Shown: positions 1 to 64,000 of the stretch, in pieces
Position numbering within the stretch: the first letter of the stretch is position 1
How the letters are laid out: every line of letters starts with the position of its first letter
Sequence record: MN445185.1
Length of the DNA stretch: 64,000 nucleotides
Source of the DNA: Escherichia phage vB_EcoM_EC001
Reading direction: 5' to 3' (one strand)
The notes under the pieces: generated by a model
Told to the model about the DNA's origin: nothing
Databases searched by the model: none
Seen by the model: the letters and a program-made list of their open reading frames with translations, nothing else
Program-made: the position numbers and the translations under genes

Positions 1-228
1 CTTCATCCATTTTGCAGTGATGGCATTACCTTGCTTTACAGTAAGGTTGTCAGCACCACTTAAACTGTTGTGTTGCTTCTCTACAGGTGTCTCTGTTGCA
101 TCGACAGCTGTAGGATTAATAAAGTTAACTTCGATAGGGATGACTTTAACTCGAGTGGCACCACGAGGTTTATCTTCCGCGACGATACCTATCGAGAAGA
201 TGTGCAACCCTGACTTAGATTTATTCAT
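1..228 (-). CDS. hypothetical protein, 5' part only (gene continues past window start)
   Basis: Minus-strand frame open from ATG at 226-228 to the window edge (76 codons, no stop); GAGGAGG 5 nt upstream. Absent from ORF track because truncated. Overlapping plus ORF 17..370 has no RBS. Confidence 0.45.
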   Translation of the reverse strand, partial: MNKSKSGLHIFSIGIVAEDKPRGATRVKVIPIEVNFINPTAVDATETPVEKQHNSLSGADNLTVKQGNAITAKWMK

Positions 229-408
229 ACCACCCTCCTCTCATACTACACTTTTTTACGTTTCGATCTCATCGTTTGACAATCGAGGAGTGTACGGGGG
301 TAAGGGGGTTTATGTATTGGATGCGAACATAAACGGAGGTATCCGTAGGATACCGACATCCTTTTTGTAGTTGACCTTGACTTTTAACCTAACGAGGAGT
401 GCAGTACC

Positions 409-726
409 ATGTCTTTATTTCAAACCATTAAAAGTGCATTAGAGCGTAATGATGCAGACAGTGCCTTTACTGCGTTACAGAAAGCCAGTAACGGGAAGCT
501 AGATAGCGTCTTTGCTAACAATCAAAGAATGCGCTTTTACAAAGTCGGGGAAGTAGACCAGTTCTACAACGAACTGTTTACAGGGGTAGTGCAAAGCGCG
601 GTATACGCCATGCCGACTGAACAACTAAGTCAGTTTGAAAAAGGGATGCGTTACCAGCGGTTAAGTAACGACTACTCATTACTGAATCTGGCTATCGATG
701 ACTGCGTCGTACTGGTTGTATACTAA
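409..726 (+). CDS. hypothetical protein (105 aa)
   Basis: ORF with GAGGAG 9 nt upstream of ATG; first gene after a divergent intergenic region. Confidence 0.6.
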   Translation: MSLFQTIKSALERNDADSAFTALQKASNGKLDSVFANNQRMRFYKVGEVDQFYNELFTGVVQSAVYAMPTEQLSQFEKGMRYQRLSNDYSLLNLAIDDCVVLVVY

Positions 727-846
727 GTTTTTACAGATAGATGTCATCTTAGTGAGCAATGTGTATAAACCCACAGTCGCTTAAACACCAACTGTTCTTT
801 AGTAACAGTTTTTGGTCACTTTAGTGTACTTTAAAGGAAATACCAA

Positions 847-2085
847 ATGTATAACGAATACGAATTAGTTTACCAGACACCGAAAGAAGCATTCTTTAAT
901 GCAGTAATTACTAACTCAATTGTACTGTTGGGAATGCAGTTCAATATTCGGAGTATGGCTTACAGCGACGTAACGTGGCAGGATTGTGCGTGCCTGCCAC
1001 AAAAGCTCTCAACCGTTGTCGAAAAGCGGCTGCTTGACAAAGGGGAAGTAAAGTGCCGTTTAGGCCACCACGTCTCTGACTTAGCGCCGTGGGTTGAATT
1101 AACCATGACATTCGAAGGGGATTCGCGGGTAGCTTACCTATCGGGTAATCAAAACATCGGACGCGCCATTGCTGAGGGTAACACAATGTGGGTGCACTAC
1201 ATTCTTACTCTGCTGATCGATAAACCGGTGTTCGAGTTAACACCAGACATGCCTACACTAAGCGATAGCAACTGGTGGATTGGCGGAGAGCTGAATACAG
1301 GGTTTAATGAGAAATTACAAAACTTTAATTCAGAGCGACTCGATGTTGATGCGGAAGTGTTGGTGCAGCAGTTCCCCGAATTCACTGCGTACCAAATTAC
1401 TACCGTATGGAATAGAGCGGTAAGCAAGCGCAGATTCTACACGAAAAACGCACCGCGTGAAGCAGCCAAACCTGTGGAAATTGACGAAGACACCAAGGAA
1501 GCACTGCGTGATCTAGTCACCATAGCCAATGATAGCAATATGATGTTCTGGACATCTGATGAAAACGCTAACCATTATTTCGGTGAGATGTTAGACGCCG
1601 ATGTTTGGTCAGTAATGCCGATAACAGAGCCAGGAAACCTTAAAGATTACTATAAGGTCGAAAAGGATGAGGTGGTTAATGAGAAAGTCCTCACTCTTCT
1701 TGCTGTTTTCCGCGAAGTTATCCAGTCAGAAATACTGTTAAGCATCTATAAACGTAAGACCCCGGCCAGTGAAAATGACACGGCGTGGGTATTTGACTGT
1801 CGACCGACAAATACAATATCGCCTGCGTTCTGGATACAGGTGACAGGAAAGCTGCAGCGTGTGAACAGTTATGTTGTTTCTCGCCTGCCAGATTCTGAAA
1901 TGCGCTCCGTTGCCGAACCTGCTTATTTGATGTCGGCGAAGGCGGTACAGGATGCGTGGCGTACCAACGAACTGAAACAATGGCATTACGACGCTATCAT
2001 CAAATGGGGTGTTAACAATGGCTGGAAAGAAGTGACTAAGTACGGCCGTCAACTGTTGTTTGTCGCTGATTTGCGTTTACTGTAA
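847..2085 (+). CDS. hypothetical protein (412 aa)
   Basis: Long ORF, AAAGGA upstream of ATG, followed by an intrinsic terminator; no motif recognised. Confidence 0.7.
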   Translation: MYNEYELVYQTPKEAFFNAVITNSIVLLGMQFNIRSMAYSDVTWQDCACLPQKLSTVVEKRLLDKGEVKCRLGHHVSDLAPWVELTMTFEGDSRVAYLSGNQNIGRAIAEGNTMWVHYILTLLIDKPVFELTPDMPTLSDSNWWIGGELNTGFNEKLQNFNSERLDVDAEVLVQQFPEFTAYQITTVWNRAVSKRRFYTKNAPREAAKPVEIDEDTKEALRDLVTIANDSNMMFWTSDENANHYFGEMLDADVWSVMPITEPGNLKDYYKVEKDEVVNEKVLTLLAVFREVIQSEILLSIYKRKTPASENDTAWVFDCRPTNTISPAFWIQVTGKLQRVNSYVVSRLPDSEMRSVAEPAYLMSAKAVQDAWRTNELKQWHYDAIIKWGVNNGWKEVTKYGRQLLFVADLRLL

Positions 2086-2094
2086 TCTCGTCAT

Positions 2095-2124
2095 CGGGGG
2101 TCTTGTACCCCCTTCTTATTTTTT
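2095..2124 (+). terminator. intrinsic terminator
   Basis: GGGGG-tcttgta-CCCCC then TTCTTATTTTTT, 10 nt after stop of 847..2085. Confidence 0.7.
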
Positions 2125-2145
2125 AACCGTAAAGAGTATTTAACC

Positions 2146-2727
2146 ATGCCACAACCAATTATTGAACAACATGAAATGAACTACGAAGAACTGACCCGCC
2201 GCTATCGCGTGAAAGCCCCACGGGTAGTAGAAGGTTGCGAGAAATACAAAGAAGCAGACTTCGTGGTATTCCAACGCGAAGGTGTTCCGATGATGGTGTT
2301 CGTAAAACACGTCAGCAGCGATAACGACGACCGCCTAGTGATGCTGTATAACTTGATGGCTACCGTACTAGATACCGATATTGGACTGTTACGTCGTTAT
2401 AAATCATCCTACGAACAGAAAGCGAAGGTGGTTGCTTTTGACTTACCACGCACGGTACTAGTAGATGGTTCCCGTCCGGCTATTCTTCGTTTTACGAAAA
2501 GCGAAAGCGACAGTAACCCAGCGCATATCGTTCAGCCACTAACGCTGTCGCAAGATACGTTACAGCAGAACGGCGGGATGGATTGGCTAAACGTCATGTT
2601 ACCGGGCCTAGCTGAAGGTCAGGAACTGCATCTGGTTTGCTACACCCCATCCGTTGAGCACACCTATGCGCGTTACCTTACCGAAGAACACGGTTTCCGT
2701 AACCACCGTGGTATTTACATTGCGTAA
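2146..2727 (+). CDS. hypothetical protein (193 aa)
   Basis: ORF starting 20 nt after a terminator; tightly packed with next gene. Confidence 0.65.
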   Translation: MPQPIIEQHEMNYEELTRRYRVKAPRVVEGCEKYKEADFVVFQREGVPMMVFVKHVSSDNDDRLVMLYNLMATVLDTDIGLLRRYKSSYEQKAKVVAFDLPRTVLVDGSRPAILRFTKSESDSNPAHIVQPLTLSQDTLQQNGGMDWLNVMLPGLAEGQELHLVCYTPSVEHTYARYLTEEHGFRNHRGIYIA

Positions 2728-2736
2728 GGTGAGTGT

Positions 2737-3300
2737 ATGTCCCGTTTACTAGAAATTCGAAACGATATCTGGCAAGAGCAGATCCACAACGATCCAGAGT
2801 GGGAAGGAGTTGAAAGTGATTTACCGGATAACCCCGACCAGCTGTTGGTGTTCCTTTATAGCGATAAAGCCAAACAGATCAAGGGGATATTTGAACGCAA
2901 AACGACAAGCTTGTCGACCTTACTGAGCTGCATTTGCTGTGGCATCAGTGAGCTTGATCCCAATCTATTCACCAACTATCTTGCGCGTAAAGTCCGTACA
3001 CCACTACTAGAAGTTACACTCCCGCCAGATATTCGTATCAGTAAAACTGTACCGACTGTTTTGCGTTTACAGGATGTGTCTGGTAGTAGCGACGATGGGG
3101 AAACAACGATTACTCTTTCCTCGTCAGAGAGTGAACTCGCAACCAAATCGTTTCTTAGCGAAGTCGAGGCCGGATTAAAGCAGGACGTAATCGTCTATAA
3201 TCTCGGCAGTGTGCCCATTGAGCCCATTTTACACTTCTTTGAAAGCCAAACCTGCCATCTTGTAGAAAGCTTAACATACCACTTTAAAGGAGCTTTATGA
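2737..3300 (+). CDS. hypothetical protein (187 aa)
   Basis: ORF with AAGGTGAG SD; 9-nt spacer from upstream gene. Confidence 0.65.
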   Translation: MSRLLEIRNDIWQEQIHNDPEWEGVESDLPDNPDQLLVFLYSDKAKQIKGIFERKTTSLSTLLSCICCGISELDPNLFTNYLARKVRTPLLEVTLPPDIRISKTVPTVLRLQDVSGSSDDGETTITLSSSESELATKSFLSEVEAGLKQDVIVYNLGSVPIEPILHFFESQTCHLVESLTYHFKGAL

Positions 3301-3584
3301 TGAAACTCGAAGGCTACGTTGTTACTGATAAACCTTTTGCTGAAGCCAACCTGTCGCGTTCACAGGTTGTTTATAAAGACATCGATGTGCCTGCCGAAAT
3401 CGTTAAAGCGAATCCCAGCTGGCTAATCAACCACGTTTCTTTGGAAATCACCAATCCGTTTATCAACGATCCAACCGACCCATTTGTCGACATGGGTAAT
3501 TTCCGCGATATTCTTTCCCCGCATCAATACCAGACAGTGGCACAGAAGAAAGGGAAGCTGCTCATCGAAACGTTGAGTGTGTAG
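3297..3584 (+). CDS. hypothetical protein (95 aa)
   Basis: ATGA start/stop overlap with upstream gene; AAAGGAG SD; followed by a strong terminator. Confidence 0.55.
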   Translation: MMKLEGYVVTDKPFAEANLSRSQVVYKDIDVPAEIVKANPSWLINHVSLEITNPFINDPTDPFVDMGNFRDILSPHQYQTVAQKKGKLLIETLSV

Positions 3585-3589
3585 TTTAT

Positions 3590-3630
3590 CTCCAGTAACC
3601 ACGAGGGTTACTGGAGTCCTCTTATTTTTT
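3590..3630 (+). terminator. intrinsic terminator
   Basis: 11-bp stem CTCCAGTAACC/GGTTACTGGAG, loop ACGAG, then TCCTCTTATTTTTT. Confidence 0.8.
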
Positions 3631-3663
3631 ACACTTAACTCAAATTAATTTGAGGTGTGGTAT

Positions 3664-4251
3664 ATGACAGAACGTATTTTACGACTGCAAGAGAACAGGT
3701 TAGAAGACCTGCACGTAATGCGTAGTCGCGGCTTGTTCCCAGTGGGGCTTGATGTAAGTGGGTTAATAACTTCTGCGCAGCACGGGGACAGGGTCATTAC
3801 AATGCATTCGCGTGGGAACGAAGTGGTCTCTGCGATTTTCATCGATAAGGTTATTCCGGACTCGGAAAGTGGTAAGGTAGCGGGACACATCATTTACGAA
3901 TACTTTCGCAGCATTCTATACGAGGAAAAGATAAACGTCAAAACTTTTATGGAGTACGCTAAGCGAAATAACTACATCGATGCGCGACTGATGGTCACGG
4001 AAGGCACCCCAACTATAAACGGTAAAGTCCACCATCGTTTACTTGGGGCGCAGTTGCCGAGACTGGGTGAGTTACCGACGACGATAGAGCTACACCAAAA
4101 AACAGATTGGCGACACAAAATCGAAGTGCTTCACAAGCTTTACGATTTATCGATCGTTCAAATCAAACTGGTGGACTTCACGCCTGCAAATATGCAAATC
4201 GCTAAGCGCGCATTGGGTTTTCGTATTCTTAACACAACGTTCACATTGTAA
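3664..4251 (+). CDS. hypothetical protein (195 aa)
   Basis: Track ORF 3655..4251 begins at GTG; start moved to ATG 3664 with GAGGTG SD. Confidence 0.65.
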   Translation: MTERILRLQENRLEDLHVMRSRGLFPVGLDVSGLITSAQHGDRVITMHSRGNEVVSAIFIDKVIPDSESGKVAGHIIYEYFRSILYEEKINVKTFMEYAKRNNYIDARLMVTEGTPTINGKVHHRLLGAQLPRLGELPTTIELHQKTDWRHKIEVLHKLYDLSIVQIKLVDFTPANMQIAKRALGFRILNTTFTL

Positions 4252-4282
4252 AATATCTCAGATATATATTACTTAGGTGAGA
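4252..4282 (+). promoter_or_regulatory. conserved promoter-like element, TATATTAC class
   Basis: …CTCAGATATATATTACTTAGGTGAG… right after stop of 3664..4251; near-identical copy at 62806; core matches phiKZ early-promoter element as I recall it. Confidence 0.45.
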
Positions 4283-4302
4283 GTTAAGAGATTAACTCAA
4301 CT

Positions 4303-4331
4303 GGCTACCCTCGGGTAGCCTATTCTTTTTT
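4303..4331 (+). terminator. hairpin + T-run between promoter-like motif and gene 4357 (terminator or attenuator)
   Basis: GGCTACC-ctcg-GGTAGCC then TATTCTTTTTT. Confidence 0.6.
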
Positions 4332-4356
4332 AAACCAATCGACTGTAGAGCAAAAC

Positions 4357-4758
4357 ATGACTATCAAGAAGTTCTTACAAACAGTAGTAGTTCTGGCCGC
4401 ATGTGGTATCGCAGCAACTTATGCTTTCGATAAGCCAGACGTGACTGAATACGTATCAGCGGATTCCGATTACGGTATTGCACCGAATGAAAAACCGGAA
4501 CTGATGCGTGAGGTCGAACAGTTACAAATCTACAAACTGACGGATGGTAAGAACTGCACAGGGCTGGTTATCGCTGATAAGAAACTGAAAATGTATCAGC
4601 GGTTAATCGACATATCGTGCGATCAACCAAAAGTCACCTCGGTCAGTGTATCGCCGTTGGAATTGCCAGATCTGGTTGCTGTGAGTTTTTATCACAACGA
4701 TGTGCTCGTTGGTCGCATCACCCTCAATCGTGGAGATATCAAAAATGAAATGCAATAA
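4357..4758 (+). CDS. putative lipoprotein (133 aa)
   Basis: N-terminal signal peptide with lipobox-like VLAAC-G. Confidence 0.6.
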   Translation: MTIKKFLQTVVVLAACGIAATYAFDKPDVTEYVSADSDYGIAPNEKPELMREVEQLQIYKLTDGKNCTGLVIADKKLKMYQRLIDISCDQPKVTSVSVSPLELPDLVAVSFYHNDVLVGRITLNRGDIKNEMQ

Positions 4759-5236
4759 CGTTAATCGCCACTTGGCCAAAGTGGTGCTTTTTACTGTGCT
4801 GTTGATGGCACTTGTTGTTGGGCTACGGATTTCTAAGGCACACGCTGACGAATTCAGCGGGTTCCAGGGCAGTATTAACGGCAGCATTCCAGCATATACC
4901 CGCACCATCAATCTTAATGATAAGCCGTTCTGGTGCAATGCGCGTAAGCTGCTTAAGAAACAGTGTCGTGTAGTTGACATATCCTTCAACGGTCGTGTCG
5001 CTATCGTACACCGTCCGGGCGATAAAGATTGCCCAGGTGGTTGGTGGGGTGCAGTCGACCGTCACAACGGTGACGCGTTATGGCTTATCCCTAATCGTGA
5101 TGAACTATCAGTGGAGAAAATTTGCAGCAAAGATTTCAGGGCCGGTTTTGTACAGCGACCGGATACCAAAACTCTGGCCTCCATCGCTATGTACTACGGT
5201 ATGGAAACCATCAAAACAATCGACTATTCAGAATAA
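4745..5236 (+). CDS. putative secreted protein (163 aa)
   Basis: Start moved from track ORF 4700 to ATG 4745 (GGAGA SD); predicted signal peptide ending ...SKAHA; several Cys; overlaps upstream gene by 14 nt. Confidence 0.6.
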   Translation: MKCNNVNRHLAKVVLFTVLLMALVVGLRISKAHADEFSGFQGSINGSIPAYTRTINLNDKPFWCNARKLLKKQCRVVDISFNGRVAIVHRPGDKDCPGGWWGAVDRHNGDALWLIPNRDELSVEKICSKDFRAGFVQRPDTKTLASIAMYYGMETIKTIDYSE

Positions 5237-5258
5237 CTCAAAAAATTGAGGTGCTATT

Positions 5259-5669
5259 ATGAAACATTTTTTATTACCAGTTTTACTTGCTACTCTGGCC
5301 ATTAGCTTCTTCGCTCGCGCTGGAAGTATCGAGTTACCAAAAGTTGTTAACGATCACGAATACGGCGGACAGTTCTGGTGCCAGAACTCTGACGTACAAG
5401 GCGGTAGCTGCCAGATCGTTGCGATGTCCGATAACAACCGTTACCTGTTAGTGAAAACGATGGGCGGTGTCGCATGTGGCGACCCTGAATACGGGGTTAT
5501 TAACATGGCAACCGGGCAAGCCGAATCCATGAACTACAATGATAACCAAGCCTGTAGCGGTGAAGCCGTTGCTGAGTTTACACGCGACCCAGGCGACAAT
5601 GCCCTGACGGTTATCATGTACGACCCTACGATTAAGAAAAACGTAGGCATCAATAAACTCGACTTTTAA
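5259..5669 (+). CDS. putative secreted protein (136 aa)
   Basis: GAGGTG SD; N-terminal signal peptide (MKHFLLPVLLATLAISFFARA); Cys-containing mature part. Confidence 0.65.
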   Translation: MKHFLLPVLLATLAISFFARAGSIELPKVVNDHEYGGQFWCQNSDVQGGSCQIVAMSDNNRYLLVKTMGGVACGDPEYGVINMATGQAESMNYNDNQACSGEAVAEFTRDPGDNALTVIMYDPTIKKNVGINKLDF

Positions 5670-5682
5670 GTAAGGAAACAAC

Positions 5683-6066
5683 ATGCGTGGATTTATGGGT
5701 ATTATCGCGGCGGTGTTCTTGACCGCTTCCGCTTCAGCTACAACCAGCGTAGAAGATTTACTGCCAGGCACACCGTATCAGTACAACCCGCCTTCATTCG
5801 AAGTCTGTACTGGCGACGATGGCAGATGTGAAGAAGTCAGCCGTCACGACGAGTATATCCTGGTCCACGCAAAGGGCGAAGAAACTTGTCCTGCAGGTTA
5901 CTACTTTCTGTTGAACTCAAAGGCACAAGAGATTGTGCCGGTAGAGACAATAACGTGCGACCCGACGCTTCGCGCGTCGCTCGCTTACAATACGAAAACC
6001 AAACAGCGCCTCCTGGTTATTGAACAACAAGGCGAAGTGCGTGGTTCAATAGCGCTCGACCAGTAA
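5683..6066 (+). CDS. putative secreted protein (127 aa)
   Basis: AAGGA SD; signal peptide (…AAVFLTASASA); Cys-rich mature part. Confidence 0.65.
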   Translation: MRGFMGIIAAVFLTASASATTSVEDLLPGTPYQYNPPSFEVCTGDDGRCEEVSRHDEYILVHAKGEETCPAGYYFLLNSKAQEIVPVETITCDPTLRASLAYNTKTKQRLLVIEQQGEVRGSIALDQ

Positions 6067-6095
6067 CCGAAAAGTTTTCAGACAGATGTTATAAC

Positions 6096-6168
6096 GTGAG
6101 ATGACGACCCATCTCACTTTGGCCCTGCGGTGATTTCCCCAACACTTAGCCGCAGGGTCCTTTTTAAT
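6096..6168 (+). terminator. tandem hairpins, second followed by T-run
   Basis: GTGAGAT…ATCTCAC, then CCCTGCGG-(19-nt loop)-CCGCAGGG followed by TCCTTTTT, which runs into the TTAATCGAC motif. Confidence 0.55.
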
Positions 6169-6181
6169 CGACTATTACTCG
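6164..6181 (+). promoter_or_regulatory. conserved 5'-leader motif TTAATCGAC(C/T)ATTA
   Basis: TTAATCGACTATTACTCG ending ~19 nt before ATG 6196. Confidence 0.35.
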
Positions 6182-6195
6182 TAAGGATTAAGCAA

Positions 6196-6696
6196 ATGAA
6201 CATGAACATTCTCGACGATACCCGTTCTTCTTTCTTTACTCAGATGAACGTTAACCCTGAACGTACCCGTGCTATTCTTTCTACTGGTTGGAAGTTGAAG
6301 TTGTTAGGCGAGTTAACCCTCAATCGCACCGACTGGCCAGCAGAAGCAACCGTACTGATTAACAGCATCCACAGCGAATGGTTAGATGCTGCGTTGAATG
6401 CCCCACAGCTACGTCCGTACTACCGGATGCTTCACGCGGGATATGAAGTATACCGCAAAGGTTGGTACGATGCAGCCACTTATTGCAAAACCCCTGAAGG
6501 TCGTGAAGACAACACTGTCGACCACGTATTAGTGAATAACTTCTGGGGAGACCAAATTGAGGTCTTACAACTCTCTACCGGTGACCGTATTCCGGCCTGT
6601 GAGTTATTCGAAACTAACGCACAAATGTACGAACCGTATGCAATGATTCGTGGCCATAAGGTCCCAATCATTTCCCTTATGCATATGGGGCTGTAA
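6196..6696 (+). CDS. hypothetical protein (166 aa)
   Basis: Track ORF 6130..6696 starts inside a terminator hairpin; start moved to ATG 6196 (AAGGA SD), preceded by the TTAATCGACTATTA motif. Confidence 0.65.
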   Translation: MNMNILDDTRSSFFTQMNVNPERTRAILSTGWKLKLLGELTLNRTDWPAEATVLINSIHSEWLDAALNAPQLRPYYRMLHAGYEVYRKGWYDAATYCKTPEGREDNTVDHVLVNNFWGDQIEVLQLSTGDRIPACELFETNAQMYEPYAMIRGHKVPIISLMHMGL

Positions 6697-6702
6697 ATAC
6701 GA

Positions 6703-6732
6703 GAGGTAGCCTACGGGCTACCTTCTTTTTTT
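6703..6732 (+). terminator. intrinsic terminator
   Basis: AGGTAGCC-tacg-GGCTACCT then TCTTTTTTT. Confidence 0.75.
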
Positions 6733-6750
6733 GTTGAAGAAGGATTAAAC

Positions 6751-7377
6751 ATGAACGAGATTACCCTGATTCGTTTCATCGACGATATGGTGACGTGTCA
6801 GAAAGCGAATCGTCAGGATACCAAACTGCGTATCAATCTGATGGAAGAAGAGGTAGAAGGGTTTCTGGAATACCCGCGATTGGTGAAGTGGTTTAAAGAA
6901 GCACTGCCGCGTAGCTGGGAACAGCTAGAAGCGTGGTTTGCTCTACCTATTGCAGAACGTAATCCCAATAATACGATCTTCACCGGAACTACTGCATTAG
7001 ATTTGGCTGGTTCGGTGGAGCAACCTAAACGTTTAGTTTTCTTCTACGTCAATGGCGATTCAATAATGGCTGATACAGTTAACTGGATTTCTGATGAGTT
7101 AACTGTAAACACCACATTGGTCGGTAGCGCTGCTGATGCCTGGGTTGTTGGTCAGCACCAATCGCAGCCGTACGAAGAAATCAAAACCGGTTATTTAATC
7201 CCGATATATCTCGACGGCGTGGCACCGGGTCGTAGTGCCGAACTGTTCAAATTCCTGCTTACTGAAACGTTAAAGGTTGTCGATTCTGATGCTGGTCGGG
7301 CGTGGTATGAATTAACCAAAGAGCGCACCGACAGTTTCTGGGAATCACTCGGCCACCGTAAGTTTACTCCGCAATAA
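6751..7377 (+). CDS. hypothetical protein (208 aa)
   Basis: ORF between two intrinsic terminators; GAAGGA SD. Confidence 0.65.
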   Translation: MNEITLIRFIDDMVTCQKANRQDTKLRINLMEEEVEGFLEYPRLVKWFKEALPRSWEQLEAWFALPIAERNPNNTIFTGTTALDLAGSVEQPKRLVFFYVNGDSIMADTVNWISDELTVNTTLVGSAADAWVVGQHQSQPYEEIKTGYLIPIYLDGVAPGRSAELFKFLLTETLKVVDSDAGRAWYELTKERTDSFWESLGHRKFTPQ

Positions 7378-7388
7378 CTCTCCTCTCT

Positions 7389-7420
7389 GGAACCCTTCGG
7401 GGTTCCATTTCTTCTTTTTT
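7389..7420 (+). terminator. intrinsic terminator
   Basis: GGAACCC-ttcg-GGGTTCC then ATTTCTTCTTTTTT. Confidence 0.75.
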
Positions 7421-7440
7421 ACGCATGACCTTTTGGATAT

Positions 7441-7454
7441 GAACGACTAATACT
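7441..7454 (+). promoter_or_regulatory. conserved 5'-leader motif (variant GAACGACTAATACT)
   Basis: Same spacing (~19 nt) to ATG 7474 as other copies. Confidence 0.3.
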
Positions 7455-7473
7455 TTCTCATTAGAAGGCAAAC

Positions 7474-9984
7474 ATGCTCAAGGTCGAACGTATCATTTTG
7501 AAAGGATTTACCGGCATGGGGTTACATGAAATCGAAACGTTTGATTTCACCCTCAAGTCCACCGTTACCATCATCCTCGGCGGTAACGGCTGCGGTAAAA
7601 CAAGCCTCCTATCTGTTTTTCTCCCCATAGCTCCAGCAAAATCTGAATTCCGTGAAGGTGGTTCTTACACTAACTACGCGTTAGTCGGGGACGACCGTCT
7701 TAAGTTTGAAGTCCTGCGTCGTGGGTCTTCTCTGTCTTGTAGTATCTTCAACATCACTAAAGGTGTTTCCGTCGTAGACTCGGTAAACGCCAAAGTTTAC
7801 AACTCCATGGTGGAGCAATTAACCGGAATCACCAAAGAAATCAAAGAGTTAATTAATGGTGAGACCTTATTAACTGACGCCACTACCGAAGTTCGTCGTA
7901 AATGGTTTACGTTAATGTCAGAATCTGATCTGACGTACGTTGTTGGTTGTTATCGTCGTCTGCGTAAACTCGCTTCCAGTTTAAGTGGGGCCATTGAGCA
8001 CACCGGCCGTAAAATCGGTGAGGCAAAAATGCGCGTGGTGGACGATGAAGAAGATCGTGCACGTTTGGAAGTTCGTTTGAAAGAACTGGACGTTGAGCTT
8101 CAGGAACTAAACCGCACCATTGAAGCGAGACCCGGTTTAGATAACGCCGTTTCGGTTGATAGTATCCGGAAACGCATTGCTTCGTTGCAACCGGCTGTAA
8201 AACTCATTATGGAGCGTTATGGTGTTCTGCCTTCTGACGAACTGATTAACGAGTTTCAAAGTCGTGTAGTTGCCTGGCGTGAGCAAGCTGCCTCTGCTGA
8301 AACTGAATGCAACATGTACAATAAAGAGTTGTCACAGCTACTGGATGAGGAGTCGCGTCAAGCGTATCTGATGCGCAACCATACCGGTCTAAAACAAACA
8401 ATCGACAGCTTAAAACAGGAACTGGCAACGTTCCAACAGAACTGGATGTTCCCGGCTCTGTTTGAAGGTACCCGCATCGATGTGGATAGCATTCAGAACG
8501 CGTTAAACGATGCCTGTAACTGGAATTTACCGTTGTCCATGCATCTGGACCAGTTAAAGACAACAGAGCGCCTGGGAGCGTTAGAGAAGCGTTTACAGGG
8601 TATGGATTTAACCTCTGCGGGTCTATCTGAAAAGCTGCAACGTTGTGAGAATGTGCTACACGGTTTATACCACGACCGTCAACACTTCTTAGAAACTGCA
8701 GAAGTTGATTGTCCACAGTGTAACCACCGTTTCCGTCCTGGGATTCGTAAGTCGTTACCTGAAATTGAAAAGGCCATCAACGATAATGAAGGTTGGAAGA
8801 AGCAGCTGAAAGACGAAATGGATAGTCTTTTGCGTGACCGCAAAGAGATTGAAGAGGACGTCCGTAGCTTACGTACGATTCGCGAAATCGTCATGTCGTA
8901 TTCCAATCATCCCGTTGTCGGTTTGTTTTTCCGTAAACTGCAGGAGCTGGATATCTTCACCACGGCGCGGGATCGTTACGGTGCCATTGCACGTGCCTTT
9001 ACTGAAGAGTTAGATTCGGCCATGATGTATCTGCGTCAATCGGCGAAGCTTGCAACAGCGGAACGGGAATGGCAAGAGGCTGTTGCCGCAGTAGGTAACG
9101 TTGATGGTGCGCTGAGCCAGAAAATTGAACATATCCGTTCACAACTGGATGGGGCTAACCGTCGACTGATAGAATACCGCAGACAAGCCAATGAGCTGGA
9201 ACGCGAAACCACCCAACTGCAACAAACCAAAGAAGCAATCGAACGTTTCCAAAAGGGCTACGAACATCTGGTATCGGAAATGAACATCTCCGTTAACAAC
9301 GTCGTGGTTCGCGAGTTGTTAAACCGACGCGAAGCGAAGCTCGATGCGTATACTTCCGCTCGTGAACGGTTTCGTCAAATGGAAGGGGCTATTGCACGTT
9401 TAGCGGAACTGGAAAAAGAGCAAGCTGAATTGCTTAAAGAGCATCACCATGCCAGATTGATTATCAATGCCGTCTCACCCGAAAAAGGATTATTGCGTCG
9501 TTACTTTTATGCTGCGATTACCCGCATCATGGATTTAATGAATCGGTATATCGAAATGGTGTGGGCATATCCGATGCAGGTTATTCCATGCGATCTAACC
9601 GACGGGGATTTGGATTATACTTTCCCGGTACGATTAAAAGACCATGAAGAACTGGTGCCGGATGTGAAGAAAGGTTCGAAGGCACAGCGTATTATCTTTA
9701 ACATGATGTTTCGTTTAACGGCGTATAAAGCGCTTGGTTTACAAAACTATCCTTTGTTATTGGATGAACCCTCTGAAGGCATGGATGAGGAACACAAAAA
9801 TCGACTGGTCAACTTCATTAAATCGTTGGCGTTGTCGGGAGAGTTTTCTCAATTGCTGGTCGTTTCGCATGAAGCGGAAGTTCATTCTAAACTTAACGAA
9901 GCCACCTACTGTGTCGTGGAGCCAGAAGGTGTAACGCTTCCACCGGTTTATAACGAAGGGGTAATAATCAAATATGCATCATAA
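7474..9984 (+). CDS. Rad50/SbcC-like SMC-family ATPase (836 aa)
   Basis: N-terminal Walker A GGNGCGKTS; long predicted coiled-coil; central CPQC (zinc-hook-like); C-terminal Walker B/D-loop LLLDEPSEGMD and VVSHE. Assigned by motif architecture only. Confidence 0.75.
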   Translation: MLKVERIILKGFTGMGLHEIETFDFTLKSTVTIILGGNGCGKTSLLSVFLPIAPAKSEFREGGSYTNYALVGDDRLKFEVLRRGSSLSCSIFNITKGVSVVDSVNAKVYNSMVEQLTGITKEIKELINGETLLTDATTEVRRKWFTLMSESDLTYVVGCYRRLRKLASSLSGAIEHTGRKIGEAKMRVVDDEEDRARLEVRLKELDVELQELNRTIEARPGLDNAVSVDSIRKRIASLQPAVKLIMERYGVLPSDELINEFQSRVVAWREQAASAETECNMYNKELSQLLDEESRQAYLMRNHTGLKQTIDSLKQELATFQQNWMFPALFEGTRIDVDSIQNALNDACNWNLPLSMHLDQLKTTERLGALEKRLQGMDLTSAGLSEKLQRCENVLHGLYHDRQHFLETAEVDCPQCNHRFRPGIRKSLPEIEKAINDNEGWKKQLKDEMDSLLRDRKEIEEDVRSLRTIREIVMSYSNHPVVGLFFRKLQELDIFTTARDRYGAIARAFTEELDSAMMYLRQSAKLATAEREWQEAVAAVGNVDGALSQKIEHIRSQLDGANRRLIEYRRQANELERETTQLQQTKEAIERFQKGYEHLVSEMNISVNNVVVRELLNRREAKLDAYTSARERFRQMEGAIARLAELEKEQAELLKEHHHARLIINAVSPEKGLLRRYFYAAITRIMDLMNRYIEMVWAYPMQVIPCDLTDGDLDYTFPVRLKDHEELVPDVKKGSKAQRIIFNMMFRLTAYKALGLQNYPLLLDEPSEGMDEEHKNRLVNFIKSLALSGEFSQLLVVSHEAEVHSKLNEATYCVVEPEGVTLPPVYNEGVIIKYAS

Positions 9985-10165
9985 AGGTTGGCGCTTATGG
10001 GCTTGGTGGGGTTTTCAGTTCCTTCAGTTTGTTGTGATGGTACTGTACCTCTCCTTTTGTGCAACCGTAGTGGTTATCGCTGCGGTCGTTTATTTAGCTG
10101 CTGCTCTTAAAGAACGTCTGTTCGACACGCGTTGTGAGTGGCGAGATATAGGAGAACGGACATGA
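9974..10165 (+). CDS. small membrane protein (63 aa)
   Basis: Overlaps end of upstream gene; strongly hydrophobic core with charged C-terminus; weak SD. Confidence 0.4.
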   Translation: MHHKGWRLWAWWGFQFLQFVVMVLYLSFCATVVVIAAVVYLAAALKERLFDTRCEWRDIGERT

Positions 10166-10266
10166 TTGAAGGTATCGTATTAACCGGTATTGCACTGTGG
10201 TTGATTCGTGGTGCCTGGGGTTGGATTATCCGCACGAAAGGATGGGCATTCCATGGCAAGACGTAA
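10162..10266 (+). CDS. small membrane peptide (34 aa)
   Basis: ATGA overlap with upstream ORF; AGGAG 7 nt upstream; hydrophobic MIEGIVLTGIALWLIRGAWGWII…; below ORF-track size cutoff. Confidence 0.4.
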   Translation: MIEGIVLTGIALWLIRGAWGWIIRTKGWAFHGKT

Positions 10267-10444
10267 ACCTGGTCGTTTAAAGTTTTGGGCAGTTGTGGTA
10301 ATGCACACTGTGGTGCTACTCGGTATTTTCATGTCTCGCGCTACGCCTGCCTTTTGGGGCTTAGTTGTTTTGGTGTTCTTAGAAGGGGTTTACTTCGGTA
10401 ATCTGTGGAGCAAGCCCCCCGCGTTTAAGGGACCCGGCTTATGA
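10253..10444 (+). CDS. small membrane protein (63 aa)
   Basis: ATG inside track ORF 10208..10444; basic N-terminus then two hydrophobic stretches; overlaps previous peptide by 14 nt. Confidence 0.4.
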   Translation: MARRKPGRLKFWAVVVMHTVVLLGIFMSRATPAFWGLVVLVFLEGVYFGNLWSKPPAFKGPGL

Positions 10445-10572
10445 CAGTCGTGAATAGTGTCAACGCAGCCATGATTGCAACAGGTGCGTATGATGGTGCC
10501 ACCTGGACAGACCTTGGCATTACGATTATCATCTGTGCAATCGGAGCATTTCTGGCATCATGGTTATTTTAG
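10441..10572 (+). CDS. small membrane peptide (43 aa)
   Basis: ATGA overlap with upstream ORF; hydrophobic C-terminal half. Confidence 0.4.
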   Translation: MTVVNSVNAAMIATGAYDGATWTDLGITIIICAIGAFLASWLF

Positions 10573-10667
10573 TGAAGTGGGTTGGGTGTATCATCTGTAG
10601 CCTGGTACTAGGAGCAGGCGCATACGCCCTAGGCGCAATCCTTGCATTGACGCAAGGTTGGTTTTAA
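10572..10667 (+). CDS. possible small membrane peptide (31 aa, GTG start)
   Basis: GTG overlapping upstream stop (TAGTG); hydrophobic throughout; no SD, so weak. Confidence 0.25.
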   Translation: MKWVGCIICSLVLGAGAYALGAILALTQGWF

Positions 10668-11004
10668 CAGGAGGGTAATTACGAAGTGGGAGAAGTATCA
10701 TGTAACAGTGAAACAGTCTCTGATCCCGTGGTCGTGGGTTCAGGGGCGGCCGTGCCAACCCGGCGTATCGTTCTTTCGAGCGCGGGGATGGCTATAGGGT
10801 CTTCAAAGAACCTTCTAGCAGACATCGCGGAAGTCTGCGGGCCGGATGATTTTGCAGTTTCACGTACAGTCGGGGAAGACTGGCGTGGTAATCAGAAGCG
10901 CCATGAGCGAATGTGGCGACGGAAGGTTACCTCAGCATCGCAGCGTTTTCAACGACGTTGTTGATCAAAGACACGGTTCCGATAGAGAACTGGTCTTTAC
11001 CTGC

Positions 11005-11042
11005 AGCGGTATACACCGCTTAAGTTTACCGGTAAACTTAAG
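11005..11042. repeat. 16-bp inverted repeat abutting a perfect 24-bp palindrome
   Basis: AGCGGT-atac-ACCGCT (11005-11020) overlapping by 2 nt CTTAAGTTTACC|GGTAAACTTAAG (11019-11042); no T/A-run on either side; ~70 nt upstream of ATG 11111. Confidence 0.6.
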
Positions 11043-11110
11043 AAAACACAAACGCAATTCTTCGTTACTCGCTTTCATCGCAGGTGAAAGCTCACTTAGG
11101 AATTCAGCTC

Positions 11111-11599
11111 ATGGCCGAAATTGTCATTCTTTCCTCATCCTCAGATTTAACGGAAGCACAAAATAAACAGCTGTTGGGGCTGCATTATAAATTTCTGAAC
11201 CACCAACGTACCATACTCCATATCGAAAAAGGTGAGATTCCGAACCTCACTCTGGAGAAACTGTTGGCGGGGAACCGTGCTTGTGTTGCTCTGGAAGGGG
11301 GTACCCCTGTTGGTTACTGTTTGTATCGCGTAATCGCTGGGGTTCTGAAGATTCGTACGATGTTCGTGTCTGAAATGGCACGCCGTCGTAAAACGATGAC
11401 GCAGATTTTTGATGCGCTTGATGTGAATGAACGGTTCACCAGTGCGCATGGGGGAATATACGCTTGCCAGGAAGCTGGTATTGCGTTCTTTACCGCTCGC
11501 GGTTTTGACAAGACCGTCTCTACAGACGGACAATGGCTTGAATTTAAGAAGCAGGTTCCTGCGGAAGCAGATGAACCTTTAAGGACTGCGGTAGCGTAG
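11111..11599 (+). CDS. hypothetical protein, possibly GNAT-like acetyltransferase (162 aa)
   Basis: Start moved from track ORF 11084 (GTG) to ATG 11111; C-terminal ...AGIAFFTARGFDK resembles GNAT motif B; assignment weak. Confidence 0.5.
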   Translation: MAEIVILSSSSDLTEAQNKQLLGLHYKFLNHQRTILHIEKGEIPNLTLEKLLAGNRACVALEGGTPVGYCLYRVIAGVLKIRTMFVSEMARRRKTMTQIFDALDVNERFTSAHGGIYACQEAGIAFFTARGFDKTVSTDGQWLEFKKQVPAEADEPLRTAVA

Positions 11600-11627
11600 T
11601 CCTGTTTTAGCACTCCTTACGATTATG

Positions 11628-11653
11628 CCTCACTATGAGTGGGGTATTTTTTA
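11628..11653 (+). terminator. probable intrinsic terminator
   Basis: CCTCACT-atg-AGTGGGG (one G-U) then TATTTTTTA; a second weaker hairpin spans the upstream stop codon. Confidence 0.45.
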
Positions 11654-11670
11654 CGCGAGGAGTGCTATTT

Positions 11671-11880
11671 ATGTTTCACCGTCCTGGGTTTTCAGCTTTA
11701 AACACCGATGTCTGTTGGGCTGAGTACGAACGGGCGAAGGAGTTCTTACCCGTAAATCCAAAACACATCAACGTGGGTACTATCGGGCGTGTTGCGTTTG
11801 ATGATACTCCGCTGAGTACGTGTATTAAAGCAGCGCTTGGTACGCTGCCGGCGTCTATAGTTATTGAGGAATTAAAATGA
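11671..11880 (+). CDS. hypothetical protein (69 aa)
   Basis: Start moved to ATG 11671 with GAGGAG SD 10 nt upstream. Confidence 0.5.
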   Translation: MFHRPGFSALNTDVCWAEYERAKEFLPVNPKHINVGTIGRVAFDDTPLSTCIKAALGTLPASIVIEELK

Positions 11881-12395
11881 CGGACATTCGTGTTGACATA
11901 TATGGGGAAATTCATACCACGGCCGATCGTAATCGTGTTGAATGGGCGATCATCGATAACCATCGGAAAAAACCATACGATTTTTTACTGTGTGAAGAAC
12001 TGGGGCCGTATGAATATCACACTGCAAAAGCGCAAGATAAGGCATTAAAGGAGAAGATGTACTCTATTGGGCCCATGGGGCTGGAGTTGGCTAAGAAACT
12101 CGGCATCCCTGCTATTGGGATCGATGACTGGAGCGATGCAACCTACGCTAAAGATATCAAGGATAAAAAGGGAAGGGCTGTAAACTTTAGCCGTTCTTTT
12201 TATATTCGTGAAGCTAAAATGGTTGAAAAAATTAAAAAGTATATGGCAAAAGGACGTTGTGCTGTTATGCTCGGCGACTCACACTTGCGCACCACGAAAA
12301 CCAAAGAGCTTGGTGGTGCGTCCCTTATCTGGGAAACATTTAAGGATAATCCTGAAGTGAAGTTTCACAGGAGCCCTAAACGCGAGATTGATTAA
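11877..12395 (+). CDS. hypothetical protein (172 aa)
   Basis: ATGA overlap with upstream gene; GAGGA SD. Confidence 0.6.
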   Translation: MTDIRVDIYGEIHTTADRNRVEWAIIDNHRKKPYDFLLCEELGPYEYHTAKAQDKALKEKMYSIGPMGLELAKKLGIPAIGIDDWSDATYAKDIKDKKGRAVNFSRSFYIREAKMVEKIKKYMAKGRCAVMLGDSHLRTTKTKELGGASLIWETFKDNPEVKFHRSPKREID

Positions 12396-12413
12396 ATCTA
12401 AAGGAGCATTAAA

Positions 12414-12836
12414 ATGGTTACCGCTATTCGCGAAACAAAATCACTATACGATCATTTATCAGAAGAAGAAACAGCCTTATTCTACGACCTGTTACCTGAA
12501 ACCAAAGCAAACGTTCAGTGGTGGTTACGTTTAGCGTTACGTGATAAAGTTGGGGAAACGCCGGTTAGTATTCTCGCGCACACGTTGGACATGACGCCCA
12601 TGATTGAAATCGCGATTACCCGCCCTAAATTCTGGCGGCCTGGTATGGTGCGTGAGGCGTATCTACTCCAACGCTTAGGTGTTGACCCGGAGAAGTGTTG
12701 GCGTAAGATGGACGACCATCGCTACCGTGAAGAAATTACGAATAGCCTCAACACTATGTTGGCAATGAAACGACTCGGTATCGAACACGAAGGTTTCGAG
12801 TCAGCGGTACAAACCTGGGTGAAAAGGAATAGCTAA
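12414..12836 (+). CDS. hypothetical protein (140 aa)
   Basis: AAAGGAG SD 8 nt upstream. Confidence 0.6.
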   Translation: MVTAIRETKSLYDHLSEEETALFYDLLPETKANVQWWLRLALRDKVGETPVSILAHTLDMTPMIEIAITRPKFWRPGMVREAYLLQRLGVDPEKCWRKMDDHRYREEITNSLNTMLAMKRLGIEHEGFESAVQTWVKRNS

Positions 12837-13085
12837 ATGCAAAAAACAATCATCGGAATAACAGTTAGTTCTTTCTGTGGCTTCCCTACCCCACAAACAG
12901 AACCCCAATATTTAGGCGCAGGTAAACCCGATCCGGAAGTCCGTAAGTTGCGCGAAGAAGCAAAAGCCAGAGTTCTTACTGAGCTGGAATCGTTGCTTCA
13001 GTCTCCGGTTATTTCACAATGGGGTATGGCAATAGATGTCACTAGAACTGATCGACGAGGCCGTTATCTCCCACGACCTGTTTAA
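12837..13085 (+). CDS. hypothetical protein (82 aa)
   Basis: ATG immediately after upstream stop; AAAGGA SD; 3' end overlaps the macro-domain gene by 50 nt in another frame. Confidence 0.45.
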   Translation: MQKTIIGITVSSFCGFPTPQTEPQYLGAGKPDPEVRKLREEAKARVLTELESLLQSPVISQWGMAIDVTRTDRRGRYLPRPV

Positions 13086-13536
13086 CGCGCCTGAGCGCTT
13101 CAAGGTCGTTACAGTTAACTGTGTTGGTGCAATGGGAAGGGGCATTGCTTTGGCGTGCCGAGAACGCTTCCCATCGCTTTATAATGACTATCGCCAGAAA
13201 TGTCGTAAAGAGCAAATCGTTATCGGTGAGGTCTATTGTTATCCTGAGGAAGGGGTAATACTCCTTCCTACTAAAACCCATTTTCGCTATAAATCGCAGA
13301 TTTACTATGTCACGTCCGGCATTGATGCGCTGGCGCGACTAGGGGAAGACTTAGAAGGAGGGATTGCGATACCGCCCCTAGGGATGGCTAACGGTTGGTT
13401 ACGTTACCATGAGCGATTGGAAATCTTTATACACTTACAGAAACGACTACAGCACACGGAGCAGACTTATCGATTCTATTTACCGGACACATTGCTAAGG
13501 GAAGCAGAGAAAATCATCCCAAAAAGTTTCAAATAG
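13036..13536 (+). CDS. macro-domain protein, TARG1/DarG-like (166 aa)
   Basis: Motifs in order: HDLF…VNCVGAMGRGIALACRERFP, QIYYVTSG, GIAIPPLGMANGW, resembling the TARG1/OARD1/DarG macro subfamily as I recall it. Confidence 0.6.
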   Translation: MSLELIDEAVISHDLFNAPERFKVVTVNCVGAMGRGIALACRERFPSLYNDYRQKCRKEQIVIGEVYCYPEEGVILLPTKTHFRYKSQIYYVTSGIDALARLGEDLEGGIAIPPLGMANGWLRYHERLEIFIHLQKRLQHTEQTYRFYLPDTLLREAEKIIPKSFK

Positions 13537-13551
13537 ATATTATCATCAGGG
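13520..13551 (+). promoter_or_regulatory. conserved promoter-like element (ATATTATC variant)
   Basis: CAAAAAGTTTCAAATAGATATTATCATCAGGG; shares A-tract + AGATAgATATTAyC pattern. Confidence 0.4.
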
Positions 13552-13635
13552 CACATTACAAAGGAGCACAATGCCGTCCGCGCCGTCTTCCCGGATTGGG
13601 AACGGAAAAGTATAAATCCGTTTGGAGATACATCC

Positions 13636-14358
13636 ATGTTTCGCACCATTTTATTTCTTCTGGTAGCAGTGACCACATTCAACAGCAACGCTTCTTACCA
13701 GTCCACCAGTAACAAACATCAAAAAGAATTTGTCCTTATCCAGGACCAGTTCAATGAGATTAAACCTCTCATCGTCTCTGCATCTCGAAAACAAGGCGTA
13801 CATGCCGGGATGCTTGCGACCACCATTTACCGCGAATCCCGTTTTAATAAAAACGTGGGTAAGAATAAATCGAGCAGTGCTAGTAGTGTTGTCCAAATGA
13901 CGACAGGTACTAAACGCTCCATGATACGTCTGTATGGGAAACAACTTAACATCCCAAAGAACGCAGACCTTAATAAACCGAAATATGCTGTACAGCTTGC
14001 TGCTGTTTACATGAAACACATCGAGGATCATCTGACAAAACAACTCAAACGCAAGCCGAGCACAGCCGAAATTGCATTAGGCTACCGCTTCGGTGAGAGC
14101 GCTGCTGTTGCGATGATTAAAAAGAAATCATCGGTCGGGAAACGCTGGATGGACAGCTACCGAAAAGACGCAGCATTCTACGGTGCGAAAATGACGCCAC
14201 CGAAAGCTGAAACACGTCAGCTTGCTTTTGCGAAGGAAGACCGCGACCAACGCGTCGCTGAGCTTCAGAAAATCTGGGATACGCTGTACACCAAAATATC
14301 ACCTGCGGCCGGTACACTACTGGCAAATAACACTATCATGAAAGGAGCATTGCTTTGA
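13636..14358 (+). CDS. secreted protein, possible lysozyme-like/lytic transglycosylase (240 aa)
   Basis: Signal peptide; loose SLT-like segment YRESRFNKNVG…SVVQMTTGT; preceded by a 14-codon upstream ORF. Confidence 0.55.
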   Translation: MFRTILFLLVAVTTFNSNASYQSTSNKHQKEFVLIQDQFNEIKPLIVSASRKQGVHAGMLATTIYRESRFNKNVGKNKSSSASSVVQMTTGTKRSMIRLYGKQLNIPKNADLNKPKYAVQLAAVYMKHIEDHLTKQLKRKPSTAEIALGYRFGESAAVAMIKKKSSVGKRWMDSYRKDAAFYGAKMTPPKAETRQLAFAKEDRDQRVAELQKIWDTLYTKISPAAGTLLANNTIMKGALL

Positions 14359-14948
14359 CACTCGTAACACGCCCCTGGTATCCAGGTCTTAAAACAGCCG
14401 CACAAATCACCGCCAAAGATGTCTACGAATTAATTCGCGCGGGTGCGGAACACGTTCAAACCAACCCGAACTATGTAGAGCGTCCTATCGGTGAAGTCGA
14501 TGGGGAAGCTGTCGAAGCACCGGTCTACGTTGAGTACGGCGAATGGTTCGCAGAGAACCACGGTTTCTACGACGCGTTAAACGCGGCGTTTGGTGATGAC
14601 GAAGACGAAGGTATCGAATTCGACTGGAACGTTAATCTGGCGCTGATGTGGATTTGTGGTTTACGTCCAGCAATTAACGAAACCGAAGCAGGTTTCGTGC
14701 TGACCTGGCGACAGTCGGCAGGTTACGATAAAGGTCTCGACTTCAAACAGGCGTATATGGATGTGTCGATTGCACTGCAGAAACTGTTCTTCGGCGACCG
14801 TGCTTTCTGCCAGCTCAGCTGGTTGACCATCCTGGAAAAACTGGCAACGTGTCACAAACTGTGGCGAGCAGAAGATGCCCCAGAACATCTGTTCGTGCTC
14901 GAATACGCAGTGGTACCAAACCAGCCGTTCTTTGAGGCCGAAGCGTAA
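14355..14948 (+). CDS. hypothetical protein (197 aa, TTG start)
   Basis: TTG start overlapping upstream stop (TTGA) with AAGGAG 7 nt upstream; no in-frame ATG for ~97 codons; terminator follows. Confidence 0.6.
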   Translation: MTLVTRPWYPGLKTAAQITAKDVYELIRAGAEHVQTNPNYVERPIGEVDGEAVEAPVYVEYGEWFAENHGFYDALNAAFGDDEDEGIEFDWNVNLALMWICGLRPAINETEAGFVLTWRQSAGYDKGLDFKQAYMDVSIALQKLFFGDRAFCQLSWLTILEKLATCHKLWRAEDAPEHLFVLEYAVVPNQPFFEAEA

Positions 14949-14953
14949 TTAAC

Positions 14954-14986
14954 GGTCAGACCTTCGGGTCTGACCACCTTTTATTT
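14954..14986 (+). terminator. intrinsic terminator
   Basis: GGTCAGACC-ttcg-GGTCTGACC then ACCTTTTATTT. Confidence 0.8.
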
Positions 14987-14999
14987 AATTCTTGGATGT

Positions 15000-15266
15000 G
15001 TGTTCGTGAAACGTTTAATAAATTTTCTCTACTGGATGGAGAAACGCTATAGCCACAACATTCCGATGATGTATAGTTTGTTATTCTCCACGGTAATGTT
15101 GGTAATCGGTGCGATAGTCGCGCATTTGATGGAACTCACCACTCCATGGGCGCAGCTTTTTCTCACCATCTGGATGTTGTTCTCAGGCTACCACATACGT
15201 GGTTTCATAACCCGATTCTTTCGCTGGCGTAGTACCTGGCATGTCTTTAATTCCGACCGTAACTAG
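15000..15266 (+). CDS. small membrane protein (88 aa; start uncertain)
   Basis: Hydrophobic ORF with two predicted TM segments; GTG 15000 or ATG 15036. Confidence 0.45.
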   Translation: MFVKRLINFLYWMEKRYSHNIPMMYSLLFSTVMLVIGAIVAHLMELTTPWAQLFLTIWMLFSGYHIRGFITRFFRWRSTWHVFNSDRN

Positions 15267-15326
15267 TTTTTTACAGCAGTAACTAATCATCTGAAAATAC
15301 CATTGACTTTTATAAGGACTATTAAC

Positions 15327-16460
15327 ATGAAATTTCCAATTTCCGTAATCGAAGATATGGCTCGTGTAGTACGTGACCGTGCGTATGTGCTTAGCTACGA
15401 AGGTATTCGTGCATATTCAGAAGCTCTGATTGCACAACACGTCACTGGCACCGGTGTTATCAACCCGGATCTTTACAATGCGCTGGTCGATAACAATGTG
15501 GAGGCTTATCTGCCGCTGCCGCACCTGCGTAATAAGTTGTGCCTTTCTTCTCAAACTCTTCAGTTTGATAACCTGCCACCACTGAAATATTCGCCAGATG
15601 ACCGTTGGGGAAGTATGCTGGGCATGGCTTTCCAAAATTGCCACGCGCCTTATAACTGGTCTATTCTCGTTGAAGGTGTTGATGGTGTCTGGTATGCCAT
15701 TGCACATTCTGACGAATTCTTCTTCGAGCCAGGTGAACTGATTAAACCCGTAAGTGCTCCACATGGTCGTGTTAAGGTTGGGCATTGTTACATTGAATTG
15801 ACTCATGTCCAGTGGACTATCGAAGACTGGCGTGCTGCCTCCGTTATCTTCGGTGACGGTAAACCACACTCAGTTACTTTCGAGCGTTGCGAAGCAGTGC
15901 ATGTTGAAGAGCCTGACAATGACGAAGTGGGAGATCGTTACGCGCCGCTGGAAGAGTGTCGTAACATCGCGAACATCGACTGGGTGAAAGTCTTTACGGC
16001 CAACCCCGGTTTCCGTGGTCAGACTATCAACCCCGGCGAAGTAACCTGGGAAGGTTTCGTACAACTCGCAGATAAACTCGGTTATGACGTGTGGGATTAC
16101 ACCTACAAACGTCCATACCCGAATGCGTCAGAAGATGAAGACCACGATGAAATCATTCTGGAAAACTTGGCTGATATCGAAAATGTGTTTATTGACGACG
16201 AAATCTTTGTTACCCTCGGTATCGAACGTCCAAAATCAACAGCTTATCCGGTATCGGTTGCCAGTGTGATTCAGGAACTGGGCAAAATGCAGGAGCAGAC
16301 TGTCGAAGTGAAAATCGACGAAGAGCAAATGCAGATTGTTGCGCAGGTACAGAAAACTCTGAACCTGGATAAACTGTACGCTGAAATCCGCAAGCTGCCG
16401 AAAAAGAAACGTACTGCTGCCACAATCAAAGCAATGGTCCGCGACATCATCGGCAAATAA
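15327..16460 (+). CDS. hypothetical protein (377 aa)
   Basis: Start moved from track ORF 15303 (TTG) to ATG 15327 (AAGGA SD); acidic C-terminal region; ends at a bidirectional terminator. Confidence 0.7.
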   Translation: MKFPISVIEDMARVVRDRAYVLSYEGIRAYSEALIAQHVTGTGVINPDLYNALVDNNVEAYLPLPHLRNKLCLSSQTLQFDNLPPLKYSPDDRWGSMLGMAFQNCHAPYNWSILVEGVDGVWYAIAHSDEFFFEPGELIKPVSAPHGRVKVGHCYIELTHVQWTIEDWRAASVIFGDGKPHSVTFERCEAVHVEEPDNDEVGDRYAPLEECRNIANIDWVKVFTANPGFRGQTINPGEVTWEGFVQLADKLGYDVWDYTYKRPYPNASEDEDHDEIILENLADIENVFIDDEIFVTLGIERPKSTAYPVSVASVIQELGKMQEQTVEVKIDEEQMQIVAQVQKTLNLDKLYAEIRKLPKKKRTAATIKAMVRDIIGK

Positions 16461-16479
16461 TGCGATAAAAAATAAAAGC

Positions 16480-16516
16480 CTACCTACTCCCTTGGGAGTA
16501 GGTAGTTCTTTTTTTC
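16480..16516. terminator. bidirectional intrinsic terminator between convergent genes
   Basis: 11-bp stem CTACCTACTCC/GGAGTAGGTAG, loop CTTG; T-run downstream and A-run (AAAAAATAAAAG) upstream. Confidence 0.8.
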
Positions 16517-16517
16517 T

Positions 16518-17141
16518 TTAATTTGTTAACCCGTTATCTTTCAGGATTTTCAACATCGCATCATTCAACGCCTGCAGTTCTTGATTCTGCTTAGTGAGTG
16601 TTGCAACTTGTTCTGTCAGAGGAACCTGCTCACGGATTTTGGCTTTACGCACCGCTTCCATTTGCAAGTGTTCTTCTTCCGTCACCGTCCCTTCGTAATC
16701 CATCGATGTGATGTCCACACGTGCATCGATTCCTAAACCGCGTTCTAAGATGCTTTTCAGGTCGTTCGTTAGCAGTGTGACATCGACGTATTCGGGTATT
16801 AATGCCAGGTCAATAACCACCACATTGCGTCTATAATTTAACCCGTTCAGTCCAGGATACGTCTCAATGTACGTATCAGGCAACTCGTAGACTTGACCGT
16901 CCCTCGACTTTAATGTTACAATCGAGGCTTCGACATTAGCGTCGCTGATATAGTCGTCACGAGTTAGGCCGACAGGTTTATAATACTTGTTATAAACGTC
17001 AATATTATTACGTTGGAGTTTCGGAAAGTTCTGTACCGCGTCAACACGGTAAATCACTTTATCTGGCAACGTATAAGGTGCCTTAACCTTGAACAACCCC
17101 TCAAGGTTAACCTGAGGCGTGTTAGGCAACAGTTGTGCCAT
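16518..17141 (-). CDS. hypothetical protein (207 aa)
   Basis: Minus-strand ORF with AAGGAGGG SD directly after the upstream gene's stop; ends at the bidirectional terminator. Confidence 0.65.
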   Translation of the reverse strand: MAQLLPNTPQVNLEGLFKVKAPYTLPDKVIYRVDAVQNFPKLQRNNIDVYNKYYKPVGLTRDDYISDANVEASIVTLKSRDGQVYELPDTYIETYPGLNGLNYRRNVVVIDLALIPEYVDVTLLTNDLKSILERGLGIDARVDITSMDYEGTVTEEEHLQMEAVRKAKIREQVPLTEQVATLTKQNQELQALNDAMLKILKDNGLTN

Positions 17142-17151
17142 TTAACCCTCC

Positions 17152-18531
17152 TTAGGCTTTTGGCTCTGCCGCAGGAACATCCCAAATGGCCTTACGGGCC
17201 AAGACACGATATTCCACGTTATCGAATTCGAAGACGTAGAAGTAAACGTTAGGATCAACGTCGTCTACGAGCTTCACGATATCCAACGGGGTGGAGTGCG
17301 GATGGTACTCTTCGGCTGCAATTAACGCCTGGAAGAACAGATCCAACCACTCGGTGGTTTTCTTCGACATTCTCGCAATATCCGCATTATTAGTGCCGAT
17401 TAATGCGTAGTCAGGAATTGTGTCATGCAGGGTCGTTTTGCGTGAATCGTTTTCAGGGCCAGCGATAACCACGGCGTTCAACGATTTATAGATGGACGGT
17501 AAATCCGTTACATCGGTAGTTGGAATCGAGATCGCTCCACTATTTTTTTCCGTAATGGTTTGAACAGTCCACTCCCCAAATCGGGAGATTGCTTTGACCC
17601 AGAAATCATATGGGAGAATCGGCGAGTATAATGCCGCAACATCTTCCTCATTTGGAATCCCACGAATTGACCAACCGGGAACAATTGTGAACTTGGTGGT
17701 CGTAAAGATTTCTGGGAACACTTTGACACCCAACGCCACAGTAAAACTGGAGTTTGCCAAAATGTAATCACGTAACGCTTGTTTAATCCTGCTCGGGTTA
17801 CGACCCGCGCGTCCGTAGATGATAGCCGACATCGGTATCGGTAAGGTGGAGTCAAAGTCTTCCTGGTCGTGCCAAGTATAGATGTTAGTAATCAGGCTAG
17901 TGTACGGATAACCGTCAGCTAATTCGTTAATCTTATTATGGTGATCCGGAAGGTTGAACCCTTCCATTGCCTTTTCGACTACAGATTTCACAGCCAAGAA
18001 AGTATCAACCGGTAATATCGGCATTTGGACTTCAATTTCAAATCCAGTATAGTCCTGATTGAAATCTTCATCAGCAAACCAGAGAATAATCTGGTTATTT
18101 ACATCAGACGGGTCTTCGACTTTATCTGCTGTGGTTTCAAGTTTCCAACTGACCCAACGTGGGAACCAGTTACTGTTAGTCTGAATCATCGCGCCAGACT
18201 GAACACCGCTGATGACACTATTAAATTGCCCCAACAGCAAACGCTGGAATTCAACTTCGTCGTTTCTTAAGTTGCCCAGGATAGACTGTTGGTAGATCCA
18301 TTGGGAAACAGTAAGAACGTGGTCGCTAAAGACGGCCGGGGTCTTAATAGGCAACTCGTCACGTTTAGAAGTAAAAGCAACCAGTTCCACCTGCAGATTT
18401 TCTTTAGTAAAATACTGCTTGCTTTTAGCGAACGAATATGACAGCTCAGACAACTCACCTACCGGAGCGGTGTTGCCAGGGCCATTATCAATCAGAGCCG
18501 CTATTTGAATAAAGCCTTGTAAATCATACAT
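17152..18531 (-). CDS. hypothetical protein (459 aa)
   Basis: Long minus-strand ORF; GGAGAG SD 9 nt upstream; first gene of a two-gene minus operon. Confidence 0.7.
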   Translation of the reverse strand: MYDLQGFIQIAALIDNGPGNTAPVGELSELSYSFAKSKQYFTKENLQVELVAFTSKRDELPIKTPAVFSDHVLTVSQWIYQQSILGNLRNDEVEFQRLLLGQFNSVISGVQSGAMIQTNSNWFPRWVSWKLETTADKVEDPSDVNNQIILWFADEDFNQDYTGFEIEVQMPILPVDTFLAVKSVVEKAMEGFNLPDHHNKINELADGYPYTSLITNIYTWHDQEDFDSTLPIPMSAIIYGRAGRNPSRIKQALRDYILANSSFTVALGVKVFPEIFTTTKFTIVPGWSIRGIPNEEDVAALYSPILPYDFWVKAISRFGEWTVQTITEKNSGAISIPTTDVTDLPSIYKSLNAVVIAGPENDSRKTTLHDTIPDYALIGTNNADIARMSKKTTEWLDLFFQALIAAEEYHPHSTPLDIVKLVDDVDPNVYFYVFEFDNVEYRVLARKAIWDVPAAEPKA

Positions 18532-18555
18532 AATTAAAAACTCTCCGAGGTGAGC

Positions 18556-19065
18556 ATGATAGCATCAGTTTTCAAACTGCTTCCATTCTTACAGATGCTG
18601 TGGGAAGCATTTAAACCGGGCGAGGGGGAGAAAGTAACACGAGCCGGGAAGATAGTGACACTAGTGATAGTGGCACTGGTCGCGTTCTCTGCATTTGTCT
18701 CATATGCCTATATTGTTCAATACCACACACTGGTTAGCGTCCAATCGCGTACTCAGTATCTGGAGATATCCTATAAGGAGCTAAAAGAGAAGTCCGATCA
18801 TGGCGAAGTGGAGAACAATAAGCTGTACGATCGTCTCTTCACATGCCTGGGTTCTCGATCGCCATATGATGGTACCAAATCTCCAACAGGGACAGGCACT
18901 GGGGCCGCGGTTCCGCCTGAAGAACTCAAGCCGGTAACACCACAGGCACCGTTAAATCCGTCTAGCCCGCCTGCCAAGAAACACCAGGCGGCTTCTCGCC
19001 CAGTGGGGTCGCAGGCGGCAAACGATTTCCGACAGGAGATTATCAAGACGCTTAATAATCCATGA
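18556..19065 (+). CDS. membrane-anchored protein, possible i-spanin-like (170 aa)
   Basis: Start moved to ATG 18556 (GAGGTG SD); one N-proximal TM helix, then charged/coiled segment and Pro-rich C-terminus. Confidence 0.55.
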   Translation: MIASVFKLLPFLQMLWEAFKPGEGEKVTRAGKIVTLVIVALVAFSAFVSYAYIVQYHTLVSVQSRTQYLEISYKELKEKSDHGEVENNKLYDRLFTCLGSRSPYDGTKSPTGTGTGAAVPPEELKPVTPQAPLNPSSPPAKKHQAASRPVGSQAANDFRQEIIKTLNNP

Positions 19066-19074
19066 GGAGCATAC

Positions 19075-19554
19075 ATGAAGTTATTTTTGGTGGCGATACT
19101 GGTGCTATTGTTGACAGGATGCCCTGGGGTCATCCGTCACGTAGACCCAGATTACTCCTCAACCGGAGATTGGCCTTTTCGTCCTTTAGAACACCCACCA
19201 GTATATAACGGTGGGAACAGTCCTGAGGCGAAAAAGCTGGCAGGGAAAATGTTTGTTGCGGATGTGAACGCTTATGCTTATTACGTTTATCTGTACGCTA
19301 AGTCAGTAAACAACTATGCAGAAGCTAAAGGGTGGCACACCCCGATGACCGCACCGCTTTGTGAAGAGTTTATTCGCCCCACTCTTCATGGTATACCCTC
19401 CGGGATATATCTCGACCCTGGTTCTCGTAGCCCTCAAGACATTAGTCGTGATTTGTCACGACAGATTAAGTCTCTCATTCGCAGCTATCGCGAAGACAGA
19501 GAGTCTTTTAATCGTGCCTACGAACGGCACAAAAGTAGTTGCCTTGTGCAATGA
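19075..19554 (+). CDS. putative lipoprotein, possible o-spanin-like (159 aa)
   Basis: Signal peptide with lipobox LLTGC; GAGGAG SD; terminator follows. Confidence 0.6.
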   Translation: MKLFLVAILVLLLTGCPGVIRHVDPDYSSTGDWPFRPLEHPPVYNGGNSPEAKKLAGKMFVADVNAYAYYVYLYAKSVNNYAEAKGWHTPMTAPLCEEFIRPTLHGIPSGIYLDPGSRSPQDISRDLSRQIKSLIRSYREDRESFNRAYERHKSSCLVQ

Positions 19555-19559
19555 AAACT

Positions 19560-19597
19560 CCCTCTTACCTTCGGGTAAGAGGGGATTTCCTTTTTTA
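19560..19597 (+). terminator. intrinsic terminator
   Basis: CCCTCTTACC-ttcg-GGTAAGAGGG then GATTTCCTTTTTTAC. Confidence 0.8.
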
Positions 19598-19642
19598 CGT
19601 TAATAGTCAATAGTGTGATATATAATCTCGTGGAGAGTTGAA

Positions 19643-20362
19643 ATGACCTATCCTAAAATTCTGCCTGTTTTAACGCCCACCGTTGTTGTTGGGACGGACT
19701 TAGAGACCCTGGCTTTACGTCCAGATGCCTACATCTTAACGTTGGCAAACGTGGCATTCGATGTTCCGACAATGAAAATGATCGGTTCATGTTACCACAA
19801 AATCGACCCCAATGATGCAAAAGCAAAAGAAATCTTCTACATCGATCCACAAACGGTCGGTTATTGGGAAGGTAAAGGCGACCCCGAATACGCACCGAGC
19901 GAGAAAGCACGTATTGAAGCGTTTTCTGGGACCACACCACTGCCAGAAGCACTGTGGGCGGCCAAAAAATGGTTGGATGATCTGGGCAACGTGAAAATGG
20001 TTATCACCATGCGCGGTCCCGATTTCGATGCTCCAATTCTGATGAACGCATTTGCACAGTGCGATATCCCGCCGGGCAAGTACCGCAAGTTTTCTATTTT
20101 GGACTCTGACCGGACTGCAGAACGTATTGCATATGCGTTTGGCTTGGAACCTAACTGGCACGCAGAAGCCCACCACTGGACCCGTGGCAAAGAAGCGTAC
20201 GAGCATAACGCTAACTTTGATGCTGCGAAGGAAGCGTATTCTACGGCACGCATCTATCATTTGGCCCTGGTCGCGCGTACGTACGGCTTCGAACGCATGT
20301 TAGAAGCCCACCGCGAAATGTGCACAGGTGAATACATTCCACCGCAGTTGCGAGGAGAATAA
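19643..20362 (+). CDS. DEDDh-family 3'-5' exonuclease (239 aa)
   Basis: Exo I-like VVGTDLET (D-x-E), Exo II-like GPDFDAPILMNAF, Exo III-like HNANFDAAKEAY (H-x4-D). Confidence 0.65.
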   Translation: MTYPKILPVLTPTVVVGTDLETLALRPDAYILTLANVAFDVPTMKMIGSCYHKIDPNDAKAKEIFYIDPQTVGYWEGKGDPEYAPSEKARIEAFSGTTPLPEALWAAKKWLDDLGNVKMVITMRGPDFDAPILMNAFAQCDIPPGKYRKFSILDSDRTAERIAYAFGLEPNWHAEAHHWTRGKEAYEHNANFDAAKEAYSTARIYHLALVARTYGFERMLEAHREMCTGEYIPPQLRGE

Positions 20363-21876
20363 TGAAAGACGTCGACGTAGCGGTTATTTATACCGATGGT
20401 AGTCATACTGAGTCCCCGAAAGGTTCGGGGGCTGGTATTCATGGTTATTTATTCAACAACGGAGATTTGGAAGACAGTCAGGCTTATAGCCATCCGGGTG
20501 TTTCAGAACGGATTACCACTGTTGGATACAAAAAAGTGCCGCAGGATGTGAAGTGTCCGGAGTTGCCGGACACCGTTCAATTTGTCGACGCCGTTATTCC
20601 CGTTCCGAAAGAGTTCTACTCAGATGTGGGCGAGTTAATCGCCTTCATCACGTTGTTTGAGAACGCACCCTTCCGCGCGAAGAACTATATTATCTACGTG
20701 GATGCCAGTTATGTTGTAAACACTTTTAACGAGTGGATAGACGGCTGGCATAAACGTGGTTGGGTTCGTGCTGACGGTACTCCGCTGGCGAACAAAGAAC
20801 TTATTGTTCGTATCTGGGAAATCAAACAGCAGATGAAAAAAGAAGGACGGGGTGTTAAGGTTATCAAAATCAAAGGACACTCCGGCCACTACGGTAACGA
20901 CCGGGCGGACGAATTGGCTAGAAAAGGTTCAGCTATCACAGCGACCAACGACGGCGTTCCATATCAGCCGTACTGGTCGAAGGATGAGTTGCCTGCATCC
21001 GCGGAACCCGAGCCCATCGCCGCTGGGATGAACCTTGCGGCATATCCGCCGATTTGTACGGTTAAATATTGCTATCCGTTGGTGAACGAGGACCATCCTA
21101 CTGTAAAAGTGAAAGATGAAACTTTCTATTACATGTTTGGTGGCAACCATGCAAAGAACAAGGACGACTTGGTGTTTATTGGGAAAATGATTCCTGATGC
21201 ACACTTTTCCGTAATGTTCACTAAACAACCGTGGGATAACATCTACACGATTGTAAACAACCACGCCGCCCTGGCATGGAAAGATACACCGAAGATGCGG
21301 CAGTATGATCCAATCGGCGTTGTTAACAATGAGTTCGTTAAACGTAAGAAGTTCGTTGACGTGGCAGGTGATGGATTACCAGCAGACAAGATGCATTTCA
21401 GTGGAGAAGATTCCAACGTCTGGTTCTTTGAAGACCTGGCCATCTCCAGAATGCTTCGCCCACCCTTATTGTCGTACCGTGCGCTGGATATTCGTGACGA
21501 ACTCGCTACAACGTTGCGTGATGTTCTGCATCAGGAAAAGGGTTATGTCTTAAACGATATTACCGACTTGCTATTCGACGACAAAGGTAAACCTGTCAAG
21601 GAATACTACCGCAGCGTCGATAAGTCAATAACGTTAAAGATTGACTTTCCGATGGGTAAACGACCTGTCTCGGTTATTTTGACGCGTGGTATCGATATTC
21701 CATCGCGTACGGAAATCAACCGTATTAAAGAACCGGAAGGCCGTTATTACATCGCGGTGTGTCGTCCTGAAAAATACTACATCCGTTACTTCTTAATCTA
21801 TATCGGTAAAGAGTATCATGGGTTGTGGTGTGCGTATTACGCAAACCGTCGCATACTGCGAGAAGAAGAGGTGTAA
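20362..21876 (+). CDS. RNase H (type 1) domain fused to ~310-aa C-terminal domain of unknown function (504 aa)
   Basis: N-terminal ~190 aa align by eye to E. coli RNase HI catalytic motifs: VIYTDGS, ELIAF (Glu), IIYVDASYV (Asp), WHKRGW, KIKGHSGHYGNDRADELARKG. Confidence 0.85.
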   Translation: MKDVDVAVIYTDGSHTESPKGSGAGIHGYLFNNGDLEDSQAYSHPGVSERITTVGYKKVPQDVKCPELPDTVQFVDAVIPVPKEFYSDVGELIAFITLFENAPFRAKNYIIYVDASYVVNTFNEWIDGWHKRGWVRADGTPLANKELIVRIWEIKQQMKKEGRGVKVIKIKGHSGHYGNDRADELARKGSAITATNDGVPYQPYWSKDELPASAEPEPIAAGMNLAAYPPICTVKYCYPLVNEDHPTVKVKDETFYYMFGGNHAKNKDDLVFIGKMIPDAHFSVMFTKQPWDNIYTIVNNHAALAWKDTPKMRQYDPIGVVNNEFVKRKKFVDVAGDGLPADKMHFSGEDSNVWFFEDLAISRMLRPPLLSYRALDIRDELATTLRDVLHQEKGYVLNDITDLLFDDKGKPVKEYYRSVDKSITLKIDFPMGKRPVSVILTRGIDIPSRTEINRIKEPEGRYYIAVCRPEKYYIRYFLIYIGKEYHGLWCAYYANRRILREEEV

Positions 21877-21877
21877 C

Positions 21878-22618
21878 ATGTTGCGAGTCGTGAGTGAATC
21901 GCTCACGCTCCACACACAAAGTCTGATTAACTGTGTGGAGCAATACGGATGGATGTCATGGATGGCAACGAACCGTGAGTTCGGTGCTGCGCCCATGGAA
22001 GATTACGACGTGTTGTACAAGTGGGGATTTGAAGCGGCTTGTGATGTTGTGGCAGAGCTGGTTACTGAAACAATTGCGCGTTACAATGCAAGATGTGATG
22101 AACCGATGCCTAAACAAGTCCCGCCGCAAATACCTCCGCTACCGACAATCGATCGTGAGCAGTGTCGAATCTGGACAATGGAAGAGTTGTACGACGAACA
22201 CGTTAGAATGCTGAAACCGAACGAGCTAATAACCGGTGCGTTGAACTGGTTCTTACATCGTTTCTGGACAGAGTTGGTCGATGTGGCGGGTGACGAAGAT
22301 AATTGTTCTCAGGTTATTTGGTACGATCGAGCGATGTTTCATCGCAGTCTTAAAGATCGCAGTCTCTGCAACCTGTATATTGTTGACCCGTGTGAAGACA
22401 TTGTAAGGGTGGCAGAAGGTAACTCTTATTCGGACTTGGTGATGCCTGTGGTAGAAAAACCGATGGGTATTTTCCTGCAGGGAGACGCTTGGGTTTTAAC
22501 GGATGATATCTCGGGCTACCTGCTGGACCCGGATGACATTCACTCGGACGAACCTGACACCATCGAGTATTTTCACTTTACAGAACAGGCAGCACGCTTC
22601 TTGCATCTCTTAAAGTAA
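21878..22618 (+). CDS. hypothetical protein (246 aa)
   Basis: Start moved to ATG 21878 (GAGGTG SD, 1 nt after upstream stop). Confidence 0.6.
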   Translation: MLRVVSESLTLHTQSLINCVEQYGWMSWMATNREFGAAPMEDYDVLYKWGFEAACDVVAELVTETIARYNARCDEPMPKQVPPQIPPLPTIDREQCRIWTMEELYDEHVRMLKPNELITGALNWFLHRFWTELVDVAGDEDNCSQVIWYDRAMFHRSLKDRSLCNLYIVDPCEDIVRVAEGNSYSDLVMPVVEKPMGIFLQGDAWVLTDDISGYLLDPDDIHSDEPDTIEYFHFTEQAARFLHLLK

Positions 22619-22643
22619 TCTGAGATAGATATTATCTACAGGG
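22616..22643 (+). promoter_or_regulatory. conserved promoter-like element (ATATTATC variant)
   Basis: TAATCTGAGATAGATATTATCTACAGGG, ~30 nt upstream of SD of gene 22672. Confidence 0.4.
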
Positions 22644-22671
22644 ACGTAACCTTAAGGAGAATTTATTCACG

Positions 22672-23406
22672 ATGCTTAAAGTCGAAGTGCCAGTGCTTTT
22701 AAACCTCACGCCCCAGTTCTTTGAAGCGTTGTTCGAAAAGCATTGGCCCGCGTTCGCGAAGAACGAACTAAAGGATAACCCACAGTGGTATCCTCTGCGC
22801 GATGAATTCAAGTATACAGCCATCAACGTCTGTATAGAAGTCTTCACTGCGTGGTTACAAGAGATGTACGACTGCATCAACACCGAACGGCTGTTCACGC
22901 TAGAACATGTAGAGATTAATGTTGTTGACGTCTACGAAGGTTACTCCTACGAAGAAGGCATTACTGCCACGGGGTTAAGCCAGCAAGACGTTGAAGAACA
23001 AATCTTTGCGTGGATCGAGTGGTTCACGGAAAAGTTGATGCTGGCTGATTTTGTCACGCAGGTGGAAGATGTATTCATCCCAATGTACGAGCGGTTAGCT
23101 GAGATACGTCGTAACCATCGACTGCTCGGTTACTGGTATGACACTTATACCACCTCCTCAACACTGTGGTCTTCCGCTACTGCCGCTTTTGGCATAACTG
23201 AAGGCGATTACGATGTCGTTCATTCTGGCCCTTGGCAGTACGGTTTCGGCACACTGTGGCACGAACTGACCGATGTCATGTGTCTGGACTTTTATCTCTG
23301 TGAAGGTAAGTTTTACACGGATAACTGCGTGAGCCAAATTCCGAATGGTGCGACGGTGGTGATGTGTCGCATCCGTAAAGAAGTCTCTAAGAAACTAAAC
23401 TACTGA
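22672..23406 (+). CDS. hypothetical protein (244 aa)
   Basis: TTAAGGAGA SD; preceded by an ATATTATC promoter-like motif. Confidence 0.65.
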   Translation: MLKVEVPVLLNLTPQFFEALFEKHWPAFAKNELKDNPQWYPLRDEFKYTAINVCIEVFTAWLQEMYDCINTERLFTLEHVEINVVDVYEGYSYEEGITATGLSQQDVEEQIFAWIEWFTEKLMLADFVTQVEDVFIPMYERLAEIRRNHRLLGYWYDTYTTSSTLWSSATAAFGITEGDYDVVHSGPWQYGFGTLWHELTDVMCLDFYLCEGKFYTDNCVSQIPNGATVVMCRIRKEVSKKLNY

Positions 23407-23419
23407 AGGAGTATTTAAC

Positions 23420-23791
23420 ATGACGCAAGACGAATTTGAAACACTGGTTAAACAATACTTTAAAGAAGGGACTATTCTGTACATAGTCGCACCCGAGAGC
23501 GAAAACTGGTTGACGTTATCGTCGCGGGTAACCACCCTACGCGGCCCAGTTTCTCAAGAAATAAGACAGATGGCTCGTATAGTTCGAGATACCGCCATCC
23601 AGGGCGGTAAAGTCGTCAGCTTCTCCCACCTCTCTCCGATCGGCCACTCTAACTTAGAAACCGAAGTTGATGTGGTTGCAACCGTCGGTTTCGATTTAGA
23701 CGGCTCCCCAGGCACTAGCCTTGTTGCCATTAAGAAATGGCGTGGATACGATGCGATTCCATCGCCGGGGGTTTGGCCAGCTACCAGCTAA
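23420..23791 (+). CDS. hypothetical protein (123 aa)
   Basis: GAAGGAG SD. Confidence 0.55.
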   Translation: MTQDEFETLVKQYFKEGTILYIVAPESENWLTLSSRVTTLRGPVSQEIRQMARIVRDTAIQGGKVVSFSHLSPIGHSNLETEVDVVATVGFDLDGSPGTSLVAIKKWRGYDAIPSPGVWPATS

Positions 23792-23801
23792 TGGGGGCGG
23801 T

Positions 23802-24209
23802 ATGTTAAAGGTGTATAGCGAGTCATTGATGGACTTGCAAGAGTATCTAAAGCATGTGGAAATTAACGGCAACCGAGGAATGATATACTCCATGGTTGTC
23901 GAGATTTTAATTAAAATCGTGCTTGTTTCATTCCACGTGGCAGAAAATGGCACTGCTGTACCAGGCGATGTTTATAAAGGTGTTATTAAACATCTTAGCG
24001 ACCGCTACAGTTGTTTACGTGAACCGGATATCTTTAATGAGGTGCAACGTGTTGTGTTGCTTATCCTCGACAACCGTGGAGACTTGGCGTTCAAGCTTGC
24101 GCGTGAATTGGCAGACACGTCACAGCACGGTGGACAACTGAAATATAACGTTGTGGATCTCGTAGCGTGCAGATACTGGTATACGCAGCCCGAGTTAAGT
24201 AACTTTTAA
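23802..24209 (+). CDS. hypothetical protein (135 aa)
   Basis: Start moved from track ORF 23721 to ATG 23802, just after upstream stop, G-rich SD. Confidence 0.55.
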   Translation: MLKVYSESLMDLQEYLKHVEINGNRGMIYSMVVEILIKIVLVSFHVAENGTAVPGDVYKGVIKHLSDRYSCLREPDIFNEVQRVVLLILDNRGDLAFKLARELADTSQHGGQLKYNVVDLVACRYWYTQPELSNF

Positions 24210-24219
24210 GGAGCATTAG

Positions 24220-24759
24220 ATGCAAATCGTAATTGACTTCGCTCTGTCGGAGTCGAGACGTCAGCTAGATGAAATTCTGTTAGGATTAAAACGTGACGTG
24301 GAATTTGAACTTCACGATGCGTTGGCCGTCCACGAAAATCGTTTGTCTGACGAAATAGGTTCGGGTGTAGATGTGACTATCTGTGACACTGGGGATATGG
24401 TAAATCAGCTTATTGAACGTATGTTCACGCGGCTGCGTAACATTCTGAACTATCCCCATCGTTTTGAACTGGTAGAAGGGACGGACCAAATCACCGACTT
24501 ATTGAGTGAAGCCTTTGATAAGGTCGGTGAGTCTCTGGCGGGGTTACATCAAGAGAACCTGGGCGAGACATACGTTGCTGTGGTCATTAACGGGCAATCA
24601 TCGAACGTCACGGACACGGTAACATGGTCTGATATCGTTGACCAGCCAATCATTGACAAAATCACCAAGTTGTATCGTGATGCGGAAATGAAGGTGCTGG
24701 CTATCTGTCGTCGTGAACTACTGTATCTCGGCGAGAAATATGGGAAACCTGCTGAATGA
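24220..24759 (+). CDS. hypothetical protein (179 aa)
   Basis: TTAAGGAGCA SD. Confidence 0.6.
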   Translation: MQIVIDFALSESRRQLDEILLGLKRDVEFELHDALAVHENRLSDEIGSGVDVTICDTGDMVNQLIERMFTRLRNILNYPHRFELVEGTDQITDLLSEAFDKVGESLAGLHQENLGETYVAVVINGQSSNVTDTVTWSDIVDQPIIDKITKLYRDAEMKVLAICRRELLYLGEKYGKPAE

Positions 24760-25298
24760 AAATATTCATTGATTTACTCGATGACGAATTTCGCGAAATA
24801 TTTCCAGCGGCGTTGTTCGAGTTTAAACGCAAGTGTGAAGACTATCTAATACCGAAGAATATCGATCGTCAGCACCTCGCCGGGCTTATCTCTGCGGCGT
24901 ACGTCAACATCGCGGTAAATGAAGTTCATCAACTCGCCCAGCGTATTGCGTGTTTCGAATACAACGACGAAGACATTGAAGACGGCTTCCTGCAGTCTAA
25001 GATGGGTCGCTTCTCACTCGAACTCAAGACCGATGAAGTTATTGATAAGGTCGGTAAAGCGTTTGATGAAATGAAAGACATCGAAATGATGATTAAAATG
25101 TCTGGACCGGAAGCTGGGCCGTTGAAAGAAGCGTGGGAAAATCTCAACCGCGAAGGGTATAAAAAGATGTATATGGAGGAGTTCACCACTATGCTACGTC
25201 ATCTCGAAGCGCAGATCTGGGAGCATATCGTTTCACGTCTGAAAGAAATACTGATTGTGGTCGAACCAATGCAGCCCATCACTATTGGCAATTTCTAG
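24756..25298 (+). CDS. hypothetical protein (180 aa)
   Basis: ATGA overlap with upstream gene; terminator follows. Confidence 0.6.
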   Translation: MKIFIDLLDDEFREIFPAALFEFKRKCEDYLIPKNIDRQHLAGLISAAYVNIAVNEVHQLAQRIACFEYNDEDIEDGFLQSKMGRFSLELKTDEVIDKVGKAFDEMKDIEMMIKMSGPEAGPLKEAWENLNREGYKKMYMEEFTTMLRHLEAQIWEHIVSRLKEILIVVEPMQPITIGNF

Positions 25299-25302
25299 TT
25301 AA

Positions 25303-25337
25303 ACGGACACTCTTCGGGGTGTCCGTAGTTTTATTTT
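25303..25337 (+). terminator. intrinsic terminator
   Basis: ACGGACAC-(tcttcggg)-GTGTCCGT then AGTTTTATTTT, running into the TTAATCGACCATTA motif. Confidence 0.7.
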
Positions 25338-25349
25338 AATCGACCATTA
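25336..25349 (+). promoter_or_regulatory. conserved 5'-leader motif TTAATCGACCATTA
   Basis: Directly after terminator T-run; ends 18 nt before ATG 25367. Confidence 0.35.
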
Positions 25350-25366
25350 ATCTAAAGGAGTATTAA

Positions 25367-26290
25367 ATGGACAGCTTTCTTTTTGATTTGGCAGAATCGG
25401 TAAATGTAGATGTAATCGGTATGCGCGAATCCCCGAGTAATTTCTTAAACGGTCTTACTAAAATCGACGAACGTGTGAAATCCAGAAGTGGAGATCCCGC
25501 CATCATCGAGCAATACGCAATAGCCCATTGTGGCGAGATAGGCCAGCACTTTATACCGATTGAGGCGTTCCTAAAGAACTGCTTCGCCGAAGAATGCACC
25601 GCAGACTTCCTGTCTCTTGCCTACGGCTGGCGATACGGGGGTATCCAAATGGAATTTGATCTTAATATTTTTGAACAAGTTCTACTTGGCGACGTTCTCA
25701 CTGAGATACCACGCAGCTGGATAGACAAGATTCCCGGTTGGGCCGTCTCCTTTTCAGTGTGCTATCGCGCTAAAGATATCGGTATCCAAGAAAAGACTTA
25801 CGTTTTCGGTCGGCGAATGTTTAAAGGGAAAGATTGTTTAACAATGATGATTTTTGGAAAACGTATCGAGGGGGAAACCTTTGAAATCGTGGACGTGGGT
25901 GACGGCTTTGTATCCTTGCGTGTGGCGGAAACTGGTACGCCGGCCAATGAGAAAACGTTACGCATTGTCGGCGCTACCATGTTTACATTCTCACTGATCC
26001 CGCACAACCCTACACCCGTCAAACTGAGACAATTAACTGGAAAGAAACGTATCGCCAATTACCACATTGAACCAAAATCTAAACCGACTGTCCTCTCCAC
26101 CGTAAAAGCACAAAGCGAGTATCTTGAAGAATTTGATACTGATACGGAGAAAAGAACACAAGGTAGCAGATGTGCGCATATGCGTCGTGCACACTGGTGT
26201 ACTTACTGGCTCGGTCCACGTGACGGGAATCGGACAAAGATTTTGAAATGGATACCGCCGACATTTGTCAACGGTTCTAAATGCAAATAA
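25367..26290 (+). CDS. hypothetical protein (307 aa), Cys/His-rich C-terminus
   Basis: AAAGGAG SD preceded by TTAATCGACCATTA motif; C-terminal RCAHMRRAHWC…SKCK could bind metal (speculative). Confidence 0.65.
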   Translation: MDSFLFDLAESVNVDVIGMRESPSNFLNGLTKIDERVKSRSGDPAIIEQYAIAHCGEIGQHFIPIEAFLKNCFAEECTADFLSLAYGWRYGGIQMEFDLNIFEQVLLGDVLTEIPRSWIDKIPGWAVSFSVCYRAKDIGIQEKTYVFGRRMFKGKDCLTMMIFGKRIEGETFEIVDVGDGFVSLRVAETGTPANEKTLRIVGATMFTFSLIPHNPTPVKLRQLTGKKRIANYHIEPKSKPTVLSTVKAQSEYLEEFDTDTEKRTQGSRCAHMRRAHWCTYWLGPRDGNRTKILKWIPPTFVNGSKCK

Positions 26291-26301
26291 AATAAAGCCT
26301 A

Positions 26302-26345
26302 CCCACTCCCCTTATGGGAGTGGGTAATGCTTATTTTTTTTTTAT
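26302..26345. terminator. bidirectional intrinsic terminator between convergent genes
   Basis: CCCACTCCC-cttat-GGGAGTGGG; long T-run downstream, A-run upstream; flanks nearly identical to the terminator at 16480. Confidence 0.8.
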
Positions 26346-27097
26346 TTTTTGTTTGCTTTCAGGGTCTTGAGGCGATCACCGGTTACGTTCAGGCATTCTG
26401 TCAGTTCATTAATCTGTTTCATAAACAGTCCGAACAGCTCAACCCAGTCAGCACCCATGTCAGCCATTTTCACTAACTCTGCCGCCACATTAGGATGGAC
26501 TTGTGAATTAGAGATAATGTCTACAGAGACGTTGATGCTTTCAACTGTACGGTCAATACTTTTCTGAAGTTTCTTAGTCACTTCCAGGTTCAGCGCTTTG
26601 GCACGATTAAATGCAACATCGATCTCGCCCGCGCTGTGGTAGGTCTTTTCAATCGGACGCTGGTCAATGACGTTGTTGGTATACGACTTCGCCAGTTTCT
26701 CAACCAGATCTTTTGGATTGATATTTTTCAGCGGGTAGTTCAGGTCTTTGAACTTAAACCCAATCGGCAGAGTTAACATGCCCAGGTCATGGGTCATCGC
26801 ACCGAAACGTTTATCGATGGGTGTTAAAACCCCTTCCTGAATCTTCTGGAGCACAGCCCATACAGATTCCAACCGTTCTATGTGGTCCATCACATACGTG
26901 TTGAAGCCCGGAGGTACGGGTACAAGCATTCCGGTAAAGTTTAAAAACTTCTCTTGCTGCATCCACTTGGACACATCAGACATGTCGTCATAGGTGGTCA
27001 GCGCGAGTTCCTGTTGAGAGCCGCTAAAGGCTTTAGGCAGAATCGTGGATGCTTTGGCAACAAAGCCCGACAACGCTGCAAGTGGATTAACATTCAT
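26342..27097 (-). CDS. hypothetical protein (251 aa)
   Basis: Minus-strand ORF with GAGGT SD; ends at a bidirectional terminator shared with the upstream plus gene. Confidence 0.65.
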   Translation of the reverse strand: MNVNPLAALSGFVAKASTILPKAFSGSQQELALTTYDDMSDVSKWMQQEKFLNFTGMLVPVPPGFNTYVMDHIERLESVWAVLQKIQEGVLTPIDKRFGAMTHDLGMLTLPIGFKFKDLNYPLKNINPKDLVEKLAKSYTNNVIDQRPIEKTYHSAGEIDVAFNRAKALNLEVTKKLQKSIDRTVESINVSVDIISNSQVHPNVAAELVKMADMGADWVELFGLFMKQINELTECLNVTGDRLKTLKANKK

Positions 27098-27195
27098 TCT
27101 ATCAACCTCGAATATATAAGGGATTGGGCTACATAGTAAGTCTTTTACGTATCACCCAAACCTTATGTACGAGAACTGCATAAAGGTAACATCTG

Positions 27196-27495
27196 ATGAG
27201 AATCAAATTACTGACTCGCGCTTTAACCTCTCGTATCGAACCTGAGATTTACACCACCCCGACGAAGAAGAATACCGATGGTAGTCCGATCGTGGTTGGT
27301 AAAATCCTGAACGTGACCACTCGTGCTGATGGTCAGCGCGTTCTTGAAATCGAAATCGACGAACGTAACCGTAACCGCTTCAAAAGCATTTCTAACATCA
27401 ATCCTAAGGATGACAACCAAGTCACCGAGTGGGCAGAAGTGCATTTCGAAGTTTGGCATAAACGTCGTCTGTTACTCCCACTGAAAAAACGCTAA
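27196..27495 (+). CDS. hypothetical protein (99 aa)
   Basis: ORF directly upstream of the recombinase-like gene; weak SD. Confidence 0.5.
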   Translation: MRIKLLTRALTSRIEPEIYTTPTKKNTDGSPIVVGKILNVTTRADGQRVLEIEIDERNRNRFKSISNINPKDDNQVTEWAEVHFEVWHKRRLLLPLKKR

Positions 27496-27510
27496 TTGAC
27501 GGAGCGCTAA

Positions 27511-29004
27511 ATGGCAGGTCCAGCTAAACAAGTCATGGGTGAAGTGATTCGCCCTCGTTTTAACGTATATACCATCATGGACCACGCTCTCGGTAACTAC
27601 GAGCGCGGGGAAGATGGTTTGTACTACCTCAACGGTGGTTTTGCCCACATCATGGGCTTCGCAGGTCGTGGGAACACCTTTAAGTCTACCTTATTAGACT
27701 TCTGCATTTTCATGATTCTGCAACGTTATAATGCGGCCTGGGGATCGAAATACGATACCGAAGTTACGGCAGCATTAAGTCGTCTGGAAACGGGGTATAT
27801 CTCCGCTGCGAAAGCAAACGGATTAGAAGTATCACCAACAGGCGGCGTGCTGGACCTGATCCACGAAGGTCGTTACAACATGGTTGGCTCGGATATCATG
27901 GCGGGTGAGGAGTATTACTCTGCTTATATCCGTGACGAAGTCGAAAAACGTTTCAAAGAGTACATGGCTGGTAAGGCACGCGAAACACCGTTCCCGGACC
28001 CAATCCGTCGCTCTGCGAAAAAGATTCTCGACCCGTGGTTGTACTCGATTGACTCCCTGTCCGAATGGCACACCTCTTCTCTGGAAGAGAAACATGCCAA
28101 ATCAGAAGTCGGTGATTCTGAACAGAACATCCTGAACGCCCACGATGCGTTGCAGAAATCGAACATGATGAGCCGTTGGCCGTCTGCGTTTGCGCGTGGT
28201 GGTTTCTATATGGGCTTCGTTGCTCAGTTGGCCGACGATGCGGGTAAAGCAATGGCGGCAGGTGGCCGTGGTGGACCGAAGGCGAACGGTAAACTGTTGG
28301 ACGATGCAGGCGATGATCTGAAGTTTGCGGGTATCCCGCGCCGTCAGTTGTCGTTCTTAACTAACTCCCTGCTGGTTGCAACCAAGTCTGGTGAGTTGAA
28401 GCAGGATCAGACTTACAACGCGAAGACCGGTGTAAACGAAGAGAAATACCCGACTGCGCGTTCGAAAGCAATGAATGCTTCGGTGAACGACCTGAAAGAA
28501 ATTGTTTTCACGCAGTACCGTGCGAAGGGTGGTCACACAGGCGTTAAGTTCAAAATGGTCTTCTCGCAGGAGATGGGTCTGCTTTATCACCTCTCTCTGT
28601 GGCATTACCTGAGCGACACACTGAAAGATGAATGGGGCTACAAACGTAGTGGTGCTAACTATACCCTCGATTTGCTACCTGGTACATCTTTCATGCGTAC
28701 CACGATTCGCGACATGTGTGACAGCAACCCGCGTTTGCGCCGTGCGTTGGAAATCACCGCCGCATTAGCGTACATGCAGAATAACTACCACCGACTGGAA
28801 ATGAAATACCATCTCTCACCGGCGGAGCTTTATAAAGTTATCGACGAAAAGTGGGACTGGAATGAAATTCTGGACAATACAGTGGAATACTGGATGTTCA
28901 AGGATCAGGAAGTCAAAGGTGGTAAGCGTTGCTTAACAGCAATGTCATTACTGGCGATGGCCGTGGATGGTCTGGAACCTAAGTTCTTGACTAAGAAGAA
29001 ATAA
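27511..29004 (+). CDS. UvsX/RecA-like recombinase (497 aa)
   Basis: …AHIMGFAGRGNTFKSTLLDF… parallels T4 UvsX degenerate P-loop (…ILAGPSKSFKSNFGL…) and downstream KYDTEV ~ UvsX FYDSEF; from memory of the UvsX sequence. Confidence 0.65.
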   Translation: MAGPAKQVMGEVIRPRFNVYTIMDHALGNYERGEDGLYYLNGGFAHIMGFAGRGNTFKSTLLDFCIFMILQRYNAAWGSKYDTEVTAALSRLETGYISAAKANGLEVSPTGGVLDLIHEGRYNMVGSDIMAGEEYYSAYIRDEVEKRFKEYMAGKARETPFPDPIRRSAKKILDPWLYSIDSLSEWHTSSLEEKHAKSEVGDSEQNILNAHDALQKSNMMSRWPSAFARGGFYMGFVAQLADDAGKAMAAGGRGGPKANGKLLDDAGDDLKFAGIPRRQLSFLTNSLLVATKSGELKQDQTYNAKTGVNEEKYPTARSKAMNASVNDLKEIVFTQYRAKGGHTGVKFKMVFSQEMGLLYHLSLWHYLSDTLKDEWGYKRSGANYTLDLLPGTSFMRTTIRDMCDSNPRLRRALEITAALAYMQNNYHRLEMKYHLSPAELYKVIDEKWDWNEILDNTVEYWMFKDQEVKGGKRCLTAMSLLAMAVDGLEPKFLTKKK

Positions 29005-29008
29005 GCAT

Positions 29009-29034
29009 GGGCGGGGCAACCCGCCTGTTTTTTC
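29009..29034 (+). terminator. intrinsic terminator
   Basis: GGGCGGG-gcaa-CCCGCCT then GTTTTTTCC. Confidence 0.7.
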
Positions 29035-29049
29035 CCCTGAGGATTAGCG

Positions 29050-29325
29050 ATGCGTTATCAGAAAGATATTGTAGAGCGTCTGTGTCTGGGTCTCGCTGGT
29101 ATTAGCCAGGAACTTAGCACCGCGTTCCATAACGAGTTCTCAGCACCGCGACATGCACTGTCTGAATTTAGTCATCAGGTAAATGCCCATTACGGCAACC
29201 TGATTAATGATAAACCGAAGGTTGATGCGGTCGGTGTGCCTGAACACAATGAAGATATCCCGTACTGGATTGAAGACCTGGAACGTGTGGTTCTTCCAGT
29301 GCTCCGTGAGAGGATGAAAAAATGA
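29050..29325 (+). CDS. hypothetical protein (91 aa)
   Basis: GAGGA SD; follows a terminator. Confidence 0.5.
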   Translation: MRYQKDIVERLCLGLAGISQELSTAFHNEFSAPRHALSEFSHQVNAHYGNLINDKPKVDAVGVPEHNEDIPYWIEDLERVVLPVLRERMKK

Positions 29326-29990
29326 GATTAGACCCGGCACGGCGAAAAAAAGCAGAAGCTTATGCTTTACAGTTACTGAACTTAGTTGACCCGACCGGGA
29401 TTAACGCGGAAGCTGCCAAGCGCGCTTTCTCACGAATGTCTGACGAAGAGTTCAATCGTCTGCGCGAAGGGTTGCCTGTTTACAACCCAACTGGCGGCAA
29501 GGTCAAAATTGACCATATGCGCAATATTAAAATTTGCGAAGCGATGGGACTGAGCTTGTGTCAGCGCCTGTGGCTCACGGAACCGAAAACCGGTATCCTA
29601 CAACGTACCCGTTACCCCCATTTAGTCTTCCGCCTGCCTGCACGTCGCCAGACGCAGATGCAAGAGAAGAAAATGGCGGTGGCGAAGAACGATAAAGTCC
29701 GCGATAAACTCTCAGGTCAGGTAGTAGGTCCTTCCAAAGCTTCGGGTGTTTCGTTTCCAGAAGCCTACATCATGTACTCGGATGGACACGACTCAACGCT
29801 CCAGGAGTTCCTGTGGGCGCGTGGTGGTAACGATACGTTACAACGTGCGTTCTATCAATCGCTACGGCAAACCGGTAAAGGTCGCATCAACCTGGAAGGG
29901 GCTGAGCGTACCAGTTCAAAAGCGCCGCGTACATGGTCTTCGTACTTTAAAGCAATGCACATCGGTAACAACTTAGGACGCCCGGAATGA
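29322..29990 (+). CDS. hypothetical protein (222 aa)
   Basis: ATGA overlap with upstream gene. Confidence 0.6.
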   Translation: MRLDPARRKKAEAYALQLLNLVDPTGINAEAAKRAFSRMSDEEFNRLREGLPVYNPTGGKVKIDHMRNIKICEAMGLSLCQRLWLTEPKTGILQRTRYPHLVFRLPARRQTQMQEKKMAVAKNDKVRDKLSGQVVGPSKASGVSFPEAYIMYSDGHDSTLQEFLWARGGNDTLQRAFYQSLRQTGKGRINLEGAERTSSKAPRTWSSYFKAMHIGNNLGRPE

Positions 29991-30715
29991 GATTAGGACG
30001 CCGTTTCTTAGTCGATATCGACACAATCTTCGATACACGAATTGGTTGGGCGAAAGTGTTGCAGCCTGATGTATTAGAGAAGCTTGATTTAGAAGTGTAT
30101 CGGATGCGGTTCACAGATGCGTGGGCCGAAGTGGTAGGAATTCAGGACTGGAATAAAAAGTTCGCGGAGCGTGATAAACGCGCGTTGCAGAACGCGCAGC
30201 CAACAGAAATGTTGCTTACGCTAAAGAACGAAGTACAGGCAATGTTAATGACGATACAGATGCACGCTCCTATCGAGCGACCTGTCTTAACGTTTAACCT
30301 GTGGCCATACGCTGATCTCGATGATGAAGAACGTCATGCGTTTTTGGAAGAACTGCGTTACTACTATAACGAAGTGCAAGTAGACGTCGTTGTTATTCCT
30401 CACAGCGATCTTACACCAGGGCGACTTGCTTCGGCGTGGGACGGTTGGATAATGTACGATTGGTATCCGTGGATAGAACAACACGCGAACCATTTCCAGA
30501 AACCGATTCCGGATTTTACGATTACCCGACCGAGTATGCTGACCAGCGAATTAACGGAAGAAGCAATCGCGCAAATAAAAAGAGATAAGGTGAACCCCTT
30601 TAAGGAGTCCACCCGTTTTCTTGCTCAATACGTCGGTACTGACGTAAAGGACACTGCGCTGTTTAGTCTTCGTCGTCATCAGCAGGACGACGACTCGCAA
30701 ACGCAGACGCCATGA
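29987..30715 (+). CDS. hypothetical protein (242 aa)
   Basis: ATGA overlap with upstream gene; 3' end overlaps a convergent minus ORF. Confidence 0.6.
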   Translation: MRLGRRFLVDIDTIFDTRIGWAKVLQPDVLEKLDLEVYRMRFTDAWAEVVGIQDWNKKFAERDKRALQNAQPTEMLLTLKNEVQAMLMTIQMHAPIERPVLTFNLWPYADLDDEERHAFLEELRYYYNEVQVDVVVIPHSDLTPGRLASAWDGWIMYDWYPWIEQHANHFQKPIPDFTITRPSMLTSELTEEAIAQIKRDKVNPFKESTRFLAQYVGTDVKDTALFSLRRHQQDDDSQTQTP

Positions 30716-31133
30716 TCTGGTCAACGTCAATCTTTTCGCCTACTGGTGCCAACTCACCTTCTTTCGGAGGCCGTACTGCGGCAATCTGTGGGACGGTGGG
30801 TTGGTATCCGTTATTTAAATCTTCTTCATCGTCGTGACGTTTGATACCAACGCCTGCACGAGTCATTAAGAAGCCGTTTAAACTGTTGGCCAAATCTTGA
30901 GTCGCCTCAGCGCCTTTCTCAGCAGCTTTAATTTTCCGCTTCGTCATGACCTGTTTGTCGATGCCGTTGATTAGGCGTTCGATTCGGTCGACGGCTTTTA
31001 AGTCTTTGTGTACTTCACCGTCGTTCACCATATCTGTGACGAGCTTAACGCGTAGCTGTTGTGTTTGGCGGAGAAGCGAATCTTCGTTGTCCACATCTCC
31101 GTCGAACGCTTGGTATTTCACTTCTTCGCTCAT
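30663..31133 (-). CDS. hypothetical acidic protein (156 aa)
   Basis: Minus-strand ORF with GAGGT SD; 53-nt convergent overlap with the plus gene, so one of the two 3' ends may be wrong. Confidence 0.45.
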   Translation of the reverse strand: MSEEVKYQAFDGDVDNEDSLLRQTQQLRVKLVTDMVNDGEVHKDLKAVDRIERLINGIDKQVMTKRKIKAAEKGAEATQDLANSLNGFLMTRAGVGIKRHDDEEDLNNGYQPTVPQIAAVRPPKEGELAPVGEKIDVDQIMASAFASRRPADDDED

Positions 31134-31147
31134 GGGATAACCTCATC

Positions 31148-31183
31148 TCAAAAAGAACTCAGACAGATATTATCTATCCGAGA
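31148..31183 (+). promoter_or_regulatory. conserved promoter-like element (ATATTATC variant)
   Basis: TCAAAAAGAACTCAGACAGATATTATCTATCCGAG in a divergent intergenic region; shares AAAAAGAACT with 62806 copy. Confidence 0.4.
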
Positions 31184-31209
31184 CAACATCTCATAATAGG
31201 ATAACACCT

Positions 31210-31740
31210 ATGCTTTTTAAATGGCTTTCAACACTCCTGCGTCGTAAGGCTGTAGAAGCTCGCAGACGCTCTTTGGAGGCTGAGTTTCATAAGAATACCC
31301 ATAACACCCTGCACAGAGTGATGGTGGGCTTAGAACTCATTACAGAGCCTCTGGAATATAATGGGAAAGAATACCTTCCTTTTTCATTACGTGGACAACT
31401 CGAATTACGTATTCGAGATTTTGACACGTTGGTGGAGCGATTGGAATTCTTCATTTCTGAGTATAACCGTGTATCCAGTAGCAACATTCCCAATCAACGT
31501 TGGTTAGAGTTGCCTGAGGCAATCGATAGAAAAGGAGAGAGTTCAGAACCACGATGGCTTGATCATTATTTCGGTGCATCCGATCCTGAAGTCGCGCGCG
31601 ATAAACTGCGCACAGTCTTCGCTATGTTAGAACTGTATCAGCGTGCATTTGATAAACAAACACCCGAACAGGATACGCTGTTTAATCAAACCGCACATAT
31701 CTTCCGCGAGTTAGAAGTGATAGTGGAACACTATCTCTAA
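31210..31740 (+). CDS. hypothetical protein (176 aa)
   Basis: AGGA SD; preceded by promoter-like motif AAAAAGAACTCAGACAGATATTATC. Confidence 0.6.
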   Translation: MLFKWLSTLLRRKAVEARRRSLEAEFHKNTHNTLHRVMVGLELITEPLEYNGKEYLPFSLRGQLELRIRDFDTLVERLEFFISEYNRVSSSNIPNQRWLELPEAIDRKGESSEPRWLDHYFGASDPEVARDKLRTVFAMLELYQRAFDKQTPEQDTLFNQTAHIFRELEVIVEHYL

Positions 31741-31773
31741 CTTTTAATCTATTCCCTTGTAACAAGGTGATGT

Positions 31774-32652
31774 ATGGATGATGAGAAAAAGCCGCCGCTG
31801 AATAGCACACGCGAGCAAATTTGGCACGGTACGCCACCGGCGTCAGATTCCAGCTACCCGTTAAGGAAAGCTTATTGGAATCTGGTTAAGTTGATGGGTA
31901 TTAGCGACGGGATATGGAAAGACCTTATCCGTCAACATGTCAACGACCCGGAGTATCTGAAACAGTTTCGTGACAGCAAACTGACCACGATGACCGACCG
32001 CGTTAACCGGCTGAACACCTCACTTACGGGTGGTTCGGTACGTAACCTGACAGTCGATTTTACGTGGAAACGTTTCATCGAGGGATTAGTTATCCTGGAG
32101 ATGCAAACGCTAACAGTCACCCTGCTGACTAAGCGGGGAAGCTTTGACACGAAGTGTTTTGTATTCGACAGTACGTTTGTGCGTGAGGACTTCATTAAGA
32201 ACTTACGTAATGAGAACAGGAAGAAGCGTAAAGAGCGTTTCGAGCATCCCGCATCTTACGACGTTAACGAGTATGTCGCGAACATCGACCACACTATCGA
32301 ACATGTGATGAAGCACATTCTCCTGCGTTTAATCTACAAAGTTATTCGTGGGTATAAAATCGATGGTGATAAACTGGAACGGTGGACGACGAACTACGTC
32401 AACAACCCTAAGTTGTGCCCAGGCACATCATCCAAACGTGGGGACAGACGAAACAACATGAAACAGGCGATGCGTCACACCGAGGCAATCACCTGGCGTT
32501 GGTTTCTAATAATCTTACAAGCGCTGGACGTACGTGAGTTCGAAATCACTTTCAAAGTTCGCCATCGTAGTGGTAGAGAATATGAGGTCAGCGACAACGT
32601 TCCGTTAGCGACGTATAGATTCTGGAGTTCCAATGAAACTGAACAACCTTGA
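31774..32652 (+). CDS. hypothetical protein (292 aa)
   Basis: AAGGTG SD partly inside a small hairpin (CCTTGT-AA-CAAGG). Confidence 0.6.
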   Translation: MDDEKKPPLNSTREQIWHGTPPASDSSYPLRKAYWNLVKLMGISDGIWKDLIRQHVNDPEYLKQFRDSKLTTMTDRVNRLNTSLTGGSVRNLTVDFTWKRFIEGLVILEMQTLTVTLLTKRGSFDTKCFVFDSTFVREDFIKNLRNENRKKRKERFEHPASYDVNEYVANIDHTIEHVMKHILLRLIYKVIRGYKIDGDKLERWTTNYVNNPKLCPGTSSKRGDRRNNMKQAMRHTEAITWRWFLIILQALDVREFEITFKVRHRSGREYEVSDNVPLATYRFWSSNETEQP

Positions 32653-33907
32653 TGGGATTACCAACCAGATAAGCAACACAACGGGCGCAATAGAGAACAA
32701 AGTTAACGATGTTCAAAACCGTGTCCAGTCAACGATTGGTAATGCCGAGCGCGGTATTGAAAGTGCTCAAAATTTGTACAATAACGTAACCGCCAAAGCA
32801 GGGGAAACTTTCGACAAGATCTCCAACATTGGCAACACGATAAGTGAGAAATTTGGTAACGTGTTCGGGGGTGGCGACCAAGTCACGGTAGGTGGTAAAA
32901 AGGCAGCAGGTTCAGCGGCTTCCGGAGTATCGCCGCCACAACGTGTGCCTACTTTTGCTTCCAACACGAAAGAAGCGCTGCCAGTTATCGATCCACAGAA
33001 GCGCGATGTGTCCGAACCCTTTCAGAAGGTAAACCAGGAAGGGAAAACTGCACTGAGCTATCTCTCACCGGGCGGCGCAGGTAGTCTGTTAAGTAAGGGA
33101 TGGGATACACTGACTGATCTTCGCGATAGCGCTTTAAGCGCGGTCGGGACAGATTATGCGTCAGTGAAAGCTCGCCTGGAGTCCACGATGAACATCGCGG
33201 GACAGCTTGCCAAACTGCCGGGTGAGGTACAGCGTGAAATCGGTAACTACGTCGATATGGCCAATAGCGCCAAGTGGCAAGTCACCGCACTGATTGACGA
33301 TGTTACGCACACGTTTGATAGCTTTAAGGACCTGGACGACTTCTTGTCTATCGACGGGATCATTGATAGCTTTACGGGCGGGAGTGGGAATTTCTCCTCG
33401 CTGGATATCAACACCTCGTCTGCATTGATATACGGTATGTCCACAAAGCTCAATCAATACGGTCTGCCGAATCGCATCGATCCGATGATTCAGGCTATCA
33501 CCGATCCTATTGCACAACAAGCGTTGTACGGCGAACTGATGATACAGGCTGCGGCGTCGGGTAATCTCAATTCTGTTGAGTATTACTTGCCTAAACTACA
33601 GCCAGGCCAAGGTGCTGAGATTGCAGATACTGTTATTCAGAATCTTCTGATGAACCTTAACGTTGAGCCGGGGGTGGGTTACAGCACCTACGGTCAGCGA
33701 CTGCTGACGTTGTTTAAAGCGCTTAATCCAAACTGGGATATCTCTAAAACGAATCCTGGAATGGTTGAGCTTAAGCTTTACACATACGCCAACAGTAATG
33801 CGATTCAAGCACTCCTGACCACCGAGAAACGTCCGTACGTTATCGCCGGTGGTAGTGTCCAATATCAGTCTGCCAGTACGCTGGTGCAGAGCTATTTCGC
33901 CTTGTAA
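32633..33907 (+). CDS. hypothetical protein (424 aa), Ser/Thr/Gly/Asn-rich (virion-protein-like composition)
   Basis: 20-nt overlap with upstream gene; GGAG SD; composition only, no motif. Confidence 0.65.
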   Translation: MKLNNLDGITNQISNTTGAIENKVNDVQNRVQSTIGNAERGIESAQNLYNNVTAKAGETFDKISNIGNTISEKFGNVFGGGDQVTVGGKKAAGSAASGVSPPQRVPTFASNTKEALPVIDPQKRDVSEPFQKVNQEGKTALSYLSPGGAGSLLSKGWDTLTDLRDSALSAVGTDYASVKARLESTMNIAGQLAKLPGEVQREIGNYVDMANSAKWQVTALIDDVTHTFDSFKDLDDFLSIDGIIDSFTGGSGNFSSLDINTSSALIYGMSTKLNQYGLPNRIDPMIQAITDPIAQQALYGELMIQAAASGNLNSVEYYLPKLQPGQGAEIADTVIQNLLMNLNVEPGVGYSTYGQRLLTLFKALNPNWDISKTNPGMVELKLYTYANSNAIQALLTTEKRPYVIAGGSVQYQSASTLVQSYFAL

Positions 33908-33916
33908 GGTACCTCT

Positions 33917-34768
33917 ATGTCGAAAGATGAAGGTAAGTTTTTGCGTAGTGCGTTGGAACGTCTACGTGTCGATGGTGCATCGGTGGATGCTTTGGCGGCT
34001 GCTTTTGGGTTTACGTTGCCCGCCTCGGTAGAAGCCACATATCCTGTTTTACGTCCCATCCTACCACCAGAAGAAAAGGAAGCCTTTGTACGCTATTTAC
34101 TGCGTATGGGTTACCAGAGTACCTTGGTGGATATCACGCCGTCTACAGACGGTCTGAATCACTTCAACATCTATTCGCAGGGGCGAACTGAGATAGGTCG
34201 GATGGCGAGTAACTTCTATGCTCGCCCTGGTGAGTATTTTGTTACCCCCCACGGACCTTTCCGGACGCTCGAAGGTTATTATCATTACCTGCGTATTCTG
34301 GATTACTTAATGCGTGAAATTGATAACCGCACTTTGGTGATGGAATTTGATATCATGCGACAGGCAGTGAACACCTGGCCTGATATTGAGAAGTTGCGTG
34401 CACTAGATGGCACCGACTGTATCCGGCTAGGTCGTAATCTGAAAGCGGAAATCTACGGAGGAACCAGTTATAAGCCCGGTTCATTTACCCCGGTTACAGA
34501 AAGCCGTTTTATCCATGCGCTGGTAAATAAACTCTTTATACTGTCGGTCGACGGGACATCGTTAGGTAATGTATTTGCAGAGATTCTGCGAGCACGTATC
34601 CCGCTTAAGCATTATTACATGATGCAAGGGCGTAAGATATTCCCAGCACACTGGGACTGGCTACCAAATCTGATTGAGATGATAGCTGAACATATCGATC
34701 CTGAGGACAGTACGTTTGATCGAACCGAACTTTTGAAGAAACTAGGAATCGATGATGGGACTATTTGA
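33917..34768 (+). CDS. hypothetical protein (283 aa)
   Basis: AAGG SD. Confidence 0.65.
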   Translation: MSKDEGKFLRSALERLRVDGASVDALAAAFGFTLPASVEATYPVLRPILPPEEKEAFVRYLLRMGYQSTLVDITPSTDGLNHFNIYSQGRTEIGRMASNFYARPGEYFVTPHGPFRTLEGYYHYLRILDYLMREIDNRTLVMEFDIMRQAVNTWPDIEKLRALDGTDCIRLGRNLKAEIYGGTSYKPGSFTPVTESRFIHALVNKLFILSVDGTSLGNVFAEILRARIPLKHYYMMQGRKIFPAHWDWLPNLIEMIAEHIDPEDSTFDRTELLKKLGIDDGTI

Positions 34769-35414
34769 TATTCTCAAAAACTTAGACGAGCAGCAGGAAA
34801 AAGAAGTCATTACTGTTGCGCGTGAGTCCATCTCTACGGAGAAGGAACGTGAGTATTGCATGTGGGTTAAGCCCACTGAAGAAGGTTGGCAATGGCTGTT
34901 TGGTCAGACAGGCGAAACCTTCCTGGATGTCATTATGCCGGTCCTTAACGGCAAACGTCGTGTGCGGTTGTCCACCGATAAAACTGCGGTCTTAACGTTA
35001 AAACGACAAGCATCTGATGGTCGTATCGAAGAGAACTCGGATATCGGGTTTGCCTCGGGTCTGACCTTCTACGAAGATGGCAATCTTGCACATCTCGTGC
35101 GTCGTATCAAACTCGAACCAGGTGAACTGGCAGAGCAAGGTGCGAAGCATTGGGATATCGACTTGTTCTTTAAACTGGCAGGTCACCCAGTTATCGAATC
35201 GCAGGCAGGTTTCGAAGACCTTGTCAACGAACTGCGCGACTCCACGACATTCGGCGAGTGGGTAAAAGTCGAACTGGAAGTTGAGCGATTTGAGCTGACG
35301 TCTATCAAGGACGTATTGCCGTTTGCAGTAGAAGACGCTATTCCAGGCAACCCGTCGGATGCGGAGTCCCAGTTAGTTATTTCGAACTACTGGGATAATG
35401 AAACCCGCATCTAA
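34752..35414 (+). CDS. hypothetical protein (220 aa)
   Basis: 17-nt overlap with upstream gene; terminator follows. Confidence 0.6.
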   Translation: MMGLFDILKNLDEQQEKEVITVARESISTEKEREYCMWVKPTEEGWQWLFGQTGETFLDVIMPVLNGKRRVRLSTDKTAVLTLKRQASDGRIEENSDIGFASGLTFYEDGNLAHLVRRIKLEPGELAEQGAKHWDIDLFFKLAGHPVIESQAGFEDLVNELRDSTTFGEWVKVELEVERFELTSIKDVLPFAVEDAIPGNPSDAESQLVISNYWDNETRI

Positions 35415-35420
35415 GTCGTG

Positions 35421-35455
35421 CCCTCTCCTTCGGGAGAGGGTATCTTTATTTTTTA
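35421..35455 (+). terminator. intrinsic terminator
   Basis: CCCTCTCC-ttcg-GGAGAGGG then TATCTTTATTTTTT. Confidence 0.8.
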
Positions 35456-35472
35456 TCTTAAGGAGTATGTAA

Positions 35473-35835
35473 ATGCAAATCGGCTTCTTCTTTAATCGTC
35501 ACGGAATCGTGTTTGTTTGTGGTGTTCCGGATAGTGACGGGAGACGTGTACGCACGTTAGAACTCGACGAAACATCTATGGTCGAGTGGAAAGAGAAACT
35601 TGCTCCCTTCGCAGAAGGTAAGTTTCAACTGCTGCAGCTCTACACGCAAGCTGCATCACCACGCGTTGCTTTCTCCCGACTTGGAGACGGCGAAGACACC
35701 ACACATCTGGTTATCTTCAGTGGGCAGCCTGGTCGTGTATTGAGCGAATTATTGATGGGATTCAATCCGCCTAGCAAGCCCAGGATGAATACGTACAATG
35801 TGCACGACAGTAGCCAAATTCTTATTCTTCGATAA
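35473..35835 (+). CDS. hypothetical protein (120 aa)
   Basis: TTAAGGAG SD. Confidence 0.55.
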   Translation: MQIGFFFNRHGIVFVCGVPDSDGRRVRTLELDETSMVEWKEKLAPFAEGKFQLLQLYTQAASPRVAFSRLGDGEDTTHLVIFSGQPGRVLSELLMGFNPPSKPRMNTYNVHDSSQILILR

Positions 35836-35883
35836 TTTACGGCCACGGCTGTACGTATGTAAAAGACCTCAAGGAGAACTATA

Positions 35884-36303
35884 ATGAACAATATCGCGTT
35901 TGAAAAAGGCGTTGGGTTACTTCTGAACAACACCATCGTCGCTGGCACTAATAACGCTAACTGGGAAGCGTTAGCGCAACGTCTCAAAGACAAGCCTGTG
36001 AAGATTGTGGTAACGAGCGAGCTGCCGTTAAACGGCACGATGGCGGACTGTGGTCCAATGTTTGCGGCGTTTAACATCGACTATGATTGCGGTTCCGCTT
36101 TCTTACAAAACGCCGCGTTACGTAGCCGTCTGTACAGCTGGCGTTTGCTGGGTCCGGTAAGTAAAGCCGCAGGTCAAATGGTTAACCAGGGCACACCGAT
36201 GTCGGGTGTAGAAGACCAGACTATCGCCGTTGTCGTTTCTCGCGCAACCGGCCAGCTTAACTTTGCAATCTGCTACGCGTATCAGGAGGAAGAGTATGCT
36301 TAG
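35884..36303 (+). CDS. hypothetical protein (139 aa)
   Basis: CAAGGAGA SD. Confidence 0.55.
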   Translation: MNNIAFEKGVGLLLNNTIVAGTNNANWEALAQRLKDKPVKIVVTSELPLNGTMADCGPMFAAFNIDYDCGSAFLQNAALRSRLYSWRLLGPVSKAAGQMVNQGTPMSGVEDQTIAVVVSRATGQLNFAICYAYQEEEYA

Positions 36304-37156
36304 TATTATTCAGCAGACTCAGGCGGTTGATGATTGGTACCGGCAAGCGAAGATTTACCAATACGGGACACGCGAGCAGCAGCTAGCCAAGTTCTATCGC
36401 ACATTAGGCGACGTCGCTGAAGGTGTGCAGAAGATGGACAACTTGAAAGTGGCGGCGGCCATGGGTCGCTCTCTTTGGGCGTTCGTTGGTCTGTTGCACT
36501 TCGGCAAGCACACGAACGTGGGAGATTTCGTTATTCCACTGGATGCAGCTATAAAAGACCGCACCACGGGAAACACCAAAGAGTTCCGTCTTCATAACCT
36601 TTTTGTTGTTGCCACCGAAGTGGTTGGACTCATATTGCAAGATGAGCACGAGCCCCACAGCTACGTTACCGAGCTGCATAGTTTGGCGCGACAATACCGA
36701 ATGTTGGCGCGTATCTGCGGCCTGGAATTCGGCCGTGTAATATACAACGGACATCGTGTGCTAATCAACACGAAAGGTGAAATGAACGGCATCGGGTTGT
36801 TTGTTCCCGCGTCTGATGATTTTACTGGCGATAAATTGCCTGGTTCTAGACAGATGTCTGGGCCAGCCATCTGTCTGATGTTCCAGACTGTCCTGGACAG
36901 TTGTGTCGCTACGCACCTTGCGCCCTATTGCCACCGGCCGTTTAAACGCGACGAGTTGCCGACAATCAATGCTGCACTCGCAACTACGTTAAACGAACTG
37001 CTGGACAAATATGTTCGTGACTCAGTGCGCTGGAATCGTATCCTGTTCGAACGTGTACCTGAAATAACCGCAGCCTACACAGATGGCGGTGTGAATGTGG
37101 TGATGAATGATGATCTACTTTACTTATTTGAAAGCTTAAAGAGGGATAGTATCTAA
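36296..37156 (+). CDS. hypothetical protein (286 aa)
   Basis: Start moved from track ORF 36230 to ATG 36296 (CAGGAGGA SD); stop overlaps thyA start. Confidence 0.6.
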
Positions 37157-38187
37157 TGAAGCAATACCTTGAAACGATGCAGAATATTCTGGATGAAGGG
37201 CATGTTAAAGGCGACCGTACTGGAACAGGGACGCTCTCCGTCTTTGGTCGCCAAATGCGTTTTGATTTGCGCAAAGGTTTCCCGCTAGTCACGACTAAAA
37301 AACTCCACCTGCGTTCTATTATTCACGAACTGCTGTGGTTCCTTAGTGGCGATACCAACACCAAATATCTGGAAGATAACGGCGTTACCATTTGGCGGGA
37401 GTGGCAAGATGAAAATGGGAACCTTGGCCCCCTGTATGGGGAACAGTGGAGACGTTGGAAAGATGTGAAACTGGTGCCTAAGAAAAATGCAGCTTTACTC
37501 GAGAAACTGCAAGATGCAGGATACGTGGATTATGGCGACGCGGACGACGGTTCACAAATGTTCGATGCGCGTGTACTTCTGAAAGAGCACGACCAAATCT
37601 CTAAGGTGATTGACCAACTGCGTAACGATCCTGACAGTCGCCGTATTATTGTCAGCGCATGGAATGTGGGTGAGTTGGATCAAATGGCGTTAGCTCCGTG
37701 TCATGCGTTCTTTCAGTTCTACACTCGTGAGCTGTCTATCGACGAGCGGGTGAATTGGGCAGAAGATAACGATAACGAACTCTGGTCTGATTATGTCCAC
37801 AGCACGTACGTACCCGCACCTAAGCGATTAGAGTGGTTGGATAAAGCCAACGTGCCAACCCGTATGTTGTCTTGTCAGCTGTATGCACGTTCCCAAGACT
37901 TCTTCCTGGGAACACCGTTCAACATCGCGTCTTACGCATTACTCGTGCACATGGTAGCTCAACAAGTTAACATGGTGCCAGGCGATTTCGTTTGGAGCGG
38001 CGGTGACGTGCATCTGTACTCCAACCATCTGGAGCAGGCCAAGCTGCAGCTGACGCGTGAACCTTTACCTTTGCCGAAACTGGTCATCAAACGTAAACCG
38101 GAATCTATCTTCGGTTATAAGTTCGATGATTTTGAGATCCAGGATTACGTATCACACGACCCAATTAAAGCGCCTGTCGCTATCTAA
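37156..38187 (+). CDS. thyA: thymidylate synthase (343 aa) with two insertions relative to E. coli ThyA
   Basis: Near-identical to E. coli ThyA in conserved blocks ([39 protein letters not shown] with catalytic Cys, [19 protein letters not shown]-terminal …IKAPVAI); two ~35-40 aa insertions. Confidence 0.95.
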
Positions 38188-38199
38188 ATAGGAGCGTTT

Positions 38200-38736
38200 A
38201 TGGTTGACAACGTCGTTCCATTCAAACCTAAAGTGGTGGTTGCTACGGACGAACCGCCGTTTATTCCTGTCAATGGACAGAAGATCATCGAGTTTCCAGA
38301 CGAGCATCGTGGGCAATTGCACGTTCCACAACCGGACGGGACGATGAAAGCTATCGGTTTCCCGATAGCTGAACAAGAATGGTGGACGCTTCTGGCCATC
38401 CAGATGATGTCGCGTGGTCTGGGTGTGTCTACGGAACCTGTCGTTCGCATTAATACCGACCCGTATATCCACGAACAAGGCAGTTGGATGGAACGACGTC
38501 GGACAATGGAGATGCAGATTAGCAAAGAAACGCTTTTGCAAATCGCCGAGTCCACGCCCTTTATCCTGACCTCATCTTTTAACGGGGATATGGATGAAGA
38601 CCTCTACATGCACCTTTCAGGCTTAGCAGCTGAACACCGCATTGCAGAAGAAGAGCCTATCTATACCGAAGCGATGATTATCCATCCGACTGGCTTAGAA
38701 GGTGATACCTTTAAACTGATTTGGGTGGAGCTATGA
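38200..38736 (+). CDS. hypothetical protein (178 aa)
   Basis: AGGAG SD. Confidence 0.6.
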   Translation: MVDNVVPFKPKVVVATDEPPFIPVNGQKIIEFPDEHRGQLHVPQPDGTMKAIGFPIAEQEWWTLLAIQMMSRGLGVSTEPVVRINTDPYIHEQGSWMERRRTMEMQISKETLLQIAESTPFILTSSFNGDMDEDLYMHLSGLAAEHRIAEEEPIYTEAMIIHPTGLEGDTFKLIWVEL

Positions 38737-38984
38737 CTGACCGACTCAGTAAAACAATTCGACTACCACAACAGCGTAATGTTCGCAAAGGCGATGTTTT
38801 CACGGCGGAAGAATGGGTTGCATTAAAGGCCCTGTTCCCGGACGAAACCGATTCACATGTCGTCCAAATGGCATTGAAAGAGTTTGCAAAGAACGCTCCT
38901 GAAATGCTGCTGCGTAAGAAAGAAGAAGAACTGAATATGCTCCGTAACAGCGTAGACGTTCTCTTTAAAACAATGGAGAAATAA
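38733..38984 (+). CDS. hypothetical protein (83 aa)
   Basis: Start moved from track ORF 38721 (TTG) to ATG 38733 overlapping upstream stop; GGTGGAG SD. Confidence 0.5.
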   Translation: MTDRLSKTIRLPQQRNVRKGDVFTAEEWVALKALFPDETDSHVVQMALKEFAKNAPEMLLRKKEEELNMLRNSVDVLFKTMEK

Positions 38985-38985
38985 G

Positions 38986-39753
38986 ATGATGAAACTCTTT
39001 GCGTTCTCCGATGAATTCTACACAGTGGAATTCGACGACTACGAATACGGGTTATTAGGGGCCGTCGACATGGAGGACGCTAAACGGCAGCTTCCTACTA
39101 GCGAAATAGAAATCATTGAGATTGGGGAAACTAATCTTAGTGAGATTTTGATGCTGGGGCGGCGACCACGACCTGCGGAACCTGAGCAGGAAAGAGAGCA
39201 AGCGCAAGCGATTTGTCTGGTTTATGAGCCGATAGACCCTGCAGCGATAGCGAAGGTAGTCGATACGTTACGGCCACAGATTGGCGTCGCGATTGAAAAT
39301 TATCGCTGGGCTCGTTTCTCGGGCGACACGCCGATATTTTCGAATAAGCACTGGTTGTTATGTATCAACGACGACACGATAATGGTACCGTTAACAGGGG
39401 AGAAGAATTTTGAAGATAACTTCGTCCCTGGCGAAGAGTCTGTTATCTTCGAGTATAGCCATGTCATCGGAAAGCCGAGCTTCTACCAAGTTCTGATTGA
39501 TGTCTTGACTCACGTCGGTCGAACCATCGAATACCACTACTGGGCACGCCAGGCGCGTTCTAAATGGTTCTCGTTGACGTACGTCGAAGGTTGGGAACGT
39601 GTTGTTGAAAAGATTGACGGGCGCTATGAGCAGATATGGTTCCTGAACCCGGCATTCCGTGAAGAATTACCCGCATGGGTAAAAGAAGAGGCGAGCAAGC
39701 TGACGGTTGGCTTTACTAAGCAGGGCGCGCCGTATATGGTTAACTACAAATAA
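38986..39753 (+). CDS. hypothetical protein (255 aa)
   Basis: ATG 1 nt after upstream stop; GGAG SD. Confidence 0.6.
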   Translation: MMKLFAFSDEFYTVEFDDYEYGLLGAVDMEDAKRQLPTSEIEIIEIGETNLSEILMLGRRPRPAEPEQEREQAQAICLVYEPIDPAAIAKVVDTLRPQIGVAIENYRWARFSGDTPIFSNKHWLLCINDDTIMVPLTGEKNFEDNFVPGEESVIFEYSHVIGKPSFYQVLIDVLTHVGRTIEYHYWARQARSKWFSLTYVEGWERVVEKIDGRYEQIWFLNPAFREELPAWVKEEASKLTVGFTKQGAPYMVNYK

Positions 39754-39764
39754 GGTGAAAACAG

Positions 39765-40244
39765 ATGTCTATAACTCGGATCGATTATCGTGCCGTGGTA
39801 AAAGAACTGTCCAAAGGTCTTATCGAACTGGACTCCGATGAAGCCCGTAGCTGTGGCTTTTTACCGCATATTGCACTGAGTGAGTTCCGCACTATCCGCT
39901 ATGGAGCTGGTCGTCAGAAAGGCGTTACAACACACGCTGTTGATATGTCAGCAAAGTTCCACGGCAGCGTTCTGTATCTGGTTCACAACGAAGCATTACG
40001 GAGCGAAGTGGTGGAGAAATTCCATGAAAAAGCCGCTGGGAACGGTTGGTTGACCGTACACTGTAACTACTTGCCCGAGGGTTGGAAACGCGCGACGGGT
40101 GCTGGTATATCCGGCTACGAGAAATTCGGCTTGGTTATTGTCGACGAAGCGGGTTTCTTCTTCAACAAGTTCAGTTACGATAAAATCTATCGCAGTCTGG
40201 TCGACGTAGTAACGCCAGACGTTGTGATACACCTGATTAATTAA
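39765..40244 (+). CDS. hypothetical protein, possible P-loop NTPase/nucleotide kinase (159 aa)
   Basis: AAGGTG SD; Walker-B-like LVIVDEAGFFF (resembles thymidine-kinase [VI]DE[AG]QFF) and a loose P-loop GAGRQKGVTT; tentative. Confidence 0.55.
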   Translation: MSITRIDYRAVVKELSKGLIELDSDEARSCGFLPHIALSEFRTIRYGAGRQKGVTTHAVDMSAKFHGSVLYLVHNEALRSEVVEKFHEKAAGNGWLTVHCNYLPEGWKRATGAGISGYEKFGLVIVDEAGFFFNKFSYDKIYRSLVDVVTPDVVIHLIN

Positions 40245-40256
40245 GTAGAGGAAAAT

Positions 40257-40445
40257 ATGGCTGGAGAACTCGGTCGTGGGCAAGCCACAACGTTCATGTA
40301 TCGTGATGGGTTAGGTGCGGATGTAAACATGTCTCCGGATGACGAGATGGTTATCCCTGGACTTGACCCGGACGCAGGTGTGGAAGGTGGCGTCGACCCG
40401 TCGAAAGACGACGACAACTGCACCGGTGGTGCGTGCAAGATTTAA
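40257..40445 (+). CDS. small acidic protein (62 aa)
   Basis: GAGGAAAA SD; strong terminator follows. Confidence 0.5.
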   Translation: MAGELGRGQATTFMYRDGLGADVNMSPDDEMVIPGLDPDAGVEGGVDPSKDDDNCTGGACKI

Positions 40446-40455
40446 AATACGTATT

Positions 40456-40489
40456 AGGGTGTCCATATGGACACCCTACTTATTTTTTT
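40456..40489 (+). terminator. intrinsic terminator
   Basis: AGGGTGTCC-atat-GGACACCCT then ACTTATTTTTTT. Confidence 0.8.
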
Positions 40490-40507
40490 GTTTAAGGAGC
40501 TATCAAA

Positions 40508-41449
40508 ATGGGCGAACGTTTCATTATCCAGATTCCGTATAACGTTATTGTTGAACCTAACCAGTACCTGGCACAGATTAATGAGCTTCTGGCTGGATTC
40601 TGCCAACGTCAGTTTGTTAAACCGTGGTCCTTTGAGAAACTGTACACCCTGTGCGTGAACAGTGAAACCGGTCACACTTACGTCGAAGGTAAAGTCTTCA
40701 CAGGCGACCAGCGTTTGGAAATAAATGATTTCGAAATGCCGTGGACGTTGGAAGGTGTCGAGTATCGTGGTACGGTTGATCGTCCGCGTTACGTACCTTT
40801 GTACACCATCCCACAATGTATTACTAACGTTATGGGTTGGTCTAAAGCGCGTGGTATTCTGGATAACGGCGTCTGGTATAGCCAAGCCACCAAACTCTAC
40901 GAAGAAGACGGTGAAGCGGCAACCGGTATCAGTAAAAACAAACGCCGTTACATCATGGACGGTATCGGTGATGCTCTGGTCGTGCTGGTTAACTTGATGG
41001 AACTCATTAAGTTTGACTCAACCGATATCACCACATACGTCAACGACGCACGTTCAAAGAAACCACACGCCGGGAACAGTCATTACCTGTTCCACAAAAT
41101 GCGTTTCCATCTTACTTGTGCAGTTGATTATATCTGGGATCAGGCAGGCATCGACTCAGCTAAGCAACTCGAATATAAACACTTCGAGAACAGCGACGCG
41201 GTAATGATCGAATGTCACTTCGCGCAGATGGTCGAATACGCCAATGCGCTGGCTAATGCGTACGATATGACTCTGGAACAGTGCTTCTCCTTGGCGTGGG
41301 ATGAAATCAAAGACCGTAAGGGTTTCCTGAATGCGGACGGTATCTTCGTTAAAGAAGCAGACATGACTGCTGCTGAAATCGAAGTAAACGGTTCCCTTAC
41401 TGTAAAAGATGAGGCGTTTACCGATGGCGAAGAAACTGTTCACGGTTGA
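40508..41449 (+). CDS. hypothetical protein, possible MazG-like NTP pyrophosphohydrolase domain (313 aa)
   Basis: TTAAGGAG SD; segment MDGIGDALVVLVNLMELIKFD resembles the all-alpha MazG helix pattern; tentative. Confidence 0.6.
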   Translation: MGERFIIQIPYNVIVEPNQYLAQINELLAGFCQRQFVKPWSFEKLYTLCVNSETGHTYVEGKVFTGDQRLEINDFEMPWTLEGVEYRGTVDRPRYVPLYTIPQCITNVMGWSKARGILDNGVWYSQATKLYEEDGEAATGISKNKRRYIMDGIGDALVVLVNLMELIKFDSTDITTYVNDARSKKPHAGNSHYLFHKMRFHLTCAVDYIWDQAGIDSAKQLEYKHFENSDAVMIECHFAQMVEYANALANAYDMTLEQCFSLAWDEIKDRKGFLNADGIFVKEADMTAAEIEVNGSLTVKDEAFTDGEETVHG

Positions 41450-41846
41450 TTACGATGAATACGCTGATCGTTTACTGGTCAACAATATCGTCTGGGAAGA
41501 CCACGGTCTAATGCCATGGCATCTGAAATTCCTAGCGGAGCGTTCAGAACAATGCGGTGGTTTGGAGTTCGTACTTACCGACACACCAATTCCGGTACCT
41601 CACATTGCGCCGGTAGAAAATTTGTACTTCTTCGATGCTAATGTGAAGTTATTACAGCAGGTACTCTATACGCATGATTGGCGTGGCGGTTGTCAGTTCC
41701 CAGAGAACGTTTTAAAGCTCTCTGAACGCTTCGGCACCGACATTGCGTACTGTCAAACGTTCCCAAAAGACTTGGGACGAAACAGCGTGGTGCTGTGGTA
41801 TTACCCTCCGGTAGAAGATATCGTAAAAGTGATTATCGAACGCTAA
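41424..41846 (+). CDS. hypothetical protein (140 aa)
   Basis: Start moved from track ORF 41409 to ATG 41424 (GAGGCG SD); ends at a bidirectional terminator. Confidence 0.55.
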   Translation: MAKKLFTVDYDEYADRLLVNNIVWEDHGLMPWHLKFLAERSEQCGGLEFVLTDTPIPVPHIAPVENLYFFDANVKLLQQVLYTHDWRGGCQFPENVLKLSERFGTDIAYCQTFPKDLGRNSVVLWYYPPVEDIVKVIIER

Positions 41847-41860
41847 AAAATAAAAGCAAA

Positions 41861-41900
41861 CGAGTACCCCGTTAGGGGTACTCGCATTACTTATTTTTTT
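41861..41900. terminator. bidirectional intrinsic terminator between convergent genes
   Basis: CGAGTACCCC-gtta-GGGGTACTCG; T-run downstream, AAAAAATAAAAGC upstream. Confidence 0.8.
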
Positions 41901-41902
41901 TG

Positions 41903-42454
41903 TTACGCTTGAGCCATGTCGGAAATGTCATAAACCAGACCATTCAACTCAGTAACGGTAATCAGTTTACTGATATCGACACCATCGCTCGGAACTTCGG
42001 TCAAATAAACCTCAACCGTACCTGTCCACGCCAGCGACTTTCCATTGAAACGCAGATTGTGTTTCGTGGAGGAAGTCATTGATTCTGTCGCGTAAATCTC
42101 GGTTGCGTCGATTAACCAATTGTATTTGGTTCGCAGCAAGGGAACAAGATCGGCAGCAGTCGACACGCCGGTGCCATCGACAGACAACACGACGTTCTCA
42201 AACAAATGAGCTACGTCCAATCGACGATAAGTAAGACCCATCTTACCGAACGTACCCTTCTCAATGATACCAGAAACATCAAGGTTGGTGTTCAGTCTGG
42301 TGTATTGCTCTGGGTCAGGATCGGCTGCGGTGATGTGTGCCGGGTTACCGAACGACAATTTATCGATGGTCACGCCCTTACCAGTCAGTCCAGGATTCTG
42401 AGACATGATGAGATCGTAAACCAACTCTTTTGCGGTTTTTCCAAATAAACTCAT
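41903..42454 (-). CDS. hypothetical protein (183 aa), possibly virion-associated
   Basis: Last gene of a minus-strand three-gene block; GAGGTAG SD; ends at the bidirectional terminator. Confidence 0.6.
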   Translation of the reverse strand: MSLFGKTAKELVYDLIMSQNPGLTGKGVTIDKLSFGNPAHITAADPDPEQYTRLNTNLDVSGIIEKGTFGKMGLTYRRLDVAHLFENVVLSVDGTGVSTAADLVPLLRTKYNWLIDATEIYATESMTSSTKHNLRFNGKSLAWTGTVEVYLTEVPSDGVDISKLITVTELNGLVYDISDMAQA

Positions 42455-42476
42455 AATGCGCTACCTCTGTGGTGTA

Positions 42477-44738
42477 CTATCGCGCTTGTGGTAGGAAAAT
42501 GTTCGCGATTTGTCGTGCTGGTATGATATCTAACGCGGCGTTGACGATGCTGCCCTGTGACCAGGCACTTGCCCAGTTCTGCGCCCAGATAGACGCGTTG
42601 ATTTTAGCCTGCGCGATGCCGTTGGTACGCTCGTAAAGCGTGGCAGCGCCCAACACAGACATAAATTCACTGAACTTGTTATCATCATCAAACACACCAA
42701 TATCAGTTACAATCGGCATGTACATAACACGCGACAGGTCACGAATAGTTACCTGTATATCACACGACAACGGCAGACCGTCAGCACGCCAACCTAAACC
42801 ACCTGTACCGAACTGGAGACTCAGGTTAGTTACCATGGCGTTACGCATGGAATAACGACCGCGAGAATAGCACTCCAGATAGAACGGGTGTGTAAACGAT
42901 TGTTTACCGGTTGCTAACGGACAAACTGCCGCTAACCAGAACGACAACGGGACAATCAGATCCTGGAACACATCTAAGTCGTTACCCGACCAACAGCGAA
43001 GGGGAATGCTTAGCGAGATATCGTCACCTGAGGTGTCTGAGGAGTCCCACACTTCCGGGAAGTCAATCACTGACGAGTTGTACAGCGACATAATCCCTGA
43101 TAAATGCAAGAAATCGAGTGCGCCTGTAAAGGCGGACTTCAACCCAGTAATGAGACCATCGACTGCGTCGAAACCAGTCTTACCACCAGAGAGGTTTACT
43201 TCCAAAGAACGTGCTTTCTGTGTGGCGGAGTTAACCGTGCCAGAGATTTCAGGTTCTTTGGTGGTGTTGGAGAACGAACGCCCTACGGTATCACGTCCAT
43301 CAACACGCCAAGTAATCCACTGCGAACCATTGCGTATCTCCGAAGCGATGTTCGAAGTTAACCCATCCATAGCGCCTTCTAAAATATCGATATAGTCTTT
43401 GAAGACGCTACCGACAGATTCTTTCTGGCCTTGGTCCATCCAGTTTTCAATCTTCCCAATGTCGAGATTATTCTCATCCATTGAGTTTGCTTCGGTCTGA
43501 CTTTTAGCAACCTGAGCCTGGTTCTTTTCAACCTGTGCCATACGCTCGGCAAGCTTTTTACGTTGCGCATCACCTTCGTTTTCGAAGTTTTCAGCCTTAC
43601 CCCCTTGTGACTGAGCATCCTGAATGCTGCCGTTCATCCCTGCTACCAGTTCGTCTTCTTTGTTGTCGACGTTTTCAAAACCAGCATCGTACCCTTTACC
43701 GGCTTTGGCTACGTATTCAAGGTTACGTAAAGAAACCTCGTACTGCGCAGCTTTCTCCAAATGGGTTGTTGAGTACGTCGCTTCCAGATAGAAGTTTCGC
43801 AAACGACGAGCCATGTCCTCTTCGTTACTCGACTCTTTACGAATTTTATCGATGGTTTTCGCCTGGTAGTTGGCTAATGTTTGGTAGCGGTTAATCATTC
43901 GATAGATATCGAACTCACCATCAGCTGTCCAGATTTCTGGCAGCATGGAGTACCACTCTTTGCGGTCGCCGTTGTACTTATTAGCAGTACCGCCTTTCTC
44001 AGACCCATCTACAGCATTAGCAAGCTGGAAAGTCCCTAACACACCCGTTGGCACCAATCGGCGATAAACTAACTGGGTGTTGACCATATTCTGCACAGCG
44101 CGCAGATACAAGTGCATTGTCGGTTTCACGTAGTAGTAGCGAGAAGTCTGCTTGTTCAGCACCATCTTCAACATACGTGGTGTAATTAGAATAACCGCAA
44201 AGGCAACCGTACCTACTGCGGCCCATATTGCTGCGGCGGCAACATACGTCCCCATCGCACGTAACATACCTGGGTAGTCACCTGTGCGTGCCAGATACGC
44301 TAGGTTGGAATCGTACATATTCGCGAAGAATGCAGCTACCCCGATATATCGAGGTTTACCGAAACGACAATGAAGATAAAAACTGTTTTGGTTAATAGCT
44401 TCGTAATAGAAAGTCCCTAGACGATAGGAACCACGTTGGTCTTGACCTTTAACGTACTTTGAGTACGAGCCACGACCTGCATCGGGTTGTGCAAAAGCAC
44501 CTGTTGAACTCGGATCAGCAAACATCGTAAACTGCGGCGGCGCATTTAACGCTTGCGAACCACCCATCGTGGTATCTTCAAACGAGAGCATCGCGTTAGA
44601 GTAACGACGCAAACCCAGGAAGCGCTCATCGCGCTGTGCGGTTGTACCGCCAAACAGGCCGGTTACCCATCCTGAATCTTTTAGTTGTCTTGCTTCCACG
44701 TAAAACCTCTCTGTAAGATGATTAGGGGGTGTTGCCAC
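42477..44738 (-). CDS. hypothetical protein (753 aa; GTG start, uncertain), possibly virion-associated
   Basis: Long minus ORF directly downstream of the giant gene; alternative GTG at 44699 with better-spaced GAGAGG SD; hydrophobic stretch near aa 150-185. Confidence 0.75.
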   Translation of the reverse strand: MATPPNHLTERFYVEARQLKDSGWVTGLFGGTTAQRDERFLGLRRYSNAMLSFEDTTMGGSQALNAPPQFTMFADPSSTGAFAQPDAGRGSYSKYVKGQDQRGSYRLGTFYYEAINQNSFYLHCRFGKPRYIGVAAFFANMYDSNLAYLARTGDYPGMLRAMGTYVAAAAIWAAVGTVAFAVILITPRMLKMVLNKQTSRYYYVKPTMHLYLRAVQNMVNTQLVYRRLVPTGVLGTFQLANAVDGSEKGGTANKYNGDRKEWYSMLPEIWTADGEFDIYRMINRYQTLANYQAKTIDKIRKESSNEEDMARRLRNFYLEATYSTTHLEKAAQYEVSLRNLEYVAKAGKGYDAGFENVDNKEDELVAGMNGSIQDAQSQGGKAENFENEGDAQRKKLAERMAQVEKNQAQVAKSQTEANSMDENNLDIGKIENWMDQGQKESVGSVFKDYIDILEGAMDGLTSNIASEIRNGSQWITWRVDGRDTVGRSFSNTTKEPEISGTVNSATQKARSLEVNLSGGKTGFDAVDGLITGLKSAFTGALDFLHLSGIMSLYNSSVIDFPEVWDSSDTSGDDISLSIPLRCWSGNDLDVFQDLIVPLSFWLAAVCPLATGKQSFTHPFYLECYSRGRYSMRNAMVTNLSLQFGTGGLGWRADGLPLSCDIQVTIRDLSRVMYMPIVTDIGVFDDDNKFSEFMSVLGAATLYERTNGIAQAKINASIWAQNWASAWSQGSIVNAALDIIPARQIANIFLPQAR

Positions 44739-44747
44739 CCCCTACGA

Positions 44748-47700
44748 TTAGCTTGCTTTCCGACTTACGTTTAACGACGGTGTCGGTTGGGTTATTTCCT
44801 GCCTGCGTGCAGCTGAGCCCGGAGGAGCCACATTTGCCGCTTGCTGGATACTACCACCCCGTGTGTCGTTTGCCGCTCTCGGATTTGATTTCAAAATATC
44901 ACGAATCTCTTTCAAGTAATCGCGAGACTGAATCAGTACCTTGAGCTGCTGAACATCTATCGGGTCACCATTCAGCGTTGGCGTCGATGCTGTAGCATCA
45001 GAAGTTGGGGCGGCAACTGGACGAGCTGCTGCGTTAACCTGCGCTTCCGCGCCTGCTTTCACTTTAGCAACATCCGTTGCAGACAATCCTTCTGCTGCAG
45101 CTTGCGACGCTACGGTTTCGGCTGTTGTTGAGGCATCGGATGTTCCGGAACCACCTGTAGTTGGTGTAGGTGCTGCTGGTCCTACATTACCTGCGGCGGT
45201 AGCCATTGCATCTTGTGCCGCCATGGCCCCTTTCTGCGTCAATGCGTCATCACGACGATTAGCATTATCTGCCGGCAGGTTATCTGCTGGCGACAGACTC
45301 GGATCATTAGCGGCCGGTGCACCCATTGCTGCTGCCGGGTTGGTTGGTGAATTAGGCGACAAGCCTGCAACCATATCCTTCGTCTTACTCGGATCGGCAG
45401 CGACTTCGTTGGCAGAAATTGCGCCCATACGGCGGTTCAGTTCCTGAATAACCCCATCCACGCTACGTATACGACCGTTGCTGTAGAAGACGTTGGCATT
45501 CCCTCTCAATATTGCGGATGTAATCCCAGGAGCACTCGATGCCGCCATATTCGGATTACGCTTCCATGCTTCCAGGAATTTCTTACCGCCGCCCGCACCC
45601 AGGAAGTGATACAGATAAGCCACGGCTGGAGGTGGTGCTTTACCACCCAGGTCACGCTGTGCTTGTTGGATGTTGTCACGAATGAACTGTACACCCAATA
45701 TAGCATTCGCCCACGGGTCCATCTGGTTAACACGCGGAATACCGAACTTCCGCGAATACCCCTTCATCATCCCGTCCCACGTACCGTCAATAAACTGGAA
45801 CAACCCAGACGCCGAAGCATACGGGTTTTTAGCGGTGTAGTTAAATCCGGACTCCGCCTTAGCCATTGCTAACGCCACTGCAGGTGGCACGCCCATCATG
45901 TTCGCCGCATCGGTAATCAATGCTTTGATATTCGGAACGTTCAACGCACCCTTTCTACCCAACATTTCTATCGGGTATTTTTCAGCCAGTGACTTATAAT
46001 CACCGTCTTTCACATCACTCAGGTTAATCGAAGACGAACCAGTGGTCATTGCAGCGTAGTTCCGCACACCACCAACCGCATCGACGACTTGACCCAAGTT
46101 ACCCGGCACACCACCACTCGTACCCGATGGAATGTAGCCTGAGGCGCGAGCACCGTCAGATGACAAAGAATCTCCCGAACTGATGTTCGAGTCTTCTTCA
46201 TCTTCATCGGTGACTTCCAGAGAACTGCGGTTCTTGTTACGATCCTTCCAGCGCGCACGCTTGCCATTATTTCTAATGGCTTTAATCATGTTACGCACGG
46301 CAAGGTCAGCTTCTTTTGACAACAGCTTCAGCGTTTCCAGCTCGGCTTTAATAGACGATGGGTTCGTGTTAGCCTCACCCCCTAATGGGTTGATATTCAC
46401 TTCCCACACCGACTGTCTTATACCACCTTTCAAGCTGTAGGCTGTTGACATCATCAAGCTGATTTCGTACAGGTAACCACCAGTCAGCTTCAAGTTCAGC
46501 GGATCGGCTGTTGGCAGGTAACGCTTCACCCCAACCAAATACGTCATGAATACCGGTAAGAAACGGTCAAAGAACCACCGCTTCAAACGATCTTCTTTCG
46601 GTGTACCGATAGCGTCTGGAACCATCGAGGCGATTGCTTTCTTCCAATCTCCTTTGTAGCTTGCGGTTTTCACGTCAATGTCTTTGATGACGTTCTTCTC
46701 GAATACCGTGATCAACGTGCGGGTGGCGTTATCGATGGTGGTAAAGCCGTAAGTCTTCCAACGCACCGATTCCATCGCATTCATGTCTTTCTGGTCGAGC
46801 ACCGCATTCCAGTCTACCTGAATCTGAACCTGCTCTGTTCCGTCTTCCCAACCCTCTACCTTCGCCAGATTTTTATTACGTTCGTTATCCAACTGTCCAA
46901 GTTTGTTGATAGCTTCATCAACGCCCGCGGACTTAATCCCCTCCACGGCCGGTGCCATTCCGTACTTACGTGCTTTCTTATCGTCCATTCTGGACTTGAT
47001 TGCACGCTCGACTTCATTCTGCACTTCCATAACCTCTTCACCGCTCAAGAACTCCTTCGGTGTAAAGGTTACAACGTCCCAAGCTTTCGAGAAGAAACCT
47101 TGGTTGACTTTGCGTGGGTCTGTTAACGAAGAGAACGCTTTTGCATCCTTAGTCATCTTCATTTTGTTGAAGAGAGTCAGCATGTCCTCTTTCGATACTT
47201 TCTTCGCATCGCCGACGTCAGCCAACTGGATACTGTTCGGCATTGACTTCAGTGCCGTAATCCAGCGGAGATAAATCGGAATAAAGCGCTGAAGCATAAA
47301 CGCTTGGAAGGCCAACATCTCGCCTTTTTCCTCAACGTTAATACCGAACCCTTCAGCTAGCTTCTGAACGTCTTTTCCACTTAGCCCGCGGAGACTGGCT
47401 TGGCCATCTTCCGCGTAAGACACATACTCACGCAATGCGTCTTCTAAGTAACGCGCTTTCGCCCCGTCGTCCGACGACCACTTATCGTAATCACGGAAAC
47501 CGTACTGAGCTAAACGCATCTTATCCAGGTACTGGGTATAGGTAGTCGTTGCAATCCTGTACGCGGCGTAACCAGCCGCAGCGATCGCACCACCGATAAG
47601 AATTGCCGGCCAACCCACCGCAGTCACGACGGCAGATGCCGCAGTTGCCACAGCGGACACCGCGGGTGCCGCCAAACGGGTTACTGCGAACTTACCGACA

Positions 47701-50700
47701 TTCCACGCAGCCTTACCTAAAAGACCTACTGGTTTTAACACGCCCCATTTCGTGATAGAACCGAGTATATTACCCACAGTTCCCAAGATACTGACGATGG
47801 GACCGATGATAGGTAAGCTTTTCACCATATCCCACAGACCGCCAGATTTCCCTTTGGAGCCCTGCGCTTTCTCTTTCTTCTCCTTACGTTTCTCACGCCA
47901 ACGTTTGAAGAAGTTAAGGTAATCGCGTTTTTCATCACCTTCAGGCGGCTTGTTACGTTTACCGAACTTCGCAAACATGGTGCGAATAATGCCATCGTCA
48001 CCACCTGCACGGGATACTGATTCGCGCATGGTGTTAAACCATGACATCTCTTGCAAGCCAATCATTCGGTCCAAGCGTTCGAATAACCTTGCGCCTGCAG
48101 ACTTGGCGGCATTCTTCCCTTTGTTAATAACCCTCCCTGCTGCATCACGGGCGGTCTCAAGGTCTTCCTTCGCATCGCCGTAGACTTTACGGCCAGAAAG
48201 GCCACCTTTCGCGTTCAAATGGCTGCGATAAAACTCAGCAACATCATCGTCGCGTCCAGCCAACCGACGTTCAACTTCGTAACGTGTAGCAATGTCGTGT
48301 CGTGCTCCACGATATCCATCGAGCATATCCCCAGCCCGGCCTCGGAAACCACTGAACCAACCACGCAGGCGGTCACGTCCACGACCAAAGAACGCTTTTG
48401 TTCTTGACCAACGTCCACCAAAACGTTCAGACAGTGACGCTTTCGCGCGATCATACGCCCCGCGTACTGCACGACCGATCGTACTACCGCCACCCCCGAC
48501 GCCCTTCTCCATTTCCTCTGTCCAACTTTCGTCTTCCGGATCTCCCGGTAAACGTTGGTTCAACAGTTTATAGATACGGATAAGGATGTGGTTGGTTTTC
48601 TTGCCGGTTGATGAGAAGAGACTGAAACCACCGCCCCCACCATCTTTACGGCCTTTCCACCAACGCGTCAGTGGGTTGTCGGTAATCATGTCTTTCAGAC
48701 GATCGACACCACGTTTCGCAAAACCGAGCACTTTACCCGGTAAGCTCGTTACACGGTTGAACGCTTTCTGGAGACGTGTCTTTTCTTCGCCTTCCGGAAT
48801 CTCGTTCAGCCAGTCCTTAATCTTACCAACGATGCTGCCCGCTTTCGGTGACAGGAAATCCAGGAACCTTTTCGGTAGCTTAGCCACCTTATTAAAGCCT
48901 AAGCCAATCTTACTGGCCAGACCTTGGGTCAGTGCTTGGATTTTCCCGCCTTTATAGTAGCGGAGTTTACCCGCAGCGGCTAAGTCAGCGGCTGCTAATA
49001 TCAGATTACCTGCGGAGTCAACAATATCACTCCCCAGCTTGATGTCGTCCAGCGTTTTCAGCTGAACCATTTTACCATCAATGACCTGATAGTATTCTCC
49101 AGCTTCCAGACGTGCACCTTGCAGAACAACATTACCGTGGTCATCGTAAACGTCACGGATACCCAGTAGTCCTTTACCGAAAGAGCTTACCGCTTCAAAG
49201 CCACCACGGACACTACCGCTGATAAGGCCACGCATCCGGGTTAAGAAACCAGGACCTTCTCCGCCACCCATTCCTGCGACTTTACCGCGTGCCCAGCCAC
49301 CGAACTGGTTCAGTTTATTCCAGGCACCCTTAACACCACGTTTCGCAAAGCCACCGATTCCTGCTGCGGTGTCGAACAACACACCACCCCAACGACGAAT
49401 AAGCCCATCTTCACCGATGATAATACGACGGCGTTTACCGCCACCGCTACCACCACCAGGACGAGGTGGTCCCATCTCTTCGTCACCAGAACCAGCACCC
49501 CCTGCTAACGAAGCCAGGAGAACCCCTTCTTCGTCCATACTTCTGACGTGTTCCAGAATTTTCTGGAGGGTGTCACTGTTGTTATTACCCCGAATCGCTT
49601 CGATGATGCCGTCAAAGTTATTCCGTGGCGCTTCTTCGCCGCGGTTACGTTGACTCAACAATTCAACAAAGTTAGTCGAGGTTTCACCGTAGAGAACTGC
49701 GGCTAACTGCCGAGGCGACATTCCGCGGCCTTTACCACCGCCACGTAAAGCCGGCGGCAACGACGTGTCATCGGCACCACCATTTACCCCTTGGTTCATT
49801 CGGCGCAGATAGTCGCCTAACGCCGAACCGTTTTGCAGCTTACGTTGAATCTCCTGCTCACGAGTCAACGCACGACCGCTGCGTGTCTTACCCATTGCCA
49901 AGTCATTAAACAAGGTATAGGGATCGGACAGGTCTTTATCCACGCCGAAAGTGTCACTCTTCGCGTCGTAGTTAAAGATACCCGCATCGCGCAATGCTCG
50001 CTCACCGTAAATATTCACCGCCTCGTCGATAATTGCCTGACGTTGGGTGATAGATGACTGCACTGTGGAGATTTTGCGGGCCAGCTCGTTACTTAATTCG
50101 TTGCTACCGCCGACCAAGCTATCAGAATGCCCCTGTAACGCTTCCTTAATGCGTTCTGCGGCGTTTCCTGGCATATACCGATGAAGATGCATCGGGTCTT
50201 TCAGAATCGCTTCTACGTCGAATGCGCGGCCCTGCGAGGCTCGCGACTCGATATAGTCGGCGAGATGCTGTCGATCCTTCTGCGAGAGCGTTTTGCCGCG
50301 GTCAACAAAATCCACAGTGCTGTTAATGGAATTTTGGAGACGCAGGCGTTGTTCATCGTTTGCAACCGCCTTGCGTACGCGGTTACCGACCACTTTGCGG
50401 TCTACGAAACCACGGCTGGTGATGTCATATTCCAGGTCGGCATGTTCGCCATAGCCACGACGGACAGATTTGTTAATCTCTGCCAGCCAGGCAGGAATAA
50501 CTTCAACCAGGCTAAGATATGCTTTACGGTCAAACTTCGCCGAACGGCTTAACGTTTCGCCATTACGCTCGTCAAGGAAGGCTTTCTCGCGGTTTAGCGG
50601 TTGGACAATACCGAGTTCATTCAATACCCGGAACAAATCCGCCAACGGCCCTTGCGTTTCGCCTGCGATAGCTGAGTTCGAGATAGAGGAAAGATTACCA

Positions 50701-51869
50701 AAGGTGAACGCGCCTTTCTGCAGGCGTTTCATGACCTCTGGATTTTTCTCCATCTCCTCACGAGTCCATTTCTGGAGTTTCTCGATTTGTGGGCCGAGTA
50801 GTTTCTTCGCAAGGAATCCGCTACCCCACGCAGTTGCTTTATCACGAGCATTTGTTTTGCGACGTTCAGCAGTCAACGAAGAGCTGTCGCTCATGCCGAA
50901 ATCGTCTTCAACACCCATGCCGAGAACAGACTCTAACAAACCACGACCTTCGCCAAATATACCAGAAATCTTCTTCTTGGTATTTTCGCGAATCATGTCC
51001 ATAAACCCGTCAGCATAACGCAACGGGTTCATCCATTCCGCAGCCTGGCGTTTAACGTTCGCCCAACGGACTTCTGAGAAATCTTCCTTCGCGTAATCCG
51101 GCAATGCCGTGTTCTTCACGATGGCTTCTAAAGCAGGCGTATTACGATCGAACTCCGACTGCTTCATCTTCACGATGTCTTGGATGGCAAACAGGGTACG
51201 GTATTGCAGTTCGAGTTTCTTACGCTCGATGTTTAAGAATACCCCACGGCTTAACCCGGTTAGCAGGTTAATGTCTTTCGCCATCCCAATCATGGTTTGG
51301 TGCATTGCATCCGCACGCATCTCTTTGATGCTGTCGCGGAGCTTATCCTCTACCATGCGGTCCTGCAGCTGACGTTGTTCATCGGCATCCTTTGGCACAC
51401 CTGAGAATACGTCGCCCAGTTCACGATCCATCAATGCCTGATTCGGATCGTAGTTCTGGTAATCTAACTGGTCAGATTTTGACCACTTGTCGATGCGCTT
51501 AGTAACTGCATCCGGCAAGTATTTCTTCATCGTCGGACCGAGTTGGCGCGCTTGCATCTTCAGCGTGCGCTCGGTCTTCACAAGCTCCCCTTTCGTATGG
51601 GCGTAAATGTCCTTTGCTGCAGCTGCCGCTGACTGATAGCCCTCGTATGCATCAGCTGCCGGCTTAGGCATCCCCTTGAGGATAACTTGGTCGCGTTTCC
51701 CTTCTGGCCAGATAGTTGACAACGCCGACTTCCTGGCAACATTCAGGGTACTGAGTATCGGGCTTCGTTTTTTCTCGTCTTTGGGACGGGGTGGTTCACC
51801 GAAATCATCCCAGTCGTCGAGTCTATCTAAATCGATATCATCGAAACCGTCTTTGCCTCTTTTTGCCAT
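44748..51869 (-). CDS. giant protein (2373 aa) with lytic-transglycosylase (SLT) domain; candidate virion/ejection protein
   Basis: 7.1-kb ORF; SLT active-site motif …AMAKAESGFNYTAKNPYASASGLFQF… ~375 aa from C-terminus (nt ~45500-45960); Gly/Arg-rich segments; long hydrophobic segment (…AVATAASAVVTAVGWPAILIGGAIAAAGYAAY…); Ala/Pro/Thr-rich C-terminus. Confidence 0.9.
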   Translation of the reverse strand: MAKRGKDGFDDIDLDRLDDWDDFGEPPRPKDEKKRSPILSTLNVARKSALSTIWPEGKRDQVILKGMPKPAADAYEGYQSAAAAAKDIYAHTKGELVKTERTLKMQARQLGPTMKKYLPDAVTKRIDKWSKSDQLDYQNYDPNQALMDRELGDVFSGVPKDADEQRQLQDRMVEDKLRDSIKEMRADAMHQTMIGMAKDINLLTGLSRGVFLNIERKKLELQYRTLFAIQDIVKMKQSEFDRNTPALEAIVKNTALPDYAKEDFSEVRWANVKRQAAEWMNPLRYADGFMDMIRENTKKKISGIFGEGRGLLESVLGMGVEDDFGMSDSSSLTAERRKTNARDKATAWGSGFLAKKLLGPQIEKLQKWTREEMEKNPEVMKRLQKGAFTFGNLSSISNSAIAGETQGPLADLFRVLNELGIVQPLNREKAFLDERNGETLSRSAKFDRKAYLSLVEVIPAWLAEINKSVRRGYGEHADLEYDITSRGFVDRKVVGNRVRKAVANDEQRLRLQNSINSTVDFVDRGKTLSQKDRQHLADYIESRASQGRAFDVEAILKDPMHLHRYMPGNAAERIKEALQGHSDSLVGGSNELSNELARKISTVQSSITQRQAIIDEAVNIYGERALRDAGIFNYDAKSDTFGVDKDLSDPYTLFNDLAMGKTRSGRALTREQEIQRKLQNGSALGDYLRRMNQGVNGGADDTSLPPALRGGGKGRGMSPRQLAAVLYGETSTNFVELLSQRNRGEEAPRNNFDGIIEAIRGNNNSDTLQKILEHVRSMDEEGVLLASLAGGAGSGDEEMGPPRPGGGSGGGKRRRIIIGEDGLIRRWGGVLFDTAAGIGGFAKRGVKGAWNKLNQFGGWARGKVAGMGGGEGPGFLTRMRGLISGSVRGGFEAVSSFGKGLLGIRDVYDDHGNVVLQGARLEAGEYYQVIDGKMVQLKTLDDIKLGSDIVDSAGNLILAAADLAAAGKLRYYKGGKIQALTQGLASKIGLGFNKVAKLPKRFLDFLSPKAGSIVGKIKDWLNEIPEGEEKTRLQKAFNRVTSLPGKVLGFAKRGVDRLKDMITDNPLTRWWKGRKDGGGGGFSLFSSTGKKTNHILIRIYKLLNQRLPGDPEDESWTEEMEKGVGGGGSTIGRAVRGAYDRAKASLSERFGGRWSRTKAFFGRGRDRLRGWFSGFRGRAGDMLDGYRGARHDIATRYEVERRLAGRDDDVAEFYRSHLNAKGGLSGRKVYGDAKEDLETARDAAGRVINKGKNAAKSAGARLFERLDRMIGLQEMSWFNTMRESVSRAGGDDGIIRTMFAKFGKRNKPPEGDEKRDYLNFFKRWREKRKEKKEKAQGSKGKSGGLWDMVKSLPIIGPIVSILGTVGNILGSITKWGVLKPVGLLGKAAWNVGKFAVTRLAAPAVSAVATAASAVVTAVGWPAILIGGAIAAAGYAAYRIATTTYTQYLDKMRLAQYGFRDYDKWSSDDGAKARYLEDALREYVSYAEDGQASLRGLSGKDVQKLAEGFGINVEEKGEMLAFQAFMLQRFIPIYLRWITALKSMPNSIQLADVGDAKKVSKEDMLTLFNKMKMTKDAKAFSSLTDPRKVNQGFFSKAWDVVTFTPKEFLSGEEVMEVQNEVERAIKSRMDDKKARKYGMAPAVEGIKSAGVDEAINKLGQLDNERNKNLAKVEGWEDGTEQVQIQVDWNAVLDQKDMNAMESVRWKTYGFTTIDNATRTLITVFEKNVIKDIDVKTASYKGDWKKAIASMVPDAIGTPKEDRLKRWFFDRFLPVFMTYLVGVKRYLPTADPLNLKLTGGYLYEISLMMSTAYSLKGGIRQSVWEVNINPLGGEANTNPSSIKAELETLKLLSKEADLAVRNMIKAIRNNGKRARWKDRNKNRSSLEVTDEDEEDSNISSGDSLSSDGARASGYIPSGTSGGVPGNLGQVVDAVGGVRNYAAMTTGSSSINLSDVKDGDYKSLAEKYPIEMLGRKGALNVPNIKALITDAANMMGVPPAVALAMAKAESGFNYTAKNPYASASGLFQFIDGTWDGMMKGYSRKFGIPRVNQMDPWANAILGVQFIRDNIQQAQRDLGGKAPPPAVAYLYHFLGAGGGKKFLEAWKRNPNMAASSAPGITSAILRGNANVFYSNGRIRSVDGVIQELNRRMGAISANEVAADPSKTKDMVAGLSPNSPTNPAAAMGAPAANDPSLSPADNLPADNANRRDDALTQKGAMAAQDAMATAAGNVGPAAPTPTTGGSGTSDASTTAETVASQAAAEGLSATDVAKVKAGAEAQVNAAARPVAAPTSDATASTPTLNGDPIDVQQLKVLIQSRDYLKEIRDILKSNPRAANDTRGGSIQQAANVAPPGSAARRQEITQPTPSLNVSRKAS

Positions 51870-51898
51870 AATGTTTCTTCCAATTCAGGAGCTTAAAA

Positions 51899-53512
51899 GT
51901 GAGAAAGCTAAACTGGGTTGACTTTTACTTGTTAAACGTCAACAAGTCCCTGGTGTCGCATTTAAAACCAGTTACAACAACAGACACCTTTCAGGGACTG
52001 ACGAAAAACTTTCACCCTGAAGGACTGTATTCAACCGAAATTTTTGGCCTCACAGGGAGCGAAGCACGAGACTCAACGTTCTCGTACATTGATATCAAAC
52101 TGGATATCATTTCGCCGACCGTTTGTTTGGCATTGTTCCAGCTGAAACAGCTGTACGAAGAAATCTGTTCCGGGAAGCGATTCGCTATCTGGAATGAGAA
52201 AGAAAAAGATTTCGAGCCGGCTCTGCCCAGTGATAAAGGTGCAGACACCGGCTTCAACTTCTTCCTACGCTACTACGAACAACTGACGCCAGGACGCAAC
52301 GAATCAATGCGTCGCGACGAGACAGTCGATTTCTTCAATAAGTTCCGTCCGGTCAGTCTCAGCCGCTATGTGCTGGTTCTACCTGCGGGATTACGTGATT
52401 TGGTCATTCGTCAGGATGGCCGCGACCAAGAAGAAGAGATTGGCGGACTCTACCGCCGTCTGATTTCTCTGGCACGTGCAGTCCCCGACCGCAGTACGCG
52501 AACGGAACTGACTGACCCGGTTCGCTGGAAGCTCCAACAAACCTTTAATGACATCTGGATGTACTTCTTCAACATCCAAGACGGTAAAGGTGGTTTTGCG
52601 CGTCGTAAAGTGACGTCACGTAAGTTAATGAACGGTACGCGTAACGTACTGTCTTCATTCTCAACCGGTTCCAAGGTCATGGGTCGCGAAGATGCGATTC
52701 GTCCAACGGATACCCGTATCGGTTTGTACCAAACCCTGAAGGCGTTACTGCCTGTGGCTCAATACCACATCCGTGAACGTTACCTCAGTAACATCCGGGC
52801 AGGGGATGGCAACTTATACGGCGTTAACACCAAAACACTCAAGCGTGAGTTCCTGGAAGTCTCCGGGCGGGTGTATGACCTTTTCACTACCGACGATGGC
52901 ATCGAAACACTCATCAACAGAATGGAAGCGCGCGAGCTTCGACATAAACCGCTGATGATTGATCCGGACCATTACGTGGCATTAATCTACCAAGACAAAC
53001 GCAGCTTCAAAATCTTTTACGATATTGAAGACCTGCCGGAAGGACGTGACCGTAAGCTTGTCCGCGGACTGAGCTTAGCGGAACTCCTCTATTTGTCAGG
53101 TTACGATATTTGGAATGACTACTTCTCGTTCATCACGCGTTATCCGGTTACGGGACGCGGTTCGACTTACTCCTCGACCATAAGATTGGAGACCACCACT
53201 TCTTCCCTCTATTTGCATGAACTGGAAGACGATTGGGTCACGTTAAAAGAGAAGGGTGCAATTAGCTTCCCTGATCGTACCGTGAAAACCTTTGTGGAAT
53301 CCATGGCACCACATCCATCCCGATTAGGTGGATTGGGTGGTGACTACGATGGTGACACCGGCTCAGCAAACTGCCCGATGTCAACCGAAGCGCTCGAGGA
53401 AAATCGGAAGTGGGTCAGTTCGAAAAACTACTGGTTTGCAACAGACGGCAGTTTCAAAATCAATCCGGTTAACAACGTGATTAAAAGAACGACTGCTGCG
53501 CTGTTGAAATGA
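51899..53512 (+). CDS. RNA polymerase beta-prime-like subunit, N-terminal-half type (537 aa, GTG start)
   Basis: AGGAG SD 7-8 nt before GTG. In canonical order: SYIDIKLDIISP (~GHIELAAPVAH), RRKVTSRKLMNGTRNVL (~LLGKRVDYSGRSVI), TRYPVTGRGS (~NRAPTLHRLG), GDYDGDTGSANCPMSTEAL (~NADFDGDQMAVHVPLSLEA) ~50 aa before the stop. Confidence 0.65.
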   Translation: MRKLNWVDFYLLNVNKSLVSHLKPVTTTDTFQGLTKNFHPEGLYSTEIFGLTGSEARDSTFSYIDIKLDIISPTVCLALFQLKQLYEEICSGKRFAIWNEKEKDFEPALPSDKGADTGFNFFLRYYEQLTPGRNESMRRDETVDFFNKFRPVSLSRYVLVLPAGLRDLVIRQDGRDQEEEIGGLYRRLISLARAVPDRSTRTELTDPVRWKLQQTFNDIWMYFFNIQDGKGGFARRKVTSRKLMNGTRNVLSSFSTGSKVMGREDAIRPTDTRIGLYQTLKALLPVAQYHIRERYLSNIRAGDGNLYGVNTKTLKREFLEVSGRVYDLFTTDDGIETLINRMEARELRHKPLMIDPDHYVALIYQDKRSFKIFYDIEDLPEGRDRKLVRGLSLAELLYLSGYDIWNDYFSFITRYPVTGRGSTYSSTIRLETTTSSLYLHELEDDWVTLKEKGAISFPDRTVKTFVESMAPHPSRLGGLGGDYDGDTGSANCPMSTEALEENRKWVSSKNYWFATDGSFKINPVNNVIKRTTAALLK

Positions 53513-53530
53513 TACCCATAAGGCACATGT

Positions 53531-56500
53531 ATGATTTTTCTGAAACAGTTTAACCAGCGCTTTACCGTGCGCAAGACCGATGAGTTCGGTCGTCCGCGTA
53601 TTATCCCGCTGGAGAAGCTCCAGCTCCCACGTGGTTCTATCTACCACACCATCGATTTAGACCAGGTGGTTTTAGCGCCGCCGTTAACCACACCGTGTTT
53701 TGGCCAGCTGGAAAAACCGGCGATGATTCGCCACCACTTCCAGCTGCCTGAAGACGGCATTATTGGCCACCCGCGTAAGAAACCGGTTGTTGGCCAAGAA
53801 CGTCAAATCTTCCAGTACCATCGTAACAACCGTCGTATTCGTCGCATGATTGAAGACGGCGTGGTACGTTCAGATCCGAAAGTGCTGCTCATCGAAAACT
53901 ACACCCCGATGCTGCCGCATTATTTCTACCCTGATACTCTGATGTCCTGGTACGAACGTCTGCACAACATTCAGCTGCTGATAACTAACCAGATGAAAAC
54001 TGACTCACGTGAGTACATGCGTCAGAACTACTACATCATCGAACTGGGTAACGTACTGCCTTCTTTCGATCGTTTTAAAATGACGTATAACGATCGTGTT
54101 AAAACCAAACTGGAGCGCTTTAAGGACTTTAATCTCCTGTGGTTACTGGAACTGTTCGGTTGGGCTTACGGCGATCAGCAAGCAACACTGTTTGACGGCA
54201 TGGACATGAACCAGCTGTCACGTGTGAACTTTATCTTCACGCACAACGGTGGTTTTACATCCATGAACATGGGTGTAATTGAAAGAATGCGTAAGTCTGC
54301 CGGCGGTCGTTTGACTGACGTGCAGATGGGCAGAATGTTCTACCGTACACTGACTACGGTGATGACCACACCGCCGTCTACCGACTACGAAGATGACGAG
54401 TTCGTTACACCGGAAGGGGACGAACGCGTACATCTGGGAGAGGACGACGATGTTGTTGAAGCCGTTGCCAGTAAACCGGAAGAAACCCTCGATATCGTCG
54501 ACGATGAAGCAACACAAAGCGACAACGTTGACGATATATTGAACGATCATGAGTTCGATGAGAAAGAAGATCTGGTCATCGAAGCGCCGAAAGAAGATGT
54601 CAAACCAACCACCATCGTCGTAGAACGCACCATCCCACACGATGCTGTGATTAAACAGGAAGTTGAGCGCCTGGCAGAAGCGGGCCGCGTCACCGCCAAA
54701 GCGTATCAGTTCCTGAACGAATCTTCTAAACGTTTCGTAAACTTACCCAACCCGTACAATCCTAAAGAGACGTACGGCGAAGGTCTGACCATCGATCCGA
54801 AGAAACTCGAAGTTAAAGCCGAGCCTAAGAAGATTGAACGCTTAGTTACGGATGAAGCCTGGGCGGAAAATACCACCGACCAAATCATTCGTCAGTACAA
54901 CCAGGAAATCTTCCCGAAAGATATTCTGGGGGCAGTAGCGTCATCTCAGCGTCTCGGTTTGGCGATTCACAATCACACTGTTGAGAAAGAGATTTCCGTT
55001 ACCGGGAATATCGAACACCACACGTTGCGTATTCAGCCGATTGGCGGAGAACCAACCACGGTACGTTTCTCAATTCCTGCATTAACCGAAGACGGTACTT
55101 GGGTTGCAAATGGTGTGGAATATACAATGCGTCGTCAGCGTGTTGATCTTCCTATCCGTAAAGTGTCCCACGATACTGTAGCGTTAACCACTGCCTACGG
55201 GAAGAACTTTGTCCGTCGCAGTGATAAAGTCGTCAATGATTACGGACGTTGGCTCACTAACGCGATTATTACTCGCGCGGTCGATCCAAAGAACACCGAA
55301 ATCACTGATGCAAAACTGGCGAATGTGTTCGATCCGCTGTCTAAACTGCCGCGTCAATATACCGAAGTGGCGCGTCGTGTAGCAGCGTTCAACGCAATTG
55401 GGTACCAATGGAGCTTTGACATTAAACAGAAAGCGGCATTCTTTAACGAAGGGCAACTGGCAGACGCGGACCGTGTCGAGCTGGTACCTGTGGCGAAGAA
55501 ACCGCGGAGTCATGTCATCGTCGGTATGGATAAAAACTCCCAGCTTTATCGAGTGGATAAGGATAAGACCGAACCACTGGGTACACTCGCCGAGGTCTTT
55601 GGCGTGGACACCTCTAAGGCTCCACGAGAAATGACCGAACTGTCACTGATGGGCAAATCAATCTCGCTGGGCTTTGTGTTTTCGTACTATCTCGGGTTAA
55701 CCGGGATGTTGAAACACTTTGGTATCAGTTACGAGGTTCTCTCTGTCGGACAACGTATCGATAAAGGTCAGTTCGACTCCATCATTCGTCTCCAGGATGC
55801 GAAAATTGCAATTGTCTGCGAGAACGATCAACAGAGGATGATTGTCAACGGCTTAGACCGTTACATCAAACACTTTACCACGTATACCGAGTCGGAAGTT
55901 GACCGGGAAGACATTTATCTGAACCTGTTACGCGATGCAGATGGGCTAACACCACGCTACATCAAAGAGCTGAAACTGATGCGAACCGCATTTGTTGATG
56001 ACATGCACGCGCGTATCCTCAGGAAAATGGGCGAGCCGGAAACCTTTATCGGCTTACTGGAGCGTTCTAACGAACTGCTGCAGACGGACCACACGTTACC
56101 GGAAATTAACGGTGACGAAATGATGTTCATCGGGAACCAACGTATTTCGTATCACATCTACACCGCGATGGTGCGGGCGATGCGTAACTACAACAACGCG
56201 CCTAACTCGAATCGTAAGTTTGAGTTGACGCAGGACATGGTGTGGGGTGCGATTAACTCCGACCCGTCTGTTCTGCTGGCTCCTGGCGCAAACCCGGTAC
56301 AGAACATCAAAGAAAAAGATGTTGTTACCATGGGCGGTACAGGCGGTCGTAACCGCAAAACCATGGTATACAGTACCCGTGAATTCCAACCGAGCGACCT
56401 GGGGATTATCTCCGGTAACACGGTCGATAACGGCGACGTAGGTATCACCGCCTTTGCAACAAACAATCCGCGTTACGACACCGTGGACGGCACGACCTTT

Positions 56501-57736
56501 AAAAAGGACCTCGATAAACTGAAGCCAGGTGAGGCACTGTCATTTATTGATGGCTTGGTGCCGGATACCCTGATGGACGATGCTAAGCGTCAGAACTTCG
56601 TTGGGATTCAATTCGGTTCTGCGACCAGTTGTGTTGGCGCAACCACCACACCGTATCGTACCGAGCAAGAAAAGTTCGTGGCACACCGTACTTCTGTGAA
56701 GCACGCACGCGTAATCGATAAACCAGGCAAGATTGTGGAGGTTCTTAACGACCACGTTAAAATCAAATACGACGACGGAGAGGAAGAAGCTTTCCCACTG
56801 GGCCGTTGGTTCGGTCCACACGAAGGGACTTACTACCCACACACCCTGGTAACGAAATGGAAGCGCGGAGATAAACTCCCTGCCGGTGCCGTTATCACGT
56901 ACAACGAACAACACTTTGAACCAGACATCTACGATCCAACGCAGGTCAGCTTTAAAAACGGGATACTGGCAACTGTCGCTTTGATTGAAGGGGAAGAAGT
57001 AATTGAGGACTCCAACGCCATTAGTGAGCGGTTCGCTGCTAAGGCTGAAGCCGATGTTACCAAACTCAAAGAAGTCACAATGACGTTTACCCAGAACCTG
57101 TTGGAGATGGTAAAAGAAGGGGACCACGTAGACGTGGATTCAATTCTATGCACCTTCACCGACAACCTGACCGGCGATATGAGCGGGTTCAGTAAAGAAG
57201 CAGCGGAAACGCTGCGTGAGTTAAGCTCCTTTGCACCACGCTCTGGTGTTCGTGGGTTTATCGACAAAATCGAAGTGGTTTACCACGGCGAGGTGGAAGA
57301 TATGACCCCGTCTTTGGCGGAGATGGTTCGTAAATACGACCGTATACGTCGGAAGACTGCGCTGGCTCTCAAACGTGACGAGCCGAAGGACGGTCGAGTC
57401 AACGGTGATTTTCGTGTTGAGGGGGTGCCGTTAGCGTACAATAGCCTGTGTGTCCGATTCTACATCACACACCGGGTAGAGATGGCAGCAGCGGATAAGA
57501 TGGTTATTGCTAACCAGCTGAAAACGACGGTTCAGGAAGTGATGTATGGAACCAACAAAACGGAAGACGGGCAGGAACTCGACATTATCTTTGGTCGTGA
57601 TTCCGTCGACGCACGTATCGTGGGTTCTATCATGCGCATCGGAACCACCAACGCTGTCGGGTATCGTGGTGGGGAGAATATCGGACGCATCTTAGATGGT
57701 GAAGACGTCCCAGCCTTGCCGGCTAAAATCAACTAA
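53531..57736 (+). CDS. large protein (1401 aa), possible RNA polymerase subunit partner; function unverified
   Basis: 4.2-kb ORF immediately downstream of the beta-prime-like gene; only weak resemblances (…PSDLGIISGNTVDNGDVGI…); acidic insert region. Confidence 0.8.
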   Translation: MIFLKQFNQRFTVRKTDEFGRPRIIPLEKLQLPRGSIYHTIDLDQVVLAPPLTTPCFGQLEKPAMIRHHFQLPEDGIIGHPRKKPVVGQERQIFQYHRNNRRIRRMIEDGVVRSDPKVLLIENYTPMLPHYFYPDTLMSWYERLHNIQLLITNQMKTDSREYMRQNYYIIELGNVLPSFDRFKMTYNDRVKTKLERFKDFNLLWLLELFGWAYGDQQATLFDGMDMNQLSRVNFIFTHNGGFTSMNMGVIERMRKSAGGRLTDVQMGRMFYRTLTTVMTTPPSTDYEDDEFVTPEGDERVHLGEDDDVVEAVASKPEETLDIVDDEATQSDNVDDILNDHEFDEKEDLVIEAPKEDVKPTTIVVERTIPHDAVIKQEVERLAEAGRVTAKAYQFLNESSKRFVNLPNPYNPKETYGEGLTIDPKKLEVKAEPKKIERLVTDEAWAENTTDQIIRQYNQEIFPKDILGAVASSQRLGLAIHNHTVEKEISVTGNIEHHTLRIQPIGGEPTTVRFSIPALTEDGTWVANGVEYTMRRQRVDLPIRKVSHDTVALTTAYGKNFVRRSDKVVNDYGRWLTNAIITRAVDPKNTEITDAKLANVFDPLSKLPRQYTEVARRVAAFNAIGYQWSFDIKQKAAFFNEGQLADADRVELVPVAKKPRSHVIVGMDKNSQLYRVDKDKTEPLGTLAEVFGVDTSKAPREMTELSLMGKSISLGFVFSYYLGLTGMLKHFGISYEVLSVGQRIDKGQFDSIIRLQDAKIAIVCENDQQRMIVNGLDRYIKHFTTYTESEVDREDIYLNLLRDADGLTPRYIKELKLMRTAFVDDMHARILRKMGEPETFIGLLERSNELLQTDHTLPEINGDEMMFIGNQRISYHIYTAMVRAMRNYNNAPNSNRKFELTQDMVWGAINSDPSVLLAPGANPVQNIKEKDVVTMGGTGGRNRKTMVYSTREFQPSDLGIISGNTVDNGDVGITAFATNNPRYDTVDGTTFKKDLDKLKPGEALSFIDGLVPDTLMDDAKRQNFVGIQFGSATSCVGATTTPYRTEQEKFVAHRTSVKHARVIDKPGKIVEVLNDHVKIKYDDGEEEAFPLGRWFGPHEGTYYPHTLVTKWKRGDKLPAGAVITYNEQHFEPDIYDPTQVSFKNGILATVALIEGEEVIEDSNAISERFAAKAEADVTKLKEVTMTFTQNLLEMVKEGDHVDVDSILCTFTDNLTGDMSGFSKEAAETLRELSSFAPRSGVRGFIDKIEVVYHGEVEDMTPSLAEMVRKYDRIRRKTALALKRDEPKDGRVNGDFRVEGVPLAYNSLCVRFYITHRVEMAAADKMVIANQLKTTVQEVMYGTNKTEDGQELDIIFGRDSVDARIVGSIMRIGTTNAVGYRGGENIGRILDGEDVPALPAKIN

Positions 57737-57783
57737 TGTAGGGCGGGTCGCTCCCGCCCGGTAAATAAACTCCGGAGTTAATA

Positions 57784-58077
57784 ATGGGAATTTTAGATAC
57801 GCTCAAGCAGCAGCATGGGATTCCGGTGGGCCGTAATAGCACGAATCCGGAAACGGAAGGTTATTCCCCACAGCAACGCATGAACTTTGTTGTTCTGGGC
57901 AATGCGGTTGAATTGGCCACCGAAATTATTCACGGACTGCTGAAGGGCAGCAATGGCCTGTCTGACCGCATGGGCGATCAGCGTTTGCTGAAACGAGACA
58001 TCGCTGATATGGTGGGTGCGCGCATTACTGGTCGCATCCAGGATTCCATCAGCACCAAAAACGGGGGTCAGGCATGA
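57784..58077 (+). CDS. hypothetical protein (97 aa)
   Basis: GGAG SD; preceded by a GC hairpin without T-run. Confidence 0.5.
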   Translation: MGILDTLKQQHGIPVGRNSTNPETEGYSPQQRMNFVVLGNAVELATEIIHGLLKGSNGLSDRMGDQRLLKRDIADMVGARITGRIQDSISTKNGGQA

Positions 58078-59549
58078 TCAACTTATATTCACTTAATGCT
58101 GTCACCAACGCAATGAAACTGGCGAAACAACACCAGATTCGTTTGGATGCTGACGTTGACAGTCCTGTTGGTCTACTGACAAAAGCGACTACGCAGCAGA
58201 GCGTTTTCGATACACAGATAACTGACGAAGAGTTCTTCCAGTCTCTGCCGGATATCACTGCACTGAAAACGCCGCAGTCCGGAACAGGCGAAGCGTCTGT
58301 AATCGCAGACACCGCAGCGGGTCCAGAAACGCTGAACGTCGAAGACCACGAACCAACGCTGTTTGAACTGAAGCGTATGGCTATCCAGCGTTGTCAGGGT
58401 ATGCTTGACTTTGCCCGTAACGTTATTCAGCCGTTTGTTCAACTGGTTATCCAAAACAACCAGGGTATTGAAAACCAGGCAGTTAGCGAAGAGTGGGCAC
58501 TCGTACCTGCAGGTATGGACCCGGCGCTGAACTCCCCGGTGGTACAGGCGTTAATTGATTCGGTAGAAAACCCGCTGGGTAATGGTACTACGCATCCCGC
58601 AGTTAAAGCCAACGTCCCTGCCGATATCGAACTGCCAGAAACTGGCAGCAAAGCATACGACGATCTGGTTAAAGAACTGTTGAATGCGCTGGGTTGGAAT
58701 ATCAACGAAGCCGTTCGCAACATGCTCGAAGGGAACATGCTCTCTCCGGTAAGCGACCAGGCACCACACAACCTGAAACGCAACATTCTGTTTATGCTGC
58801 TTTCTGGCTACTACCTGGAAATGCCGTGGAAAGACTCTGGTCTGAATAGCGGGCAGTGGAAAGCACAGATGCTGCCATTGCATTACAGCTATATCGGGTG
58901 GGTTTACGCCTACACCCAGAACATCGTTACCCGCATCAAGACCGGTAACATTGTCTTCGGATACGACAACGTTGAGAAGAAAGTGTATATCTGCCAGGAA
59001 GTTATGGATGACTATCTGGAAAAAGGCGGTAGCGTTGAAGCGTTACTGGGCGCTATTTACCAACTGGACGAAGGTGACACCAATGTCTCCACGCGTGTAG
59101 CTTCACTGTTGGAAAAACAGAAAGACTACATCGCTGCCTGGAGCCACCGTTCCGCGATTCAGCGTGCTAAGCTCGATAGCAATTGGGTAACACGCAATCG
59201 CCAGTCACTGAAACAAGCGTTTAACGTGGCTATCGATGCGACCGATCCTGAACTGTTCTGGCGTGGACAGGACGGTCAGGTAGCAACGCCGGAGTTCGTT
59301 AAGAAATCAACGGCAAGCTTCATCGATTCGTTCTTCACAACCGACACCACAGACATCACTGAGTTCGTTATCAAGGTCTCCGCGACTGAGGTCTTCGGTG
59401 AATACGAACTGTCCAAGCTGATGCTGGATATTCATCGTGGTATGATTGCTAACCGTCAGCCTGACGAGGTGGCGACCGACTGGATGATTAACTACGTCCT
59501 GGATTGGATTTGTGGCGGTGTGGTTATTTCTGTACCGAGCAAAGTTTAA
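58074..59549 (+). CDS. hypothetical protein (491 aa)
   Basis: ATGA overlap with upstream gene; GGGGG SD. Confidence 0.7.
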   Translation: MINLYSLNAVTNAMKLAKQHQIRLDADVDSPVGLLTKATTQQSVFDTQITDEEFFQSLPDITALKTPQSGTGEASVIADTAAGPETLNVEDHEPTLFELKRMAIQRCQGMLDFARNVIQPFVQLVIQNNQGIENQAVSEEWALVPAGMDPALNSPVVQALIDSVENPLGNGTTHPAVKANVPADIELPETGSKAYDDLVKELLNALGWNINEAVRNMLEGNMLSPVSDQAPHNLKRNILFMLLSGYYLEMPWKDSGLNSGQWKAQMLPLHYSYIGWVYAYTQNIVTRIKTGNIVFGYDNVEKKVYICQEVMDDYLEKGGSVEALLGAIYQLDEGDTNVSTRVASLLEKQKDYIAAWSHRSAIQRAKLDSNWVTRNRQSLKQAFNVAIDATDPELFWRGQDGQVATPEFVKKSTASFIDSFFTTDTTDITEFVIKVSATEVFGEYELSKLMLDIHRGMIANRQPDEVATDWMINYVLDWICGGVVISVPSKV

Positions 59550-59564
59550 TAAAGAGAGGTGGTC

Positions 59565-60287
59565 GTGAGCGCCATTGAAACAGCACGTCGTGACGCGACG
59601 AAAATTCATGCAGATTTAGTGGACCAAGGCACGGCCACCATCACCAAAGGGGGATGTTACATTTACATCCCTGTTGGCTTCGTGGCTAAAGAGCTGGCGG
59701 TAATTTCTTCGCAAGTCGAAATCGTCGGCATTTTCGCTATCTCCACTGACCGCAAAACCTACGGGGTATCGAACGTCACGACGTTCATTGAAATTACCCC
59801 GTCGGCGTTTGAGGAAATTGATGTTCAGGGTGTGCCGTATTACGAGTTCCGTTTTGACCCCGGCACGGTGGTGTTCCCCAACCGAATGCTGCAAGTGCTC
59901 TCCTCGCCAGTCTACAACATCGCTTCGTACATCTACGACTTCGGAAACCGGCCTTTCTGGTACACCGCAGTAGATGACGCTGAGCTATTGTCTGACACTA
60001 AGACGTGGAACGGCTTTACGGTCTTTAACGACCAGATCACCGCTGACTGTTATGCTGCCCACACACAGCGTAAGGTTGGCGACCCGCGGACGTATTTCCG
60101 CTACACCCTGAAAAAAGACAGCGATTTGATGAATCGGGTGCAGTTTATTCCGCTGCGTTCAGGTTCATTGAACAAAACTTCCCGGTTGGCCAAGATTGCA
60201 GATGTGGAACTGAAACAGGGTATCCGTTCTGCACTCCAGGTCGATCCGGTACGTGCAGAGCCACTCGAGGATTTGTATATGAGGTAA
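59565..60287 (+). CDS. hypothetical protein (240 aa, GTG start; alt GTG 59559)
   Basis: No in-frame ATG near 5' end; GTG 59565 has better-spaced GAGAGG SD. Confidence 0.6.
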   Translation: MSAIETARRDATKIHADLVDQGTATITKGGCYIYIPVGFVAKELAVISSQVEIVGIFAISTDRKTYGVSNVTTFIEITPSAFEEIDVQGVPYYEFRFDPGTVVFPNRMLQVLSSPVYNIASYIYDFGNRPFWYTAVDDAELLSDTKTWNGFTVFNDQITADCYAAHTQRKVGDPRTYFRYTLKKDSDLMNRVQFIPLRSGSLNKTSRLAKIADVELKQGIRSALQVDPVRAEPLEDLYMR

Positions 60288-60349
60288 CTGAGGTAGGGTT
60301 ATTGTACGTCCCCAATAACCCGCTTCGGTAATAACAACTGGGGAAACCA

Positions 60350-61153
60350 ATGGAAAACTTGTCACTACGTTATAACTGCGTGGCACTCGCTGGGGTCAAT
60401 AAAGGGGCAACGCTAAAGAAAGATGCGGACGGATATTACTACGTCCTGTTAGGTGCATTGAATATTTTCAACTCTGAGAATATTTACTACGCCTATAACG
60501 AGTCAAAACATGTCTTCGAGCGCTCTAACGTTTTCATGCGTAAAGTTTTAGCGGGGAATCTCTTCGGTGAAGAAGACCATCCGCAATACGAACAAGGCAT
60601 GAGCGAAGCCCAGTGGATCGAACGTAACGAATGGATCGAAACGCGTAACGTGTGTATGCACATTCGCGAAGTAGAAGTGAAGCCGACTGACCAGATGTGT
60701 AACGGTCTGCCGGTGATGGAAATCTGGGGTTGGATTAAACCTAACCGTGAACGTGGTCCGCTTCTGGCGGAAGCACTAGAGAACCCACATCAGAACGTGT
60801 GTTTCTCACTGCGTGCTATCGTTCGTGAAGGTCGTCTGGGTACGACAATCGTACGCCGCATCGATAAACTGGTCACCTTTGACTGGGTTATTGAAGATGG
60901 CCTGCAAATCTGTAACAAATACTCTGCGATTCAACGCGGTAGTAAAGTGGCACAGGAATCTACTCGCACTTACGTCGACCGCCCTATCAGTCGTCAAGTG
61001 TTGGAAGACATCCTGTACAATCCGACAACGACCAGCGCTGTTGCCACTGAGTCCCGTCGTGGCGCTCTCCAGCAACTCGCGCAGGAATACCTGCAGCTGG
61101 CTCCGAAAGTGTCCAATCTGCGGGTAATGGGCATGGGTGTAAGGAGCTGGTAA
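60350..61153 (+). CDS. hypothetical protein (267 aa)
   Basis: GGGGA SD. Confidence 0.65.
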   Translation: MENLSLRYNCVALAGVNKGATLKKDADGYYYVLLGALNIFNSENIYYAYNESKHVFERSNVFMRKVLAGNLFGEEDHPQYEQGMSEAQWIERNEWIETRNVCMHIREVEVKPTDQMCNGLPVMEIWGWIKPNRERGPLLAEALENPHQNVCFSLRAIVREGRLGTTIVRRIDKLVTFDWVIEDGLQICNKYSAIQRGSKVAQESTRTYVDRPISRQVLEDILYNPTTTSAVATESRRGALQQLAQEYLQLAPKVSNLRVMGMGVRSW

Positions 61154-61156
61154 AAA

Positions 61157-61786
61157 ATGGCAGAACATATCGACCCGTCATTAGAGCGGTGGTGTGAACG
61201 CCAGATGCCGCACGTCGCCAAAAAGTTGACGTTACGTAAACTGACTGAACAGCCGCTGCATTTAAGCAAGTGTAAGATACCGACGTTTTCGCCGCGTATC
61301 CCACTTTCGTGCGCGCCAGATGAAGACAAGACCGTGCCCAGAATTTGCTGCTCGGTAGATTTAGAGCGAGCGATTAAGGGTGCACGTCACAACTTCTCTG
61401 CAATCGAAATACCCACACGATTGTATCTTTACGGTTTTGATGAGCGTGATGTAGCGCAGCCTTCGGTCAACCTGACGCAGGAACCGAATCGGGCGGGTGA
61501 AGTATGGATTGTACCACACCGCATGTCGAACTGGGATATCAAACCGACTTACCTGGGCGAGATGCGGTTGTCAGAACTTCGCAACGGCGGCCATGTTTTT
61601 GTCTATCACTTAAGTTTCGGACAAGATGTGCGCCTGTCTACCAGTCAACTGCTGAAAGCCGGCGAATTTTATCGACTGATTATCAGCGTCAACTGGGAGC
61701 GCGGTGAAGTTAAGGTCTCGGAGGCGGTCGCCACTGCGCGTACTGCTTTTGATAACGCACTGAACGAATACGTCGTTTCACCGTAG
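61157..61786 (+). CDS. hypothetical protein (209 aa)
   Basis: AAGGAG upstream; 3-nt spacer from previous gene. Confidence 0.6.
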   Translation: MAEHIDPSLERWCERQMPHVAKKLTLRKLTEQPLHLSKCKIPTFSPRIPLSCAPDEDKTVPRICCSVDLERAIKGARHNFSAIEIPTRLYLYGFDERDVAQPSVNLTQEPNRAGEVWIVPHRMSNWDIKPTYLGEMRLSELRNGGHVFVYHLSFGQDVRLSTSQLLKAGEFYRLIISVNWERGEVKVSEAVATARTAFDNALNEYVVSP

Positions 61787-61841
61787 TGCTTAGTTCGTGG
61801 TCTGCAAATCACAACTAAAAACCACTACAGTAGGGGGACGC

Positions 61842-62141
61842 ATGAAGGTCGTTAACATCGCAATACCTCCGACCCTTCGTTGTTTGACGCCGGAAGAACT
61901 GAAAGCGTTAGCGATCTACGCTATCCAAGGAAAGGCTGGTAAAGAAGTGCTTGCCGAAATCTTATCGGAACGTTTTGATACAAAACGCAAGATTAATAAC
62001 ATCATCTCCGGAATCGCGTCGCTAGATATCATGGCACTCTATTGCGACATTAAAGAGGCTGGAGTGACAATCGACTATCGCCGTACTTACTTTCTACTCA
62101 CTGAGCCGTATCGTTCGAATATGGCAATAAAGCAGATGTAA
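61842..62141 (+). CDS. hypothetical protein (99 aa)
   Basis: Start moved from track ORF 61797 (GTG) to ATG 61842 with GGGGGA SD. Confidence 0.55.
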   Translation: MKVVNIAIPPTLRCLTPEELKALAIYAIQGKAGKEVLAEILSERFDTKRKINNIISGIASLDIMALYCDIKEAGVTIDYRRTYFLLTEPYRSNMAIKQM

Positions 62142-62194
62142 TTTTTTACATGACGTTGGTTTCATGTGTTGGGGAACAAAATAAGGACAAGAAG

Positions 62195-62743
62195 ATGTTT
62201 TATCTGGATAGCGATGGCGTTTTTGCACGCTGGCGTAAATACGTTTTATCCACACATTTTCCCGGAATGACGATTAAAGAGTTTAACGCACTACCTGAAC
62301 TCCGTCGCCGTAGTTTGGTTCGTTCGATGTATCAGAACGATCCTGACTTGTTTTACAAACTCGAACCAATTGAGGGTGTAGAGCGAATCCTGGAAACGGT
62401 AGATAGACTTTGCGACAGTTGGGCAATACTCACCTCTGGGTCAGAAGATCACTACGACCACCAATTGGTCGTGGATTCAAAACAACGGTGGTTCATGAAG
62501 CACTTTGGGGTACCAGCTGACAAAGTCATCGTCACCGAAAGTTCAGGGCAGAAGAAAGCTTACGCCTCGCGAGGTAATTTGCTTGTCGACGATTATGGTC
62601 GTAACTGTCGAGAATGGATTTTGCAAGGTGGCGCGGCGATATGGTCGCGAACTGAAGAACCGAACATTGATGGCATTTGCCTCCAGTGTGAAGCGTTCTA
62701 CAATGACCCGATTAGTCACTCGGGGACACTACTGCAAGTCTAA
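62195..62743 (+). CDS. HAD-superfamily phosphatase, possible 5'(3')-nucleotidase (182 aa)
   Basis: Start moved from track ORF 62150 to ATG 62195 (AAGGA SD); HAD motif I YLDSDGVF (DxDG) at N-terminus and C-terminal GNLLVDDYG. Confidence 0.6.
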   Translation: MFYLDSDGVFARWRKYVLSTHFPGMTIKEFNALPELRRRSLVRSMYQNDPDLFYKLEPIEGVERILETVDRLCDSWAILTSGSEDHYDHQLVVDSKQRWFMKHFGVPADKVIVTESSGQKKAYASRGNLLVDDYGRNCREWILQGGAAIWSRTEEPNIDGICLQCEAFYNDPISHSGTLLQV

Positions 62744-62754
62744 GCTCCACTAGG

Positions 62755-62796
62755 CTCATCCTATCTTCGGATACGGGTGAGTCTTTTTATTTTATT
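62755..62796 (+). terminator. probable intrinsic terminator
   Basis: Imperfect hairpin CTCATCCTATC-ttcg-GATACGGGTGAG then TCTTTTTATTTTATT. Confidence 0.55.
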
Positions 62797-62805
62797 AATT
62801 GCATT

Positions 62806-62839
62806 CAAAAAGAACTGAGATATATATTACTTAGGTGAG
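62806..62839 (+). promoter_or_regulatory. conserved promoter-like element, TATATTAC class
   Basis: CAAAAAGAACTGAGATATATATTACTTAGGTGAG, downstream of a terminator and ~50 nt upstream of gene 62890. Confidence 0.45.
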
Positions 62840-62856
62840 CGTTACACGTTAACGCT

Positions 62857-62870
62857 TTAATCGACCATTA
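62857..62870 (+). promoter_or_regulatory. conserved 5'-leader motif TTAATCGACCATTA
   Basis: Ends 19-20 nt before ATG 62890; ~18 nt downstream of TATATTAC element. Confidence 0.35.
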
Positions 62871-62889
62871 CCCAGAAGGAGTATTTACA

Positions 62890-63288
62890 ATGACTAACCA
62901 ACTACGCCAAGACCCGTTTGTTGCCATGATGCTTTGTGCTAAAGCCGAGAGCAACGAAGCCGATTTAATTCGTCTGTTGACTGATGACGAATACCTTATC
63001 GCTGAGCGCGATAAACGTTTAAAAGAACTCTACAAGCCAGAAACCGGTGAATCGCTCGACAATCAAGACGCCTGGAAGTTTCTTATTCTCATTGCTGATG
63101 AAAAGTGGCGAGCAGAAAATCCCATCGTCTGTGATATTACAGACCTACCGTACAAATACGGCGGACTCATCACCAGCGACCTGCATCTTAAAGCGTACTT
63201 TGATGGCGAAGCAATACAAGAGCTGCAAGATGTTCTTATTACAGCAACGAACACTTTGAGACGTTTGCGCGCTGAGCAGCTGATCTGA
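62890..63288 (+). CDS. hypothetical protein (132 aa)
   Basis: Preceded by terminator, TATATTAC motif, TTAATCGACCATTA motif and AAGGAG SD. Confidence 0.55.
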   Translation: MTNQLRQDPFVAMMLCAKAESNEADLIRLLTDDEYLIAERDKRLKELYKPETGESLDNQDAWKFLILIADEKWRAENPIVCDITDLPYKYGGLITSDLHLKAYFDGEAIQELQDVLITATNTLRRLRAEQLI

Positions 63289-63342
63289 TCTCTCAAAAAT
63301 AACGAATCGTACAAATCCTTTGACTGTGTAGGAAGGAATAAA

Positions 63343-63732
63343 ATGAAAATCGCAGAGGGGTTAGTAGATGCGTGCAGAGATCCATTTACGCTATGGGTTC
63401 TTTGTGGCTTGCGCCGAGACGATCGTTTCGGTGAGTTTGTTCGAAATCCAGATGCTTTACTAAGCTTCGTAGAAAGCGAGGAGAAGCGTTTAGAGGAGAT
63501 TAAGGAGGAAAGTAGTACCCTTACACCAGATATGGTGGTTTATAGCCGTATGACGTCACACAGGTGGCGTACGACCCATCGGCTGAAGGGAACCTCAATG
63601 AAGGAATTGATTGAAGGGTTATCAAAGGCGCTTTCGTCTGATAACATTATCTGGCCGGTGATGTATACCAACGAAGACCACTCTGATAACGTGAAGGTTA
63701 CACTGACACGTTGTTATCACACATTCTCGTAG
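63343..63732 (+). CDS. hypothetical protein (129 aa)
   Basis: AGGAAGGA SD. Confidence 0.55.
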   Translation: MKIAEGLVDACRDPFTLWVLCGLRRDDRFGEFVRNPDALLSFVESEEKRLEEIKEESSTLTPDMVVYSRMTSHRWRTTHRLKGTSMKELIEGLSKALSSDNIIWPVMYTNEDHSDNVKVTLTRCYHTFS

Positions 63733-63735
63733 TAG

Positions 63736-63749
63736 TTAATCGACCATTA
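63736..63749 (+). promoter_or_regulatory. conserved 5'-leader motif TTAATCGACCATTA
   Basis: Starts 4 nt after upstream stop; ends 18 nt before ATG 63767. Confidence 0.35.
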
Positions 63750-63766
63750 TCGTAAGGAATATTTAC

Positions 63767-64000
63767 ATGCAGGGCACTGAACTCAACAAACTTTGGGAAA
63801 AACTGGTTCGTCAATTCCGCGACTTCTATCGTTATACCGATAGTGCGCATCGCATGGATCACATCAACTCAGTTAAATCAAATGCAATTCGTATCGCGTA
63901 TATGCTTGGGCAAACCGAACACCTGAAGCTGATACTGATTGCGGTGGCAGCTCATGATATCTTCTCTACCAAAGAAGACCGTGCGTCTCACCACATCAAA
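63767..64000 (+). CDS. HD-domain phosphohydrolase, N-terminal part (gene runs past window end)
   Basis: TTAATCGACCATTA motif + AAGGA SD upstream; HD signature His (…SAHRMDH…) and …AVAAHDIFS…; truncated by window end. Confidence 0.6.
   Translation, partial: MQGTELNKLWEKLVRQFRDFYRYTDSAHRMDHINSVKSNAIRIAYMLGQTEHLKLILIAVAAHDIFSTKEDRASHHIK

Follow-up and report, generated by a model that had tools for sequence, protein, structure and literature searches.

A tandem array of four predicted periplasmic paralogues in an SPN3US-like jumbo phage and their possible link to the inhibition of peptidoglycan-cleaving enzymes

By comparing sequence profiles and predicted structures, we find that four consecutive genes of an Escherichia jumbo phage are paralogues of one previously unannotated domain, arranged in a tandem array, and that their products very probably make up an exported family located in the periplasm. 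The paralogy of the four is new here and was not noticed in the first-pass annotation of this DNA. The window, by which we mean the whole stretch of 64,000 nucleotides that was analysed (Escherichia phage vB_EcoM_EC001, MN445185.1), belongs to an SPN3US-like nucleus-forming jumbo phage. The four genes correspond to SPN3US gp180 to gp183, each of which is annotated in that phage as a "hypothetical protein," and we use the SPN3US names below. To our knowledge, work on nucleus-forming jumbo phages has mostly been intracellular, and almost nothing is known about what they export to the envelope. The family described here is conserved, multi-copy, exported by prediction, unannotated, and common to jumbo phages and E. 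coli / Salmonella genomic islands. Its members in the window are as follows:

4357..4758, + strand: gp180 homologue, 133 aa, a divergent family member with two Cys
4745..5236, + strand: gp181 homologue, 163 aa, a long signal peptide and a 4-Cys domain
5259..5669, + strand: gp182 homologue, 136 aa, a signal peptide and a 4-Cys domain, the central family member
5683..6066, + strand: gp183 homologue, 127 aa, a signal peptide and a 4-Cys domain

The first-pass annotation had described four consecutive genes for small proteins here, and all four hold up as + strand open reading frames (ORFs) that match SPN3US gp180 to gp183. For gp181, the ORF list gave a start at 4700 and the first-pass annotation one at 4745. 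The latter is correct, given a GGAG Shine-Dalgarno sequence, the agreement of orthologue N-termini, and the annotated start in SPN3US. Over the four genes, the codons that differ between the window and SPN3US comprise 37 synonymous and 8 non-synonymous ones, indicating that these are real genes under purifying selection.

Direct and profile-based comparisons both support a single family. Using blastp, gp181 aligned with gp182 (E 1e-6) and with gp183 (E 3e-5). In the family alignment, only one of the four Cys varies. The divergent gp180 matched the 4-Cys profile with a probability of 67% and an E of 5e-5 (hhalign), its two Cys aligning with Cys3 and Cys4; 2-Cys proteins of a distant phage match the same profile and thereby bridge the gp180-type and 4-Cys profiles. 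All four proteins are full-length members of PHROG families of unknown function (9424, 17072, 8968, and 5248; E 1e-43 to 9e-86), and these families cross-match one another, including the gp181 to the gp182 family. The PHROGs list four distinct families, all unannotated; our comparisons unite them in one, to which bacterial proteins also belong. By prediction, the mature parts measure 108-129 aa and contain 2, 4, 4, and 4 conserved Cys from gp180 to gp183, in line with the earlier description of Cys-containing mature parts. Because Cys1 and Cys2 are lost jointly in gp180-type proteins, and also in P0047 and P0051, we infer disulfides between Cys1 and Cys2 and between Cys3 and Cys4, of which gp180 would retain the second pair only.

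AlphaFold models were confident for both gp182 (pLDDT 91.5, pTM 0.85) and gp180 (pLDDT 89.2, pTM 0.81). They predict a compact all-beta fold in which two four-stranded meander sheets lie like two adjacent propeller blades. The follow-up that the first-pass annotation had proposed, structure prediction combined with Foldseek, delivered these all-beta models and no significant match in the PDB, where nothing fell below an E of 0.06. In BFVD, all Foldseek matches were members of this family from Erwinia jumbo phages, and a sequence profile search of the PDB brought up no meaningful match (serotransferrin and glucokinase at E > 0.3). Scans of the four proteins against Pfam (up to E 1) and NCBIfam found no annotated family, and scanning each of 42 family members against Pfam at E up to 10 returned scattered single matches only. 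Neither the phage proteins nor their bacterial relatives matched any PADLOC defence model, and no sequence or fold match was seen to the MliC/PliC, PliI, or PliG lysozyme-inhibitor families. The earlier statement that the proteins carry no recognisable enzymatic motif still stands.

The blade-like sheets could be taken to mean that each protein supplies two blades to a hetero-oligomeric propeller or lectin, with three to five paralogues closing a periplasmic ring that binds a glycan (peptidoglycan, LPS core, or ECA) or serves as a scaffold. We regard this as very improbable, since the monomer models are compact and confident alone, and since copy number is variable, with single copies in bacteria. 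Beta-propellers such as PD40/TolB, S9-peptidase, and WD40 proteins form a closed ring of at least four blades, whereas our monomer model consists of two sheets only. Identities between propeller blades and the phage models are just 5-14%, with nothing significant in Foldseek and no Pfam repeat matches, and the conserved disulfides of the phage family are not a propeller feature.

Export is predicted for each of the four proteins. Our rule-based test required a basic n-region, an uncharged h-region of 7-15+ residues, and small residues at -3/-1 near the end of that region. In all four, the n-region is basic, the hydrophobic stretch carries no charge (best 12-residue Kyte-Doolittle mean 2.4-3.2), and a small-x-small motif marks the cleavage site. 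In gp180 a signal peptidase I (SPase I) site is predicted between TYA and FD (residue 23); cleavage is predicted between AHA and DE (residue 34) in gp181, ARA and GS in gp182, and ASA and TT in gp183. This architecture is kept in 29/29 orthologues examined despite their diverged sequence. Of the 28 remote homologues compared, 27 share it, and the other is N-terminally truncated. These homologues come from HMMER, run exhaustively over 1.84 billion representatives; of the mere 41 proteins that it yielded, several were scrambled assemblies or giants of low complexity. The claim that all four genes encode N-terminal signal peptides is thus confirmed by the rules and by conservation across the family. 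A crude signal-peptide rule marks 8 of the 76 ORFs in the window as exported-looking, or 9 with the true start of gp181. We estimate the chance of four such ORFs in a row at ~0.007, and a run this unlikely by chance is accounted for by tandem duplication.

The first-pass annotation had also named an outcome that would speak against export, namely that the proteins turn out to be cytoplasmic virion components. Instead, neither the mass-spectrometry table of the SPN3US virion nor its supplements list gp180 to gp183, and we rejected virion structural proteins on the basis of this absence.

Within the window, gp180 satisfies a lipobox rule of the PROSITE PS51257 type ([LVI][ASTVI][GAS]C at the end of the h-region, Cys at 15-35, and K/R in the first 7 residues) with VLAAC and Cys16. 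The same rule finds no lipobox in gp181 to gp183. The earlier label of one lipoprotein is not supported in that form, because the lipobox, though present here, is not conserved: it matches in only 2 of the 26 gp180 orthologue groups and is absent from the other 24, while a downstream SPase I-type site is retained in every gp180 orthologue. At the equivalent position, SPAsTU has LAFL, phiEaH2 has IAVC-V, ChrisDB has AAVC-F, and Wellington lacks a Cys. This distribution makes the lipoprotein status of gp180 doubtful, and we rejected a conserved lipoprotein. SPase I is most likely the peptidase that would remove the signal peptide in all four.

The lipobox of gp180 and the long hydrophobic N-terminus of gp181 superficially resemble an o-spanin/i-spanin pair. 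The proteins might on this basis be lysis components (spanins or holin-endolysin accessories), or else virion or cytoplasmic proteins whose N-termini are hydrophobic by chance. These readings are largely refuted already, and we give them hardly any weight. The predicted folds are globular and all-beta with disulfides, neither coiled-coil nor proline-rich, and a better spanin-like pair with a canonical LLTGC lipobox is encoded at 18595-19554 (18595-19065 and 19075-19554); we rejected spanins for gp180 to gp183 on both counts. Family-wide conservation of the signal peptides argues against chance N-termini, and the missing virion signal argues against structural proteins.

Several putative regulatory elements flank the four genes:

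4258..4281, + strand: promoter-like motif TCAGATATATATTACTTAGGTGAG, with a predicted start at G4279, 6 nt past the AT-rich core
4281..4298, + strand: small stem-loop GAGTTAA-GAGA-TTAACTC directly after the motif, read from the sequence
4303..4331, + strand: terminator-like hairpin GGCTACCC-TCG-GGGTAGCC with a T-run, between the motif and gp180, from a terminator scan
4337..4344, + strand: AATCGACT box in the 5' leader, with more copies at 5218 (upstream of gp182) and 6166 (upstream of gp184)
6121..6164, + strand: conserved hairpin GGCCCTGCGG ... CCGCAGGGTCC, whose long loop includes TCCCCAAC, then T5

The genes had been said to sit behind a promoter-like element, and further copies of the motif bear this out. 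The 22-mer at 4260-4281 has an exact second copy at 62818, against 0 expected, and in SPAsTU, phiEaH2, ChrisDB, Wellington, and Machina the motif is likewise kept ahead of this block of genes. In SPN3US, GATA[GT]ATATTA[CT] occurs in 14 copies, all on the + strand. The motif in the window resembles the early promoter consensus of the AR9 virion RNA polymerase, AAATATATATTAT-N6-G+1 (PMC5312081). We infer that the motif at 4258..4281 acts as a promoter and, given its likeness to early promoters of virion RNA polymerases, that gp180 to gp183 are probably transcribed early. The stem-loop at 4281..4298 is a probable 5' end structure of the transcript, and an equivalent hairpin of different sequence follows other copies of the motif in SPN3US and related phages. 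At the far end of the array, RNAalifold on six phages supports the hairpin at 6121..6164 with 11 pairs, 6 of which have compensatory changes on both sides, and this hairpin is the probable 3' end of the transcription unit. The AATCGACT box is also enriched in SPN3US (17 copies vs ~7 in shuffles, 15 of them on the + strand), several copies lying 12-40 nt upstream of start codons. A full-text literature search for TATATTAC gave irrelevant papers only, and no SPN3US transcriptome was found in the literature.

One feature of the leader stands apart. The terminator-like hairpin at 4303..4331 counts, by its position between motif and gp180, against early transcription from the motif. In related phages, one or two extra genes lie between the motif and this hairpin, so the layout in the window looks like the remnant of a deletion.

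To consider what the proteins might do, we turned to their bacterial relatives. In E. coli / Salmonella genomic islands, the gene for a gp182-like secreted protein of 136 aa lies directly upstream of a gene for a 312-aa secreted protein. The 136-aa protein scores 103 bits against the phage-family profile, and the E. coli version aligns with gp182 without gaps at 42% identity. The C-terminal domain of the 312-aa protein also belongs with the phage family (hhalign probability 87%, E 3.8e-6, 4/4 Cys aligned). Its N-terminal domain is Ivy-like, with a marginal match to Pfam PF08816 (E 1.4e-3; 19.2 bits vs a cut-off of 21). The PDB matches to the profile of this domain are only four Ivy structures (E 0.002-0.01), and several homologues are named "Ivy family c-type lysozyme inhibitor" by NCBI. 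Within the Ivy-like domain, CE(x)GNCG replaces the CKPHDCG loop of Ivy. Ivy proteins are inhibitors of C-type lysozyme that also act, weakly, on lytic transglycosylases (PMC10139938). Like the phage proteins, they are small, disulfide-containing proteins of the Gram-negative periplasm; their fold differs, however, and the association is one of fusion and neighbourhood, not homology. None of gp180 to gp183 gave a Pfam match to the Ivy domain (PF08816) at E up to 1.

Relatives fused to, or encoded beside, an Ivy-like domain suggest that the phage proteins may protect the wall of the infected cell. We tentatively propose, as a reading that may well prove wrong, that gp180 to gp183 act in the periplasm, where they bind or inhibit enzymes that cleave peptidoglycan, in analogy to T4 Spackle. 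The genes would be expressed early, from a motif resembling those that the injected virion RNA polymerase reads, and each protein would be exported by the Sec pathway and lose its signal peptide. In the oxidising periplasm, each would then fold as an all-beta domain stapled by one or two disulfides, and could bind and probably inhibit enzymes of the lysozyme or lytic-transglycosylase type. Three targets are conceivable. The first is the SLT domain of virion protein gp239 (about aa 1950-2100; 38 bits; detected in virions), which on superinfecting particles would give a Spackle-like superinfection exclusion. The second is an exported SLT enzyme of the phage itself, as a second SLT protein of the phage, encoded at 13636-14358, has a signal peptide. 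The third comprises host lytic transglycosylases, which have to be restrained until lysis.

Among the closest known systems is that of T4, whose Spackle protein (gp61.3) is made early and inhibits the tail lysozyme gp5 in the periplasm (PMC7677548). Small size, phage origin, a signal peptide, and absence from the virion are shared with our proteins, and T4 likewise has a peptidoglycan-cleaving domain on a virion protein, the place taken here by the SLT domain of gp239. Spackle is a single gene, by contrast, and here there are four paralogues. T4 Spackle is also helical, and the gp180 to gp183 models are all-beta. No homology to gp61.3 was found, in that gp180 to gp183 match no Pfam family and no annotated PHROG, and the resemblance is one of functional analogy only, inhibition by gp180 to gp183 being a proposal.

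The first-pass annotation had named superinfection exclusion, receptor masking, and envelope remodelling as possible roles. The Ivy-like fusion and adjacency, the single functional lead of our analysis, are compatible with exclusion of the Spackle type and point to peptidoglycan hydrolases rather than receptor masking. Still, the family domain in the fusion could equally serve for anchoring, dimerisation, or binding to the cell wall instead of inhibition. The proteins might instead bind a component of the outer membrane or periplasm that is not a peptidoglycan enzyme (a receptor, Tol/Ton, LPS, or a flagellar part), blocking adsorption or DNA entry by other phages, or keeping progeny from being wasted on lysed cells, as with Llp of phage T5, which binds the receptor FhuA. 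We consider this unlikely. Llp and other receptor-blocking phage lipoproteins are also small, exported, and early, and gp180 of the window has a lipobox, but there is no homology to them, and three of the four proteins here are not lipoproteins.

The same Ivy-like fusion could favour an immunity-like role, in which the proteins neutralise toxins that act in the periplasm (type VI amidase or muramidase effectors, colicin- or pesticin-like muramidases, or animal lysozyme) and prolong cell survival through the long jumbo-phage cycle, the island copies doing likewise for bacteria. Tandem arrays of small secreted disulfide proteins are typical of periplasmic immunity proteins, which counts in favour of such a role, as does a weak, non-significant Foldseek match to the immunity protein Tni2 (E 0.097). 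However, no effector gene adjoins the family in the phage or in the islands examined, and the benefit to the phage is conjectural, making this role distinctly unlikely.

Returning to inhibition of peptidoglycan-cleaving enzymes, a broader version is more speculative, and we think it unlikely to hold in full. Under this version, the domain would represent a new class of structure among periplasmic proteins that inhibit lytic transglycosylases or lysozymes. In nucleus-forming jumbo phages, its several paralogues would be made early and, in the manner of Spackle, shield the cell from superinfecting phages with SLT-bearing tails; in enterobacterial CP4-type islands, alone or fused to an Ivy-like domain, it would provide envelope-level anti-phage defence by blocking cell-wall penetration. 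If inhibition is true, the few known protein inhibitors of muramidases would gain a new fold. Inhibition would also explain how the host wall is protected during a long jumbo-phage infection, or how rivals are excluded, and would suggest a defence principle, the blocking of tail-borne transglycosylases, perhaps used by bacteria too. If it is false, what remains is a clean and testable group of phage proteins directed to the envelope, for which good structural models exist.

The evolution of the cassette bears on these ideas. Recent horizontal acquisition was rejected because GC and GC3 match those of neighbouring genes, and hypervariability was rejected because identities to relatives equal or exceed those of the flanking genes. 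That gp180 to gp183 evolve no faster than their neighbours is contrary to a fast arms race with incoming phages. A jumbo-phage comparative-genomics paper makes no mention of signal peptides or secreted proteins, and a viral-contig scan with a narrow family alignment found five loci only, with no new context. Synteny holds for the cassette, which precedes an SMC-like gene in Seoulvirus, Erskinevirus, Machinavirus, Wellingtonvirus, and a single jumbo phage from a metagenome. Its most variable paralogue is gp181, which among the genomes examined occurs only in Seoulvirus and Erskinevirus, and gp183 is present in all four genera and in the metagenomic phage.

The four exported-protein genes lie in a segment (window 3600-7400) with 96-97.5% identity to Salmonella phage JN03, the SPFM phages, SEGD1 and SPN3US, of the genus Seoulvirus (~240 kb). 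In the GenBank annotation of SPN3US they are SPN3US_0180 to _0183, each a "hypothetical protein", and an SMC/SbcC-like gene (window 7474-9984) lies three genes downstream of the cassette:

4357-4758, + strand: gp180 gene; predicted cleavage TYA↓F; mature protein 110 residues, 2 Cys
4745-5236, + strand: gp181 gene; predicted cleavage AHA↓D; mature protein 129 residues, 4 Cys
5259-5669, + strand: gp182 gene; predicted cleavage ARA↓G; mature protein 115 residues, 4 Cys
5683-6066, + strand: gp183 gene; predicted cleavage ASA↓T; mature protein 108 residues, 4 Cys

For gp181, a mechanical ORF list starts at 4700, but we prefer 4745 because a GGAG ribosome-binding site, the annotated SPN3US start and orthologue N-termini agree on it. 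Across the four genes, the window differs from SPN3US at 37 synonymous and 8 non-synonymous codons, indicating real genes under purifying selection; the GC content of the cassette is unremarkable. The first-pass annotation had proposed four consecutive signal-peptide, cysteine-containing proteins with no recognisable enzymatic motif, and both points held: every protein carries a basic n-region, an uncharged hydrophobic core, a small-x-small cleavage site and cysteines (2/4/4/4), and none matches a Pfam or NCBIfam model.

Signal peptides were called by rules and, with more weight, by conservation. A signal-like N-terminal segment occurs in 29 of 29 orthologues, nearly without shared sequence among the segments, and in 27 of the 28 remote homologues used from an exhaustive search, the exception being N-terminally truncated. 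A crude rule was positive for 8/76 window ORFs (9/76 with the corrected gp181 start), and the cassette's four were contiguous. The lipoprotein status proposed for gp180 fared less well. Its lipobox is present (VLAAC, Cys16) and fits the PROSITE PS51257-type rule, but that rule fits only 2 of 26 gp180 orthologue groups. At this position, the close relative SPAsTU has LAFL, phiEaH2-type proteins IAVC-V or IAFC-V, ChrisDB-type proteins AAVC-F, and Wellington-type proteins no cysteine; all four types keep an AXA-like site a few residues downstream. gp180 may be lipidated in this phage, but lipidation is no family property; what is conserved is ordinary export.

In PHROGs the four proteins fall into four unannotated families of unknown function, with gp181, gp182 and gp183 matching one another's families; no other family membership was found. 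Tested by sequence or fold, they belonged to none of the Ivy, MliC/PliC, Spackle, Llp, spanin or propeller families. Direct blastp linked gp181 to gp182 (E 1e-6) and to gp183 (E 3e-5). We gathered the syntenic genes of SPAsTU, phiEaH2, ChrisDB, pEa_SNUABM_4, pEa_SNUABM_11, Machina and Wellington. Across 19 aligned mature 4-Cys domains, Cys1, Cys2 and Cys4 never vary, and Cys3 is out of register in one subgroup only; the gp180-type proteins make up a tighter family, in which both cysteines are invariant. When enlarged alignments were compared profile to profile, gp180 matched the 4-Cys family (probability 67%, E 5e-5), its cysteine pair falling on Cys3/Cys4 and the C-terminal strands aligning. 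A 2-Cys protein of a distant metagenomic phage, taken by itself, also matches the 4-Cys profile (14.9 bits), and two remote 2-Cys members (P0047, P0051) match only its C-terminal two-thirds. Cys1 and Cys2 are missing jointly in 2-Cys members, which argues for Cys1-Cys2 and Cys3-Cys4 disulfides.

AlphaFold2 modeled mature gp182 (42-sequence alignment) with a mean pLDDT of 91.5 and pTM of 0.85, and mature gp180 (21 sequences) with 89.2 and 0.81. Both models are all-beta: a group of four strands precedes a group of three, with a short strand added at the N-terminus, a layout that looks like two adjacent four-stranded blades placed face to face. One rival to an enzyme-directed function is that the cassette proteins assemble as a hetero-oligomeric propeller or lectin. 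Foldseek of the model returned nothing below E 0.06 from the PDB, and only family members from Erwinia jumbo phages from BFVD. We conclude that this is a small domain in its own right, to which no solved structure is close.

When 1.84 billion cluster representatives were searched exhaustively with HMMER, only 41 proteins matched (E <= 1e-3); of those whose sequences were retrieved, most have 105-165 residues and show both the signal peptide and the cysteine pattern. In every phage that has it, the cassette lies upstream of the SMC-like gene, with three members in Machina and ChrisDB and four in SPN3US, SPAsTU, phiEaH2, Wellington, pEa_SNUABM_11 and a widespread metagenomic jumbo phage (two 2-Cys and two 4-Cys). 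Conservation of gp180, gp182 and gp183 against relatives is at least that of neighbouring genes: identity is 67-70% with SPAsTU and 30-36% with ChrisDB and Wellington, two phages in which several flanking genes can no longer be recognised. The paralogue that varies most is gp181. Some SPFM assemblies (LR535901-LR535917) align to the region solely as ~40 short pieces and give predicted proteins permuting gp183 and gp181 (P0038, P0049), an assembly-quality problem rather than biology.

The promoter-like element noted ahead of the cassette is well founded: the 22-mer AGATATATATTACTTAGGTGAG at 4260-4281 is repeated exactly at 62818, with 0 repeats expected. Its core, GATA[GT]ATATTA[CT], occurs at 14 sites in the complete SPN3US genome, all on the + strand. 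Window sites are at 4261, 22624 and 62819, those of SPN3US are in loci L019-L023, and two sub-types are seen, ...TATATTAC(C/T)TAGGTGAG and ...TAGATATTATCT... After the longer form come a short hairpin and a AATCGACTA box, 50-85 nt ahead of start codons. The motif still heads the cassette's gene block in five other phages, from four genera, although spacers have otherwise diverged. It is very similar to the AR9 early promoter, defined by experiment and read by the virion RNA polymerase, AAATATATATTAT-N6-G+1 (PMC5312081), and the N6-G+1 rule predicts a transcription start at G4279. The motif probably marks the early promoters of Seoulvirus-like phages, and its likeness to the AR9 consensus supports early expression of the cassette. 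Three further elements accompany the genes:

4303-4320 plus T-run, to 4331, + strand: terminator-like hairpin between the motif and gp180
4337, 5218 and 6166: AATCGACT(A) box in 5' leaders, 12-40 nt upstream of start codons
6121-6164: hairpin with T5 tail downstream of gp183, kept in six phages

A 150-520-aa gene separates the motif from the equivalent hairpin in phiEaH2, ChrisDB, Wellington and Machina, and in the first three of these it is followed by a 79-83-aa gene. SPAsTU retains the small gene alone, downstream of the hairpin, and the window lineage has lost both. Because related phages carry one or two extra genes here, the window layout looks like a deletion. The AATCGACT(A) box, one copy of which lies within the gp181 3' end ahead of gp182, occurs 17 times in SPN3US (15 on the + strand) vs ~7 in shuffles and might mark a second class of promoter or a site of processing. 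The 6121-6164 hairpin, in which 6 of the 11 pairs show compensatory changes across the six phages, probably ends the transcription unit, and its unusually long (~19 nt), conserved loop with TCCCCAAC suggests a function beyond that of a plain terminator.

Some of the remote homologues are bacterial, and two of them (P0048, P0032) lie in enterobacterial integrative islands among AlpA, YagK/YfjJ-family, resolvase, KlcA antirestriction, RadC and CbeA/CbtA genes. Adjoining P0032 is a 295-aa secreted protein whose N-terminal half gives a weak match to Ivy (PF08816, E 1.4e-3; 19.2 bits, where the cut-off is 21). Among PDB sequences, this protein matches Ivy proteins best (E 0.014), and a profile of ten of its homologues retrieved four PDB sequences only, all Ivy (E 0.002-0.01), across the region with the Ivy disulfide-bounded loop. 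NCBI labels several of these homologues "Ivy family c-type lysozyme inhibitor". The C-terminal half aligns with the phage family over 85 columns that include all four Cys (probability 87%, E 3.8e-6). On E. coli chromosomes, a 312-aa version of this fusion is directly preceded by the gene of a 136-aa secreted protein with 42% gap-free identity to gp182 and a score of 103 bits with the family profile. Of 5,426 complete E. coli genomes, 75-84 (~1.5%) carry the pair, always chromosomally, and homologues extend to Salmonella, Serratia, Klebsiella, Citrobacter and Yersinia. In an E. coli O157-type chromosomal island (L030 3259-9206), the conserved module consists, in order, of a GTPase, a WYL regulator, two tiny ORFs, the 136-aa gene, the fusion, DUF932, KlcA, RadC, DUF987 and CbeA/CbtA (intact or remnants). 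A WYL-domain gene also precedes P0036, another stand-alone family member, on a short metagenomic contig (L018).

As far as the tools used show, what is new is the uniting of four genes as one domain family, a confident structural model, the non-conserved lipobox, the conserved promoter-to-terminator unit, and bacterial relatives with an Ivy-like fusion. The best-supported reading, which we hold tentatively as possible but short of probable, is that the cassette proteins bind or inhibit peptidoglycan-cleaving enzymes. It draws together export, disulfides, probable early timing, the Ivy-like coupling and phage-borne targets, of which there are two candidates:

44748-51869, - strand: gp239, virion protein of 2,373 residues; SLT domain at residues 1984-2072, 38 bits
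13636-14358: second SLT protein, 240 aa; signal peptide …TTFNSNA↓SY; SLT 27 bits, above the Pfam cut-off

gp239 was detected in virions and is likely the particle's cell-wall-piercing enzyme; the 240-aa protein, absent from the SPN3US virion proteome table, is by its domain and signal peptide a predicted exported muramidase. The cassette proteins would be disulfide-stabilised, periplasmic and probably made early, with a domain repeatedly coupled in bacteria to a muramidase-inhibitor-like one. They could block the tail enzyme of superinfecting particles, as T4 Spackle, an early periplasmic protein, inhibits the gp5 lysozyme (PMC7677548), and could also hold back phage and host transglycosylases until lysis. 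Ivy proteins are periplasmic C-type lysozyme inhibitors that partially inhibit bacterial lytic transglycosylases (PMC10139938). gp180-183 may act like Spackle or Ivy without belonging to their families. Against inhibition, gp180-183 themselves lack an Ivy domain, the bacterial partner's resemblance to Ivy is marginal, fused domains need not share an activity, structural matches to the domain include no inhibitor fold, and the family is not fast-evolving. Further rivals are that the proteins bind a non-peptidoglycan envelope target, as in receptor masking, or that they give immunity to competitor toxins.

By contrast, lysis or virion roles are largely excluded: the folds are globular beta, gp180-183 are absent from the SPN3US virion proteome tables and text, and a better spanin-like pair lies at 18595-19554. 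There, a 156-aa protein with a weak FtsH-extracellular-like match (18595-19065) adjoins a 159-aa protein with a canonical lipobox, LLTGC (19075-19554), making a candidate i-spanin/o-spanin pair. Just outside the window, the 7-kDa gp172 (SPN3US 160063-160272; L022 10063-10272, - strand) reached 81% coverage in the SPN3US virion mass-spectrometry table, although it resembles YdgH/BhsA/McbA (DUF1471), a periplasmic stress-protein family. Upstream of the cassette, the gp178 orthologue (3297-3584) has 95 aa vs 175 aa in SPN3US and aligns with the N-terminal half of that gene only, so it is a truncation or deletion. Two 63-aa ORFs directly after the SMC-like gene (9974-10165 and 10253-10444) may encode small membrane proteins; their N-terminal or central segments are strongly hydrophobic.

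Follow-up and report, generated by a model that had tools for sequence, protein, structure and literature searches.

A conserved box beside the Shine-Dalgarno sequence of early genes in SPN3US-like jumbo phages, a candidate RNA-level leader element

The window analysed here is a stretch of 64,000 nucleotides of Escherichia phage vB_EcoM_EC001 (MN445185.1), given as one strand, 5' to 3', and by sequence similarity it is DNA of an SPN3US-like jumbo phage (Seoulvirus, phiKZ-related). Positions 5000-9000 are 96-98% identical to Seoulvirus jumbo phages of Salmonella (JN03, SPN3US and about 30 others), and the counterpart of the window in SPN3US lies at roughly 161-225 kb. The complete SPN3US genome, assembled with its 264 annotated genes, was used as the reference. 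SPN3US is a phiKZ-related, nucleus-forming phage whose genome is transcribed by two multisubunit RNA polymerases, one of the virion and one non-virion, and according to the literature such phages do not need the host RNA polymerase. The polymerase genes in the SPN3US annotation encode beta/beta'-like subunits only and, relying on that annotation, no single-subunit RNA polymerase is found among the 264 genes. A search of the whole window against Rfam 15 matched 0 families. The features of the window that bear on the element described here are as follows.

4260..4331, + strand: context of the copy at 4335, with a putative early promoter at 4260-4281 (predicted start 4279), a 5' hairpin at 4279-4298 and an intrinsic terminator at 4303-4331.
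4335..4348, + strand: degenerate copy of the box, CCAATCGACTGTAG, 8 nt 5' of ATG 4357 of the gp180 orthologue.
5216..5229, + strand: further copy, ACAATCGACTATTC, at the end of the gp181 orthologue and 29 nt 5' of ATG 5259 of the gp182 orthologue; atypical spacing.
6079..6165, + strand: context of copy 1, with a degenerate early-promoter-like element, CAGACAGATGTTATAACGTGAG, at 6079-6100, a hairpin at 6096-6117 and a long-loop hairpin with T5 at 6121-6165.
6164..6177, + strand: box copy 1, TTAATCGACTATTA, 18 nt 5' of ATG 6196 of the SPN3US gp184 orthologue; identical at SPN3US 167590.
6182..6198, + strand: Shine-Dalgarno sequence (SD; TAAGGA) and start codon behind copy 1.
7440..7453, + strand: degenerate copy, TGAACGACTAATAC, with 4 mismatches, 20 nt 5' of ATG 7474 of an SbcC/SMC-like gene and right after a TTACG-N15-TATG element (7419-7441).
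25303..25337, + strand: terminator hairpin and T-run adjoining copy 2, a piece of an inserted terminator-box-SD-ORF module.
25336..25349, + strand: box copy 2, TTAATCGACCATTA, 17 nt 5' of ATG 25367 of a variable gene of 307 aa.
62818..62839, + strand: putative early promoter of the virion RNA polymerase type, AGATATATATTACTTAGGTGAG, with predicted start G 62837 and AR9-like geometry.
62837..62857, + strand: 5'-terminal hairpin, GAGCGTTACACGTTAACGCTT, which begins at the predicted early start.
62857..62870, + strand: box copy 3, TTAATCGACCATTA, 19 nt 5' of ATG 62890 of the gp249 orthologue, at +21 to +34 of the predicted early transcript.
63736..63749, + strand: box copy 4, TTAATCGACCATTA, 17 nt 5' of ATG 63767 of the gp251 orthologue (HD-domain annotation), solitary within the gp249 early operon.

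The box occurs as exact copies of TTAATCGACYATTA at 6164-6177, 25336-25349, 62857-62870 and 63736-63749, on the + strand every time, and a scan that allowed up to 2 mismatches gave 4 matches where 0.78 were expected. Its core 10-mer, AATCGACYAT, is present 6 times in the window, throughout on the + strand, against an expectation of 0.31, and none of 100 shuffles reached 6. Between the end of each exact copy and its ATG (6196, 25367, 62890 and 63767) lie 17-19 nt that include the SD. Written as RNA, the box reads AAUCGACUAUUA. The first-pass annotation, made from the letters alone, correctly recognized a recurring element, but its five clear copies were one too many: the copy assigned to 7441 is present at 7440-7453 as a degenerate form with 4 mismatches. 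The spacing of 18-20 nt to the ATG, with an SD, that it gave for all copies is close for the exact ones and differs in the degenerate ones, the partial copy near 4336 ending only 8 nt before its start codon at 4357. Its list missed the good copy at 5216-5229 and an additional, intragenic copy of the core at 62069. Of three copies said to abut the T-run of a terminator, those at 6164 and 25336 do so and the one at 4335 follows 3 nt after such a run; the neighbour of the box at 62857 is not a terminator but a leader hairpin that starts at the predicted early transcript start.

A motif scan of the complete genome, which had been proposed as a check, was run on SPN3US and bore the element out. For the 8-mer TCGACYAT, 21 sites were counted on the + strand and 7 on the - strand; 10 annotated starts have one within the preceding 45 nt, against a mean of 0.22 and a maximum of 4 for 300 permuted 8-mers; all 7 copies of the longer TCGACYATTA precede starts. 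Among all words enriched upstream of genes, the 7-mers of the box rank directly after SD sequences and terminator T-runs. The box-bearing genes of SPN3US are gp5, 30, 55, 56, 66, 101, 131, 135, 137, 180, 184, 249 and 251, to which gp186, with a degenerate copy, and the 307-aa gene of the window are added. Their products are without known function, except for the helix-turn-helix (HTH) regulator gp101 and gp251, annotated with an HD domain, although a Pfam scan of gp251 returned no domain; no RNA-binding domain was found in the box-bearing genes tested. Every copy of the box falls within a predicted early transcription unit, and none precedes a structural or replication gene in SPN3US. The motifs found before those genes, (T)AGTATGA or TAC..TATG, are reminiscent of the late and middle elements of phiKZ. 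Several copies share an identical extended leader, CGACYATTAATCTAAAGGAGTATT.

An element resembling a general early promoter, cAGATAGATATTATCTnnGTGAG, lies upstream of about 20 genes or operons. Its strict form, AGATATATATTACYTAGGTGAG, is found 7 times at up to 2 mismatches (6 exact, the gp5 copy with 2 mismatches), and in each of the seven occurrences in SPN3US (TATATATTACYTAGGTGA) a short hairpin comes next, then the box, an SD and an ATG. By analogy, the strict form matches an early promoter of the AR9 virion-polymerase type, TATATTAC-N6-G+1; the experimentally mapped promoters of the AR9 virion polymerase have the form aAATATATATTAT-N6-G(+1), also written TATATTAT-N6-G+1 (PMC5312081). When the AR9 geometry is applied, +1 falls at 62837 and 4279 of the window, precisely on the first base of the hairpin, so that the early transcript would open with the hairpin and, at 62857, carry the box at +21 to +34. 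At gp180 (4260-4359) and gp184 (6079-6198) the order is promoter, hairpin, terminator-like hairpin, box and gene. The first-pass annotation had listed TATATTACTTAGGTGAG, which corresponds to the strict promoter form, as a first element apart from the box; the two are parts of a single composite cassette, which it did not see.

Other copies are placed differently with respect to promoters. At gp30, the box lies about 4 nt past the predicted start of an ordinary early promoter; an alternative start codon 27 nt upstream of the annotated one is in frame, has the SD GCGGAG and agrees with the alignment of the PHROG profile, and with it the box stands at the standard spacing. At gp56 and gp186, the box begins 2 nt past the G of a TTACG-N14/15-TATG element, a class with 33 members in SPN3US, of which 14 precede a start by no more than 110 nt where 2 were expected. 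In these three genes the box thus follows a predicted start by 2-5 nt, whichever the promoter class. The solitary copies (gp131, gp137, gp251 and the 307-aa gene) lie inside operons that are led by early promoters. About 20 genes stand directly behind a hairpin and T-run with no space for a promoter (e.g. window 6703-6751), which indicates that read-through is the rule and that a gene after a terminator needs no promoter of its own. Taken together, the arrangement is best explained as a modular cassette of terminator, virion-RNA-polymerase early promoter, 5' stabilizing hairpin, box, strong SD and ATG, copies of which have spread through the genome and stand beside variable genes.

For comparison between phages, a set of 25 copies of the box was curated from Seoulvirus, Erskinevirus, Machinavirus and Wellingtonvirus. 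In these, the G, A and C and the A that follows Y never vary, conservation of the flanking A, T, C and T is 92-96%, and Y is free; the four bases upstream of the box are T-rich and the flanks are variable. All 25 copies are oriented with the gene. Measured from the C of CGAC, the start codon lies 25-29 nt away in 17 copies; the other 8, among them every Machinavirus copy, form a short class of 20-22 nt in which the box touches the SD. Over the whole set, the beginning of the core precedes the start codon by 20-29 nt, with 0-6 nt between box and SD; the distance from promoter to box varies from +4 to about +60 to +70. The position of the box is tied to the SD and ATG and not to the promoter, with spacing and flanks that are specific to each genus.

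The cassette of promoter, hairpin, box and SD is present in the Erwinia phages Asesino and phiEaH2 (Erskinevirus) and Huxley and ChrisDB (Machinavirus), and, with a variant promoter, in Kwan (Wellingtonvirus). In the 87 kb sampled from CR5 (Derbicusvirus) no box was found, though early-type promoters are present. The box at 63736 is kept upstream of the gp251 orthologue in Asesino and Kwan and not in CR5. Orthologous leaders retain TCGACYAT, while hairpin, linker and coding sequence diverge; at gp101, 28 nt of the leader are identical between SPN3US and Asesino, the proteins are 59% identical and the hairpin differs. The gp101 orthologue of Huxley has the promoter and hairpin and lacks the box. 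Among 12 Seoulvirus genomes the box varies at Y only (T, C or G), and one hairpin variant in this genus preserves the pairing as G-U. This pattern points to purifying selection that would act on the core only. The public contigs that hold the gp249 locus are all DNA assemblies. A search of IMG/VR for promoter..box matches gave, beyond the known relatives, three metagenome contigs (L017-L019), which were rejected as chance matches within an ORF of an unrelated phage.

One copy lies at a variable locus. The 307-aa gene is missing from SPN3US, is represented in SaP7 by an allele of 40% identity and has homologues in Asesino and ChrisDB. In the window it forms part of an inserted module at 25303-26340 consisting of terminator, box, SD and ORF, and the indel/allele-swap locus is bounded by the terminator and box at 25303-25349. 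Its box is kept in the divergent SaP7 allele, a variant is found in Asesino and a degenerate form in ChrisDB.

The element, with a U-rich stretch followed by the consensus AAUCGACYAU(U)(R), is most likely cis-acting in the 5' leaders of about 13-14 early genes of SPN3US-like jumbo phages. By analogy with mapped phage promoters, most copies are predicted to be transcribed as 5' leader, because they lie downstream of a separately recognizable promoter or predicted start, or behind a terminator inside an early operon. In every leader folded, the box is predicted to be unpaired, between the 5'-terminal or terminator hairpin and the SD. We consider it quite possible, if short of probable, that the box is an RNA-level leader element controlling the translation or the fate of the mRNAs of an early regulon, and this is the reading we favour. 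Its anchoring to the SD and ATG, its confinement to early units and the precedent of a conserved motif in AR9 early 5' UTRs speak for such a role; that no RNA-binding domain turned up in the box-bearing genes tested, and that 16S rRNA pairing was no better than in shuffles, counts against it. The box would then act in RNA: a sequence-specific trans-acting factor, of phage or host, would bind or cut the single-stranded box beside the ribosome-binding site and would thereby set the translation and/or lifetime of early mRNAs, for example by shutting early genes off post-transcriptionally, as T4 RegA or RegB do. The fuller proposal, in which a phage RNA-binding protein, nuclease or modified ribosome of nucleus-forming jumbo phages reads AAUCGACYAU and times, privileges or shuts off about a dozen early proteins, is tentative and rather doubtful at this point. 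The first-pass annotation had left the choice between a promoter and an RNA-level operator open; the evidence leans to the RNA level, and the promoter is kept as a rival.

The promoter reading, which we think unlikely, holds that the box serves as a compact extra promoter at which a multisubunit polymerase of the phage, the non-virion one and perhaps a middle-class specificity factor along with it, starts at about the 12th base of AATCGACYATTA. It would give box-bearing early genes a second, later wave of transcription ('continuous' genes, as in AR9) and genes after terminators a promoter of their own. Non-virion polymerase promoters are equally small, A-11ACA-N6-T(A/G)+1 in AR9 and T-3ATG+1 in phiKZ, and the box begins with A and A and has T (68%) followed by a purine (84%) at positions 11-12. 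The last two resemble -1/+1 of the AR9 and phiKZ non-virion promoters and count against an RNA-level reading. So does the place of several copies, namely those at 6164 and 25336 and those in SaP7 and phiEaH2, which lie directly behind a hairpin and T-run as the sole conserved element before the SD, the classic place of a promoter. The inserted module at 25303-26340, made up of terminator, box, SD and ORF, looks self-contained; AR9 and phiKZ gene 054 provide documented cases of early and late promoters in tandem; and 24 of the 67 mapped promoters of 201phi2-1 are without an assignable motif. However, early genes (AGATAGATATTATC..G) and middle and late genes (TTAC[GA]-N12-16-TATG; TAGTATGA) are already covered by two promoter families that parallel the known classes of phiKZ and AR9, so that the box would be an extra class, and one that never precedes replication or structural genes. 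At gp30, gp56 and gp186 it would supply a second start just 11-14 nt past another predicted start, and the prevalence of read-through past a hairpin and T-run (about 20 genes) removes the need for promoters after terminators. Transcripts begun at the 3' end of the box would moreover have leaders of 17-19 nt, and of about 11 nt in Machinavirus, where the start would fall inside the SD. Mapped AR9 leaders are 26-491 nt long (PMC5312081) and those of phiKZ mostly 31-40 nt; the implied leaders are below the AR9 minimum and the phiKZ typical length, which counts for the RNA-level reading.

That the box is a DNA operator for a phage HTH repressor, with the Cro/C1-type gp101 as candidate, which would block early transcription just downstream of early promoters, appears very unlikely to us, even though gp101 matches HTH_3 (E = 2e-7), the box stands in its own leader in SPN3US and, in identical form, in Asesino, and the box is part of a near-palindrome, TTAATCG-A-CYATTAA, in which 6 of 7 pairs are symmetric and which is perfect when Y = G (gp137, locus L029). 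Against such an operator, 25/25 copies have one orientation relative to the gene, the symmetric partners C6 (92%) and Y10 (variable) are unequally conserved, the asymmetric centre and not the arms is most conserved, the Huxley gp101 orthologue lacks the box, and the distance that is kept is the one to the SD, that to the promoter being variable. A box without function of its own, a hitch-hiker in a repeated regulatory cassette that is kept alike by recent duplication and gene conversion, would agree with the identical extended leader in several copies and with cassettes that border an indel/allele-swap locus, like the T4 PeSLs. The genus-specific spacing and flanks agree with it as well; this likeness within genera also counts against the RNA-level reading, and gene conversion among cassettes could explain part of the conservation. 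We nevertheless regard such a hitch-hiker as highly improbable: the core survives between genera whose proteins are just 35-60% identical while the adjacent hairpin and linker turn over, solitary copies persist without promoter or hairpin, and a single position is variable in the Seoulvirus population.

A number of known element types were compared with the box, and most of them were rejected. The first pass had noted a loose likeness to promoters of single-subunit RNA polymerases and suspected coincidence, and coincidence it is: TAAT.CGAC alone is in common with the T7-type promoter (TAATACGACTCACTATAGGGAGA, ~23-bp), and the polymerases are multisubunit enzymes, no single-subunit one being annotated. 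A sigma-70 promoter was dismissed after a scan of 3500-8000, which gave no promoter-like site at 6164. Virion-type early promoters of AR9 and phiKZ have an AT-rich box of ~10 nt (TATATTAT/C) near -10 with the start 7 nt after it; the core of the present box contains GC (CGAC) and lies downstream of such promoters (62818, 4260, 6079). The phiKZ late promoter requires all four bases of T-3 A-2 T-1 G+1, whereas YAT in the box is followed by T in 68% and by G in 1/25 copies, and a separate TATG class precedes the structural genes. With the AR9 late promoter the agreement is partial: AA (76-92%), T (68%) and the purine (84%) agree, -9/-8 are TC where that promoter has CA, and bases that are free in AR9 are conserved. 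A modified -22 TAC element of the TAC..TATG class was rejected, since the start would then lie behind the SD.

Pairing with 16S rRNA, as for an epsilon-like enhancer, gave predicted best duplexes of -7.6 to -10.9 kcal/mol and was equalled or bettered by 38-88% of shuffles. An RNA hairpin from the palindromic arms would have a stem of just five A-U pairs and does not appear in the predicted folds, and its arms are not conserved beyond Seoulvirus. For a nut-like antitermination site of hairpin and box, some copies are misplaced, lying downstream of a terminator or before the last gene of an operon. A Cro/XRE operator was rejected on the absence of both the expected symmetric conservation and orientation-neutrality (25/25 one way). 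A check by eye against the IHF site WATCAANNNNTTR gave two mismatches. Within the phage nucleus, host proteins should not reach the phage DNA, and this too counts against an IHF site.

Several characterized systems resemble the box in part. In AR9, which is likewise a jumbo phage with two multisubunit polymerases, early 5' UTRs contain a conserved motif without assigned function behind the TATATTAT-type promoter (Lavysh et al. 2017, PMC5312081); AR9 is, however, a distant uracil-DNA phage of Bacillus whose starts are experimental and not inferred as here, and the likeness is drawn from the description of its motif. The late promoter of the AR9 non-virion polymerase, used by a homologous enzyme family, shares with the box a length of 12 nt, AA as the first bases and T and a purine as the last, but has CA at positions 3-4 where the box has TC and leaves free the six central positions that the box conserves. 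The T4-like PeSLs (PMC2839356, PMC4122927) are repeated composite cassettes between early genes, placed at the boundaries of indels and allele swaps, as at 25303-26340 here; the window has repeated composites at 4260-4348 and 62818-62870 and an indel/allele swap bounded by terminator and box at 25303-25349. PeSLs differ in having host sigma-70 early promoters, where the present ones are of the AR9/phiKZ virion type, and in having no described SD-adjacent box; the box can, furthermore, occur without a promoter.

The T7 gene 10 leader offers a likeness in layout, with a phage-polymerase promoter, a hairpin at +1 and a single-stranded box just upstream of a strong SD and ATG. The T7 epsilon is, however, proposed to pair with 16S rRNA, for which the box does no better than shuffles, and the CGAC core is not AU-rich. 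T4 RegA and RegB act on a dozen or more early mRNAs through short single-stranded sites that adjoin or overlap the SD/AUG, and exert post-transcriptional control of an early regulon, as is proposed for the box; with 0-6 nt to the SD in the 25 copies and no pairing in any predicted fold, the box has the placement of a RegA operator. The sequences differ, GGAG for RegB cleavage and AU-rich sites overlapping the AUG for RegA, and no RegA/RegB homologue was identified here. In the literature searched, no published description of the box and no promoter or transcriptome study of SPN3US was found, nor did searches for phiEaH2 and for the motif strings return any. Judged from comparison of the genomes, the box is real, conserved across four genera and, as far as that literature shows, undescribed.

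To our knowledge, regulation in phiKZ-like phages is known almost wholly through their two phage RNA polymerases, and we know of nothing sequence-specific that acts after transcription. SPN3US is a genetic model for the group, and no transcript map of it was found in the literature searched. According to a 2020 review, bioinformatic prediction of middle and late promoters is not possible in phiKZ-like jumbo phages; here, sequence alone yields two working models for the clade, one for the early promoter, start site included, and one for the TAC...TATG middle/late-type promoters, and regulatory cassettes are shown to border variable genes. Should the box instead be a promoter, it would add a further class of jumbo-phage multisubunit promoter that is recognizable from sequence alone. 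Under the RNA-level reading that we favour, a mutable box of 10 nt beside the ribosome-binding site would offer a handle on the control of early proteins at the RNA level and on the factor responsible, and the fuller proposal, if true, would give this phage family its first described circuit of sequence-specific translational control.

Regulatory elements in the window and in SPN3US, the reference Salmonella jumbo phage (L numbers denote loci of SPN3US and its relatives)
Window 735, 4260, 6080, 13531, 22623, 31161 (+)/31166 (-) and 62818: early-promoter-like elements cAGATAGATATTATCTnnGTGAG, including the form TATATATTACYTAGGTGAG
Window 4260-4331 and 6079-6165: early promoter, then a 5' hairpin, then a terminator-like hairpin, all upstream of the gene
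Window 62069-62078: intragenic AATCGACTAT copy inside the gp247 orthologue
L006, about 29190-29240, - strand: CCTTAGTATGACC upstream of the SPN3US tail sheath gene gp256; also in L007, L008, L014 and L021

The early-promoter-like elements of the window, a kind with about 20 sites across the SPN3US genome, have the same geometry as the mapped virion-polymerase promoters of jumbo phage AR9, TATATTAT-N6-G+1, so that their transcription starts are predictable. At 4260-4331 and 6079-6165, the succession of promoter and hairpins predicts either short terminated 5' RNAs of about 50-70 nt or an attenuator; RNAs of this kind would resemble the small RNAs from 5'-UTRs reported for phage 201phi2-1. The gp249 cassette (promoter, hairpin, box, SD and ATG) shows a natural C to T variant in the 3' arm of its leader hairpin, seen in the Seoulvirus contig SRR7532978_3657 (L028, about 2960). 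Pairing survives in this variant only as G-U, and this single case (n = 1) fits selection on RNA structure, not on DNA structure.

The box is a conserved leader element with the core AATCGACYAT. Window 25303-26340 is a variable locus flanked by convergent genes, whose boundaries fall at conserved regulatory sequences, as in the PeSL cassettes of T4-like phages. A module of terminator, box, SD and 307-aa ORF is present in the window, JN03 and Lh1B and absent from SPN3US; SaP7 carries a 40%-identical allele in its place. SPN3US gp30 probably starts 27 nt upstream of its annotated start (L002 23859-23886): an in-frame ATG at 23859 is preceded by the SD GCGGAG and lies at the standard distance from the box, and the PHROG profile alignment of the longer form begins at residue 2. 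The annotated genes gp130 and gp131 overlap by 74 nt (L004 12242-12340), and one of the two annotations may be wrong, because a box copy and SD lie within gp130, directly before the GTG start of gp131. The intragenic copy in the gp247 orthologue has neither SD nor start at the usual distance and is probably a chance occurrence.

Many SPN3US genes share an extended ribosome-site context, (C)TTAAGGAGTATT, exemplified at window 25352-25366 and 62872-62889. Genome-wide, TAAGGAG precedes 28 starts and GAGTATT 14; pairing with the 16S 3' end does not explain the conserved GTATT following GGAG.

The tail-sheath element CCTTAGTATGACC is a candidate late promoter, as is its TAGTATG motif; the element is kept in Asesino, Huxley, ChrisDB and Kwan, and the motif occurs nine times in SPN3US, five of them upstream of genes. 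A further promoter-like class is bipartite, consisting of a T-run and TTAC(G/A)-N12-16-TATG (window 7419-7441; SPN3US genome-wide, loci L001-L006). Of its 33 members in the SPN3US genome, 14 lie within 110 nt upstream of starts, against 2 expected. The class joins two parts known from phiKZ, the 'middle' TAC box and the 'late' TATG start, and is at odds with a review's claim that bioinformatic prediction of middle and late promoters is impossible.

Follow-up and report, generated by a model that had tools for sequence, protein, structure and literature searches.

The closest described counterpart of the locus reported here is found in phage SPN3US, in which amber mutation established that gp186 is essential; the authors named it the SbcC subunit and gp27 the SbcD subunit (Thomas et al. 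2016, PMC5105663). In that study the essentiality of gp27 was only "inferred", and the SbcC and SbcD genes of SPN3US and phiKZ-like phages were described as "drastically separated". The 63-aa gp187, encoded directly downstream of gp186, was noted as a transmembrane protein, and a membrane link was floated for it by analogy with T4 gp47.1 (PMC5105663). In phiKZ, gp165 is among the core-genome genes, with a knock-down phenotype (PMC12571901), and orf165 tolerated zero transposon insertions (PMC12676376). A phage complex of the same two-subunit kind, gp46/gp47 (Rad50/Mre11) of T4, is well established as indispensable both for recombination-dependent replication and for breaking down host DNA (PMC5105663). 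T4 gp46 is smaller than gp186 (63.6 vs 95.7 kDa), its coiled coil is about 300 residues shorter, and BLASTP detected no similarity between the two proteins (PMC5105663).

Here we describe an SbcC/Rad50-like gene in a window of 64,000 nucleotides from Escherichia phage vB_EcoM_EC001 (MN445185.1). Its counterparts are not new: the 2016 study of SPN3US (PMC5105663) already covered the gene, its family, its essentiality, the SbcD partner encoded far away and the transmembrane ORF that follows, and SbcC and SbcD labels are already present in public annotations.

A Rad50/SbcC-like ATPase gene in an SPN3US-like phage

The DNA of the window is 96–98% identical to that of SPN3US-type phages, and its source is an SPN3US-like, phiKZ-related jumbo phage (Seoulvirus). 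An uninterrupted ATG-initiated ORF of 836 codons at positions 7474..9984 (+ strand, as for all features of the window given below) encodes an SbcC/Rad50-like ATPase orthologous to SPN3US gp186 and phiKZ gp165. SPN3US gp186 (YP_009153480.1, annotated as "putative SMC domain-containing protein") is equal in length, has shared neighbours and is identical at 831 of 836 residues. With only five amino-acid substitutions, the two are practically the same gene in sister isolates.

Motif conservation was scored over 17 homologues, with identity down to 42%. The sequence has a bipartite ABC head that aligns with P. furiosus Rad50, with Walker A in the N-terminal part and Walker B, the D-loop and the H-loop in the C-terminal part. 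Walker A (GGNGCGKT, residues 36–43, 7579..7602) aligns with the Rad50 P-loop, and G36, G37, N38, G39, G41 and K42 are invariant. Walker B (LLLDE, residues 761–765) and the D-loop that follows it (SEGMD, residues 767–771; together 9754..9786) align with LILDEPTPYLD of Rad50. D764, E765, P766 and D771 are invariant in this segment, as are S798 and H799 of the H-loop or switch (9865..9870), which aligns with VSHD of Rad50. The ABC signature motif is degenerate: where Rad50 has LSGGE, the phage protein has GSKAQ (residues 734–738, 9673..9687), in which G734, S735, A737 and Q738 are invariant and both LSGGE glycines are replaced. HMMER aligned KAQRII... of this region with GGERIA... of P. furiosus Rad50, and the GSKAQ region of gp186 was counted as the signature motif in PMC5105663.

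The AlphaFold2 (AF2) model of the ATPase (mean pLDDT 81.3) comprises an N-terminal beta/alpha head (residues 1–128), a C-terminal head (residues 674–836) and an antiparallel coiled coil of ~530 residues, formed by helices running up (139–407) and back (428–667). At the apex of the coiled coil, a zinc-hook-type CPQC (residues 413–416, 8710..8721) lies between both arms, in a short beta hairpin connecting helices 367–407 and 428–476. C413, P414 and C416 are invariant over the 17 homologues, and CPQC may well be a zinc hook that binds zinc and mediates dimerisation. The full SMC/Rad50 layout and the central CPQC hook that a preliminary description had read from the sequence of this 836-aa protein are thus borne out by the ORF, the motifs and the AF2 model, as well as by the profile and structure matches below.

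The ATPase matched PHROG 77 ("SbcC-like subunit") with E = 1.4e-95, and its best sequence matches among solved structures were to P. furiosus Rad50. Single-sequence matches in the PDB were weak (E about 1e-4) and covered only the P-loop and the Walker B-to-H-loop segments; with the family profile, the top PDB matches were again Rad50 (E = 3e-6). Querying Foldseek with the model returned C. thermophilum Rad50 as the top match (E = 2.8e-19). Pfam gave the generic families SMC_N, AAA_15 and AAA_23, with SMC_N at 27.8 bits, under its curated cut-off of 40, and PF02463 is recorded for most homologues. The family profile match whose absence would have counted against the preliminary description is supplied by PHROG 77, SMC_N remaining sub-threshold.

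Such generic Pfam matches would also suit an SMC-family protein of another functional class, be it RecN-like, Lamassu LmuB-like, Wadjet JetC-like or a genome-condensing SMC, with a role in DNA compaction or host-defence conflict instead of end resection. One relative of the ATPase carries a RecN-like annotation, and Foldseek additionally returned Smc5/6, condensin, MukB, Lamassu and JetC with E values of 1e-13 to 1e-9. However, Rad50 is the top match both by structure and by sequence, the apex bears an invariant CPxC hook and not an SMC hinge domain, and the ATPase co-occurs with an Mre11/SbcD homologue. Moreover, no kleisin, LmuA or JetABD-like partner was evident among the flanking ORFs by Pfam and PHROGs. 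We regard membership of another SMC class as extremely improbable, and conclude that the ORF at 7474..9984 very probably encodes the SbcC/Rad50 component of an Mre11-Rad50-type (SbcCD) complex belonging to the phage itself.

The SbcD homologue is encoded at a distance in related phages

The preliminary description had recognised no Mre11/SbcD-type nuclease beside the ATPase gene, and our searches agree. Pfam detected no Metallophos domain in 20 flanking ORFs. Searching the window by tblastn with SPN3US SbcD gave a best E value of only 0.13. An unfiltered HMM built from 45 phage SbcD homologues reached a best E value of 1.8 against all 521 six-frame segments between stop codons that are 50 aa or longer. 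No GNH[DE] motif turned up anywhere in this search. By Pfam and PHROGs, the only matches in the 20 flanking ORFs were to phage families of unknown function, a GNAT acetyltransferase, a macro domain, an SLT transglycosylase and, 9.7 kb downstream, an Rv2179c-like 3'-5' exoribonuclease. An Mre11-type partner among these ORFs was rejected, as none of the Pfam or PHROG families found there fits, the exoribonuclease included. A hidden SbcD in the window was likewise rejected after tblastn, the filter-free family HMM and motif regexes.

The preliminary description had offered two options, a partner elsewhere in the genome or action with an unrelated protein. The former holds: relatives of the phage possess an Mre11/SbcD homologue, gp27. 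In SPN3US (NC_027402.1) the gp27 gene occupies 21,020–22,168 and the SbcC gene 168,900–171,410, an arrangement already published (PMC5105663). SPN3US gp27 matched PHROG 100 ("SbcD-like") with E = 8.5e-64, and a family profile of 45 sequences matched T. maritima Mre11/SbcD over profile positions 10–306 (297 positions, E = 1.6e-12) as well as P. furiosus Mre11 and E. coli SbcD. The single gp27 sequence had no match in the PDB; its link to Mre11 comes from the 45-sequence profile and the structure model only. In this model (pLDDT 91.6), the top 17 Foldseek matches were all Mre11/SbcD, the best being E. coli SbcD (7yzo_A, E = 2.1e-13) in a full-length alignment.

All five phosphoesterase motifs could be assigned in gp27: D22-x-H24 (motif I), G57-D58-L-F-D61 (motif II), G97-T-P-S-H101-D102 (motif III, a variant of GNHD), H180 (motif IV) and G211-H212-D-H214 (motif V). 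Their residues are invariant or at least 90% conserved across the 45 sequences. We conclude that gp27 is a true Mre11/SbcD homologue. Pfam Metallophos scored only 15.1 bits for gp27 alone, with a cut-off of 21.5. Because motif III reads G-T-P-S-H-D and not GNH[DE], the pattern by which the preliminary description looked for a partner was blind to this family and would have missed gp27 even if it had been in view. Both subunits are highly divergent, and for this reason they are missed by curated Pfam thresholds and by textbook motifs such as GNHD and LSGGE.

The gp27 gene was found in 35 related genomes at a query coverage of at least 80%, with all close relatives encoding it, and relatives with 96–98% DNA identity to the window suggest that an orthologue is also present in the source phage itself. 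In the SPLA3 record, the SbcD gene is represented by two ORFs that overlap and lie in different frames. The SbcD region measures 1,401 bp there and 1,310 bp in other records, against which it matches as two pieces. We therefore rejected a programmed frameshift and read the difference as a duplication of roughly 91 bp in the SPLA3 record.

The two genes occur together in about 290 jumbo-phage genomes. SbcC-like proteins were present in 288 phage records and SbcD-like proteins in 289, with almost identical counts by genus (SbcC/SbcD: Pseudomonas 81/81, Erwinia 62/62, Vibrio 22/23). The SbcC gene is neither adjacent to the nuclease gene nor in an operon with it, an adjacency that is typical of Rad50/SbcC but not defining. 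In SPN3US the pair is 146.7 kb apart, or 90 kb across the record ends; the distances are 146 kb in SPLA3, 93 kb in SPAsTU and 112 kb in 9Ps-7B. In all 19 records common to both listings, the shorter path between the genes is at least 75 kb. Since paired genes are routinely scattered in phiKZ-like jumbo phages, the lack of a partner next door is no evidence that a partner is missing, and the genes stand apart because gene order in these phages is typically scrambled.

Sequences flanking the ATPase gene

Upstream of the ATPase gene, a GC hairpin with a T run after it, resembling a terminator, was found at 7388..7407, 67 nt before the SbcC start. This is a pattern match from a consensus scan, and the hairpin probably ends the preceding transcription unit. 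Downstream, the five tiny membrane peptides of the preliminary description correspond to five hydrophobic ORFs within 9974–10667, whose best 19-residue Kyte-Doolittle means range from 1.7 to 2.7. The first (9974..10165; maximum 2.7) encodes a 63-aa single-pass protein annotated in SPN3US as gp187, and the 11 nt from its ATG to the SbcC stop are shared by both ORFs. The other four (10162..10266, 10253..10444, 10441..10572 and 10560..10667; means 1.7–2.3) have overlapping starts and stops. A syntenic homologue of gp187 is encoded by Erwinia phage Asesino (E = 7e-4), as are syntenic homologues of three of the other four ORFs (E = 5e-11, 2.5e-15 and 2e-4), so that four of the five have kept their place in a second genus. 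At this position five tiny ORFs are annotated in SPAsTU and three in Parshik, and the cassette is position-conserved across Seoulvirus, Erskinevirus and Machinavirus. In Asesino and SPAsTU the first transmembrane ORF overlaps the SbcC stop by 17 nt, in Parshik by 1 nt. No such cassette was detectable downstream of the phiKZ orthologue.

The tiny ORFs are linked to SbcC purely by position. From this position and its conservation, one could imagine translational coupling between SbcC and a cassette encoding four or five tiny transmembrane peptides, which might anchor the phage Mre11-Rad50 complex to a membrane or gate it there, for instance during the vesicle stage early in infection by a nucleus-forming phage. 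We consider this unlikely; if true, the membrane cassette would be a lineage-specific accessory without counterpart in cellular SbcCD. An alternative reading takes the protein for an orphan SMC-like ATPase that makes no use of an Mre11/SbcD nuclease and works with its neighbours, whether through membrane tethering or regulation by the downstream transmembrane peptides or with uncharacterised upstream proteins. The flanking ORFs do lack a recognisable nuclease, the overlap with the SbcC stop codon recurs in Asesino, SPAsTU and Parshik, four of the five peptides keep their position in another genus, and the T4 gp47.1 parallel has been raised in print (PMC5105663). However, a bona fide Mre11/SbcD homologue co-occurs in essentially every genome with the ATPase, which makes an orphan very improbable. 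The peptides could still be an accessory of SbcCD instead of an alternative partner, and because the cassette is not detected in phiKZ, it cannot be a conserved core partner. An SbcC/Rad50 subunit with a distant SbcD partner thus remains the preferred reading.

Beyond the cassette, the 416-nt gap at 10668–11083 has a folding z-score of -4.19 and no Rfam match. Alignment with four relatives showed that one frame of this gap holds a small basic ORF that is conserved, and a structured RNA was dropped as the primary reading in favour of this ORF.

Discussion

By analogy with Mre11-Rad50, SbcCD and T4 gp46/gp47, two gp186 molecules would be joined via the hook and their ATP-engaged heads, and the C-terminal helices of a gp27 dimer (residues ~331–381) would bind the coiled coils at their base. 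Driven by ATP, the gp186–gp27 complex might then recognise and resect DNA ends or hairpins, and such resection could supply both the recombination-dependent replication and the repair of a phage genome of 240 kb. The observation made in the preliminary description is correct but ordinary. It carries little weight as discovery, and its use is as a calibration point on scattered gene pairs and divergent subunits.

Comparison with cellular systems shows a shared architecture in both subunits. As in E. coli SbcCD and archaeal/eukaryotic Mre11-Rad50, the ATPase combines an ABC head, a coiled coil and a CxxC hook, and the nuclease combines a five-motif phosphoesterase with a capping domain and C-terminal helices. 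The sequence identity of the phage subunits to these complexes is only 12–18%, with GSKAQ in place of LSGGE in the ATPase and GTPSHD in place of GNHD in the nuclease. Gene order differs as well: E. coli sbcD and sbcC form one operon and T4 genes 46 and 47 are clustered, whereas in SPN3US-like phages the pair is 90–147 kb apart. The phiKZ-like phages share this separation, SbcD lying ~112 kb from SbcC in the genomes of 9Ps-7B and MRostami-2023c. phiKZ gp165 (PHIKZ165) is collinear with the ATPase end to end (tblastn, residues 1–833, E = 3e-49) at an identity of only 21.5%. Unlike the phage studied here, phiKZ shows no tiny transmembrane ORF cassette downstream of the gene.

The SbcC-type ATPase and its genomic setting

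A megablast search with window positions 6000–12000 matched 42 phage-genome records, the best being members of the genus Seoulvirus that infect Salmonella; across the full 6 kb, JN03 was 98.0% identical and SPN3US 96.2%. The first and last kilobases of the window correspond to positions ~161,185 and ~224,459 of SPN3US (NC_027402.1). These nucleotide matches identify the source as an SPN3US-like jumbo phage related to phiKZ, of which the window represents 64 kb.

The ORF at 7474–9984 (+) comprises 836 codons. The full SMC/Rad50 layout ascribed to its product in the preliminary description was correct. Walker A (GGNGCGKT, residues 36–43), a central CPQC (residues 413–416), Walker B (LLLDE, residues 761–765, followed by SEGMD) and the H-loop (S798-H799) could be read in the sequence, and their residues, including C413, P414 and C416, were invariant in an alignment of 17 homologues extending down to 42% identity. 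The ABC signature position is occupied by GSKAQ, with S735 and Q738 invariant among the 17 homologues, and HMMER aligned this stretch with GGE of P. furiosus Rad50. An AlphaFold2 model built on the same alignment (mean pLDDT 81.3) displayed an N-terminal head lobe (residues 1–128), two sets of helices (residues 139–407 and 428–667) with a short hairpin carrying CPQC between them, and a C-terminal head lobe (residues 674–836).

Searching Pfam gave only generic, sub-threshold matches (SMC_N, with 27.8 bits where the cut-off is 40, together with AAA_15 and AAA_23), and PHROGs assigned the protein to phrog_77, ‘SbcC-like subunit of palindrome specific endonuclease’ (E = 1.4e-95). Its best sequence match among solved structures was P. 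furiosus Rad50, to which the single sequence aligned at E = 9e-5 and a family profile at 3e-6. In Foldseek, the model best matched C. thermophilum Rad50 (E = 2.8e-19), followed by the other SMC-like proteins Smc5/6, condensin, MukB, Lamassu and JetC; TM-scores were low, which is expected of a flexible coiled coil of 500 residues. That the apex bears CPxC and not an SMC hinge points specifically to Rad50/SbcC.

Upstream of the gene, two strong terminator-like hairpins, both consisting of a GC stem followed by a T run, lie on the + strand at 6703–6724 and 7388–7407, 3′ of genes of unknown function at 6130–6696 and 6751–7377, respectively. The region contains 15 terminator-like sites, compared with 6.6 ± 1.9 in shuffles. 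From sequence features, the SbcC gene appears to open a separate transcription unit. Two adjoining ORFs of unknown function, at 4700–5236 and 5259–5669 (+), each match the PHROG family of the other (phrog_17072 and phrog_8968) and are probably tandem paralogues.

A distant SbcD partner

The preliminary description had noted no Mre11/SbcD-type nuclease next to the ATPase, and our searches extend this to the whole 64 kb. Pfam detected no Metallophos match in the 10 upstream and 10 downstream proteins, at E-values up to 0.1 or 0.01, and PHROGs returned only families of unknown function for the nine upstream neighbours. A true phage SbcD searched against the window by tblastn gave a best E of 0.13. 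An HMM built from 45 phage SbcD homologues was searched, with every filter disabled, against the window in six frames (all 521 stop-to-stop segments of 50 aa or more) and gave a best E of 1.8; the GNH[DE] motif was absent everywhere in the window. A nuclease pair unrelated to Mre11 lies ~10 kb downstream of SbcC: a protein with an Rv2179c-like 3′-5′ exoribonuclease domain (19643–20362, +; Pfam E = 1.2e-8) and the gene after it, annotated ‘ribonuclease’ in SPN3US.

Of the two options initially proposed for the partner, a gene located elsewhere or an unrelated protein, the former is correct. An ‘SbcD-like subunit’ is annotated elsewhere in the genomes of relatives; in SPN3US it is gp27 (YP_009153321.1, 21,020–22,168), separated from the SbcC gene (168,900–171,410) by 146.7 kb, or by 90 kb when measured across the ends of the record. 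The gp27 gene was found in 35 related genomes at ≥80% coverage. The sequence alone scored 15.1 against the 21.5-bit cut-off of Pfam Metallophos, and a single-sequence PDB search gave no match; gp27 being weakly recognizable in this way, it was tested by PHROG, alignment, profile and structure model. It fell into PHROG 100 ‘SbcD-like’ (E = 8.5e-64), and D22, H24, D58, D61, H101, D102, H180, H212 and H214 were invariant or nearly so in a 45-sequence alignment. The resulting profile matched T. maritima Mre11/SbcD over ~300 positions (E = 1.6e-12), and likewise P. furiosus Mre11 and E. coli SbcD. Supporting this assignment, the top 17 Foldseek matches of the AlphaFold2 model (pLDDT 91.6) were all Mre11/SbcD, the best being the E. 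coli SbcD chain of an SbcCD head complex (7yzo_A), at E = 2.1e-13. Motif III of the family is an invariant G-T-P-S-H-D, which aligns to G--NHD of T. maritima Mre11; it differs from canonical GNHD by a two-residue insertion and by Ser where Mre11 carries a metal-binding Asn. The GNH[DE] pattern used initially would not have picked it up.

The two subunits occur together. By tblastn, 288 phage records carried an SbcC-like and 289 an SbcD-like protein, and genus counts matched almost exactly: 81 of each in Pseudomonas, 62 in Erwinia, 24 in Salmonella, 21 in Serratia, 19 in Aeromonas, 16 in Klebsiella and 13 in Ralstonia, with 22 and 23, respectively, in Vibrio. Among the matches listed, 19 records were common to both tables, and in all 19 the shorter path between the genes was about 75 kb or more. 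Examples are SPLA3 (~91 kb across the record ends, 146 kb direct), SPAsTU (93 kb), CR5 (~83 kb, 137 kb direct), the phiKZ-like 9Ps-7B (112 kb), RisingSun (82 kb), Eowyn (78 kb) and FLC4-4C (~72–75 kb). The split is old and general in the SPN3US/phiKZ-related group.

In phage MET_P1_082_240 (OQ383623.1, 9475–11985) and Proteus phage 7 (MT679221.1), the 836-aa SbcC-type gene is labelled ‘nuclease SbcCD subunit D’; this is wrong, the product being the C/Rad50-type subunit, and the true SbcD gene of MET_P1_082_240 bears the same label. SbcD of Salmonella phage SPLA3 (OR413581.1, 32682–33921) is seemingly split into two ORFs in different frames, one of 70 aa with motif I and one of 352 aa, which share the peptide VDVIREVLISCENTLDAFYIAGDLFDDSRH. 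The region is 1,401 bp long in SPLA3, whereas the other records match it in two pieces that cover 1,310 bp; this looks like a ~91-bp duplication or an assembly artefact of the SPLA3 record. In several SPFM genomes (e.g. LR535911.1, LR535905.1 and LR535907.1), a 1.4-kb query aligned in 22–24 pieces, and BLASTP coverage of SbcC and SbcD was only 4–25% despite strong HMMER scores, which suggests many indel errors in these assemblies.

Small genes downstream of SbcC

The five tiny membrane peptides described 3′ of SbcC are present as overlapping ORFs of 34–63 aa at 9974–10667, each with a hydrophobic stretch (Kyte-Doolittle 19-residue maximum 1.7–2.7); the first begins 11 nt ahead of the SbcC stop. 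Syntenic homologues of four of the five (E from 7e-4 to 2.5e-15) occur in Erwinia phage Asesino, which has an SbcC of 62% identity. Similar strings are annotated at the same place in SPAsTU and Parshik, the first ORF overlapping or abutting the SbcC stop; CR5 has one hydrophobic protein of 113 aa at this position, and nothing comparable was found downstream of phiKZ SbcC. The five ORFs are probably real genes, linked with SbcC only by their position.

Between the last of these ORFs and a GNAT acetyltransferase gene, a stretch of 416 nt (10668–11083) folds unusually strongly (MFE −148.6 versus −126.5 ± 5.3 in shuffles; z = −4.19) and had no Rfam match. Alignment with SPN3US, SPAsTU, Asesino and Parshik revealed one conserved reading frame (10686/10788–10964, +), whose product ends in EDWRGNQKRHERMWRRKVTSASQRFQRRC and shares with relatives the motif [DP]WRG[NS]Q followed by a terminal QRR. 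It matches Parshik gp202 and part of Asesino gp211; SPN3US RefSeq annotates a different frame here (gp076). The stretch is likely an inconsistently annotated gene for a small basic protein, followed by 3′ hairpins.

Relation to known systems

All elements of this finding have been published before, and the arrangement is ordinary for SPN3US/phiKZ-related phages. SPN3US gp186 (95.7 kDa; phiKZ homologue ORF165) is a predicted SbcC subunit, shown by an amber mutation to be essential, with gp27 as the SbcD subunit and the two genes far apart in SPN3US and phiKZ-like phages; gp187, encoded 3′ of gp186, has 63 aa and a predicted transmembrane domain and was likened to T4 gp47.1 (Thomas et al. 2016, J Virol, PMC5105663). 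In phiKZ, gp165 is listed as an ‘SbcC-like nuclease’ of the core genome with a mild knock-down phenotype (PMC12571901), and orf165 carried no transposon insertions in Tn-seq (PMC12676376). The SbcC gene of the window is the counterpart of the essential SPN3US gene for gp186 (831/836 residues identical) and encodes a protein of Rad50-type architecture, and relatives possess a genuine Mre11/SbcD homologue in tight phyletic co-occurrence with it. By analogy with the established biology of Mre11-Rad50, SbcCD and T4 gp46/47, SbcC and a gp27-type SbcD would assemble into an ATP-driven complex for the processing of DNA ends or hairpins, and such processing may support both repair and recombination-dependent replication of the phage genome.
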